Below, piece after piece: positions 1 through 33,103 of a stretch of DNA of 33,103 nt. The translations under genes were made by a program, and so were the position numbers. Numbering within the stretch: the stretch's first letter is position 1; every line of letters starts with the position of its first letter. The DNA is taken from positions 1-33,103 of the forward strand of contig CAIMDW010000005.1 of assembly GCA_903839895.1 (NCBI GenBank), in the 5' to 3' direction. The stretch comes from Candidatus Staskawiczbacteria bacterium. GTDB lineage: Bacteria > Patescibacteriota > Minisyncoccia > Minisyncoccales > Staskawiczbacteraceae. The notes below the pieces were generated by a model. The model made no database searches, was not told where the DNA came from, and saw only the letters and a list, made by a program, of their open reading frames with translations.

Positions 1-87
1 GTTGCTCTTATGAATTTGGCGAAGAAAAAAGTCAAAAAAGTTTTTGGCGTAAGTCTTGAAACCGAGGTTCAATTTGTCGGGTTTTAA
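1..87 (+). CDS. C-terminal fragment of an upstream gene, MurB-like (UDP-N-acetylenolpyruvoylglucosamine reductase) ending; partial at window edge
   Basis: Frame 1 reads VALMNLAKKKVKKVFGVSLETEVQFVGF then TAA at 85-87. The FG-x-x-LE-x-EV-x-x-x-G ending resembles MurB C-termini. Only 28 codons are visible, so the call is weak. Confidence 0.35.
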   Translation, partial: VALMNLAKKKVKKVFGVSLETEVQFVGF

Positions 88-108
88 TATTAATTTCGTA
101 TTAGCATT

Positions 109-489
109 ATGAAAATCATTATAAAAACAAAAAATTTTGACAATACCGCGGATATTGAAAAATTTGTAGAAAAAAAATTTTTAACTCTAAAAAAATTTAT
201 AAGCATCCTTAAAAAAGATACTCCTGAAAATCTTAAAACTTTGGCAGAAGTTTTTATTGAAATGGATAAGGAGGGCAATCACCATAAGAAAGGAGATATT
301 TTTTCTGTCAAAGCGCAAATTATTCTGCCTGGGAAAAATCTAACAGTTTCTTCAAACGGAGATACATTATTTAAGGCAATTGTGAAAACTAGGGATGAGA
401 TGAAAACAGAAATTGAAAAGTATAAATTCAAAAAAATTGATAAAAATCGCAGGCCGCAGATGAAAAAAGAAAAAAATATTTCAAAATAA
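109..489 (+). CDS. hpf: ribosome hibernation promoting factor / ribosome-associated inhibitor (HPF/RaiA family)
   Basis: 126 aa. MKIIIKTKNFDNTADIEKFVEKK...FSVKAQIILPGKNLTVSSNGDTLFKAIVKTRDEMKTEIEKYK fits the HPF/YfiA pattern, with a basic C-terminal tail. Confidence 0.8.
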   Translation: MKIIIKTKNFDNTADIEKFVEKKFLTLKKFISILKKDTPENLKTLAEVFIEMDKEGNHHKKGDIFSVKAQIILPGKNLTVSSNGDTLFKAIVKTRDEMKTEIEKYKFKKIDKNRRPQMKKEKNISK

Positions 490-554
490 TTCAATTCACA
501 TATTGACATTAATTTTTAATAATATAAAGTTAAAATAAAATTTAAAAAAAATAA

Positions 555-1220
555 ATGGTACCATCAAAAATGTTTTTTACGAAAGGTGTAGGTATTGCAA
601 AAGAGCAACTCATGTCTTTCGAAATGGCTTTGAGGAATGCGGGCATTGAAAAATTTAACTTAGTTACAGTTTCTTCAATCATGCCTCCTGGATGCCAAAA
701 AATAACCAAAGAAAAAGGCTTGGAAATGTTGAATCCGGGCGAAATTGTTTTTTGCGTTATGGCTCGTAATGCAACGAATGAGCCAAATAGATTAATTGCT
801 GCTTCTGTGGGTTGCGCAGTCCCGACTGATAATACTCAGCAGTACGGCTATCTTTCAGAACACCATCCTTTTGGTGAGACGGATGAAAAAACTGGAGATG
901 TGGCAGAAGATTTGGCGGCCACGATGCTGGCTACAACTCTAGGAATAGAGTTTAATCCAGAAAGCGCATGGGATGAAAGGGAAGAAACTTATAAAGCTTC
1001 TGGAAAAATCATACGCACGACAAATGTGACTCAATCTGCCCAGGGGAATAAAGACGGCTTATGGACTACTGTGGTTTCGGTTGCAGTATTCTGCAAATTT
1101 GAAACTCCAGTTCCTAATTTTGAACAAAATGCTTCCGTTGAAAACCAATCAGTTGTGGCTATCCCGGAAATTACTCCGGTGCCGGAAATAAATTCTGCGC
1201 CAGTTTTAGAAGTCAAATAA
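555..1220 (+). CDS. pdaD: pyruvoyl-dependent arginine decarboxylase (PdaD family)
   Basis: N-terminus [13 protein letters not shown]...[26 protein letters not shown] is the PdaD signature, including the Ser-Ser self-processing context. There is an extra low-complexity C-terminal tail. Confidence 0.85.
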
Positions 1221-1232
1221 AATTTTAAACAA

Positions 1233-2294
1233 ATGGCAGAAAAAAATAAACCTATCCGCGATTTAAAGCATACAGGTTTTTCCGACAGCTTAGAGCCTTT
1301 GGAGTCTTTGGATTTATCGAAAATAAAATCGGTTGATGATTTGGTCCGAGCTATGAGTAAGACTGCTTTTGCGGGCAGAAGCTTGGGTGAAGCGGCCGAT
1401 ATATTGGAAGCTATGGTACGCGATAAAGATTGTTTTGTTGTTTTAACTCTTTCTGGAGCTATGACTGTCGCTAAGATGGGTCTTTTGATTTGCGACATGA
1501 TAGATAAGGGGATGGTAAACGCAGTTGTTTCGACCGGAGCTTTGATGACACATGGCATGGTGGAGGGTTTTGGAATGACGCATTTTAAGCACAACCCTTC
1601 AATGCCGGATGAAAAACTTTTTTCTTGCGGATATAATCGAGTTTATGATACTATTGAGCTTGAAAAAAATCTTGATGACTTGGAACTGATTCTTTTTGAA
1701 ATTTTCAAAAAAATGGATCTTGAGAAAAGTTATGGAAGTTATGAAATTTTAAGCGAAGTTGGAAATTACTTGAAAGAAACAGTCGGCAATAAGCGGGCGA
1801 TCTTAAAAAGCGCATATGAAAAAAAAGTGCCCGTATTTATACCGGCTTTCACTGATTCAGAATTTTATCTCGATCTTGCAATTTTCAATCGCAAGCAAAA
1901 ATTAATAAACAAGCCGATTCTCAGGACAAGCGAATATGATGATTTGGAACATTTTGCTGAAACAATTAAAAAGCAGAAAAGAATAGGCATATTTACAATA
2001 GGAGGAGGCGTGCCCAGGAATTGGGCGCAGCAAGTGGCGCCATATTTGGATATTGTCGACAAGCGCGTAGGTCAAGGAGGAGGGCATATCCGATATAGCT
2101 ACGGCGTGCGCATTTGTCCCGAACCTGTGCATTGGGGCGGACTTTCGGGGTGCACATACTCTGAAGGCGTTTCTTGGGGGAAAATGGTACCGCCTGAAGA
2201 AGGCGGACGTTATGCTGAAGTCATTGCTGACGCCACCATAGCTTGGCCGATTATCTTAAAGGCAGTGATGGAAAGACTGGATAAAAAAAAGTAA
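1233..2294 (+). CDS. deoxyhypusine synthase-like protein (DHS family, NAD-dependent aminobutyl transferase)
   Basis: 353 aa with DHS-type motifs: TLSGAMTVAKMG, VSTGALMTHG, FTIGGGVPRNW, ICPEPVHWGGLSGCTYSEGVSWGK. Confidence 0.8.
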   Translation: MAEKNKPIRDLKHTGFSDSLEPLESLDLSKIKSVDDLVRAMSKTAFAGRSLGEAADILEAMVRDKDCFVVLTLSGAMTVAKMGLLICDMIDKGMVNAVVSTGALMTHGMVEGFGMTHFKHNPSMPDEKLFSCGYNRVYDTIELEKNLDDLELILFEIFKKMDLEKSYGSYEILSEVGNYLKETVGNKRAILKSAYEKKVPVFIPAFTDSEFYLDLAIFNRKQKLINKPILRTSEYDDLEHFAETIKKQKRIGIFTIGGGVPRNWAQQVAPYLDIVDKRVGQGGGHIRYSYGVRICPEPVHWGGLSGCTYSEGVSWGKMVPPEEGGRYAEVIADATIAWPIILKAVMERLDKKK

Positions 2295-2298
2295 AATA

Positions 2299-3171
2299 AT
2301 GAAAAATTTTCTCGACATATCTTCGCAATACTCTGATTTTGAAAATTCCAAAGCTGTTGTCATTTCTTTTCCATTTGAAAAATCCACGACATTCGGCAAG
2401 GGGACTAGATTGGGTCCCAAAGCAATAATTTCAGCTTCTGGGCAAGTTGAATTATTTGATGAGGAATTGGAGAGAGAGGCATACAAAGAGATCGGTGTAG
2501 CCACTCTGCCTCAAATTATGCCGGGCAAAACAAAAGCAAAATTATTCGATCCTTTGGTAAAAAAAGTGGGCGAGGTTGTTTCAAAAGGGAAATTTCCAAT
2601 AATTTTAGGAGGAGAGCATACTATCAGTATCGGCGGAGTTTTAGGGGTTGCGGAAAGTTATAAGACATTTTCAGTGTTGCATTTTGATGCGCATGCCGAT
2701 TTGCGCGACAGCTATGAAGGCAATAAGTTTTCGCATGCCTCAGCTATGCGAAGAGTTTTAGAAATACAAAATGTCAAAAATTTGGTTTCCGTAGGGATAA
2801 GGAATATCAGCAATGAAAAAAGCGAGGGAAGCGAGTTTGATTTTTACAAAAAAAATCAAAATAAGATAAAGATATTTTGGGCGAAAGACAAGGAAAAATG
2901 GAACTTAGATGAATTATTATATACTTTAGATGAGAATGTTTATCTTACCTTTGATGTGGATGCGTTTGATCCTTCAATTATGCCTTCAACCGGCACGCCG
3001 GAGCCCGGAGGTCTTGGATGGTATGAAACTTTGAAAATTATAAGAAAAGTGGCTTCGCAGAAGAAAATAATTGGGGCAGATATCGTTGAACTTTGCCCGA
3101 TTCCCGGATTAATCGCTCCGGACTTTTTAGCCGCTAAGCTTGCCTATAAAATAATTAATTACGTATTGTAG
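2299..3171 (+). CDS. speB: agmatinase (arginase/ureohydrolase family)
   Basis: Mn-binding ureohydrolase motifs: GGEHTISIG, HFDAHADLRD, SHASAMRR, TFDVDAFDPSIMPSTGTPEPGG. Sits directly after pdaD and the DHS-like gene. Confidence 0.85.
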   Translation: MKNFLDISSQYSDFENSKAVVISFPFEKSTTFGKGTRLGPKAIISASGQVELFDEELEREAYKEIGVATLPQIMPGKTKAKLFDPLVKKVGEVVSKGKFPIILGGEHTISIGGVLGVAESYKTFSVLHFDAHADLRDSYEGNKFSHASAMRRVLEIQNVKNLVSVGIRNISNEKSEGSEFDFYKKNQNKIKIFWAKDKEKWNLDELLYTLDENVYLTFDVDAFDPSIMPSTGTPEPGGLGWYETLKIIRKVASQKKIIGADIVELCPIPGLIAPDFLAAKLAYKIINYVL

Positions 3172-3174
3172 AAT

Positions 3175-3699
3175 ATGAATACTCAAACTAAGTCATTGCC
3201 AAAAGTATTAAGCTTTACCGAGTTTAAATCTTATATTTTTTCAGCAGCTTTTATTACAGCAGCCGTAGCAATTCCGGCAATTGCGCACCAGTTTAATTTG
3301 GCGGGTCCGGAATGGCTGCCAATACAATATTTCGTGCTTATTGCAGGTTATCTTTTGGGCTGGCAAGTCGGATTGGTCACGGGACTTTTCAGCGTCATTT
3401 TTAGCTTCGCTTTGACCCACATGCCTCCGGCAATGATTTTGCCTCAGGTTATATTGGAAATTGCCGTTTATGGATTGGCTATTGGAATTTTGCGCGAGAA
3501 AAAAATGAATATTTTTGTTTCGCTGGTTTCAGCCATGGTTTTGGGAAGGTTGGCAAGGATAGCTTATATTATGCTTTTCACAAAAATGAGCTTAACAGCT
3601 TTTATTACTGAAAGCTGGCAGGGAATAATCTTGCAGATAATCTTAATTCCGGCGGTCGTATTGCTTTCGCAAAAATATGTCTTTGAAAAAAGAGTTTAA
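3175..3699 (+). CDS. polytopic membrane protein, ECF-transporter S-component-like
   Basis: 174 aa with about 5 hydrophobic helices and no soluble domain. The resemblance to ECF substrate-capture subunits rests on size and topology only. Confidence 0.4.
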   Translation: MNTQTKSLPKVLSFTEFKSYIFSAAFITAAVAIPAIAHQFNLAGPEWLPIQYFVLIAGYLLGWQVGLVTGLFSVIFSFALTHMPPAMILPQVILEIAVYGLAIGILREKKMNIFVSLVSAMVLGRLARIAYIMLFTKMSLTAFITESWQGIILQIILIPAVVLLSQKYVFEKRV

Positions 3700-4075
3700 G
3701 AAATTTCTGGAGTCTGATTCAGAACTCCAAATTTTCAGCCAAGGAAAATTAATTTACGAATCTAAAGAGTCAGGAGTCCGAGGACTCCTTGATTTTTTGA
3801 ATAAAGATTGCACGCAATATCAGGATATTGTTGTATTTGATAAAATTGTCGGCAGGGCTGCGGCTTTCCTGATGATTCTTTCAAATGCCAAGGAAATTTA
3901 TGGCGATGCGGGAAGTGAAACTGCCGTAAAAGTTTTAGATGACTGGGGAATCAAATTTTATTTCGAAAAAACTTATCCGAATATCTTAAATAAAGACAAA
4001 ACAGATTTGTGCCCGATGGAAAAGCTTTCGGCTGGCAAAACTCCCGAAGAATTTTATAAGGCATTATCTCATTGA
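3677..4075 (+). CDS. DUF1893 (TM1506-like) domain protein
   Basis: 132 aa. GVRGLLDF...VVFDKIVGRAAAFLM...AGSETAVKVLDDWGI...CPMEKL resembles the TM1506/DUF1893 family. Overlaps the preceding membrane gene by 23 nt. Confidence 0.5.
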   Translation: MSLKKEFKKFLESDSELQIFSQGKLIYESKESGVRGLLDFLNKDCTQYQDIVVFDKIVGRAAAFLMILSNAKEIYGDAGSETAVKVLDDWGIKFYFEKTYPNILNKDKTDLCPMEKLSAGKTPEEFYKALSH

Positions 4076-4091
4076 AATAATGCCTTTTTTC
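4058..4091 (+). terminator. rho-independent terminator-like hairpin enclosing the stop codon of the DUF1893 gene
   Basis: aaggcattat (4058-4067) pairs with ataatgcctt (4077-4086), followed by a T-run. A TATAAT lies at 4093-4098, just before secA. Confidence 0.5.
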
Positions 4092-4106
4092 GTATAATCT
4101 ATATAT

Positions 4107-6557
4107 ATGAGCATACTATCAAAAATATTTGGAGACCCCAACGAGAAATTTGTCAAAAGCCTGGATTCAGTTGTTCAGAAAATAAATTCGTTTGAATCTG
4201 AATTTCAAAATCTTTCTGCAGACCAATTGAAAGAAAAAACGAAAGAGTTCAAGCAAAGAATCGCTGACGGGGAAACGCTTGATGAAATTATGCCAGAGGC
4301 TTTTGCGCTGGTCAGGGAAGCTGGAAAGCGAACTTTGGACCAGCGGCACTTTGACGCCCAAATGGTGGGAGGAATTATTTTGCATCAGGGAAAAATCGCT
4401 GAAATGCGCACTGGAGAAGGAAAGACTTTAACCGCCACTTTGCCGGCTTATTTGAATGCGCTGGAAGGCAAGGGCGTGCATATTGTGACTGTAAATGATT
4501 ATTTGGCAAAAAGGGATATGGTTTGGATGGGCCAAGTTTATGACGCCTTGGGACTTTCTACAGGATGCATCGTAAACGAGTCCGGCTATGTATATGACGA
4601 AGCATATAAAAATTCAGAAGAAGACAAAGAGAGGGATGCAATTGGAAGTTTTAAAATTGTGCAGGATTATTTAAAGCCGGTTTCGAGGAAAGAAGCTTAC
4701 GCAGCTGACATAACTTACGGGACCAACAATGAATTCGGATTTGATTATTTAAGAGACAATATGATTTATGATTTGTCGCAGGAAGCCCAGCGCGGATTCA
4801 ATTTTACTATTGTCGACGAAGTGGATTCTATTTTAATCGATGAAGCCAGGGTTCCTTTGATTATTTCCGGAGAAGCCGATGAATCTACAGAAAAATATTA
4901 TACTTTTGCGAAAGTTGTTTCGCCTTTGGAAAAGGGAATTGACTACGAATTGGATGAAAAAATGAAAGCAGTCTCTTTCACAGACCAGGGCCAAAACAAT
5001 TTGGTGAAACATCTGGGTTTTGACCCGTGGTTGGACAACGACATTATTACGACTCATCAGTTGGAGTCTGCCTTGAAAGCCAAAGCCTTATTTTTGAAAG
5101 ACCGCGATTACACTGTAAAAGGCGGAGAAATTTTGATTATTGATGAATTTACCGGCAGGATTTTGCCAGGACGTCGATGGTCTGGCGGATTACACCAGGC
5201 GGTTGAAGCAAAAGAAAATGTAATTGTGCGGCCCGAATCCGTAACAATGGCCACAATTACTTTCCAAAATTATTTTCGCATGTATAAGAAATTATCAGGC
5301 ATGACAGGAACCGCTTTGACTTCGGCTGAAGAATTCGACAAAGTTTATAAATTGGAAGTTGTGGCTATTCCGCCAAACAAGCCTACGGTAAGGAAGGATT
5401 TTGCTGATAAGGTCTATAAGTCTGAAAGCGGAAAATTTACAGCCTTAATAAAAGATATTGAAGAACTGAATAAAAAAGGCCAGCCTATTTTGGTTGGCAC
5501 AAGATCTGTAGAGCGGAATGAATATTTAGGAAAGTTGCTTGAAATAAAAGGCATCCCGCACAATATTTTGAATGCTAAAAACCATGAAAGAGAAGGAGAA
5601 ATAATTGCTCAAGCAGGTAAAAAGGGAGCTGTAACTATTGCTACAAATATGGCAGGGCGCGGAGTGGATATTATTTTGGGCGGAAATCCCGCAACAAAAG
5701 AAAGCGCAGAAGAAGTTAAAAATTTGGGCGGCCTTCACGTGATTGGAACAGAAAGGCATGACGCAAGAAGAATCGACAATCAGCTGCGCGGAAGGTCGGG
5801 CAGGCAGGGAGATCCGGGAAGTACTCAATTTTTTGTGTCTTTAGAGGACGATTTGATGCGCATTTTCGGCGGAGATAAAATAAAGAATCTGATGACCGCT
5901 TTGAAAATGCCGGAAGATGAACCGATACAGGCTGGAATAGTTTCCGGGGCAATTGAAAACGCCCAACAGAAAATTGAAGGTTTTAATTTTGACGCCAGGC
6001 ATCATTTATTGGAATATGATGATGTTTTAAACAAGCACAGGGAAATCGTATATAAAAGAAGAAAAGAAGTTTTGGAGAGCCAGGATTTAAAAGAGAAAAT
6101 TTTGGAAATTTTTAAAAAAGCCGGTTTGACAGAAGAAGACTACGATAAAAAAGAAAAAGAAGCGGGAGTCGAAAATATGAGGCAGATGGAAAAAATTATA
6201 AGCCTGCGGATTTTGGATATGCTTTGGCAGGAACATTTGTCATATATGGACCATATCCGTGATTCTGTAAAACTTAGGGCTTTTGGAGGGAGAGATCCTC
6301 TGGTAGAATATAAGAATGAAGGGCATAAAGCATTCGGGCAGCTTCTGGCAACTATTGATGCCAATATTGCAGATAATATAATGAAAGCCGGAATTCAAGC
6401 AAGCGCTCAACCGGCCAGGCAATCGCACGCCGTTGAATCTGGAAAAAAAGAAATTGGGAGAAATGACGAATGCCCGTGCGGTTCTGGTAAAAAATGGAAA
6501 AAGTGCGGAATGTTGAATACCCAAGAGCATCAAAAATTAACGAAGGAAAAGAAATAG
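4107..6557 (+). CDS. secA: preprotein translocase ATPase SecA
   Basis: 816 aa. Motifs: MRTGEGKTLTATLPAYLNAL, VTVNDYLAKRD, DEVDSILIDEARVPLIISG, TNMAGRGVDI, and the C-terminal zinc motif CPCGSGKKWKKCG. Confidence 0.97.
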   Translation: MSILSKIFGDPNEKFVKSLDSVVQKINSFESEFQNLSADQLKEKTKEFKQRIADGETLDEIMPEAFALVREAGKRTLDQRHFDAQMVGGIILHQGKIAEMRTGEGKTLTATLPAYLNALEGKGVHIVTVNDYLAKRDMVWMGQVYDALGLSTGCIVNESGYVYDEAYKNSEEDKERDAIGSFKIVQDYLKPVSRKEAYAADITYGTNNEFGFDYLRDNMIYDLSQEAQRGFNFTIVDEVDSILIDEARVPLIISGEADESTEKYYTFAKVVSPLEKGIDYELDEKMKAVSFTDQGQNNLVKHLGFDPWLDNDIITTHQLESALKAKALFLKDRDYTVKGGEILIIDEFTGRILPGRRWSGGLHQAVEAKENVIVRPESVTMATITFQNYFRMYKKLSGMTGTALTSAEEFDKVYKLEVVAIPPNKPTVRKDFADKVYKSESGKFTALIKDIEELNKKGQPILVGTRSVERNEYLGKLLEIKGIPHNILNAKNHEREGEIIAQAGKKGAVTIATNMAGRGVDIILGGNPATKESAEEVKNLGGLHVIGTERHDARRIDNQLRGRSGRQGDPGSTQFFVSLEDDLMRIFGGDKIKNLMTALKMPEDEPIQAGIVSGAIENAQQKIEGFNFDARHHLLEYDDVLNKHREIVYKRRKEVLESQDLKEKILEIFKKAGLTEEDYDKKEKEAGVENMRQMEKIISLRILDMLWQEHLSYMDHIRDSVKLRAFGGRDPLVEYKNEGHKAFGQLLATIDANIADNIMKAGIQASAQPARQSHAVESGKKEIGRNDECPCGSGKKWKKCGMLNTQEHQKLTKEKK

Positions 6558-6620
6558 GAAATAGGTTTCAACAAACGGTGGCATAAGATTATTCGAGGCG
6601 GTTAAAGTTTCGGAAAAATT

Positions 6621-7493
6621 ATGAAAATTAAAACAATCGCGATATTTGTTTTGATTGTTGCGGCATTCGCCGCCGGCTTATTGCTTAAAGAGCACTTTTT
6701 TGAGTTTTACGACAGCTTGAACAAACAAGTTGCGGAAATGCAAAAAATAAACATTGGTTCAGTTATTTCAAAAGTTGGAAAGCAAATGCTCACTCCGCCG
6801 CCTCTGCAGGTGCTGGGGGCGGAGAAACAAGTTGATTTGCTCAAGAGTCAGATAATTTTGCAGACGAATGTCCAAAGGCATCAAAATGGGAGTCTGCCAG
6901 CTTTAATAGAGAATAAACGACTTGATGAGGCGGCTTCGGCCAAGGCCAGCGATATGTTTGAAAAGCAATATTTTGAGCATATTTCGCCCTTGGGGCTTGA
7001 TCCTGGAAAATTAGTCCAGAATCATGGATATGAATTCATAGTGGCGGGTGAGAATTTAATCTTAGGGAATTTTTCCTCAGAGGAAGAAGTTGTCGATGAT
7101 TGGATGGCCAGTTCGGGTCATAGGGCAAATATTTTAAATAATAGATATACGGAAATTGGGGTGGCAATTGTTAAAGGCACTTACCAGGGCCAAACTGTCT
7201 GGATGGGAGTGCAGGAATTCGGCTTTCCGCTGTCAGCCTGTCCTTCACCAGACAATATTTTAAAAAATACCATAGATTCAGACAAGCAACAGTTAGACTT
7301 TTTATATTCAGAGCTTGGCACAAATAAAAAACAAATTGACAGTTTAGACCAAACTTCACCGACTTACAGTCAAATGGCGGACGATTATAATAAATTGGTA
7401 GCGCAGTATGAAGCTTTGTCGAGCGACACGAAAAAAATTATTTCAAATTATAACAATCAAGTTAGTATTTTTAACAATTGCGTTTCAGAATAA
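6621..7493 (+). CDS. secreted/membrane-anchored CAP (SCP/YkwD-like) domain protein with coiled-coil tail
   Basis: N-terminal TM/signal segment IAIFVLIVAAFAAGLLL. CAP-like core: LDEAASAKASDM...GENLILG...VDDWMASSGHRANILNNRYTEIGVA. Confidence 0.65.
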   Translation: MKIKTIAIFVLIVAAFAAGLLLKEHFFEFYDSLNKQVAEMQKINIGSVISKVGKQMLTPPPLQVLGAEKQVDLLKSQIILQTNVQRHQNGSLPALIENKRLDEAASAKASDMFEKQYFEHISPLGLDPGKLVQNHGYEFIVAGENLILGNFSSEEEVVDDWMASSGHRANILNNRYTEIGVAIVKGTYQGQTVWMGVQEFGFPLSACPSPDNILKNTIDSDKQQLDFLYSELGTNKKQIDSLDQTSPTYSQMADDYNKLVAQYEALSSDTKKIISNYNNQVSIFNNCVSE

Positions 7494-7503
7494 TTTTTCA
7501 ATA

Positions 7504-7722
7504 ATGGAAATTAAAATAGGAAAATACAGGCATTTTAAAGGAGATTTGGTGGAAGTAATCGGCAAAGCTCTTCACAGTGAAAACTTAGAAGAGTTTGTGG
7601 TTTATAAGCACATCAATGGTAAGCACATCGGCCATTTATGGATAAGGCCTATAAAAATGTTTTTAGAAGAAGTTGAGCGAAACGGCAAAAAAATAAAAAG
7701 ATTTGAATATCTAGAAAAATAA
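7504..7722 (+). CDS. DUF1653 domain protein
   Basis: MEIKIGKYRHFKGDLVEVIGKALHSENLEEFVVYKH...WIRPIKMFLEEV is the DUF1653 pattern. I start at the ATG at 7504, not at 7408, which would overlap the CAP gene. Confidence 0.6.
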   Translation: MEIKIGKYRHFKGDLVEVIGKALHSENLEEFVVYKHINGKHIGHLWIRPIKMFLEEVERNGKKIKRFEYLEK

Positions 7723-7724
7723 TT

Positions 7725-8357
7725 ATGCTGGAAGAAATTAAAGAAAAAGCGAAAAAGTTTTTTGTTGGCGTGAATGCTTGTCATGAGTGGGAGCATACGG
7801 AAAGAGTCTGCAATTTGGCGATGCATATCGGCAAAAAAGAAAATGCGGATTTGGAAGTTTTAGGATTAGCGGCAATCTTGCACGACATTGGAAGGAAAGA
7901 CCAAGATGACTCAAATGGAAAAATCGACCATGCAGAAAGAGGTGCTTTTTTAGCAAAAGGAATTTTAGATAATTCTGGTTTACCGAAAGAAAAAATAGAT
8001 AATATTTTGCATTGCATAGAATCGCATAGGTTCAGAAACGACAAAATACCTCAAACGATTGAAGCAAAGATTTTATTTGATGCTGACAAAATAGATTCCA
8101 TTGGAGCTATTGGCGTTGGCAGGGACTTTTCTTTCGCTGGATATTTGGGAGCAAAAGTGCATGATAAAAATGTTAATTATGATGACACAGCGCAATATAC
8201 AATAGACGATACGGCGTATAGGGAGTATATGATAAAATTGAGGCATGTGAAAAATAAAATTTTAACTGATGAAGGTAAAAGAATCGCAGAAGACAGGCAT
8301 AATTTTATGGTAGATTTTTTTGAAAGATTGAATAAAGAAGTTGACGGAGAATTATAA
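7725..8357 (+). CDS. HD-domain metal-dependent phosphohydrolase
   Basis: EHTERVCNLA...LAAILHDIGR...LFDADKIDSIGAIG are HD superfamily motifs. Confidence 0.8.
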   Translation: MLEEIKEKAKKFFVGVNACHEWEHTERVCNLAMHIGKKENADLEVLGLAAILHDIGRKDQDDSNGKIDHAERGAFLAKGILDNSGLPKEKIDNILHCIESHRFRNDKIPQTIEAKILFDADKIDSIGAIGVGRDFSFAGYLGAKVHDKNVNYDDTAQYTIDDTAYREYMIKLRHVKNKILTDEGKRIAEDRHNFMVDFFERLNKEVDGEL

Positions 8358-8368
8358 TTTTACAAAAA

Positions 8369-8827
8369 ATGAAAATAGCAATTGTTTCAGACACGCATAA
8401 TAACTGGGCTAATTTCAAGAAGGCGATCGAGTGGATTAAGAAAGAAAATATCCAGGTGATTTTGCATTGCGGGGATATTTCCAGCCAGGAAATGATTGAT
8501 GACGCGCGAAAACTTTTTGGCGGGCAAATTAAATTTGTAAAAGGAAACGCGGATTTTAATTTGGATTTGCCGGAAAAAATGGAGTTGGAAATTGATAATA
8601 AAAAAATTGCTTTTGCGCATTTTCCCGATACTGCAAAAAAGTTGGCACAATCGGTAAAATTTGATATGGTTTTTTACGGCCATACACACAGGCCGTGGGA
8701 TGAGAAAGTTGGTAAAACCCACATGATAAATCCAGGAGAATTGGCAGGCCAATTTTACAAGCCGTCTTTTGCAGTTTACGAAACAGCTACGGGAAGCCTG
8801 GAACTTAAAATTTTGGAGAAGCTTTAA
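8369..8827 (+). CDS. metallophosphoesterase, YfcE/MJ0936 family
   Basis: MKIAIVSDTHNN...ILHCGDI...VKGNAD...FAHFPD...FYGHTHRPW...INPGE are calcineurin-like phosphoesterase motifs. Confidence 0.8.
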   Translation: MKIAIVSDTHNNWANFKKAIEWIKKENIQVILHCGDISSQEMIDDARKLFGGQIKFVKGNADFNLDLPEKMELEIDNKKIAFAHFPDTAKKLAQSVKFDMVFYGHTHRPWDEKVGKTHMINPGELAGQFYKPSFAVYETATGSLELKILEKL

Positions 8828-8887
8828 GCGGACGATTGACTATTTTGGCGAGTGGGGCTATAATTGTGCTATATTAAATTCAACAAA

Positions 8888-10309
8888 ATGCAGCAGAAAT
8901 ACATTGTGTTTATCGCGGTGGTCGTTTTGGCAATATCAGCCGGGATTTTTGCGTATCCTAATTATTTTAACCAGGGAATAGATTCCGTAAACCACAAAAT
9001 GGGCTGGACTTTTCCGCATTTCCCAGTGAAGCCGTATGTGCTTGGGCTGGACCTGCAAGGGGGAGTCAGTTTGACCTACCAAGCCGATTTAAGCTCGGTT
9101 ACCGACAAAACAGGCGCAATGTCGGGCTTGAGGGATGTAATTGAAAGGAGAGTGAATATGTTTGGAGTTTCTGAACCTATAGTGCAAATACAAGGCCAAA
9201 ACAGGCTTTTAGTGGAATTGCCAGGCGTTACAGACGTCCAACAGGCAATCCAAATGATAGGGCAGACTCCGTTTTTGGAATTTGACGAGCAGAGGACTCA
9301 GCAGGAAACTCAGCAAATTCTGGATGTAATGAAACAAATTCAGGACGCGCAGAACAAAAAACAGGACATTACAAAAATTGCCAACTGGCAAACGGCTTTG
9401 CAGAATCCGTATTTTAAGCCGACAGATTTGAACGGAAAATATCTGACAAAAGCAACAGTTGTTTTCGACCCTACAACCTATAAGCCTCAAATCCAATTGC
9501 AGTTCAATGGTGATGGAGCAAAAATATTTGCAGACATAACGGGAAGGAATATTAAAAAGCCTTTGGCAATATTTTTGGACGGGGCTTCTATTATAGACAC
9601 CAATGGCGATGGTAAAATTGATTCGCAGGATTTATATGCTCCGATTGTGCAGGACAAACTTACAGATGGAAAAGCGGTTATAACCGGAGACATGTCCACA
9701 ACAGTCGCAAATACCTTGGCTTCCAGGCTTAATTCTGGAGCTCTGCCGGTAAAGATTGGAAGCCCGATTTCCCAAGAAACGGTTGGGCCTACTTTGGGAA
9801 CAGTTTCTTTGAAGCAATCTTTATGGGCGGGAATTTACGGATTGATTGCAGTGGTGATTTTTATGATTGTATTTTACAGGCTGCCAGGATTGCTGGCTTC
9901 CATTGCTTTAGCAATTTATGTTGTTCTGACTTTGGCTATTTTTAAACTGATTCCTGTAACCCTGACATTGGCAGGAATTGGAGGATTTATTCTTTCAATA
10001 GGTATGGCTGTTGATGCCAATATTCTTATTTTCGCCAGAATGAAGGAAGAAATAAAAGCCGGCAAAAGCCTGTCTGACGCAATCAATGAAGGATTCAAAA
10101 GGGCCTGGCCTTCTATCAGAGACTCAAACTTCAACTCTTTGATTGTGTGCGCAATATTATTCTTTGTGGCAACTTCTTTTATAAAAGGATTTGCCTTCAC
10201 ATTGGCGTTGGGCATTATCGTATCTTTGCTGTCGGCAATATTCATTACCAGGATCTTCCTGCAGGTTTTTATTGGCCAATGGGCCGAAAAAGCCAAGTGG
10301 CTGCTTTAA
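8888..10309 (+). CDS. secD: protein translocase subunit SecD
   Basis: LGLDLQGGVSLTYQAD, ERRVNMFGVSEPIVQIQG..RLLVELPGV, and a C-terminal 6-TM bundle with GFILSIGMAVDANILIFARMKEE. The start is taken at MQQKY (8888); the ORF is open from 8864. Confidence 0.9.
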   Translation: MQQKYIVFIAVVVLAISAGIFAYPNYFNQGIDSVNHKMGWTFPHFPVKPYVLGLDLQGGVSLTYQADLSSVTDKTGAMSGLRDVIERRVNMFGVSEPIVQIQGQNRLLVELPGVTDVQQAIQMIGQTPFLEFDEQRTQQETQQILDVMKQIQDAQNKKQDITKIANWQTALQNPYFKPTDLNGKYLTKATVVFDPTTYKPQIQLQFNGDGAKIFADITGRNIKKPLAIFLDGASIIDTNGDGKIDSQDLYAPIVQDKLTDGKAVITGDMSTTVANTLASRLNSGALPVKIGSPISQETVGPTLGTVSLKQSLWAGIYGLIAVVIFMIVFYRLPGLLASIALAIYVVLTLAIFKLIPVTLTLAGIGGFILSIGMAVDANILIFARMKEEIKAGKSLSDAINEGFKRAWPSIRDSNFNSLIVCAILFFVATSFIKGFAFTLALGIIVSLLSAIFITRIFLQVFIGQWAEKAKWLL

Positions 10310-10326
10310 TTTAAAACCAAAAAATT

Positions 10327-11229
10327 ATGCAATTCAATTTCACAAAATATTCGGTAATTTATTATATAATTTCAGGGGTTTTGATTGTGGCCACAATTGT
10401 TTCTCTATTCATGTTTGGATTGAAGTTCGGCATTGAATTCGCGGGCGGAAGCAATATGGAGGTTGCTTTTACAAAATCCAAGCCGTCAAACGAGGTTATT
10501 CAAAATGCCTTAAAATCCTTCAACTTGGGAGATATCACTGTTCAACCGACTTCAGGCAACGGCGCAATTTTACAGTTTAAGGGAGTAGACGAAGCCACCC
10601 ATCAGGAAATTCTAGCCGAGCTAAACAAGCTGACCCCGACATCTGAAAAGAGCTTCCAATACATCGGGCCTTCAGTGGGACAGGAATTAAGGAATGCCAC
10701 AGAGCTCGCCATCGTGCTGGCTTTGGTGGCAATCACCTTGTATATTTCTTTCGCTTTTAGGAAAGTTTCAAAGCCAGTGGCTTCATGGAAATATGGAGTT
10801 ACGTCTTTAGTGGCTTTGTTTCATGATGTCTTGATACCAATCGGAGTCTTTTCCATTTTGGGCCATTTTTACAATGTGGAAATTACCATTCCAATTATGG
10901 CAGCTTTGCTGACTATTTTGGGTTTTTCAGTGCACGATACCATTGTCATTTTCGACAGAATAAGGGAAAACATATTAAGGAGAGGCATGGGGCAGTTTGA
11001 AGAAACGGTAAACTGGAGCTTGACACAGACTTTAGGCAGATCAATTTCAACTGTTTTAACCGTGGAATTCGTGCTTTTATTCCTGTTTTTCATGGGAGGG
11101 GAAACTCTCAAATGGTTTGCCTTGGCTTTGATAATCGGGATTACATCGGGAGCTTATTCTTCAATTTTTATTGCCAGCCCATTGCTTGTCAGTTGGTATA
11201 AGAGGGAAGCCTTGACAACAAAAAAGTAA
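10327..11229 (+). CDS. secF: protein translocase subunit SecF
   Basis: GIEFAGGSNMEV..., LALFHDVLIPIGVFS, LTILGFSVHDTIVIFDRIREN, LTQTLGRSISTVLT. Confidence 0.9.
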   Translation: MQFNFTKYSVIYYIISGVLIVATIVSLFMFGLKFGIEFAGGSNMEVAFTKSKPSNEVIQNALKSFNLGDITVQPTSGNGAILQFKGVDEATHQEILAELNKLTPTSEKSFQYIGPSVGQELRNATELAIVLALVAITLYISFAFRKVSKPVASWKYGVTSLVALFHDVLIPIGVFSILGHFYNVEITIPIMAALLTILGFSVHDTIVIFDRIRENILRRGMGQFEETVNWSLTQTLGRSISTVLTVEFVLLFLFFMGGETLKWFALALIIGITSGAYSSIFIASPLLVSWYKREALTTKK

Positions 11230-11259
11230 TATGGTAGGATAGCATAATAGATAGAACAT

Positions 11260-12288
11260 ATGGAAAATACAAAATTTAAACAACTTTACCAAAAGTTCAC
11301 CAAAGGCCTTAGCCCAAAAACTAAGGATATTTTTGATAGGAGATTCGGAGTGAAAACAGGCGAATTGGAAACATTGGAATCCATTGGAAAATCTTTGGGA
11401 ATTACCAGAGAAAGGGTTAGGCAGATTGAAGAAGCCGGTTTTTCTTATGTAAGGAAAAATAATAAAGAAACTTTAGACGCTGTTTATGCCGACTTTGCCG
11501 ACTATTTTGGCAAACAGGGCGGATTTAAGCAGGAAGACAGGGTTTTGTCAGACTTGGGCGGAAAGAACCAGAAGCCTTATGTTTTGTTCTTGCTTACTTT
11601 GGGCGAGCAGTTTTCCAAAGTTGCTGAAAAGAAAGACTATCATTATTTCTGGGCCAATATTCCAAGCGCACAAGACAAGGTTAAAAATACTTTGAACATT
11701 TTAGTTCTGCAATTGCAGAAAGTCGGCAAGCCCGTCCCAATGGGAGAATTTTATGCAAAAGTTTCCTCGACTCAGGGATTGTCAGAGCCTGCGACATTGT
11801 CATATTTGGAAATTTCAAAAAGGATACAGCCAAACAAGGAAGGGGCTTTGGGATTGGTGGAATGGCCTGAAATCAAGCCAAGGGGAGTCAAAGATAAAGC
11901 TTTCCTGGTTTTTAAAAAGCATGGCAAGCCTTTGCATTTTACAGAAGTCGCAAAAATGATTGATGGGTTGGAATACAATATGCCAAATAAAAAAACTTAT
12001 CCGCAGACAGTCCATAATGAGCTTATCAAAGACGCAAGATTCGTTTTGGTGGGCAGGGGAACTTATGCGTTGTCAGAATGGGGATATGTTCCGGGAACTA
12101 TCAAAGACATAATTACAAAAGTTTTGAAAGACAAGAATGAATCGATGCATAAGGATGAAATTGTAAAACAGGTTTTGTCCCAGAGGATGGTTGCAAAAAA
12201 TACAGTCTTGATGAATTTGAACAACAAGAAAAATTTTGACAAGGATTCAACAGATAAATATTTTTTGAGAAAAACCCAATTATCGTAA
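11260..12288 (+). CDS. DNA-binding protein with an N-terminal sigma-70 region-4-like HTH and a C-terminal HARE-HTH-like domain
   Basis: TLESIGKSLGITRERVRQIEEAG is a region-4 HTH. The C-terminal part, HFTEVAKMI...VHNELIKDARFVLVGRGTYALSEWGY, resembles HARE-HTH (RpoE-delta N-terminal type). Confidence 0.6.
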   Translation: MENTKFKQLYQKFTKGLSPKTKDIFDRRFGVKTGELETLESIGKSLGITRERVRQIEEAGFSYVRKNNKETLDAVYADFADYFGKQGGFKQEDRVLSDLGGKNQKPYVLFLLTLGEQFSKVAEKKDYHYFWANIPSAQDKVKNTLNILVLQLQKVGKPVPMGEFYAKVSSTQGLSEPATLSYLEISKRIQPNKEGALGLVEWPEIKPRGVKDKAFLVFKKHGKPLHFTEVAKMIDGLEYNMPNKKTYPQTVHNELIKDARFVLVGRGTYALSEWGYVPGTIKDIITKVLKDKNESMHKDEIVKQVLSQRMVAKNTVLMNLNNKKNFDKDSTDKYFLRKTQLS

Positions 12289-12292
12289 TTTT

Positions 12293-12322
12293 AAAAAAAC
12301 ACCCGCTCGGGTGTTTTTTTTG
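12293..12322 (+). terminator. rho-independent terminator (A-tract / hairpin / T-tract, potentially bidirectional)
   Basis: aaaaaaacaccc-gctc-gggtgtttttttt lies immediately after the stop at 12288. Confidence 0.7.
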
Positions 12323-12343
12323 TTGCACTGTTTTGCAGCACAA

Positions 12344-12373
12344 GCAAAAAAAGAGCCGTGCTTTCGCATGGCT
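12344..12373 (-). terminator. rho-independent terminator for the minus-strand DHOD-like gene
   Basis: The minus strand reads agccatgc-gaaa-gcacggct followed by cttttttt: an 8-bp stem with one mismatch, a GAAA loop and a T-run. It abuts the stop codon at 12373-12375. Confidence 0.55.
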
Positions 12374-13272
12374 TATGTCAGTTTAAAAAGAGATTCGCTC
12401 CGTAATCGTTTTACGATTGATGTAGGACGGCATGGATGCCATAAATGCACAGATCCGAAACTGAATGCTTCAAATCCTTCTTCATGCATTATAGGCACGT
12501 CGGCGTAGTCCCAGATTCCTGGAACAATGACTGGTTTTTTAGCCAATGATTTTATTTTCTTTGCGAAAATCCAGGTGTGTGATTGGGCAATTTTACCTGA
12601 AACTCCGCCTCCGCCATATTTTGCAAACGGGCTTTTGAGCGAAGGAAAAATTGTTTCCCAAGGAACGCTGTTGATTGCGTAGGCTGAAACCATTTCATCG
12701 ACTTCCGGTATGATTTTTTCCAAATCATGGACAGTTGAAAGCTTTAGAATCACGGGATGCTTAGTCCTGGCTTTTACTGTTTCGCATGATCTGATTACTC
12801 TTCCAGAGTTGGTAAGTATGTCACATTGCGTGCTGGGGCAGGAAGCATCGATTTCTATCGCCACTAAATCGCAGTTGTTAAGCTGGGGCGCCATGATTTT
12901 CAGCTCACAGGGTTCTCCGAATAGAGATCCTATCAGCTTCAACTTATTGCGGTTTACTGTGCCTCCGATTTTCTTCATCCACCAGTCGAAGCCCGGGTTT
13001 GAAAGCCCGACAGCATTTACCGCTCCGACAATTTTCCCGTCTTGCCAATACGGTTTTACGCAATCCAATGGATTCCACCACTTAAAGTTTCCTTTGCGAG
13101 GCTTTAATGTGATGGTTTTCATCGTATGGGCAAAAAGGGAAGTGTCGATCAGTCTGACAAATATAAAGGGCTTTTCCCATAAATGCCCCCTGCCGTCATA
13201 TCCCATAGCTCCCGCGGAAGTGACAAATTCGATTTCAGTTTCTTTGTTGCGCTCGACAGAAAGTACAAACAT
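12373..13272 (-). CDS. dihydroorotate dehydrogenase-like FMN-binding TIM-barrel oxidoreductase (PyrD class-1-like)
   Basis: VNAVGLSNPGFDWW, AIEIDASCPST, VILKLS, YGGGGVSGKIAQ, PVIVPGIWDY...GFEAFSFGS follow the class-1 DHOD motif order. SD GGAGGA precedes the ATG. Confidence 0.65.
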   Translation of the reverse strand: MFVLSVERNKETEIEFVTSAGAMGYDGRGHLWEKPFIFVRLIDTSLFAHTMKTITLKPRKGNFKWWNPLDCVKPYWQDGKIVGAVNAVGLSNPGFDWWMKKIGGTVNRNKLKLIGSLFGEPCELKIMAPQLNNCDLVAIEIDASCPSTQCDILTNSGRVIRSCETVKARTKHPVILKLSTVHDLEKIIPEVDEMVSAYAINSVPWETIFPSLKSPFAKYGGGGVSGKIAQSHTWIFAKKIKSLAKKPVIVPGIWDYADVPIMHEEGFEAFSFGSVHLWHPCRPTSIVKRLRSESLFKLT

Positions 13273-13316
13273 GGCTTTCCTCCAACAGGTTTCTTCTAAA
13301 TCAAAGTGCTAGATAC

Positions 13317-13345
13317 TTATTATCATAAAACAGTATTGATTGCAA
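13317..13345 (-). promoter_or_regulatory. candidate sigma-70-type promoter for the DHOD-like gene
   Basis: Minus strand: TTGCAA (13340-13345), 17-nt spacer, TAATAA (13317-13322). The AT-rich background makes this weak. Confidence 0.3.
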
Positions 13346-13360
13346 AATTTTAATAATAGG

Positions 13361-13388
13361 TTGACAATATTTATATTAGTTGTAATAT
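13361..13388 (+). promoter_or_regulatory. candidate sigma-70-type promoter of the radical SAM / precursor operon
   Basis: TTGACA at 13361-13366, 16-nt spacer, TAATAT at 13383-13388. Confidence 0.5.
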
Positions 13389-13431
13389 AAGCCAAAGTAT
13401 GTTATTTGAAAATTTCATAAGGAGTATGGTT

Positions 13432-14838
13432 ATGATTGAAAATGATGAGGTTTTAATTAAATCGCGGTTTGTTCAAGTTGTTGAAGGTGGTGGTAATGCC
13501 ATAATATGGCATTCTCTTTTTGGAAATCCTAAGAGAGTCTCTGTGGATACGTTGGATTTGCTTAATATTTTTTCCAGCCCACTCTCATTAAATGACTTTC
13601 TAAATGAATATGATATTGGGGAAAATGGTATAGAGGTCATTAATGATTTGGCCGAAGCCCATTATATTATACCTAATGGTTTTGATGAGAGAGCACATCT
13701 GGAAACGATTACTCAGGAGCACGAGAAGGTCATTTCTGCTAGCCAGTTAGCTAGGCGGTTAGATTTGAAGCTTACAGAGGAATGCAATTTTCGCTGTAAA
13801 TACTGTATTCATTTTAAGAGCCTGGATATCTCCGACCGGATTAATAACCCCGAGAAGTTTATGTCGTGGGAAATCGCTAAACATGCTGTGGACGAATACG
13901 TATTACTAATGAAGCATCTAGACAAAAAAGTTTCAAGAATAACCTTTAGCGGTGGTGAGGTATTGCTTACCTGGGACATTCTTGAGCGGGTCGTGCTTTA
14001 CTATAAAGAACGATACGAGTTTGATTATCCGTGCAGTTATGCCATAATAACGAACGCGTCCTTGATAACTGTCGAGATTGCCAAGAAACTCAAGGAATAT
14101 CAGATTTCTGTCGCATCTAGTATTGATGGACTTGAACAAGTCAATGATCTGGTCAGAATCACTAAATCAGGAAGTGGAACATTCAATCGTATTGTTTGTG
14201 GTTTGGACAATCTGAAGGATCAAGGGGTCCCGGTCGATATGTGTATAACGGTTACCGACGACAATTTCCCATATATTGATGAACGCATGGTTGACTGGGC
14301 AGTTGAACGCGGAATGGATCATCTCAGGTTTACTCCAGACACTATAAACTTATTTAATATACCTGTTCAGGAGTTGGTAATATGGTTATTAAAACTCAGA
14401 GCGTATGGGAAAACGAAGGGAGTCGATGTGACAGGAGGCTGGCATCGCCCTTTTTCCAACTTCAATGACTCTGCGCTTGATAAGCTTTGCGGATATTGCA
14501 CCCCTATTTGCGGAGATACAATATCTGTCAGCCCTGCCGGTTTAATTTATGGATGTTGTTATAACACCAACAGTATTGGAAGCATAAAACAAATAGGTTG
14601 TCTTGGTAATGAGAAAAAATATCGGGAGATGATTTGTGATAATGTTGTTGGAAGAAGACGTGAGTGTTTTGATTGTGAAATAGAAGGACAGTGCATTGGA
14701 GGTTGCAGCATCACGCGTGAGTCCTCAACGGATGCGTCAAATCCGAAGGTAACACAAATGTGTGAATTGCATCGCCAAATGACTAGAGAATTATTACTTG
14801 AAGAACTTACTAATTGGAATTCTGACATTTTCAAATGA
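13432..14838 (+). CDS. radical SAM / SPASM-domain peptide-modifying enzyme with an N-terminal RRE-like (PqqD-like) region
   Basis: Radical SAM cluster motif CNFRCKYC (CX3CX2C). Complete SPASM motif: C-X9-G-X4-C (CGDTISVSPAGLIYGC), then C-X2-C-X5-C-X3-C (CFDCEIEGQCIGGC), then a later Cys (MCELH). About 110 aa precede the rSAM core. AAGGAG at 13419-13424 favours the ATG at 13432; the ORF is open from 13399. Confidence 0.9.
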   Translation: MIENDEVLIKSRFVQVVEGGGNAIIWHSLFGNPKRVSVDTLDLLNIFSSPLSLNDFLNEYDIGENGIEVINDLAEAHYIIPNGFDERAHLETITQEHEKVISASQLARRLDLKLTEECNFRCKYCIHFKSLDISDRINNPEKFMSWEIAKHAVDEYVLLMKHLDKKVSRITFSGGEVLLTWDILERVVLYYKERYEFDYPCSYAIITNASLITVEIAKKLKEYQISVASSIDGLEQVNDLVRITKSGSGTFNRIVCGLDNLKDQGVPVDMCITVTDDNFPYIDERMVDWAVERGMDHLRFTPDTINLFNIPVQELVIWLLKLRAYGKTKGVDVTGGWHRPFSNFNDSALDKLCGYCTPICGDTISVSPAGLIYGCCYNTNSIGSIKQIGCLGNEKKYREMICDNVVGRRRECFDCEIEGQCIGGCSITRESSTDASNPKVTQMCELHRQMTRELLLEELTNWNSDIFK

Positions 14839-14870
14839 CCCTAAATTATAAAGAAGGGAGGTGATAAAAG

Positions 14871-15005
14871 ATGGACCATCAGTTAAAGACGGACCAACAA
14901 TCGAAGCAAAAGCCCAAGAAGACTTTAAAGCTTTCGGTTCAGGACATGCCCAAACAACAGACAATTGTCTGTGATCAGTATGGGAGTAGCTGCAACGGCT
15001 GTTAA
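14871..15005 (+). CDS. 44-aa candidate RiPP precursor peptide (not in the ORF track)
   Basis: My translation: MDHQLKTDQQSKQKPKKTLKLSVQDMPKQQTIVCDQYGSSCNGC*. A strong SD AGGGAGGTGA (14855-14864) sits upstream of the ATG. The ORF begins 33 nt after the rSAM stop and is followed by a strong terminator. It has a K/Q-rich leader-like N-terminus and 3 Cys in the last 11 residues. Confidence 0.6.
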   Translation: MDHQLKTDQQSKQKPKKTLKLSVQDMPKQQTIVCDQYGSSCNGC

Positions 15006-15025
15006 TTTCTTGTGCTTTATCGTAA

Positions 15026-15062
15026 GCCCTATTTGGAATATTCCAAATAGGGCATTTTTATT
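15026..15062 (+). terminator. rho-independent terminator closing the rSAM-precursor operon
   Basis: gccctatttggaa (15026-15038) pairs perfectly with ttccaaatagggc (15041-15053), followed by atttttatt. Confidence 0.75.
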
Positions 15063-15067
15063 ACATA

Positions 15068-15096
15068 TTGATTGAAAAATTTTATTAAGATATAAT
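15068..15096 (+). promoter_or_regulatory. candidate sigma-70-type promoter for the membrane-protein / ATPase operon
   Basis: TTGATT (15068-15073), 17-nt spacer, consensus TATAAT (15091-15096), 20 nt before the ATG at 15117. Confidence 0.55.
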
Positions 15097-15116
15097 CAAT
15101 GAAATAAGACAAATTT

Positions 15117-15341
15117 ATGGATGTTTTCACAACAGGAATCATAACTCTATTGGCCGTTGCAGCGATTTTTTACATTATTTTGTTTTCTTTTATTTATTAC
15201 TGGCACTTAAAAAAAATAACTTATGTGGTGGTGCCCTTAATTTTCACATTTGAATTTTTTTTGACAGGATTTTTTATAGTCGCAATCGTTTCAATCATTC
15301 TTAACTATCTGCCCGTATTAATAAGGGCTCTCAATTTTTAG
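15117..15341 (+). CDS. small two-helix membrane protein, function unknown
   Basis: 74 aa with two long hydrophobic segments (GIITLLAVAAIFYIILFSFIYYW and VVVPLIFTFEFFLTGFFIVAIVSIIL). The stop is 2 nt before the next ATG. Confidence 0.55.
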   Translation: MDVFTTGIITLLAVAAIFYIILFSFIYYWHLKKITYVVVPLIFTFEFFLTGFFIVAIVSIILNYLPVLIRALNF

Positions 15342-15343
15342 CT

Positions 15344-16741
15344 ATGGCAGGTTTACCTAAATATTTATTTTGGTGGGAATGGGTGAGGAAGATTATTTGG
15401 GACCCCTTTTGGTGGCTGATTTTATTTGCAATTATCTTATGGGTTCCTTTTTTGCGTGTTTGGTGGTGGGTTGTTTTCCCATGGATGCTGATGGCGCAAT
15501 TGAAGACAGTTTATATTTGGTGGCTTAACTGGGATTTTGATTATGCAACAAAAAGGAAATGGGTGGTTTTGGAAGTCGTTCCGCCTAAAGAAATTTTAAT
15601 TCCATTGAAAGCAATGGAAGATGTTTTTGCGGCAATCTGGCCCTTAATGGACGTGGGAAACTTTAGGGAGAGATGGTGCGATGGTGAATTGGCGTATGGA
15701 CCATACTGGTGTTCGTGGGAAATTGTCAGCCTTGAGGGCGCGATACATTTTTATATAAGATGTTTACAGGAGCATCGCACTAGCATTGAGTCTGCGCTTT
15801 TCGGGCATTACCCCGATGCAGAAATTTATGAAGTGCCAGATTATGTGAAATTGGTCCCGCCCACCGTTCCGAATGACGAATGGGATATGTATGGCGAAGA
15901 CTGGGATTTAGTTGAGGATGATGCGTATCCAATAAAGACTTATGATACATTTTTTGAGCCTCAAGGTGAAAGGATTTCAGCTGAAGAAAAGAGGATGGAT
16001 CCAATTATTTCCTTACTGGAAGGAATGTCAAAACTTGGCCCTGGAGAGTATTATTGGGTACAGTTCACCACTGTTCCGGTTGGAAATATTGATGAACCGA
16101 ATTGGATGAAAGACGGGACTAAGATAATTAATAAGCTTGCGCAGAGGCCGGAAAAGAAAGTAACTAGCTTTTTTGATGATTTATTTAAAACTTTCAAAGA
16201 ATTGGCAATGGGTCCCAATAAAGAAGGTTCAGGAGAAGGCGCAAAATATTCCTGGGAGACGAATGAAGAAACGGGAGAGAAACAAATATCGCTGACTACC
16301 GGCGAGAGAGAGATTATTTTAAATGTTGAAAACAAATTAAAAAAGCCGATCTTTAGGACGAATATCCGCGGAGTTTATGTGGCCAAACGAGAAAACTGGA
16401 AGCCTGCAAACAGGATTGTGTTGAGAACTTACATGGGTCATTTTAGCACAGTAAACATGAATAGTTTCAGATTTCAGGCTAAAACAAGACCAAGGGTACA
16501 CTTTTTTATGAGGCAGAGAAGAGTTTTTTTGAGAGCCAGGAAAATGTTCAGGATGGCAGTTTTAAGATTTCCTCCGCTGTATCCCGACAGACGAAGTTTG
16601 TGCCCTATTTTGAGCACCGAAGAAATGGCTACGCTTTATCACCTCCCATTTAAAATTTCTGGAATGGTTGCCCAGTCTTTGCAGAAGATAGAATCGAAAA
16701 AATCCGGCCCACCACCGAATTTGCCGATTGAAGAATTATAA
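15344..16741 (+). CDS. membrane-anchored protein with a Trp-rich N-terminal TM region and a large soluble domain, function unknown
   Basis: 465 aa. The N-terminus YLFWWEWVRKIIWDPFWWLILFAIILWVPFLRVWWWVVFPWMLM is followed by a soluble region (VVLEVVPPKEILIPLKAMEDVF...SWEIVSLEGAIHFYIRC...YPDAEIYEVPDY...). I recognise no catalytic motif. Confidence 0.7.
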   Translation: MAGLPKYLFWWEWVRKIIWDPFWWLILFAIILWVPFLRVWWWVVFPWMLMAQLKTVYIWWLNWDFDYATKRKWVVLEVVPPKEILIPLKAMEDVFAAIWPLMDVGNFRERWCDGELAYGPYWCSWEIVSLEGAIHFYIRCLQEHRTSIESALFGHYPDAEIYEVPDYVKLVPPTVPNDEWDMYGEDWDLVEDDAYPIKTYDTFFEPQGERISAEEKRMDPIISLLEGMSKLGPGEYYWVQFTTVPVGNIDEPNWMKDGTKIINKLAQRPEKKVTSFFDDLFKTFKELAMGPNKEGSGEGAKYSWETNEETGEKQISLTTGEREIILNVENKLKKPIFRTNIRGVYVAKRENWKPANRIVLRTYMGHFSTVNMNSFRFQAKTRPRVHFFMRQRRVFLRARKMFRMAVLRFPPLYPDRRSLCPILSTEEMATLYHLPFKISGMVAQSLQKIESKKSGPPPNLPIEEL

Positions 16742-16752
16742 AAAAATTATTT

Positions 16753-18585
16753 ATGCCAAAGGATTTAACATTCGTTGCCAGAACAAACTTTCGCGGTGCC
16801 GAGCAAAAATTCGGGATTAGAAGGAAAGATAGGCGCCAGCACATGTATGTGATTGGGAAAACCGGAACCGGTAAAACCCAGTTTTTAAAGAACATGGCAA
16901 TGCAGGATATCCATAACGGCGAAGGGCTTGCCATTATAGATCCGCATGGAGAGTTTGTGGAAGAAATTTTAGACAGCATTCCGCCTCATCGGATGAATGA
17001 TGTGGTTTATTTTAATCCTGCGGACATGGATTTTCCAGTCAGCTTCAACATTATGGATGTTCCAGATCCGAGGTATAAGCACTTGATTGCTTCGGGTCTG
17101 ATTGGAATTTTCACTAAAATTTGGGCCAATGTTTGGTCAGCCAGAATGGAATATATTTTGGCTAATTGCATTTTGGCTTTGCTGGACACTCCAGGAACCA
17201 CGCTTTTGGGCATACCAAGAATGCTGGTTGACAGGGATTATCGGCAGAAAATCATCAACAATTTAAAAGACCCGGTTGTAAAATCATTTTGGGTCAACGA
17301 ATATGAAGAATGGGAACCGAGGTATAGGAATGAAGCAATAGCTCCTGTGCAAAACAAAGTGGGACAGTTTTTGAATGTTTCGTTTGTCAGGAATATTGTT
17401 GGTCAGGCGAAAAACACCATTGATATCGACGATATAATGAATAGCGGAAAAATTTTGCTGGTCAATGTTTCCAAAGGAAGAATTGGAGAAGATAATTCGG
17501 CTATTTTGGGAGCTATGCTTATTACAAAAATACAGCTGACGGCGATGGAGCGAGTCAGGATTCCCGAAGACGAAAGAAAAGATTTTTATCTGTATGTCGA
17601 CGAGTTCCAGAATTTTGCCACAGATTCTTTTGTGAATATTTTGTCTGAAGCCAGAAAATACCGCTTAGATTTGATTATTGCCCACCAATATGTCGGCCAG
17701 CTGGTTACAGATACGAGCACGGCAGTCAGAGATGCTGTTTTTGGAAATGTGGGAACTATGGCTGTATTTAGAGTGGGAGCGGAAGATGCGGAATTTTTAG
17801 AGAAAGAGTTTGTCCCGGAATTTGAGCAGACCGATTTGATCCGTTTGGATAACCGTAATGTTTATACAAAGCTGATGATAGATGGCATTACTTCCAGGCC
17901 ATTTTCAGCCACAACTATCACTATAGATCCAACTGTCAAAGACGATAAAAAAAGGGAAGAAATAATCAAGCAATCCAGGGCAAAGCATTCTAAAAGCGTA
18001 AAAGTGGTGGAAGATGAAATTAACCGATGGGCTTCAAATATGGAGGCTCTAAGCGTTCCTGCGAAAGGCACTCCCGATATTTCCAATCTCCAGGATTCCA
18101 AGCCATTTTACCAATCCAATAATCCGAAATCTCCTAGTTCGAATCAGACAAAGCTGTACGACGCCATTTGTTCCAATTGCGGGAAGGCTACGAAAGTTAT
18201 TTTTCCTCCAGAGCCAGGACGCGCTGTTTATTGCAAAGCTTGCCTAAAAAAAATGAAGGATGAAAAGCCGGTAAAATGGACAAATAATTCGCCTGCGCAA
18301 GCAAATGCGCCAGCGCATGCCGAGCCGTCGAGCCAGCAGGCAAATAAGCAGGCGGGCGATTCGGCTTTAGCGGATTTAGGCATAGAATTTTCCCAGACAA
18401 AAGCGCAAAAAATAGAAAATATCTCTTTTCATAATCCAAAACGTAACGAAGAACACCACGAAAAGCCGAAGAGAAAAGAAATAAATCTGTCTGATTTGAA
18501 AAAAGCGCTGGAAGAATCGTTGGAAAAAAAGGATGGAGGCAAAGAGGAAAAGCAAACGGATTCGGGCGAAACAGTCAAACTTTAA
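16753..18585 (+). CDS. VirD4/TraD/TrwB-like (type IV coupling protein family) P-loop ATPase with a C-terminal CxxC-x17-CxxC zinc-ribbon tail
   Basis: Walker A: VIGKTGTGKTQF. IIDPHGEF...VYFNPAD...PVSFN is a TrwB/TraD-like arrangement. Walker B: DFYLYVDEFQNF. Also ARKYRLDLIIAHQY. The tail contains CSNCGKATKVIFPPEPGRAVYCKAC plus a low-complexity K/E-rich end. No N-terminal TM helices. Confidence 0.8.
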   Translation: MPKDLTFVARTNFRGAEQKFGIRRKDRRQHMYVIGKTGTGKTQFLKNMAMQDIHNGEGLAIIDPHGEFVEEILDSIPPHRMNDVVYFNPADMDFPVSFNIMDVPDPRYKHLIASGLIGIFTKIWANVWSARMEYILANCILALLDTPGTTLLGIPRMLVDRDYRQKIINNLKDPVVKSFWVNEYEEWEPRYRNEAIAPVQNKVGQFLNVSFVRNIVGQAKNTIDIDDIMNSGKILLVNVSKGRIGEDNSAILGAMLITKIQLTAMERVRIPEDERKDFYLYVDEFQNFATDSFVNILSEARKYRLDLIIAHQYVGQLVTDTSTAVRDAVFGNVGTMAVFRVGAEDAEFLEKEFVPEFEQTDLIRLDNRNVYTKLMIDGITSRPFSATTITIDPTVKDDKKREEIIKQSRAKHSKSVKVVEDEINRWASNMEALSVPAKGTPDISNLQDSKPFYQSNNPKSPSSNQTKLYDAICSNCGKATKVIFPPEPGRAVYCKACLKKMKDEKPVKWTNNSPAQANAPAHAEPSSQQANKQAGDSALADLGIEFSQTKAQKIENISFHNPKRNEEHHEKPKRKEINLSDLKKALEESLEKKDGGKEEKQTDSGETVKL

Positions 18586-18592
18586 TCAAACT

Positions 18593-18622
18593 AAAAACCG
18601 CTTTAAATCTATGCGGTTTTTT
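18593..18622 (+). terminator. weak hairpin plus T-run between ATPase-1 and Cys-rich protein 1 (possible partial terminator)
   Basis: aaaaaccgc (18593-18601) pairs with gcggttttt (18613-18621) across an 11-nt loop. The GC core is short, so confidence is low. Confidence 0.3.
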
Positions 18623-18636
18623 GCTAAGATGAAAAA

Positions 18637-20358
18637 ATGAATAGAGAAATTAAACAATGTCAAAATTGCAAGCAGAGCTTTACCATCGAGCCCGACGATT
18701 TTGCGTTTTACGAAAAGTTAAAAGTGCCAGCTCCGACTTTTTGTCCCGATTGCCGGTATCAGCGGCGCATTGCAAACCGAAACGAATGGAATTTTTACAA
18801 GCGCGATTGCGGGCTTTGCAAAAAAAGCATGGTTTCTATTTATAATCCAGCTTATTTTGGGCCGGTGTATTGCAACGATTGCTGGTGGTCTGATAAATGG
18901 GACCCTCTGGCATACGGAAGAGATTTTGATTTTTCAAAAACTTTTTTTGAGCAGTTCTCCAAACTGCGTTTTGAAACACCCCGTATAACGTTGGCAAATT
19001 CGAAAAGCATTAATTCAGAATACAGCAACCAATCGGAAGAAAACAAGAATTGTTATATGGTTGTCGCCACTGGCACAAGCGAGAATTGCATGTATGGAAA
19101 TTGGTATCAAGGAAGCAAGGATTGCGTGGATTGCTGGGCGATGTACAAATGCGAAATTATGTATGAATCCCTGAACTGTCGAGATTGTTACAAATGTTTT
19201 TTTGTGGAAGACAACAAGGATTGCCACGATATGTATTTTTCAAAAGATTGCCGGCTGTGCAGTAATTGTTTTGGATGTGTCAGCTTGCGCGGGAAAACTT
19301 ATTGCTGGTTCAATGAACAGCTTTCTAAAGATGAATATCAAAAACGTCTGGCAGAAGTTTTATGGACTCAAGAAAATATTGATAATCTGAGAAAAAAGCT
19401 TGATGAGTTTTCGCTTCAGAAACCGGTGAAATTTGAGCATAGCTATACAAAAAACGAAAATTCAACGGGAGATTACATTGGCGGAAATAAAAACGTGCAT
19501 TACGGATTCAATGCTAGGCTTTCTGAAAATTTAAAGTTTGGGCAAGATGCCTGGGAAGCGCGCGATTGTATGGACCTTACAGAAACTTTAGACAATGAAT
19601 TGGAATATGAAGGCGAGGGTTCCGGGTGGGGAAATAGGAACATAGCTTCTGCAAAATCTTGGTGGAATAACGACGCGTTGTATTCTGATTTGAATTTTAA
19701 TTGCAATAATATTTTTGGATGCGTTTCGCTTCATGCAAAGTCATACTGTATTTTAAACAAGCAATATTCTGAAAAAGAATATTATGATTTGAAAGAAAAG
19801 ATAATTGCTCACATGAGAAAAAATGGGGAATGGGGCGAATTTTTCCCAGCTGAAATATCGCCGTTTCCATATAATGATTCTTTGGCTCAGGATTATTTTC
19901 CAATGACAAAAGATGAAGTTATTGCGAAAGGATTGAGATGGCACGACCGCGATGCCAGGGATTACAAAGTTACTTTGCCTCACGAAAATCTTCCCGAAAA
20001 AATAGGCGACGCAAGCGATTCTATTCTTAAAGAAGTTATAAGTTGCAGTTTACATGGTTTTCGATGCGCGACAGCTTTTAGGCTGCACCCAGCCGAGCTT
20101 CAATTCTATCGACAGTTTAATTTGCCAATTCCGCACAAGTGCTTTCCTTGCAGGCTTCAGGAAAGATTGGCAAGGCGCAACCCGCGCAAGCTTTGGCACC
20201 GCCAGTGCATGTGCCTGCCTGCCGGCAGGCAGGCGACAAACACTGCCAAACATTTCCATGGCGATAAACCTTGTCCTAACGAATTTGAAACTAGTTATGC
20301 TCCCGACAGGCCGGAAATTGTTTATTGCGAAGAGTGCTACAATAAAGAAGTAGCTTAA
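18637..20358 (+). CDS. cysteine-rich multi-zinc-ribbon protein, paralog 1 (function unknown)
   Basis: 573 aa with about 35 Cys by my count. The N-terminus has four CxxC pairs (CQNC...CPDC...CGLC...CNDC). The central module NCFGCVSLRGKTYCWFNEQLSKDEY recurs as NIFGCVSLHAKSYCILNKQYSEKEY. C-terminal: AFRLHPAELQFYRQFNLPIPHKCFPCR...YCEECYNKEVA. Confidence 0.85.
   Translation: MNREIKQCQNCKQSFTIEPDDFAFYEKLKVPAPTFCPDCRYQRRIANRNEWNFYKRDCGLCKKSMVSIYNPAYFGPVYCNDCWWSDKWDPLAYGRDFDFSKTFFEQFSKLRFETPRITLANSKSINSEYSNQSEENKNCYMVVATGTSENCMYGNWYQGSKDCVDCWAMYKCEIMYESLNCRDCYKCFFVEDNKDCHDMYFSKDCRLCSNCFGCVSLRGKTYCWFNEQLSKDEYQKRLAEVLWTQENIDNLRKKLDEFSLQKPVKFEHSYTKNENSTGDYIGGNKNVHYGFNARLSENLKFGQDAWEARDCMDLTETLDNELEYEGEGSGWGNRNIASAKSWWNNDALYSDLNFNCNNIFGCVSLHAKSYCILNKQYSEKEYYDLKEKIIAHMRKNGEWGEFFPAEISPFPYNDSLAQDYFPMTKDEVIAKGLRWHDRDARDYKVTLPHENLPEKIGDASDSILKEVISCSLHGFRCATAFRLHPAELQFYRQFNLPIPHKCFPCRLQERLARRNPRKLWHRQCMCLPAGRQATNTAKHFHGDKPCPNEFETSYAPDRPEIVYCEECYNKEVA
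18678..18710 (+). repeat. 33-nt exact DNA repeat, copy A (partner at 24038-24070)
   Basis: ctttaccatcgagcccgacgattttgcgtttta is identical in paralogs 1 and 3 and encodes FTIEPDDFAFY. Confidence 0.9.
20213..20234. repeat. 22-bp perfect GC-rich palindrome inside Cys-rich paralog 1
   Basis: gcctgcctgcc/ggcaggcaggc is self-complementary. It lies in a locally GC-rich patch of an AT-rich genome and in a segment absent from paralog 3. Confidence 0.9.
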
Positions 20359-20469
20359 AGGTCGAGGTTATTTAAGCGAATAAGGCATCGCCGTCATTAA
20401 AGCAGTAGGGCAATCGATATATTATACTTTAATTTCGGCGTGAATTTACTCGCTTGCTCATAAATTCAT

Positions 20470-20775
20470 ATGATCTTTATTTATGTGCCGTGCCAGAATT
20501 TGGATACGGCTAAAAATATTGCTAAGCTTTTGGTGGAAAAGAGGATGGCGGGCAAGGTGGATATTTTGCCTACCGATTCTTTTTTTCGCGCTGGCGAAAA
20601 TGTCGCCGAGGTTGCGGGGGCGGCCATGATTATTATGACCATAGACAAACATGTCCAAGATATAGAGGATGTTGTCAGGGAACATTATCAAGATGGCGTC
20701 CCTTGCATGGCCACAATTTCTTTGTATCGGCTGAATCGCGACTTTAAAGACTGGCTGATTGCTGCCACTGACTAG
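20470..20775 (+). CDS. cutA: CutA1-like divalent-cation tolerance family protein
   Basis: 101 aa. IFIYVPCQNLDTAKNIAKLLVEKRMAGKVDILP...MIIMTIDKHVQDIEDVVREHYQDGVPCMATISLYRLNRDFKDWL follows the CutA1 pattern (v-T-x-p-x-x-x-A-x-x-i-a-x-x-L-v-e-x-r-l-A-x-C-v-n-i..., H-p-Y-e-x-P-e-i, y-x-x-W-l). Confidence 0.55.
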   Translation: MIFIYVPCQNLDTAKNIAKLLVEKRMAGKVDILPTDSFFRAGENVAEVAGAAMIIMTIDKHVQDIEDVVREHYQDGVPCMATISLYRLNRDFKDWLIAATD

Positions 20776-20779
20776 GAGA

Positions 20780-20808
20780 TTGATAAAATTGCCTTAAAAA
20801 GCTATTAT
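20780..20808 (+). promoter_or_regulatory. candidate sigma-70-type promoter for the second ATPase / Cys-rich module
   Basis: TTGATA (20780-20785), 17-nt spacer, TATTAT (20803-20808), 35 nt before the ATG at 20844. Confidence 0.45.
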
Positions 20809-20843
20809 TAGAAAATAGTTAAAGTCTTAAATTACAAACTTTC

Positions 20844-22307
20844 ATGTCAGCTGAAAACAATAGAATTCGCAGGTTTAAATTGGCGCCTCCTCCACCGGAG
20901 TTGCCTATTTATGGTTCAGTAGACCCCAAAGAATGCTCATTTATTGGCAAGACCAATTATGAAGCGGCTTTGCAGGAGCAAAAGTTCATTTTTGGGGTAA
21001 AAAGGGTGGACAGGCGCAGGCATTTGTATATTGTGGGAAAATCCGGAGTGGGAAAGTCAAAGCTTTTGGAGCTTTTTGTGCGCCAAGACATTGGGTACGG
21101 CCACGGGCTTTGCTTTATCGATCCTCACGGAGATGTTATTGATGCAATCTTGGATTTTATTCCGGAAAACCGAATTGACGACGTGGTGCTTATTGACCCA
21201 TCCGACTCCAAGTATCCAATTTCATTTAACCCCTTGGCAAATATAGACCCAAGCTTCAAGCACCAGCTCACGCAGGGCTTGATTGAGGTGCTAGAAAGGC
21301 AATTTGGCGCCAACTGGACACCCAGGCTTGAGCACGTGTTCCGCTTTACTTGCCTGGCTCTCTTGGATTATCCTCACGGCACTATGCGAGGCATGATTTC
21401 CATGCTTACCGACAGGAATTATCGACAGCTTGTGGTGGAATATATTCAAGACGACATGGTAAAACGCTTTTGGGCCATTGAATTTGCCGATTGGTCGGAA
21501 AAGTACGATACGGAAGCCATTATTCCATTGGTAAACAAATTGGCGCAATTTTTATCTGACCCTGCATTGCGCGGAATTTTTGGCCAAGAAGAAAACAAGG
21601 TTGATTTGGCAAAGCTGATGAATGAAGGGAAAATTATTTTGATAAACTTGTCCAAAGGAAAATTGGGAGAAGAAAATGCCAGCTTTTTCGGCTCAATGTT
21701 TATTACAAAAATAAAGCAGGCTGGCATGGAGCGCGCATCTCTTGCTGAAGACGAAAGAAAAGATTTTTACCTTTATGTCGACGAGTTCCATAACTTAATG
21801 ACTGAAACTTTTGAGAATATATTGTCTGAAGCCAGAAAATACGGCATCTGTCTTACCGTTGCTCACCAGTACATGGGCCAATTATTGCAAAAAGTCCAAC
21901 AGGCGGTTTTGGGAAACACGGGAACTATTATTGTCTTCCGCGTGGGCGGTGAGGATGCAGTCAGATTGGAACCTGAAATGGCACCAATATTCGGAGTCAA
22001 AGATATGGTAAACTTGGGAGTCCAGAATTTTTACATAAAAGAAACAATTGACGGAGAGGCTTATGATCCTTTTTCTGCTGAAACATTAAGCGTTTTGAAA
22101 CCGAATCACAGGTCTTTTAAAAAAGAAATTATTGATATGTCGCGTGAAAAGTATACTATTCCGGCCGAAGCGGCGCAAAAACTTATGCAACAGGAAGAAT
22201 CAAAAATTATGAGAAGCTCGCACGAAAAATCCATAATCCAGGGAAAAGGTAAAGGCCCGGAGGAAACCAAAAAACCGGAAGAAAAGACAGAAGAACCATT
22301 AATATAA
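20844..22307 (+). CDS. VirD4/TraD/TrwB-like P-loop ATPase, paralog 2 (no zinc-ribbon tail)
   Basis: Walker A: IVGKSGVGKSKL. Also FIDPHGDV...VLIDPSD...PISFNPL. Walker B: DFYLYVDEFHNL. Also ARKYGICLTVAHQY. Colinear with ATPase-1, including nucleotide-identical stretches (gaagacgaaagaaaagattttta at 17566-17588 and 21747-21769). Confidence 0.8.
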   Translation: MSAENNRIRRFKLAPPPPELPIYGSVDPKECSFIGKTNYEAALQEQKFIFGVKRVDRRRHLYIVGKSGVGKSKLLELFVRQDIGYGHGLCFIDPHGDVIDAILDFIPENRIDDVVLIDPSDSKYPISFNPLANIDPSFKHQLTQGLIEVLERQFGANWTPRLEHVFRFTCLALLDYPHGTMRGMISMLTDRNYRQLVVEYIQDDMVKRFWAIEFADWSEKYDTEAIIPLVNKLAQFLSDPALRGIFGQEENKVDLAKLMNEGKIILINLSKGKLGEENASFFGSMFITKIKQAGMERASLAEDERKDFYLYVDEFHNLMTETFENILSEARKYGICLTVAHQYMGQLLQKVQQAVLGNTGTIIVFRVGGEDAVRLEPEMAPIFGVKDMVNLGVQNFYIKETIDGEAYDPFSAETLSVLKPNHRSFKKEIIDMSREKYTIPAEAAQKLMQQEESKIMRSSHEKSIIQGKGKGPEETKKPEEKTEEPLI

Positions 22308-22317
22308 AATAAATTTT

Positions 22318-23979
22318 ATGCAGCCAGAAACAAAACAATGCGAAAAGTGTAAAAAGGATTTTGACATTTTGGCAGATGATATTCCGTTTTATGAAAAAAT
22401 GGATTTGCCTTTGCCGGCAATGTGTCCGACTTGCCGATTCAAATATCTTTTGGCATTTTGGACGTTTGGCAGATTTAGGATTGCCAAGTCCGCTTTGAGT
22501 GGAAAAACAATCATAACGGTCCTTCCAGAATCTGTTCCTTTTCCCATTTACGACCGCGCAGAATTTGTTTCGGACGACTGGGACCCACTAACTTATGGAA
22601 AAGATTATGACGCCTCGCGCCCTTTTATGGACCAGCTTGTTGAATTGCAATCAAAAGTTCCACATCCCCATCAATGCGGAGTTAAGAATTTGAATTGTGA
22701 CTGGACTGATGATGTTTGGGAATCAAAAGATGTGTATTTATCCAGGTCAGGAGCCTGGTGTGAATCCATAAATTATAGTTATCGCATGGTTAGTTCTAAA
22801 AATTGTACTGACCTCACTTATTGTTGGGAGCTTGAATATTGTTATGATTGCTTATATTGTTTCAAAAGTTATAATTTGAAATACTCTTTCAATTCTCGAG
22901 ATTGCATGGACAGCTTATTTTTATACGACTGCAGAAATTGCCAGAATTGCTTTATGTGCTGGAATTTAAGGAACCAGAAATATTGCATTTTAAACCAGCA
23001 ATATTCAAAAGAAGAGTACGAAAAAAAGATTCAAGAATACAATTTAAAATCAAGAAAGGAGATAGAGGAATTAAGAAAAGAATTTTGGCAGCATATCCGA
23101 CAAGATGCCGTGCATCGCGAAAATTGCGATGTCAAAGCAGTAAACTCCGTAGGAAATTTTCTTAACAATGATAAAAATTGTTATCAATGCCATTTCATTG
23201 AAAATTCCGAGAACAGCCGTTATACTTTGCGAGGTTGGGGAGGAAACGAAGATATTGATGTTATAGGTCCATACAATACAGAAAAATGCGGCACATGTTC
23301 AATGGATCAATATGGCTACGGAAATGTATGTAATCTTTATACAACTTCATGCCGATACTCTGTTTACTTGGATAATTGCGAGGAATCTGAATATTGTTTC
23401 GGATGCGTGGGGCTTAGAAAGAAAAAATATTGCATTTTGAACAAGCAATACACCGAAGAAGAATATAAAAATCTGGTTGAAAAAATTAAAAGTGATATGA
23501 AAAATAGGGGAGAATGGGGGAAATTTTGGCCGCTTTCTTCAGCCTATGCAGGCTACAACCTTTCTTTAGCTCAAATGCAATATCCAATGGCAAAGGATGA
23601 AGCTGTACAATTTGGCGCAAAATGGGAAGAAATTATCGAGCCTCACTATGAAAATATTGTCAGCGGAGATGATTTGCCAGATACAATCGGCGAGGTGGGC
23701 GATGAAATTGTAAAACAGCGCATACTGTGCCCCGAAACAAAATTGAGCTATAATATTACCAAAGAGGAATTGCAGTTTTACCGCGAGTACGGCATTCCGC
23801 TTCCAAGCAGGCATTTTGACTGGCGCACTTTGGAACGATTCAAACCCTTCAGCCAAATGGTAACTTTGCAAAAAGGAACTTGCCATTACTGCAAAAAAGA
23901 AATTGAGCATTATTACAGCCCCGAGCTTGGCTTCGAAAAAATAGCCTGCCTGGAATGCTACCAGCGCGAAGTGGCGTAA
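22318..23979 (+). CDS. cysteine-rich multi-zinc-ribbon protein, paralog 2
   Basis: 553 aa. CEKCKKDFDILADDIPFYEKMDLPLPAMCPTCR...; NCQNCFMCWNLRNQKYCILNQQYSKEEY and YCFGCVGLRKKKYCILNKQYTEEEY; C-terminal ELQFYREYGIPLPSRHF...CHYCKKE...CLECYQREVA. Confidence 0.85.
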   Translation: MQPETKQCEKCKKDFDILADDIPFYEKMDLPLPAMCPTCRFKYLLAFWTFGRFRIAKSALSGKTIITVLPESVPFPIYDRAEFVSDDWDPLTYGKDYDASRPFMDQLVELQSKVPHPHQCGVKNLNCDWTDDVWESKDVYLSRSGAWCESINYSYRMVSSKNCTDLTYCWELEYCYDCLYCFKSYNLKYSFNSRDCMDSLFLYDCRNCQNCFMCWNLRNQKYCILNQQYSKEEYEKKIQEYNLKSRKEIEELRKEFWQHIRQDAVHRENCDVKAVNSVGNFLNNDKNCYQCHFIENSENSRYTLRGWGGNEDIDVIGPYNTEKCGTCSMDQYGYGNVCNLYTTSCRYSVYLDNCEESEYCFGCVGLRKKKYCILNKQYTEEEYKNLVEKIKSDMKNRGEWGKFWPLSSAYAGYNLSLAQMQYPMAKDEAVQFGAKWEEIIEPHYENIVSGDDLPDTIGEVGDEIVKQRILCPETKLSYNITKEELQFYREYGIPLPSRHFDWRTLERFKPFSQMVTLQKGTCHYCKKEIEHYYSPELGFEKIACLECYQREVA

Positions 23980-23996
23980 AATAAATAATAAAGTAT

Positions 23997-25652
23997 ATGC
24001 AACAAGAAACAAAAAATTGTCAGAATTGCAAAAAGGACTTTACCATCGAGCCCGACGATTTTGCGTTTTATGAAAAAATGAAAGTGCCAGCGCCGACGTG
24101 GTGTCCAGATTGCAGAATGATGAGGCGGATGATGTGGAGGAATGACCGAATGCTGTATAAAAGGAAGTGCGACGCTACGGGAGCTGACATTATATCCATA
24201 TTTGCTCCCGATGCTCCTTATAAAATTTATGAGGCTGAATACTGGAGAAGTGACGCTTGGGACCCGATGGATTATGGCCGCGACTATGATTTTTCAGCGC
24301 CTTTTTTTGTTCAATTCAATAAGCTTTTTACCGAAATTCCGCATCCAAATCTGGTCCAGAAAAATGTTGTAAACAGCGAATTTTCGTACGGCTTGAACCT
24401 AAAAAATTGTTATTGGGTTGGGGGTTCGGACGGCGCAGAGGACAGCGCTTATCTTTTTTCACCCATTTTGCAGGCACGAAACTGTTTTGATTTGCATTCT
24501 GCCGGAGATGTTGAGTATTGCTATGATTCTGTGGATATAGAAAAATCCAGCGGACTTCGTTTTTGCCAAAATTGCGTGGCGTGCAGTGATTCTTGGTTGC
24601 TTTACGACTGCCGTAATTGCACAAGCTGTTTTGGATGCGTGGGTTTGCGCAATAAAAATTTTCATATTTTTAATAAATCTTATTCCCGCGAAGAATACAT
24701 TAAAGAAATAGAAAAAATATCCCCAAGCACATTTGAAGGGATTTTACGCGCGAAAGAAAAATTTAACGAACTTAAATTAAAATTTCCTCACAAATTTGCC
24801 AATATACAAAAATCAGAGAACGTAACGGGAGACGACATATTAAATTCCAAGGATTGCAAATATTGCTTCAATGTGAAGAATGATACCCAAAACTGCAAAT
24901 ATGGATTTAGGATACTGGGCGCCAAAGACGGCCATGATGCGACAATCGCCTGGGGAGGCGCAGAGCAATTTTATGATTCTGAAAGTATTACAGCCAGCAG
25001 GGTTGTAGGTTCTTATGTGGCATGGGGAGGATTTGATATTTTTCATTCATATGACTGCTACGATTGCAATAATATTTTTGGGTGCGTAGGATTGCGAAAT
25101 AAATCTTATTGCGTTTTAAACAAGCAATATACAAAAAGAGAGTACGAAGAGTTGGTGCAAAAAATTATCGCGCACATGTACGAAATGCCATATGTCGATC
25201 CAAAAGGAAGCACGTATAAATACGGTGATTTTTTTCCGCCGGAGTTTTCTCCTTTTTCTTATAATGAAACCATCGCTCAAGATTATCTTCCCAAAACAAA
25301 AGAGGAGGTTTTGAAGGTGGGATTTAAATGGCGCGAGTCGGAAAATAAGCAATATAAAATTACAGAAGGAATTTATGAATGCGAACATAAAGGCAAATGT
25401 AATGATCATTGTGCTACTGCGTTTCGCATTGTGCCGCAAGAGCTGCAATTTTTAAAGAAAATGGGTTTACCACTACCTAGACTATGCCCCTTCTGCCGAC
25501 AGGCGGAGCGGATTCGTCTAAAAAATCCTCTTCATCTTTGGTATCGCCAGTGCATGAAGCCTGGGTGCCAAAACGAATTTGAAACCAGTTATTCTCTCGA
25601 CAGGCCAGAAATCGTGTATTGCGAAAGTTGTTATAATAATGAAGTGGCGTAG
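23997..25652 (+). CDS. cysteine-rich multi-zinc-ribbon protein, paralog 3
   Basis: 551 aa. CQNCKKDFTIEPDDFAFYEKMKVPAPTWCPDCR...; NCTSCFGCVGLRNKNFHIFNKSYSREEY and NIFGCVGLRNKSYCVLNKQYTKREY; C-terminal AFRIVPQELQFLKKMGLPLPRLCPFCR...CQNEFETSYSLDRPEIVYCESCYNNEVA. Confidence 0.85.
   Translation: MQQETKNCQNCKKDFTIEPDDFAFYEKMKVPAPTWCPDCRMMRRMMWRNDRMLYKRKCDATGADIISIFAPDAPYKIYEAEYWRSDAWDPMDYGRDYDFSAPFFVQFNKLFTEIPHPNLVQKNVVNSEFSYGLNLKNCYWVGGSDGAEDSAYLFSPILQARNCFDLHSAGDVEYCYDSVDIEKSSGLRFCQNCVACSDSWLLYDCRNCTSCFGCVGLRNKNFHIFNKSYSREEYIKEIEKISPSTFEGILRAKEKFNELKLKFPHKFANIQKSENVTGDDILNSKDCKYCFNVKNDTQNCKYGFRILGAKDGHDATIAWGGAEQFYDSESITASRVVGSYVAWGGFDIFHSYDCYDCNNIFGCVGLRNKSYCVLNKQYTKREYEELVQKIIAHMYEMPYVDPKGSTYKYGDFFPPEFSPFSYNETIAQDYLPKTKEEVLKVGFKWRESENKQYKITEGIYECEHKGKCNDHCATAFRIVPQELQFLKKMGLPLPRLCPFCRQAERIRLKNPLHLWYRQCMKPGCQNEFETSYSLDRPEIVYCESCYNNEVA
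24038..24070 (+). repeat. 33-nt exact DNA repeat, copy B (partner at 18678-18710)
   Basis: Same 33-mer as copy A. The flanks stay highly similar for roughly another 25 nt (aaagtgccagc.ccgac). Confidence 0.9.
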
Positions 25653-25681
25653 TTGGTAAAAATATTCTATAATAATAAAAC

Positions 25682-26722
25682 ATGAAAACGCTAAAAGATC
25701 TCAGTGTTACAAATAAGCGAGTACTGGTAAGGTGTGATTTTAATGTGCCGATTGACGAGAAAGGGAATATTTTGGAAGATTTTAAAATCAGGCAAACTTT
25801 GCCGACCATAAAGTATTTAATAGAGCAGAAGGCTAAAATAATTTTGATGAGCCATTTGGGACAGCCCGATGGAAAAGTTTCTGAAGAATTAAAATTAGAT
25901 AAAGTTGCTGAAAAACTGGCGGAGCTTTTGAATGTTTTCATTGAAAAAGAGGATGATTGCATCGGCCCGGACGTGGAAGTGGAATCGAACAAATTAGAGC
26001 CCGGGAAAATTTTGATGCTGGAAAATTTAAGATTTTACAAGGAAGAGACAGAAGATAATTTGGAATTTGCCAAAAAGCTTTCTTATCTGGGAGATATTTA
26101 TGTGAATGACGCTTTTGGGGTGAGTCACAGGAAAAATGCTTCGGTTTCGGCAATTGCGCAATATTTGCCAAGTTGCGCAGGAATGCTTTTGGAAAAAGAA
26201 ATTGAAAATTTAAATAAGATTATGAAGAATCCCGAAAAGCCGATGGTAGCAATAATCGGCGGGACAAAAGTGGACACGAAAGCGCAATTCATAAACAGCA
26301 TGTGCAAGGTGGCCGATTTTGTGATAATCAGCGGACTGATTGTAAAAGAAGTTGCAGAAAAAAATATCAAGTTTGATTGTCCGGAAAAAATATTGGCTCC
26401 AGTCGGAGATTTGGCGGCATTGGATATCAGTGAAGAATCTGCAAAAATGTTTTCTGAAAAGATAATGCAGGCAAAAACAATTTTGTGGAACGGGCCGTTT
26501 GGGAAATTTGAAGATGAAAAATATGAGAAGGGAACTTTGGAAATTGCAAAAGCAATTATTGCTAGCAAAGCGTATTCGGTGATTGGAGGAGGCGAGACTG
26601 TTGAATTTTTGAACAGAAAAGGTATGATGGATGACTTCGGTTGGGTTTCAACTGGAGGAGGCGCAATGCTGGATTATTTGTCCGGCTTGCCGATGCCAGG
26701 TATAGAAGCGCTCGGAAAATAA
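25682..26722 (+). CDS. pgk: phosphoglycerate kinase (compact form)
   Basis: KRVLVRCDFNVP, MSHLGQPDG, LENLRFYKEE, VNDAFGVSHR, AIIGGTKVDTK, WNGPFGKFE, GGGETV, VSTGGGAMLDYL. Confidence 0.9.
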   Translation: MKTLKDLSVTNKRVLVRCDFNVPIDEKGNILEDFKIRQTLPTIKYLIEQKAKIILMSHLGQPDGKVSEELKLDKVAEKLAELLNVFIEKEDDCIGPDVEVESNKLEPGKILMLENLRFYKEETEDNLEFAKKLSYLGDIYVNDAFGVSHRKNASVSAIAQYLPSCAGMLLEKEIENLNKIMKNPEKPMVAIIGGTKVDTKAQFINSMCKVADFVIISGLIVKEVAEKNIKFDCPEKILAPVGDLAALDISEESAKMFSEKIMQAKTILWNGPFGKFEDEKYEKGTLEIAKAIIASKAYSVIGGGETVEFLNRKGMMDDFGWVSTGGGAMLDYLSGLPMPGIEALGK

Positions 26723-26723
26723 T

Positions 26724-27892
26724 ATGAAAATAAAAAACATACAATTGGCCGCAGAAAGGATTAAGAAAGCCGTGCAAAACAAAGAGCGGATTATTTTGTA
26801 TGGAGATTCCGATTTAGATGGAATTTCTTCGGTGGTAATTTTAGAAGAGGCGATTAAAAGCATCGGGGGGCAGATTGACTGCGCCTTTTTTCCTGACAGG
26901 GAAAAGGATGGCTACGGGATAAATTTGAAGGCTTTGGAAATGCTAAAAGACAAAGTTCCGCGCTTTTGGTGACATTGGACTTGGGCATTGGTAACATAAC
27001 AGAAGTGGATGTGGCAAATGAAATGGGTTTTGAAGTCATAATAATAGACCACCACGAACCTTTGGCCGGTTCTCCAGCGGCCTCCATAATTGTGGATCCA
27101 AAACAGGAAGACGACCCTTATCCTTTTAAAGGTTTGGCAGATGTCGGAGTCGCATACAATCTTTGTTTGGAAATCTTAGGCAAAGATATTTCAAAAAATT
27201 TAAACAACAGCTTTTTGGAGCTTGCCGCGCTGGGGACAATTTCGGACATGGTTCCGCAAGTGGAACAAAACCAGGAAATTATTGAATTGGGATTGAGGTC
27301 TTTTAAAAACACATTTCGCCCTGCTTTCAAGGCCTTTTTAGACATTTTGGGCGACGGAAAAGTTTTTGAAGGTTCTCTGCCAAAAATAATTTCTGCGCTG
27401 AATGCGGCCGAGTCTTTGGATTTCATAAACGAATCTTATTTGCTTTTGGTATGCCCGTCTTTTGAAAAGTGCAAGGAAATGGCGCAAAGGCTTTTGGACA
27501 AAAACAGGGCAAAGCAGGTACAGGTAAAAAATATAATTGCCGAAGTGGAAAGGAGGATTTCTCAAAAGCCCGACGAGCCGATAATTTTCGAGGGAGACCC
27601 TGCATGGAAGCTGACGCTGGCGGGTTCTGTTGCTTCTACGATTTGCAATAAATATGAAAAGCCCGCATTCATTTACAAAAAAATGGATAAAGAGTCATGC
27701 GGTTCTGTAAGAAATCCTAAGGGTACAAATTCTGTGGATGCAATGAAAGAATGCGACAGTTTTTTAATGACTTACGGAGGGCACGCGCAGGCTTCGGGAT
27801 TTCGCGTAAAAAATGAGCATTTGGAAAAATTTGAAGGGTGTTTGAATAAATTTTTTAAAAATAACTCCGGCGGCAATGCCGAAAAAAAATAA
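26724..27892 (+). pseudogene. RecJ-like DHH/DHHA1 phosphoesterase interrupted by a 1-nt frameshift near 26958-26972
   Basis: ORF 26724-26972 carries DHH motif I (LYGDSDLDG) and ends ...KDKVPRFW*. The shifted frame (open from 26930) continues ALLVTLDLGIG...IIIDHH...GGHAQASGF (motifs II-IV, DHHA1). Restoring one base near ccgcgc at 26958-26963 would give ...KDKVPALLVTLDLGIG... Confidence 0.6.
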
Positions 27893-28826
27893 AAAGTTAT
27901 TCTACGTTTTTATTTTAGCGGCGGCAGTCGTAGCTGTTTTAGTTTTTGGATTTTTTTTGAGCCTTCAGAATCAATCGGCGAATGTTTATATTTACCCTGA
28001 AAACCCAAAGCAAGGGGATACTATTTTCATAAAAATTAAGTCAAATGGGAGAATTTCAGGAAAATTCGGAAATGCTGATTTAGTTTTTTATAAAATGGGA
28101 AAATTGCCAGAATGGATTTCCTTTTTCGGCGTTGACGCCGACCTGAATCCTGGCGACTATAAAATTGAAATAAATTTTCCATTGGCGGGGAAGATGGAAA
28201 AGGATATAAAAGTTCTTCCGGCAGATTTTACAATTTCAAAGCCCGCAAAAACGCCAATTGTTTCTGAGAGCGGAATAACTCAAGAGAAAGCCATAAGAAA
28301 CATAACTCAAACGGACAACCCGGCCATAAGGCAATATTTGGGCAAATTTACAGATGCGCCATATTTTTCAAATTCTTTTTCTTATCCTTTGGCTTCAATG
28401 CGAACCAGCGGATTTTCTTTCGGTAGGTTTTTGGACTTTGGAAAATCGCTAGTCCAGCATTTCGGAGTGGATTTGAAAGCGCCTTCCAGGACAAAAATTT
28501 ATTCAATTAACGACGGAAAAGTTGTTGCCACTTTGAGCTTGGCGAATTATGGCAACACGGTAATTGTGGATCATGGCATGGATATTTTTTCGTTGTATTT
28601 GCATTTGGCTGAATTCAGCGTAAAAGAAGGAGATATGGTAAAACGCGGACAGATGGTCGGGTATTCCGGAGATACAGGATATGTGACGGCTCCTCATTTG
28701 CACTTTTCAGTTAGGGTGGGCAAGTCGCGCGTGGATCCTATAGCCTTCATAAAAACAAGCCAACAGATGGAGGATAATTTGACGATAGCGGGGCTTTTGA
28801 ATAGGACCATATTTATGCTAAAATAA
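27876..28826 (+). CDS. M23 (LytM-type) metallopeptidase with an N-terminal membrane anchor
   Basis: TM segment LFYVFILAAAVVAVLVFGFFL. M23 motifs HFGVDLKAP, VIVDHG, GDTGYVTAPHLHFSV. Overlaps the RecJ-like gene end by 17 nt. Confidence 0.85.
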   Translation: MPKKNKKLFYVFILAAAVVAVLVFGFFLSLQNQSANVYIYPENPKQGDTIFIKIKSNGRISGKFGNADLVFYKMGKLPEWISFFGVDADLNPGDYKIEINFPLAGKMEKDIKVLPADFTISKPAKTPIVSESGITQEKAIRNITQTDNPAIRQYLGKFTDAPYFSNSFSYPLASMRTSGFSFGRFLDFGKSLVQHFGVDLKAPSRTKIYSINDGKVVATLSLANYGNTVIVDHGMDIFSLYLHLAEFSVKEGDMVKRGQMVGYSGDTGYVTAPHLHFSVRVGKSRVDPIAFIKTSQQMEDNLTIAGLLNRTIFMLK

Positions 28827-28860
28827 TATAAAGGTCCAAGATATAATAATATATACTACT

Positions 28861-29046
28861 ATGGAAAACCAACAAGCTTGCGCATGCAAGCATCATAAAG
28901 TTGTGCCTATGTGCATAATGTTGATCGGCTTTGTATTTTTGCTGGGAGAAATGAATATTTTCACTTCCGGCTTTGTTAGCATTATTTGGCCTATTTTGCT
29001 TATAGTGATAGGCGCGACAAAAATGGCAAAGTGCAAGTGCTGCTAA
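28861..29046 (+). CDS. small two-helix membrane protein with terminal Cys clusters (LiaF-N/DUF5668-like)
   Basis: 61 aa: MENQQACACKHHK...two hydrophobic helices...KMAKCKCC. Followed by a strong terminator. Confidence 0.5.
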   Translation: MENQQACACKHHKVVPMCIMLIGFVFLLGEMNIFTSGFVSIIWPILLIVIGATKMAKCKCC

Positions 29047-29057
29047 ATTTTTGCAAA

Positions 29058-29090
29058 CAAAAAACAGGACTTAAAGTTCTGTTTTTTGTT
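29058..29090. terminator. bidirectional rho-independent terminator (serves the small membrane gene on + and rnpB on -)
   Basis: caaaaaacaggac (29058-29070) pairs with gttctgttttttg (29076-29088), with one G-U pair and a 5-nt loop. There are A-runs and T-runs on both sides. Confidence 0.7.
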
Positions 29091-29091
29091 G

Positions 29092-29445
29092 TTCTGGCAA
29101 GACTATAAGCCGAATTCTGTTTTATGCGATTATCTGTCTTGGCCAAAAATTGCTTTTTGGCTCTGGCGAACTACTTTTAACCCTTTTCACTGATGAAACA
29201 ATGATATAGGCTTTGTTCTTGCACCCAGTAAGGATTTAGCCGTTTCATTCTTGCATTGCTGCAAAACTATCCCGCGGGGGGATGCAAAATCTTTTCAAAT
29301 TTTGCCGTTTCTGTTCGCACCTCTGCTTTACAGCAGACGGCCGTTAGCCGCTAAATTTTTAGAGCTGCTTTCGCAGCAATTGGTGTTCGGACTTTCCTCC
29401 TCGCTCAGCTAAAGCTTTGCGGGGCAATCGCTCATCTTGCCAAAA
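29092..29445 (-). ncRNA. rnpB: RNase P RNA, bacterial type A
   Basis: The minus strand reads ...GAGCGAGGAGGAAAGUCCGAACACC... (the universally conserved GGAAAGUCCG region) and ...AGAUAAUCGCAUAAAACAGAAUUCGGCUUAUAG... (conserved ACAGAA-N-CGGCUUA region). 5' GGCAAGA and 3' UCUUGCC form helix P1. Length is about 354 nt, and no credible ORF covers the 490-nt gap. Confidence 0.88.
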
Positions 29446-29452
29446 CATTTTT

Positions 29453-29480
29453 ATTATAGCAAAAAATCAATTATTGTCAA
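29453..29480 (-). promoter_or_regulatory. near-consensus sigma-70-type promoter for rnpB
   Basis: Minus strand: TTGACA (29475-29480), 16-nt spacer, TATAAT (29453-29458). The predicted start is about 7-8 nt downstream and coincides with the P1 5' strand. Confidence 0.6.
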
Positions 29481-29538
29481 GGTATAGAAAAATGCGAAAA
29501 AAAATAGTAATATGAACCAATTAATTCATTAGCTCACT

Positions 29539-30210
29539 ATGAATCCACTTATAAAAGTCAACGGCTTAAATTATGAAAGGAAGGCAATAAAAACAAAACA
29601 GTTGGAGTTTGGCGAAGATTTGTATAAGGCAATTGAAACATATGTTCTGCCTGAAAAAAAGTCGGGAGACTGGCTGGCAATTTCTGAAAAAGTGGTTTCG
29701 GTCTGCCAGAACAATGTGCGTCATATCTCAACTGTTAAAGCAGGATTTTTGGCAAAAACAATTGTAAAATTCGTAAAAAAATATCCAGATGACATTGGTT
29801 TCTCGCGCGCAGAAAAAATGCAGGTGGCCGTGGAAACTTCAGGGCAGGCGCGAATGGTGGTTGCCATAATTTTGGGAGTGTTGGGAAAAATTGTGGGAAT
29901 CAAAGGAATTTTTTGGATGGTGGCCGGAAAACGCGTTTCAGAAATTGACGGATTCAATCCTGCAGCCATGTATCCTTATACTGAATACTGCGTTTTGCCT
30001 CCGAAAAATCCAGAACAGATTTGCCAGGAAATTGAAAAAAGGTTTGATTTGCCTGCTGTGGTAATAGATGGAAATAATATAAACATAAAAATAATTTCAA
30101 TGAGCCAGAAGGTTCCGGCCGATAAAAAATTGGCGAGATTGGTTTTGTTGGATAACCCGATGGGGCAGGATGATGAAATGACACCATTTATTTTAGTCAG
30201 AAGACAATGA
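29539..30210 (+). CDS. F420-0:gamma-glutamyl ligase (CofE)-like domain protein
   Basis: 223 aa. GDWLAISEKVVSVCQNN..., VSEIDGFNPAA...CVLPPKNPEQICQEIEKRF.LPAVVIDGN resemble the CofE-like fold pattern. The assignment is by motif memory only. Confidence 0.45.
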   Translation: MNPLIKVNGLNYERKAIKTKQLEFGEDLYKAIETYVLPEKKSGDWLAISEKVVSVCQNNVRHISTVKAGFLAKTIVKFVKKYPDDIGFSRAEKMQVAVETSGQARMVVAIILGVLGKIVGIKGIFWMVAGKRVSEIDGFNPAAMYPYTEYCVLPPKNPEQICQEIEKRFDLPAVVIDGNNINIKIISMSQKVPADKKLARLVLLDNPMGQDDEMTPFILVRRQ

Positions 30211-31853
30211 TAAGGAAGTTTTTAAATTCGCAGTCAAAGTCTATTAGCTCGGCTTCTTTGATTCTTGCAATCTCGTATTTTTGCAGTTCGCTTTTAGGCT
30301 TGGTGCGCGACCGTTTGCTGGCAGGAACTTTCGGAGCTGGTTCGGAACTCGATGTTTATTACGCGGCTTTTACTGTACCGGATTTTATTGCTTTGATTTT
30401 AATCTTTGGCGCAATTTCGGCTGCTGTAATTCCAATTTTCAGCGAAAGGATGCTTAAATCGAAAGACGACGCTTGGCAATATTTTTCCAGGCTTTTGAAT
30501 GTGTTTTTAGCTTTTTTGATTGTTGTCTGCGTGATTTTGATAATTTTCACGCCCGCCATAATTTCTTGGACTGCTCCCGGATTTTCGGGACATAAGAAAG
30601 ATTTGGCAATAATGCTGATGCGCATTATGTTTTTGAGCCCGATTATTCTGGGAACCTCAAATATGATTTCTGGAATTTTGCAGGTGTTCCACAGATTTTT
30701 TGTGACGGCTTTGGCTCCTTTGCTTTATAATTTGGGAATTATTATCGGCATAGTGTTTTTTGTGCCGAGGTTTGGAGTGCAGGGCTTGGCATGGGGCGTG
30801 GTGCTGGGCGGAGTTTTTCATATTTTAATACAACTGCCCGCGCTATTTTTTTCAGGATTCAAATATAAGTTGTCCTTTAATATAAAAGACCCGGGCGTTT
30901 TAAAAACAATGAAGATGATGCTTCCGCGGTCTTTGGGATTGGGAGCAAGCCAGTTAAACACTATTGCCATAACGGCAATTGCCTCCACTTTAATGGCAGG
31001 ATCTATTGCAGTTTTTAATTTGGCAAATAATTTGTCTTCCATAATGCTGAACGCCATTGCGGTTTCTGTGACAACAGCTGCTTTTCCTGCTATGTCTATG
31101 GCTTTTTTGCGGGAAGACGGGGAAGAATTTTTGAAAAAGTTTTCCGGCATATTTCGCCAGATAATTTTTTTGGTGGTTCCTTTGAGTTTGCTGATTTTAA
31201 TTTTAAGGGCGCAAATTGTAAGGGTAGTTTTGGGAGTCGGCAAATTTGATTGGGCTGACACCAAGCTCACAACTGCCTGCCTTGGGGTTTTGGCGCTGAA
31301 TTTAATTTGTCCCCAATTGATTTTATTTTTGTCGAAGACTTTTTATGCCGCGCATAACACAAAAATCCCTTCCATAATAAGCATTATTACAGTTGCCTTT
31401 AATATTGTTATGAGCTTGTTTTTAGTCTGGCTGATTAAAGTTTCGCCTTGGTTTTATACTTTTTTGCAGAATGTTTTACGGCTGGGCGGGGCTGAAAATG
31501 TGGGAGTGATAGGGCTTGTTTTGGCATACTCCCTTTCTGGAATTTTACAGACCGTTTTGCTGCTTTTTATGTTTTACAAAAAATTTCCGAAAGTGAAAAC
31601 CGGGGAGATTATAAATTCTTTGAACAAAATTTTAATTGCCTCTTTCGTAATGTGCATATTCACTTTTGTGACAAGGCAGCTGTTGGGAAATTTAATCAGC
31701 TTGCAGACTTTCTTGGGAATTTTCATACAGCTGGTACTTTCAGGCGGAGTCGGAGTTGCGGTTTACGCCGCTTTGGCGCACTACTTAAAATCTCCGGAGT
31801 TAAAAACTATTTCTAGTTCATTCTTAAAAAAGTTTTCAAATTCGTACAAATAA
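30207..31853 (+). CDS. murJ: lipid II flippase MurJ (MviN family)
   Basis: 548 aa, polytopic. SASLILAISYFCSSLLGLVRDRLLAGTFGAGSELDVYYAAFTVPDF is the MurJ N-terminal signature. 4-nt overlap (ATGA) with the preceding gene. Confidence 0.9.
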   Translation: MIRKFLNSQSKSISSASLILAISYFCSSLLGLVRDRLLAGTFGAGSELDVYYAAFTVPDFIALILIFGAISAAVIPIFSERMLKSKDDAWQYFSRLLNVFLAFLIVVCVILIIFTPAIISWTAPGFSGHKKDLAIMLMRIMFLSPIILGTSNMISGILQVFHRFFVTALAPLLYNLGIIIGIVFFVPRFGVQGLAWGVVLGGVFHILIQLPALFFSGFKYKLSFNIKDPGVLKTMKMMLPRSLGLGASQLNTIAITAIASTLMAGSIAVFNLANNLSSIMLNAIAVSVTTAAFPAMSMAFLREDGEEFLKKFSGIFRQIIFLVVPLSLLILILRAQIVRVVLGVGKFDWADTKLTTACLGVLALNLICPQLILFLSKTFYAAHNTKIPSIISIITVAFNIVMSLFLVWLIKVSPWFYTFLQNVLRLGGAENVGVIGLVLAYSLSGILQTVLLLFMFYKKFPKVKTGEIINSLNKILIASFVMCIFTFVTRQLLGNLISLQTFLGIFIQLVLSGGVGVAVYAALAHYLKSPELKTISSSFLKKFSNSYK

Positions 31854-31854
31854 A

Positions 31855-33103
31855 ATGCAGGAAAATATCAGGAATTTTTCTATAATTGCGCACATTGACC
31901 ATGGAAAGTCCACACTGGCGGATCGGCTTTTGGAGTTGACTGGCACAATTGACCCTAAGAAAATGATGCCGCAGTTTTTGGATTCCATGGACTTGGAAAG
32001 GGAAAAGGGAATTACCATAAAGCTAAAAGCCATCAGGATGAATTACAATTTTGAAGGCAAAGATTATATTTTGAATTTGGTGGATACTCCCGGGCACGTG
32101 GATTTTTCCTATGAAGTTTCAAGGTCTATGGAAGCCGTGGAAGGAGCGGTTTTGCTGGTGGACGCAACACAGGGAATCCAAGCGCAGACTTTGGCTAATT
32201 TGGAATTGGCAAAAAGCCAGAACTTGAAAATAATTCCCGTAATAAATAAAATTGATTCTCCGATCGCAAAGGTGGAAGAATCTGTTGAAGAACTTTCAAC
32301 TCTTTTGGACATTCTGCCAGAGGAAATAATAAAAATTTCTGCGAAAGACGGAACAAACGTAGAGCAGATTTTAAAAGCCGTATTAAAAGAGGTTCCAGCT
32401 CCCAAAGAAAGCGCTGAAAAGAATTTTCGTGCGCTCATTTTTGATTCAGAATATGATTCTTTCAAAGGAGTGATTGCTTTTGTGCGGGTTGTAGACGGTG
32501 AAATTTCAAATGGGGAAAAAATAGAGCTGATGGCGACCGATTCGCCTGCTGAAGTGAAAGAATTGGGATATTTGAATCCGACTTTTTCAGCTAGAGAAAA
32601 AATTACTGCAGGGGATATAGGATATATTGCGACAGGAATCAAGGAGCCTGGAAAAGTTACGGCGGGCGACACGATTATAAAACTTCAGACTGCAGCCACA
32701 AAAGGGACTGTTGCGCCTTTGCCAGGATATCAAGAGCCAAAACCTATGGTTTTTGCCAGCTTGTATCCTGAAAGTCCGGATGATTTTGATAATTTGAAAG
32801 TGGCATTGGGAAAACTAAAATTGCAAGATCCTGCGCTTGTTTTTGAGCAGGAAATGAAAGAGGCTTTAGGCAGGGGATTCAACTGCGGATTTTTGGGAAC
32901 ATTGCATATTGAAATTATTGCAGAAAGATTGGAAAGGGAATTTGGATTAACCTTGGTAATTTCAACGCCTTCTGTTGTTTATAAAGTTTATGACCAGAAA
33001 GATAAAGAAACCATTATTCATTGTGGAGTAAAGGGGATTTCTATTGAACTTTTTGACTCTCCAAGGAACTATGCTAAAGTAATCTGTGAACATGTTTGTA
33101 GTA
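31855..33103 (+). CDS. lepA: translation elongation factor 4 (LepA), 5' portion; runs off the window
   Basis: Not in the ORF track because there is no stop in the window. My translation: MQENIRNFSIIAHIDHGKSTLADRLLELTG...DSMDLEREKGITIK...LNLVDTPGHVDFSYEVSRS...VINKIDSP...FRALIFDSEYDSFKGVIAFVRVVDG...GFNCGFLGTLHIEII.ERLEREFGL. The frame is open to 33103. Confidence 0.92.
   Translation, partial: MQENIRNFSIIAHIDHGKSTLADRLLELTGTIDPKKMMPQFLDSMDLEREKGITIKLKAIRMNYNFEGKDYILNLVDTPGHVDFSYEVSRSMEAVEGAVLLVDATQGIQAQTLANLELAKSQNLKIIPVINKIDSPIAKVEESVEELSTLLDILPEEIIKISAKDGTNVEQILKAVLKEVPAPKESAEKNFRALIFDSEYDSFKGVIAFVRVVDGEISNGEKIELMATDSPAEVKELGYLNPTFSAREKITAGDIGYIATGIKEPGKVTAGDTIIKLQTAATKGTVAPLPGYQEPKPMVFASLYPESPDDFDNLKVALGKLKLQDPALVFEQEMKEALGRGFNCGFLGTLHIEIIAERLEREFGLTLVISTPSVVYKVYDQKDKETIIHCGVKGISIELFDSPRNYAKVICEHVCS

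Follow-up and report, generated by a model that had tools for sequence, protein, structure and literature searches.

The locus examined here raises the question of whether a radical SAM enzyme and a very small ORF that follows it encode a maturase and its dedicated peptide substrate and, if so, what the enzyme would do to that peptide. The window (the whole stretch of DNA analysed, 33,103 nt) had previously been read without database searches, and this sequence-only reading proposed a minimal, self-contained operon of a radical SAM/SPASM enzyme and a RiPP precursor in a CPR genome, a proposal that the present comparisons support. The product of 14871–15005 and the enzyme encoded upstream very probably form a RiPP precursor–maturase pair, best read as a new CPR-wide radical SAM RiPP family acting on a core with a Cys near its C terminus. 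CPR/Patescibacteria account for a large share of bacterial diversity and have genomes of about 1 Mb; to our knowledge, surveys have often come up with hardly any biosynthetic clusters for them, or with none.

Domain architecture of the enzyme

The enzyme ORF is open on the forward strand from 13399 (13399–14838, 479 aa); the likely start is the ATG at 13432, which gives a putative peptide maturase of 468 aa (13432–14838), the same length as the database gene call on this contig. The 469–479 aa estimated earlier therefore fits the ORF but slightly exceeds the likely product. The radical SAM profile PF04055 scored 61.8 bits (cut-off 29.5), which places the enzyme in the superfamily as the sequence-only reading had expected, and the CX3CX2C motif that it had pointed out, CNFRCKYC (C118, C122 and C125; residues 118–125, 13783–13806, + strand), is present and invariant in our alignment of homologues (A1). 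The AF2 model (pLDDT 90) showed strands and helices alternating over residues 109–334, as for a radical SAM barrel, and matched the structure of TigE.

The seven SPASM cysteines (C356, C375, C412, C415, C421, C425 and C444; 14497–14763, + strand) occupy invariant columns in the alignment of 34 homologues, in the pattern C356, G370-x4-C375, C412-x2-C415-x5-C421-x3-C425 and C444; TigE, CteB and anSME align here through their SPASM domains. The SPASM motif recognised earlier was thus correct except for its first Cys, which is C356 and not C360; C360, together with C353 and C376, is one of three extra Cys specific to the window enzyme. TIGR04085 reached 23 bits (E 8e-5) on this region, below its 27-bit cut-off, and PF13186, the Pfam SPASM profile, gave no match at E≤1 on the isolated C-terminal domain; the SPASM domain of this enzyme is divergent.

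The N-terminal domain (residues ~7–81, 13450–13674, + strand) includes a nearly invariant WHSLFGxP strand. Its model (pLDDT 92.5) contained strands at 14–19, 22–27 and 31–37 and helices at 38–46, 53–59 and 66–75, and the top Foldseek matches were mostly RREs of RiPP enzymes (TigE, TbiB1, MccB, ThcOx, PbtF, CteB and lasso B1). By predicted structure, the first ~100 residues are thus an RRE with a three-strand/three-helix winged-helix fold. The PqqD-type RRE suggested from sequence is borne out in its fold, but the Pfam PqqD profile PF05402, when run on this domain alone, found no match at E≤1; of the profile searches proposed at that stage, PF05402, PF13186 and TIGR04085 all remained without a match or below threshold. 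Because the Pfam PqqD and SPASM profiles gave no matches, the domain assignments rest on structure, the Cys pattern and homology to TigE.

Most of the family carries an eighth Cys at position 365 (72 of 84 enzymes), where the window enzyme has Ser in addition to its extra C360 and C376, and the ligation of its Aux I cluster is ambiguous. An open Aux-I iron available to a substrate Cys, as in CteB, had been considered on the grounds of seven SPASM Cys and a lost Tyr ligand; it was dropped as evidence, since neither the frequent C365 nor the extra Cys of the window allows such a site to be claimed.

A small gene conserved beside the enzyme

The small ORF begins 32 nt, not 33 nt as counted earlier, after the enzyme stop and encodes a predicted precursor peptide of 44 aa, MDHQLKTDQQSKQKPKKTLKLSVQDMPKQQTIVCDQYGSSCNGC (14871–15005, + strand). 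It is preceded by the strong Shine-Dalgarno site noticed in the sequence-only reading, GGGAGGTGA (14856–14864, + strand), and a strong site, mostly AAAGGAGGTGA or a near variant, precedes the peptide in nearly every homologous locus. The length of 44 codons proved right; the ORF is not entirely unlisted, however, as a gene call (P0116) exists in the protein collection. A profile search with the peptide found 28 called peptides, all unnamed, and NCBIfam gave no match for the window peptide. Across loci, conserved residues of the small ORF are encoded by several synonymous codons, and it is a genuine gene.

Within the peptide, the segment LKLSVQDMPK (14925–14954, + strand) corresponds to the family consensus h-x-h-x-V-K-x-L-P-K, with P27 invariant in the peptide alignment (A2), and, judging from the leader complexes of CteB and TbiB1, is presumed to be the RRE-binding part of the leader. 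The core CDQYGSSCNGC (C34, C41 and C44; 14970–15002, + strand), in which C41 is invariant in A2, is the presumed site of modification. It is single and non-repetitive, with three Cys and no C-x3-D repeats, and the peptide, as read from its sequence, has neither a signal sequence nor a double-glycine site.

About 80 homologues of the enzyme were found in CPR, and their public annotations go no further than 'radical SAM protein', 'arylsulfatase regulator' or 'Elp3'. Wherever a homologous locus has an enzyme of at least 33% identity and sufficient flanking sequence, a related peptide is encoded beside that enzyme. The related ORF lies directly downstream in the window and in loci L001–4, L081–83, L085–88, L090–92, L096 and L161–165, and 800 nt upstream of the enzyme in L084; in L171–173, where the enzymes are 31–35% identical, the downstream peptide is likewise SD-coupled and has a Cys among its last three residues. 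The pair thus recurs across many Parcubacteria lineages, and the absence of the small ORF beside orthologous enzymes, named earlier as the main observation that would speak against a precursor, was not what we found. Two GYW enzymes with 40% identity (P0070 and P0071) are orphans with no peptide downstream. Three further loci, L005 (Planctomycetota, 29%), L094 and L095, belong to different families and are uninformative on the peptide; in L094 the enzyme is followed by an MFS-like transporter, as judged by eye, and in L095 by another radical SAM enzyme.

Comparison of the cores revealed considerable variation. The C-x6-C-x2-C tail that had been expected to be conserved is limited to the closest relative; the tail is C-x6-C-x3-C in a relative with 54% identity and C-x5-C (…TCQxPSNCH) in most family peptides, and the cores of the nearest relatives read CDQYGRGCSGC, CDFYGSACRSGCN, CDFYNCD and CCEQFNCDGQ. 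Enzyme subclades track these peptide classes, with P0001–6 accompanying C[DE]x[YF]…C cores and GFW enzymes accompanying TCQxPSNCH. The spacing of the Cys ranges from C-x4 to C-x7, the intervening residues vary too, and one distant peptide contains just one Cys, so that the family does not point to any constant donor–acceptor pair; a Cys near the C terminus is the only feature common to all cores.

Module boundaries and host

SecA encoded in the window is 80–84% identical to proteins named Candidatus Staskawiczbacteria, and the host is therefore a member of CPR/Parcubacteria, in agreement with the Patescibacteria-like host surmised at first. An otherwise syntenic Staskawiczbacteria contig (L170) lacks exactly the enzyme and the peptide, and DNA homology between the window and this cassette-less contig restarts at 15056; the module is therefore a self-contained insertion or deletion. 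The cassette measures ~1.7 kb and holds two genes. No protease, exporter or immunity gene was found in the conserved enzyme–peptide unit, as defined by the related loci and the comparison with L170. A 74-aa membrane protein, a DUF8128-like protein and a T4CP-like ATPase are encoded downstream of the window cassette and adjacent to it also in L162 and L164; a functional link to these was considered and is not required, because L170 contains the trio without the cassette. A scan of viral contigs with the enzyme gave nothing above 28% identity over a substantial match (>250 residues), and there is thus no sign of phage carriage.

The observed signals delimit an operon. The sigma-70-like promoter proposed at 13361–13388 (TTGACA-16-TAATAT, + strand) is present and matches at 10 of 12 positions; as a single site it is weak evidence, because promoter-like sites in the region are not above the level of shuffled sequence (12 found vs 9.7 expected). 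In 9 of 20 homologous loci, a TTGACA-type site occurs no more than 125 nt before the enzyme gene. The enzyme has its own Shine-Dalgarno site, AGGAG (13420–13424, + strand), read from the sequence 7 nt before the ATG at 13432. At the right edge of the module, an intrinsic terminator (15026–15062, + strand) combines a hairpin (15026–15053) with a T-run; its location had been given correctly, but the stem is 12 bp with a 4-nt loop rather than 13 bp. A hairpin with a T-run lies 3' of the peptide in 19 of 22 loci. The module would accordingly be transcribed as a unit of its own, from promoter to terminator.

Relation to characterised enzymes and the likely chemistry

TigE (PDB 8VPO) was the closest characterised enzyme by both sequence and structure. 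The sequence match to TigE had an E-value of 2.4e-74 with the family profile and 2.8e-39 with the window protein, and the family profile scored 253 bits against TigE vs 133 against CteB. The enzyme model superimposed on TigE with TM 0.82/0.86 (best structural match, Foldseek identity ~22%) and on CteB with TM 0.68/0.71 (second best). Like TigE, the window enzyme has the RRE–radical SAM–SPASM arrangement over its full length, seven SPASM Cys and a G-x-W at the same position. TigE and TvgB are radical SAM cyclopropyl synthases (PMC10878394, PMC9062424) in which a strictly conserved GYW supplies an Aux I ligand, its Tyr, without which activity is lost; the TigE variants Y339F, A and C are inactive (PMC10878394). 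In contrast, a HMMER alignment to 8VPO placed G-G-W (residues 335–337, 14434–14442, + strand) at the GYW position of the window enzyme, so that the Aux I-ligating Tyr is replaced by Gly; tabulation of the family gave GFW in 65 and GYW in 4 of 84 enzymes, and G[GSCA]W in the subclade of the window, with Phe thus in most of the family. The precursors differ as well, as the window peptide has a single Cys-containing C-terminal core instead of TVGG or TIGSVS repeats, and a repeated Val/Ile motif is absent from the family peptides. The window enzyme hence shows neither of the two TvgB/TigE hallmarks compared, the GYW Tyr and a precursor with a repeated Val/Ile motif, whereas the GYW enzyme P0083 adjoins a TIGG-repeat peptide. 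Unlike the genuine GYW locus L168, the window cassette also contains no second radical SAM enzyme or ABC transporter.

Among NCBIfam radical SAM families, none reached its cut-off on the window enzyme, although the best matches were Cys-directed or thioether maturases (PapB, CcpM, anSME, RumMC and QhpD). The best of these, the PapB model NF047865, gave 123.7 bits over residues 121–444 against a cut-off of 340; PapB/freyrasin-type ranthipeptide maturases likewise act on a Cys-containing peptide, but the window core has none of the repeated C-x3-D motifs of PapB substrates, and PapB-type clusters are laid out differently. The SCIFF maturase model TIGR03974 scored 71.4 bits against 425. The resemblance to SCIFF (ScfA/ScfB; CteB 5WGG) lies in the two-gene minimal cassette without protease or exporter, the RRE–radical SAM–SPASM maturase, a peptide of ~45 aa with a Cys-bearing C terminus and the clade-wide distribution; the family differs in having 1–4 Cys in the peptide (three in the window) instead of six, in the gene order enzyme then peptide, and in its hosts, which are CPR and not Clostridia. 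RumMC was far below its cut-off on the window enzyme. The initial label of a sacti/ranthipeptide maturase is therefore only partly supported, as the nearest characterised relative is TigE and the PapB, SCIFF and RumMC models remained far from their cut-offs.

Thioether chemistry specifically is plausible but still tentative. The near-C-terminal Cys shared by all cores and the Cys-directed, albeit sub-cut-off, NCBIfam matches count for it at the level of sequence similarity; against it count the C–C bond (cyclopropane) made by the nearest characterised enzyme and the fact that no thioether-maturase model reaches its cut-off. It is possible, though somewhat less likely, that the same pair performs non-thioether chemistry, with a TigE/TvgB relative creating a bond within the core, C–C or otherwise; candidate modifications are a cross-link at the conserved aromatic residue or Pro between the Cys, an intraresidue cyclisation, an anSME-like Cys oxidation or a change at the C terminus. 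Such chemistry would accord with TigE being by far the closest characterised enzyme, with the aromatic residue or Pro between the Cys in peptide classes A and B, and with the fact that the wider clade keeps G-x-W but varies its x (F in 29, T in 25, Y in 25 and S in 10 of 150 representatives), which suggests diverse chemistries. However, cyclopropanation requires the Tyr that is missing here, the cores lack a repeated Val/Ile motif (downstream of LPK, the L162 and L164 peptides contain neither Val nor Ile nor Leu), and the one universal core feature is the Cys near the C terminus.

Two further explanations depart from a secreted product or from the pair itself. A peptide that serves as precursor of an intracellular cofactor or metal-binding molecule, in the manner of PQQ or mycofactocin, would suit a conserved unit without protease, exporter or immunity gene, a peptide without signal sequence or double-glycine site, and a cassette widespread in genome-reduced CPR lineages. 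PQQ and mycofactocin pathways, however, require additional dedicated enzymes, and none is present here; the nature of the cassette as an accessory indel, not shared by the close relative L170, argues against a core cofactor; core sequences diversify quickly; and the PqqE and MftC models were not among the 25 best NCBIfam matches, none of which reached its cut-off. We regard the cofactor explanation as improbable. Far less probable still is maturation of another protein, as anSME and QhpD perform it, with the small ORF incidental. The anSME model TIGR03942 (residues 127–464) and the QhpD model TIGR03906 (104–461) do align over most of the enzyme, homologues bear the annotation 'arylsulfatase regulator', and anSME (4K36–39) shares a radical SAM–SPASM core acting on Cys; in addition, the extra Cys that most family members have between SPASM Cys one and two recalls the fully Cys-ligated Aux I of anSME. 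Yet neither score comes near its cut-off (102 vs 349 and 90 vs 453), and neither the window nor the related loci contain a sulfatase or QHNDH partner gene. A C/S-x-P-x-R motif is likewise missing, the substrate is a dedicated small peptide, the enzyme carries an RRE, which anSME lacks, and purifying selection acts on the small ORF, conserved together with its SD, in more than 25 loci. The clustering with anSME or cofactor-type enzymes that had been raised as a counter-case was thus not observed.

For the favoured precursor–maturase pair, the comparisons show the domains of the enzyme, the conservation of the peptide and that it is coding, the layout of the operon and the edges of the module; the leader–RRE contact, the modification site and its chemistry we infer as follows. 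The RRE at the N terminus of the upstream-encoded enzyme would bind the basic leader with its h-x-h-x-V-K-x-L-P-K motif; the radical SAM core would cleave SAM reductively and abstract an H atom from the short C-terminal core, and the two SPASM clusters would accept the electron. The most likely outcome would be a cross-link at the conserved near-C-terminal Cys, for example a sacti/ranthi-type thioether, and maturation would proceed with no dedicated protease or exporter in the cassette, as in SCIFF cassettes.

A bolder and rather unlikely proposition is that the locus represents the founding example of a RiPP class spanning CPR/Patescibacteria, in which a TigE-related enzyme without the Aux-I Tyr installs an undescribed cross-link on a very short Cys-tailed core; these ultra-small episymbionts would thereby have their first natural-product family, which might serve host interaction. 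Literature searches combining CPR, Patescibacteria or Parcubacteria with ranthipeptide, radical SAM, RiPP or SPASM returned no description of the family, some queries being swamped by unrelated senses of the words. As the enzyme branches next to cyclopropyl synthases without having their catalytic Tyr, its product would show how chemistry diverges within this radical SAM–SPASM clade. The two-gene cassette is directly testable by co-expression in E. coli, and the motifs …LPKxKVLNTCQxPSNCH and …PKxxxxxC[DE]x[YF]…C can be used to find precursors that gene callers often miss.

Layout and conservation of the cassette

Direct reading of the sequence bore out the layout that a sequence-only reading had proposed for 13361–15062, with an enzyme gene and a 44-codon peptide ORF lying between a promoter and a terminator. 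The promoter match (TTGACA-16-TAATAT) is located at 13361–13388; 12 promoter-like sites were found in this AT-rich DNA versus 9.7 expected, and the single match is by itself no better than chance. Comparable TTGACA sites occur 5' of the enzyme gene in 9 of 20 related loci. The enzyme ORF spans 13399–14838, and translation probably starts at the ATG at 13432, 7 bases 3' of AGGAG, giving 468 aa, the length of the existing gene call for the contig. The radical SAM motif CNFRCKYC occupies residues 118–125. After a 32-nt gap comes the peptide ORF (14871–15005; MDHQLKTDQQSKQKPKKTLKLSVQDMPKQQTIVCDQYGSSCNGC), preceded by a Shine–Dalgarno sequence (GGGAGGTGA; 14856–14864) and followed by a terminator hairpin with a 12-bp stem and a T-run (15026–15062). 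A hairpin with a T-run was present 3' of the peptide in 19 of 22 loci.

Retention of the small ORF beside orthologous enzymes, which had been put forward earlier as a check, was observed: wherever the enzyme is at least 33% identical and the flanking sequence is long enough, a related small ORF with a strong Shine–Dalgarno sequence lies 3' of the enzyme gene, except in L084, in which the peptide ORF lies 800 nt upstream. The nearest relatives of the window peptide include those of loci L161 (enzyme identity 61%; ...LPKLLRVVCDQYGRGCSGC), L162 (54%; ...VPKQAEPACDFYGSACRSGCN), L081 (49%; ...LPKQPSVSCDFYNCD) and L164 (49%; ...LPKRKTFCCEQFNCDGQ). The majority pattern is ...K[SAP]LPK[RL]K[VA]L[NC]TC[QR]xPSNC[HG], and other Cys-tailed cores (...NPQCRAGGCC, ...FPGKRTGCK and ...KCGRPDQGGC) accompany three enzymes of 31–35% identity. 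In the leader the peptides share an h-x-h-x-V-K-x-L-P-K motif, and at the C-terminus they have a Cys among the final one to four residues; usually another Cys lies 4–7 residues upstream of it. All are basic (pI 8.9–10.8) and hydrophilic, and none has a signal peptide or GG cleavage site. The codons of the conserved Val, Pro, Leu, Cys, Ser and Asn occur in several synonymous forms across peptides, which argues for selection at the protein level. A profile search retrieved 28 gene calls for such peptides, each "hypothetical" or unnamed. Sequence comparison indicates that the 44-aa peptide is a real gene co-evolving with the enzyme. Literature searches found no paper describing this CPR enzyme–peptide pair, which forms a new and so far uncharacterized family among the well-known radical SAM/SPASM RiPP cassettes.

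A typical class-B cassette (GFW enzyme, here of 41% identity, with a ...TCQxPSNCH-type peptide, ...LPKRKALNTCQAPSNCG) was also present in L002 (CAZSQN010000011.1), whose bin is labeled "uncultured Gammaproteobacteria"; this may reflect mis-binning or presence of the family outside CPR.

Relation of the enzyme to known maturases

Profile searches confirmed part of the domain assignment made earlier: Pfam returned Radical_SAM and Fer4_12 and nothing else, with no match to PqqD or SPASM, and TIGR04085 scored slightly below its cut-off. All 67 NCBIfam hits were sub-threshold, with none passing its own cut-off; the top matches were the peptide maturases PapB (123.7 bits, cut-off 340), CcpM, anSME, RumMC and QhpD. 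About 80 homologues share 31–61% identity and are generically annotated throughout; where an organism name is given, it is that of a CPR lineage (Azam-, Magasanik-, Uhr- or Kuenenbacteria, "Parcubacteria group" or "Patescibacteria group") or plain "bacterium"; Ryanbacteria were named among genome loci carrying homologues. Three radical SAM and seven SPASM Cys are invariant in a 34-member alignment. An exhaustive profile search revealed more than 150 clusters (50% identity) at 267 bits or above. Six proteins of this wider clade (P0267, P0271, P0272, P0274, P0276 and P0293) are fusions of 1118–1164 aa with a family-like radical SAM/SPASM unit at the C-terminus and three matched stretches, and may be multi-radical SAM fusions.

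The AF2 model of the enzyme (pLDDT 90, pTM 0.88) matched the cyclopropyl synthase TigE (PDB 8VPO) best (TM 0.82/0.86, E 1.7e-31), followed by the ranthipeptide maturase CteB (TM 0.68/0.71) and then anSME, ChlB and SuiB. The sequence profile also placed TigE far in front (E 2.4e-74, 253 bits; CteB, 133 bits). The N-terminal 103 residues modeled alone (pLDDT 92.5) matched TigE's RRE as well as TbiB1, MccB, ThcOx, PbtF, CteB and lasso B1, and the matches of this predicted domain are mostly RREs of RiPP enzymes.

TigE and TvgB act on repeated TIGSVS or TVGG motifs, in which they form (methyl)cyclopropylglycine; a GYW motif, with its Tyr as a ligand of the auxiliary cluster Aux I, defines their family, and the Y339A, Y339F and Y339C variants showed no activity (PMC10878394). 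The window enzyme has GGW at this position. Across the family GFW predominates (65/84), GYW occurs in only 4/84, and the window's subclade has G[GSCA]W; among 150 wider-clade representatives, the middle residue was F in 29, T in 25, Y in 25 and S in 10. One of the four GYW enzymes, P0083 (29% identity to the window enzyme), lies 3' of a TIGG-repeat peptide (...TIGGTIGGTIGGTIGGTIAEC) and is followed by a second radical SAM/SPASM gene and an ABC transporter, surroundings (L168, 1–66 and 132–2987) that look like those expected of a true cyclopropyl-synthase cluster. These comparisons place the CPR family as sister to the cyclopropyl synthases and not within them.

P0070 and P0071 (L166, 2171–3586) also have GYW, at 40% identity to the window enzyme; a terminator directly follows the gene with no peptide downstream, so they are orphan enzymes, intermediate between the cyclopropyl synthases and the CPR family.

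Chemistry of the putative precursor–maturase pair

The architecture and the co-variation of enzyme and peptide make a precursor–maturase pair likely. If CteB and TbiB1 are a guide, the leader motif would probably pair with the RRE's conserved strand, WHSLFGxP. For the product, a Cys-based thioether is a tentative leading guess, favored because Cys is the sole universal feature of the cores and because the best family-model matches are Cys-directed enzymes. These points also speak for the sactipeptide/ranthipeptide label given earlier; against it stand the absence of any family model at its cut-off and the closest enzyme, TigE, which forms C–C bonds. The cores also have no fixed acceptor residue, a further point against the thioether guess.

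In 72/84 family enzymes, position 365 holds an eighth Cys (NSxCVxPSG). Within residues 353–376 (14488–14559), the window enzyme, P0002 and P0003 have Ser at 365 with extra C360 and C376, and theirs are the peptides with a third Cys; this apparent co-variation may bear on Aux-I ligation, the three being close relatives and thus not independent observations. Aux-I ligation was dropped as an argument on chemistry, given the eighth Cys in most enzymes and Ser with C360/C376 in the window.

Gene neighborhood and module boundaries

The window carries SecA, SecD/F, PGK, MurJ and RNase P RNA and is chromosomal DNA, as confirmed by the bacterial RNase P class A RNA at 29090–29443 on the minus strand (122 bits versus a gathering score of 100). 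Its SecA is 80–84% identical to proteins named Candidatus Staskawiczbacteria, which identifies the host as a member of the Parcubacteria (CPR). Gene order is shared with a 738-kb Staskawiczbacteria contig (L170): SecA … SecD, SecF, a sigma-r4/HARE-HTH protein and, on the opposite strand, a DHODH-like gene, after which come a 74-aa membrane protein, a protein of ~460 aa and a T4CP-like ATPase. The radical SAM gene and the peptide are missing from that contig. Since DNA similarity resumes at 15056, immediately 3' of the terminator, the cassette (roughly 13300–15055) is a discrete accessory module. No relatives were found in the viral contigs scanned. The gene divergent from the cassette (12373–13272, minus strand) encodes a weakly dihydroorotate-dehydrogenase-like protein (PF01180, 32.7 bits; NCBIfam equivalogs far under cut-off), and this gene holds the same position in L170.

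Across loci, the cassette has no conserved protease, exporter or immunity gene beside it. Eight class-B loci (L004, L082, L083, L085–L088 and L092) have a RimI/AAC(6')-like GNAT acetyltransferase gene just 3' of the peptide terminator, 100–900 nt past the enzyme stop, and five (L001, L003, L084, L086 and L090) have an adjacent Pol-beta-type nucleotidyltransferase gene; both genes could serve in tailoring or immunity, or simply reflect inherited synteny. The window has neither of them next to its cassette. Within the subclade to which the window belongs, the neighbors are a small membrane protein, a DUF8128-like protein and a T4CP-like ATPase (in the window 74, 465 and 610 aa; 15117–18585), the last, TrwB/TraG-like, ending in a C-terminal treble-clef zinc finger. 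This trio recurs in L162, L164 and L170, and exists independently of the cassette, as L170 has it alone.

A second T4CP-like ATPase (20844–22307) follows the trio, flanked within 18637–25652 by three proteins of 550–573 aa with no significant Pfam family; 5,713 VirD4-like T4CPs, mostly far from virB4, have been described in CPR genomes (a preprint). In the Azambacteria locus L003, two further radical SAM/SPASM genes (1150–2244 and 7182–8579) lie no more than 3 kb from the cassette, and one of them has a weakly PqqD-like N-terminus. At 555–3171 of the window, genes for pyruvoyl-dependent arginine decarboxylase, deoxyhypusine-synthase-family and arginase/agmatinase-family proteins stand in a row and constitute a polyamine module in a CPR genome, possibly of the homospermidine type.

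Follow-up and report, generated by a model that had tools for sequence, protein, structure and literature searches.

Gene content and boundaries of the locus

The window, that is the whole stretch of 33,103 nucleotides that was analysed, holds a locus of eight forward-strand genes (15117-25652). Their positions, lengths, paralogy and motifs, described earlier from the sequence only (hereafter the sequence-only reading), were confirmed by an ORF check, BLASTP and Pfam. The upstream boundary is a terminator-like hairpin on the forward strand (15026-15053), a perfect 14+14 nt repeat followed by a T-run. Downstream of it lies a sigma-70-like promoter match, TTGATT-17-TATAAT (15068-15096), agreeing at 10 of 12 positions, and a second one, TTGATA-17-TATTAT, is found on the same strand at 20780-20808. 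Both are consensus matches alone; the two promoter-like sites proposed previously are intergenic, and such sites are not significantly enriched across the region (36 observed versus 27.5±5.1 expected).

The first gene (15117-15341) encodes a 74-aa protein with two hydrophobic segments and no Pfam or NCBIfam match. It is followed by a 465-aa DUF8128 (PF26449) protein (15344-16741), a long-type T4CP-like ATPase of 610 aa, A610 (16753-18585), a Cys-rich protein of 573 aa with 35 Cys, C573 (18637-20358), and a 101-aa CutA1 homolog (20470-20775), a PII-like small protein with a score of 55 bits (cut-off 22.4). Then come a short-type T4CP-like ATPase of 487 aa, A487 (20844-22307), and two further Cys-rich paralogs, C553 (22318-23979, 553 aa, 34 Cys) and C551 (23997-25652, 551 aa, 31 Cys), pgk starting 30 bp downstream of the latter. 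With 550-573 aa, the Cys-rich proteins do not deserve the label giant that they had been given. The remaining scanned ORFs of the window are housekeeping genes (SecA, SecDF, a sigma-like protein, PGK and MurJ), accompanied by RNase P RNA, and no VirB4, relaxase, integrase, pilin or Com domain was detected among them, as had been claimed.

The two ATPases

Both ATPases carry the FtsK/HerA-superfamily P-loop domain of the type IV coupling proteins (VirD4/TrwB/TraD), with three Pfam matches above gathering: TrwB_AAD_bind (A610 55.1 bits, A487 39.7 bits, gathering 20.5), TraG-D_C in both proteins, and T4SS-DNA_transf. TrwB is their best solved relative, and profile scores place them nearer to T4CPs than to VirB4. 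The motifs GK(T/S)GxGK(T/S), DFYLYVDEF and AHQY occur in both, and 20 ATPase homologs show no variation in the Walker A, Walker B and HQ residues. A487 and A610 share 47% identity (BLASTP, E 1e-136). In line with the sequence-only reading, no hydrophobic or TM segment was found in A610 or A487. In contrast to canonical coupling proteins, they have no N-terminal TM domain and no linked VirB/MPF or relaxase genes; furthermore, they score far under every NCBIfam equivalog cut-off (e.g. 55.7 bits versus 366), fall into two subtypes and are fixed in housekeeping synteny.

After a linker, the C-terminal part of A610 contains a CxxC-x17-CxxC treble-clef zinc ribbon (aa 467-502, nt 18151-18258) that exceeds both curated cut-offs (zf_Tbcl / zf_Tbcl_2: PF13451, PF23477; TIGR04272), and a Lys/Glu-rich tail. 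This extension could serve partner recognition, as the tail of TraD does. A487 has no zinc ribbon but an N-terminal RRFKLAPPPPELPIYG extension. The two proteins represent two old subtypes that co-occur across lineages, a long one with the zinc ribbon and a short one with an N-terminal PPPPELP motif, the short ATPase being usually encoded near the long one, often with CutA adjoining.

The DUF8128 protein

The DUF8128 protein, with 25 Trp, has a single long N-terminal hydrophobic stretch that forms two helices in the AF2 model, i.e. a Trp-rich TM hairpin, followed by a predicted cytoplasmic alpha/beta domain and a C-terminal KKSGPPPNLPIEEL tail. The tail motif is KKxGPPxxLP; in a set of 96 diverse DUF8128 proteins, 68 have PPxxLP within their final 48 residues, mostly 1-3 residues short of the C-terminus. 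Among the 31 ATPases classed as short-type, all 28 inspected start with ...PP(P/S/L)x(E/D)L(P/A)..G...(V/C)xF(I/F)G(R/K)TNY, which is collinear with the DUF8128 tail and the long-ATPase N-terminus in series. This collinearity suggests a once-continuous protein, and at the level of sequence the tail motif at the short-ATPase N-terminus points to a history of fission or fusion.

Of the 80 loci in the ATPase-seeded scan, 36 include DUF8128. Out of 100 ATPase genes, 30 directly follow it, at a median distance of 14 bp and with overlap in several pairs; in 5 further cases one small gene (f23) separates the two. This position, and the tail collinear with the short-ATPase N-extension, lend good support to the idea of TM helices provided in trans by DUF8128, the proposed anchor of the long ATPase in the membrane and its proposed partner. 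The gene for the 74-aa protein is kept directly upstream of DUF8128 only in close (Staskawiczbacteria-like) relatives.

The order of a small TM protein, a non-ATPase domain protein and an ATPase is also that of TrsC-TrsD-TrsE (VirB3-like, VirB4-N-domain-like, VirB4; pSK41/pGO1) and VirB3-VirB4 (R388/Ti). Using Foldseek, the 13 best PDB matches of the DUF8128 model were all TrwK/VirB4, but these matches are weak (E-values at best 1e-3, TM-scores ~0.3, model pLDDT 57.8), and every sequence test for similarity of DUF8128 to VirB4 or TrsD was negative.

The Cys-rich family

The three Cys-rich proteins are related to each other by 41% (C551/C573, E 2e-140), 32% (C553/C573, E 4e-97) and 32% identity (C551/C553, E 2e-82) in BLASTP, so that, judged on sequence, the paralogy of both the ATPases and the Cys-rich proteins is far beyond chance. 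C573 displays an N-terminal treble clef, a second ribbon, two duplicated solenoid-like modules of ~115 aa and two C-terminal zinc ribbons. Family-wide, about four tetra-Cys sites are conserved, one of them with the motif CxxCxxCxxC, and internal duplication is seen. The conserved Cys follow canonical structural ribbon patterns, while many others are variable (25-40% conservation).

The family comprises at least 6,938 clusters, the named matches being all from Patescibacteria, and forms arrays of up to 12 copies each. Comparison with known families, a check proposed earlier, gave no Pfam core domain and no PDB fold match, and no description of the family was found in the literature searched. 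The paralogs are conserved over their full length (~50% identity across orders) and are old, each with 70-76% identity to its orthologs. They belong to a very large, apparently undescribed family of predicted zinc-binding, cytoplasmic proteins.

The claim of a zinc ribbon common to the ATPase and the Cys-rich proteins could be verified. The long-ATPase ribbon matches positions ~523-566 of the Cys-rich HMM (iE 5e-5 to 1e-3) and resembles the last ribbon of the Cys-rich proteins, whose termini match zf_Tbcl in 16 of 35 members and zf_Tbcl_2 in 10 of 35. These are small modules of unknown function, with a coverage of less than 20% in the Cys-rich proteins; the duplicated modules at the centre belong to no family.

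Gene neighbourhoods

Unbiased gene clustering around Cys-rich genes placed the ATPase first among co-occurring families, in 26 of 79 loci (DnaK, 14). Of 34 ATPase genes, 21 have a same-strand Cys-rich gene no more than 400 bp away; the loci are related by descent and not phylogenetically independent, and such counts overstate independence. Conversely, no ATPase is found within ±10 kb at 54 of the 79 Cys-rich loci, and among the 80 ATPase loci there are 32 that carry DUF8128 yet lack a Cys-rich gene in the surrounding ±6 kb. The functional pair proposed previously is thus a real but facultative association.

The DUF8128-ATPase pair is widespread in Patescibacteria, sharing the SecDF–sigma…PGK synteny of this locus, and the order sigma-DUF8128-ATPase-PGK-DHH-MurJ is conserved. 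Far from being an orphan locus, as the sequence-only reading had it, this is a widespread syntenic module. Between the long ATPase and pgk, the block C573-CutA-A487-C553-C551 is missing in more distant collinear relatives; what had looked like a repeated ATPase + Cys-rich unit corresponds instead to the two old ATPase subtypes. The locus is two-layered, with a core of DUF8128 and the ATPase bearing the zinc ribbon, and an accessory layer of CutA, the short ATPase and the Cys-rich proteins. CutA recurs beside ATPases in relatives, not beside Cys-rich genes in general.

Adjacency of ATPase and Cys-rich genes recurs in varied orders, such as D-A-C, D-C-C-A-CutA-C and dnaK-A-C-A-dnaJ. Both are often interleaved with grpE–dnaK–dnaJ, in many lineages as a whole set, and grpE-C-C-(PaaX-like)-dnaK-A-C-A-dnaJ orders recur in the two independent scans, Cys-rich-seeded and ATPase-seeded. 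The link to DnaK may be synteny passed down within Paceibacteria.

Possible function of the locus

A published survey of 2,918 Patescibacteria genomes reported 5,713 VirD4-like (T4CP) homologues, with only 148 of these genes close to virB4, and raised exaptation as a possibility (Quinonero-Coronel et al. 2025, PMC12102498). The ATPases described here are very probably the same genes as these orphan homologues.

Taken together, the sequence-only reading is partly supported, and we tentatively favour, at a probability of about 0.4, an exapted, membrane-tethered, T4CP-derived motor handling the Cys-rich zinc proteins as clients or adaptors. It would be chromosomally fixed, Patescibacteria-specific and not a conjugation module, given the housekeeping neighbours, the lack of relaxase and VirB genes in the window, the conserved synteny and the published counts (PMC12102498). 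DUF8128 would tether a hexameric ATPase ring to the membrane, in place of the N-terminal TM domain that canonical T4CPs have and these ATPases lack, or in the role of VirB3 and the VirB4 N-domain, with the PPxxLP peptide as a putative docking element. The zinc ribbon could be the handle by which Cys-rich proteins are recognised; an ATP-driven threading or translocation step would have these proteins as its cargo, or as client-specific adaptors, and the Hsp70 system may hold them competent for it. Exit could occur through DUF8128 itself or through the T4SS usually encoded near oriC in Patescibacteria. An analogy only is offered by the Xanthomonas X-T4SS, where VirD4 recognises effectors by a common C-terminal domain, XVIPCD (PMC8740702), i.e. 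diverse proteins encoded near a coupling protein share a C-terminal module; the Cys-rich proteins differ in being conserved whole-length, in sharing a zinc ribbon, and in having no toxin domains or immunity genes.

Several observations speak against the motor: the full-length conservation of the Cys-rich paralogs is unlike that of typical secreted effectors, stably folded multi-zinc proteins would be awkward cargo for a narrow ATPase channel, and Cys-rich genes are dispensable as neighbours (the 32/80 and 54/79 loci above). The latter count, together with arrays of up to 11 Cys-rich copies without an ATPase, DUF8128-ATPase-PGK loci entirely without the Cys-rich block and the common descent of the loci, would also suit a Cys-rich family with no mechanistic coupling, expanded by lineage-specific tandem duplication in a permissive region beside the DUF8128-ATPase unit and the dnaK operon, where DUF8128 and the ATPase alone cooperate. 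This appears distinctly unlikely, since the ATPase is the most frequent non-self neighbour family of Cys-rich genes, the adjacency recurs in different arrangements and a homologous zinc ribbon is common to both. Treble-clef and zinc-ribbon modules are commonly nucleic-acid-binding, and the ATPases may have retained DNA (or RNA) pumping of the T4CP/FtsK/HerA kind at the membrane for uptake, export or segregation, with the multi-zinc-ribbon proteins as adaptors. T4CP ancestry, weak NCBIfam matches to the DNA translocases CedD and CedB and the basic C-terminal part of C573 (pI ~9) are consistent with this, as is the need of Patescibacteria for external nucleotides (PMC12102498, PMC12857230). However, taken as a whole the Cys-rich proteins are slightly acidic (median pI 6.3, n=222), no relaxase, nuclease, ComEC or recombinase is linked in the window or the Cys-rich-seeded loci, and the recurrent operon partners belong to the Hsp70 system rather than to DNA metabolism, so we regard a nucleic-acid machine as rather unlikely.

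Buffering of metal or redox state, in which the Cys-rich proteins and CutA would be zinc, copper or iron-sulfur stores or redox-sensitive holdases and the ATPases would have a separate role, seems very unlikely to us. It would account for the 31-35 Cys per protein in many copies per genome, the tetra-Cys sites including CxxCxxCxxC, the CutA1 conserved in the cluster and the co-located stress chaperones, but the conserved Cys lie in structural ribbon patterns with many others variable, and CutA, whose own function is poorly defined, adjoins ATPases rather than Cys-rich genes in general. Conflict systems often contain tandem arrays of paralogs, and PADLOC gave weak matches of the ATPases to mad8, HerA and DndH models, as might be expected of an anti-phage system built from a HerA/T4CP-like ATPase and diversified paralogs. 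The defence-type module suggested earlier nevertheless found no support: PADLOC matched neither DUF8128 nor the Cys-rich proteins nor CutA, nuclease and toxin domains are absent, the synteny is a fixed housekeeping one and not an island, and the paralogs are old and individually conserved, which makes such a role extremely doubtful.

The passages of PMC12102498 that were examined do not mention partner genes, DUF8128, short and long subtypes, CutA, the Cys-rich family or the linkage to the dnaK operon. The neighbourhood statistics proposed earlier, in which the ATPase ranks first beside Cys-rich genes and the DUF8128-ATPase pair recurs, although Cys-rich genes are often absent, make DUF8128 and the Cys-rich family candidate partners for coupling-protein genes, thousands of which are unexplained in ultra-small (CPR) bacteria.

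Gene content of the locus

According to the ORF map, the locus spans 15117-25652 (+ strand) and has genes for eight proteins, in exact agreement with the ORF coordinates proposed by the sequence-only reading, whose observation as a whole is confirmed. A 74-aa protein with two hydrophobic segments comes first, followed by a 465-aa protein (15344-16741) with 25 Trp and a hydrophobic hairpin at its N-terminus, a 610-aa ATPase of the long type (A610, 16753-18585), a 573-aa Cys-rich protein with 35 Cys (C573, 18637-20358), a 101-aa CutA1 homolog with a Pfam match, a 487-aa ATPase of the short type (A487, 20844-22307) and two further Cys-rich proteins of 553 aa with 34 Cys (C553, 22318-23979) and of 551 aa with 31 Cys (C551, 23997-25652), all on the + strand. 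The paralogy claimed within the locus holds as well: the two ATPases are 47% identical (E 1e-136) and the Cys-rich proteins 32-41% identical (E 1e-82 to 1e-140). The upstream operon is closed by a perfect hairpin and T-run at 15026-15053. Both promoters that had been described are present as sequence matches, although these are matches to the consensus only. An imperfect 29-nt inverted repeat (72% complementary) is found at 20374-20455, between the C573 stop codon and cutA, and may be an internal terminator or attenuator preceding the second promoter-like site.

The remaining genes of the window are of the housekeeping type (arginine decarboxylase, deoxyhypusine synthase, SecA, SecDF, a sigma-like protein, PGK, a DHH protein, an M23 peptidase, RNase P RNA and MurJ) and the nearest named homologs belong to Candidatus Staskawiczbacteria and other Parcubacteria. 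The RNase P RNA, of bacterial class A, lies at 29090-29443 on the - strand (122 bits, E 4e-37), which fits a chromosomal housekeeping setting. As previously claimed, the scanned ORFs of the 33-kb window include no conjugation, pilus or competence gene. The CIRCE heat-shock operator is absent from the window, and so is dnaK.

T4CP-like ATPases

Both ATPases match the Pfam families TrwB_AAD_bind (55.1 and 39.7 bits, cut-off 20.5) and TraG-D_C (26.4 and 30.6 bits, cut-off 22), while A487 also matches T4SS-DNA_transf (24.6 bits, cut-off 20.1). Their catalytic motifs are invariant, with Walker A, Walker B and HQ intact, and TrwB is the closest relative of solved structure for both. The window ATPases therefore share with the T4CPs (VirD4, TrwB, TraD) the TrwB/TraG/TraD-type P-loop NTPase domain with its Walker A and B motifs, but they depart from them in their TM domain, their curated equivalog scores and their MPF/relaxase linkage. 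Indeed, neither has a 19-residue window above 1.6 on the Kyte-Doolittle scale, in line with the earlier claim that TM helices are missing, and their homologs start at M-x-KD-x-T, directly ahead of the P-loop domain. Against the curated T4CP equivalogs of NCBIfam they reach at best 55.7 bits versus a cut-off of 366 (SXT_TraD) and 47.8 versus 250 (CD1115). As to linkage with VirB4/MPF or relaxase genes, none turned up among the ORFs scanned over the 33 kb of the window, and an insensitive search of 166 related loci with single-sequence pSK41 Trs queries gave no VirB/Trs homologs. Comparing A610 with Ti VirD4 and Ti VirB4 by pairwise BLASTP was uninformative; the short type slightly favours TrsK and the long type TrsE, with scores of only 4-13 bits which are not used as evidence. 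The ATPases descend from T4CPs and would work like them.

A 2025 survey reports about two VirD4-like genes per Patescibacteria genome, almost never adjacent to a T4SS, and counts 5,713 'orphan' VirD4-like genes in 2,918 Patescibacteria genomes, for which it suggests exaptation, with no partners named in its passages on these genes (PMC12102498). The window ATPases almost certainly belong to these 5,713 genes.

DUF8128 and its pairing with the ATPase

The label PF26449 (DUF8128) is carried by many homologs of the 465-aa protein at 64-77% identity and by the syntenic gene of a related locus (L006), and the assignment was made through these precomputed labels. A DUF8128 profile search over 1.84 billion representatives gave 1,663 clusters at E <= 1e-3 and 634 at E <= 1e-30; the full-length matches listed are nearly all between 410 and 520 aa long, a few reaching 550 aa. 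The family is catalogued in Pfam but unstudied, and literature searches returned no relevant publication on it.

An ATPase-seeded scan of metagenome contigs yielded 80 loci with 100 ATPase genes. DUF8128 was found in 36 of the loci, directly upstream of 30 of the ATPases and, in 5 further cases, separated from the ATPase by a small gene (f23). The gap between DUF8128 and ATPase has a median of 14 bp and several pairs overlap. DUF8128 is thus a real partner of the ATPase. The f23 product, ~ 170 aa long and with a TM segment at its N-terminus, is found between DUF8128 and ATPase in several lineages (L009, L016, L062, L076, L091, L099, L122, L129 and L146), where it may stand in for the window's 74-aa protein. 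The latter two-TM protein is present upstream of DUF8128 in the window and its close relatives, is undetected in most distant loci and shows no sequence match to VirB3 or TrsC.

Loci ~ 50% identical to the window have the order SecD-SecF-sigma-DUF8128-ATPase(zinc ribbon)-PGK-DHH-RNase H-MurJ-LepA and are collinear with it, but without the block C573-CutA-A487-C553-C551. Since distant collinear relatives do not have this block at its position ahead of pgk and after the long ATPase, the locus is composite, with a conserved core and an accessory block.

The C-terminus of DUF8128 reads ...(E/D)xKKxGPPxxLPxE, and in 68 of 96 diverse members PPxxLP falls within the last 48 residues, usually 1-3 residues short of the C-terminus. 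The short-type ATPases, A487 among them, have the N-terminus ...IIKYxPPPPELP(V/I)(F/Y)G-x5-(E/D)VxFxGRTNY while long-type ATPases such as A610 start immediately with M-x-KD-x-T-x-x-A-x-TNF, and KxxPPPxxLP(I/V)(Y/F)G is common to the DUF8128 tail (16690-16741) and the A487 N-terminus (20844-20990). Based on these terminal motifs, the DUF8128 tail together with the long-ATPase N-terminus is collinear with the short-ATPase N-terminus. This suggests an ancestral gene fission or fusion, which would leave such collinearity, or alternatively a common docking peptide.

A relation of DUF8128 to VirB4 was also considered. AF2 yields a weak model for DUF8128 (pLDDT 57.8, pTM 0.60); the model's 13 best Foldseek matches in the PDB are all TrwK/VirB4 of the R388 T4SS (E 1e-3 to 1.6e-2) with TM-scores of 0.26-0.33. 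Furthermore, the order of TrsC-TrsD-TrsE in pSK41, namely small TM protein, non-ATPase protein and ATPase, is mirrored in the window. However, every sequence-level test was negative: hhalign of DUF8128 against Ti VirB4, pSK41 TrsD and TrsE gave probabilities < 1%, and the DUF8128 profile did not find the VirB4 relation among PDB sequences. DUF8128 as a putative VirB4-N-domain-like protein is hence a lead, not a result.

The Cys-rich family

The Cys-rich proteins belong to a family of at least 6,938 clusters at 90% identity, all unnamed or 'hypothetical'; among the clusters with a named source nearly all are from Parcubacteria or Patescibacteria. When one genome per GTDB species was scanned, at least 592 relatives were confirmed, and all 80 retained matches (79 distinct loci) come from Patescibacteria MAGs. 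Each ±10 kb locus holds 1 to 11 copies, with two or more in 51 of the 79, and the median gap between neighbouring copies is 29 bp. On an 844-kb contig, 12 copies form one array (m-DUF8128-ATPase-C×8-CutA-ATPase-C-C-HTH-C-C, where C is a Cys-rich gene) with ~ 1.7 kb per gene and roughly 20 kb in total.

Over 222 members the conserved Cys are C8/11/36/39, C205/208/211/214 with C362/371, C470/477/502/505 and C524/546/564/567, a pattern which corresponds to about four tetra-Cys sites. Some ~ 54% of members have a second ribbon in their N-terminal part, and the Cys at positions 150-190 are variable. C573 has an internal duplication (aa ~ 130-242 versus ~ 278-390, hhalign probability 99.9%, E 1.6e-35), and the ~ 12-residue sequence period visible in the duplicated centre of the Cys-rich proteins suggests a solenoid. 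Neither TM nor signal-like segments occur in the proteins, which are mildly acidic (median pI 6.3).

The AF2 model is confident (pLDDT 80.6, pTM 0.81). Foldseek against the PDB gave no match at E <= 0.001 and, against BFVD viral models, only zinc-ribbon or zinc-finger matches of ~ 45-110 residues (best E 1.6e-3), while the HMM profile found no match among PDB sequences. In 35 members scanned, Pfam does not cover the core, zf_Tbcl and zf_Tbcl_2 alone recurring meaningfully, and literature searches on the family, PF13451, PF23477 and TIGR04272 returned no relevant publication. A kinship with the DnaJ CxxCxGxG domain was tried and rejected, hhalign showing no relation. The Cys-rich proteins thus fall in no well-characterised family; their core is uncatalogued and the family, a very large one, is without structural or functional precedent.

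Association of ATPases with Cys-rich genes and the Hsp70 operon

Unbiased clustering of the 79 loci seeded by Cys-rich genes places the T4CP-like ATPase as the top non-self family (26), followed by DnaK (14) and DnaJ (9); by direct phmmer labelling the ATPase is present in 25 of the 79, and 21 of 34 ATPase genes have a same-strand Cys-rich neighbour within 400 bp. By chance, an ATPase is expected in an estimated ~ 5% of random 22-kb windows, given about two ATPases per genome (PMC12102498) and genomes near 0.8 Mb. Conversely, a Cys-rich gene occurs in 22 of the 80 ATPase-seeded loci, and DUF8128 without one in 32. With D for DUF8128 and A for ATPase, the arrangements vary by lineage (D-A-C, D-C-C-A-CutA-C, dnaK-A-C-A-dnaJ), which argues against a simple inherited order. 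The adjacency is therefore meaningful but the functional pair that had been proposed is facultative, not strict.

The slot between or after the ATPases otherwise held by Cys-rich genes can be filled by a DUF5674 gene and a gene of ~ 97-108 aa, as observed in L116, L131, L096 and L006. In L006 a nucleotidyltransferase/HepT-like toxin-antitoxin pair is also inserted between CutA and the short ATPase (18137-18764).

A610 carries at aa 467-502 a CxxC-x17-CxxC treble-clef ribbon (zf_Tbcl_2 in Pfam, 45.1 bits versus 27; TIGR04272 in NCBIfam, 44.9 bits versus 36). In nine ATPases the long-type ribbon aligns with the ribbon that comes last in the HMM of the Cys-rich family (iE 5e-5 to 1e-3), which bears out the zinc ribbon claimed to be shared. 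Detection of zf_Tbcl_2 extends to 10 of 35 Cys-rich members, the window proteins giving only sub-threshold or family-level matches to zf_Tbcl_2/TIGR04272. No full ATPase-Cys-rich fusion was found, the ribbon alone being in common.

In many Paceibacteria-type loci of both scans, the ATPase and Cys-rich genes are interleaved with the Hsp70 operon in the recurring order grpE-C-C-(PaaX-like, opposite strand)-dnaK-long ATPase-C(s)-short ATPase-dnaJ. Of the 80 ATPase-seeded loci, 16 contain DnaK or DnaJ, and of the 79 Cys-rich-seeded ones, 14 contain DnaK. Such interleaving favours a role in the handling of proteins over one in DNA transfer. Insertions into grpE-dnaK-dnaJ are seen for example in L037, L055, L079, L100, L102-L107, L111, L116 and L131.

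Interpretation

Together these genes form a co-located set that is specific to Patescibacteria and fixed in the chromosome, and which comprises a tightly linked core of DUF8128 and long ATPase, a second ATPase subtype with a motif shared with DUF8128, CutA, and a huge zinc-protein family having a ribbon in common with the long ATPase. It would be an exapted T4CP system with new partners. The interpretation initially given to the locus is partly supported. In the reading we favour, with a probability of about 0.4 for its parts taken jointly, DUF8128 would tether the ATPase ring to the membrane in place of the TM domain that T4CPs have and these ATPases lack, the PPxxLP peptide would be the docking element, the Cys-rich proteins would be clients or client-specific adaptors recognised via the ribbon, and the role would be the handling of protein rather than DNA, as the dnaK linkage suggests. 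Most Patescibacteria encode a T4SS near oriC (PMC12102498, PMC12857230), and the system would either feed this oriC-proximal T4SS or work on its own. In a bolder and doubtful version, DUF8128 and both ATPase types would make up a translocation apparatus of Patescibacteria that is self-contained and has so far gone unrecognised, a fissioned VirB4/VirD4-like energy centre having a membrane subunit of its own. The thousands of zinc-solenoid proteins would be its cargo or adaptors, with Hsp70 assistance, and would act in episymbiotic host interaction.

The T4CP-type NTPase domain is also what a nucleic-acid pump with zinc-ribbon adaptors would use, an unlikely reading beside the interleaving with grpE-dnaK-dnaJ. 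That the Cys-rich family has no mechanistic coupling to the ATPases would agree with the facultative pairing, and is rather improbable in view of the proximity of the two genes and their common ribbon. Metal or redox buffering with CutA is still less probable. The CutA1 match (PF03091) reaches 55 bits against a gathering threshold of 22.4 but 46.7 against 120 for the NCBIfam equivalog, below cut-off, and CutA is recurrent beside the ATPases in related loci. Finally, a defence system, one of the ideas first put forward, is very improbable: PADLOC found no system, with only generic HerA, mad8 and DndH P-loop matches to the ATPases and no signature for the six non-ATPase proteins of the locus.

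With this locus and its relatives, the orphan coupling-protein puzzle of CPR bacteria becomes a matter of specific, testable pairings, with concrete partner candidates in a DUF8128 membrane protein with a docking-type motif, a second ATPase subtype, CutA and an undescribed zinc-protein family. Patescibacteria genomes are tiny. The zinc-protein family represents a large investment, one array taking up ~ 20 kb of the 844-kb contig. Moreover, the chaperone link alters the expected role of the locus, and if the machine does move zinc proteins, this would be a new host-interaction route in a major part of bacterial diversity.

A radical SAM gene upstream of the locus

A PapB-like radical SAM/SPASM maturase is encoded at 13399-14838 on the + strand (NF047865, E 9e-36); in the syntenic relatives L004-L006 no gene at this position has a radical-SAM Pfam annotation. 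Directly 3' of it, a 44-aa ORF (MDHQLKTDQQSKQKPKKTLKLSVQDMPKQQTIVCDQYGSSCNGC) with a GGAGG ribosome-binding site lies at 14871-15005 (+) and precedes the perfect hairpin terminator at 15026-15053. This ORF probably encodes the Cys-containing precursor of a RiPP, with the enzyme upstream as its maturase.
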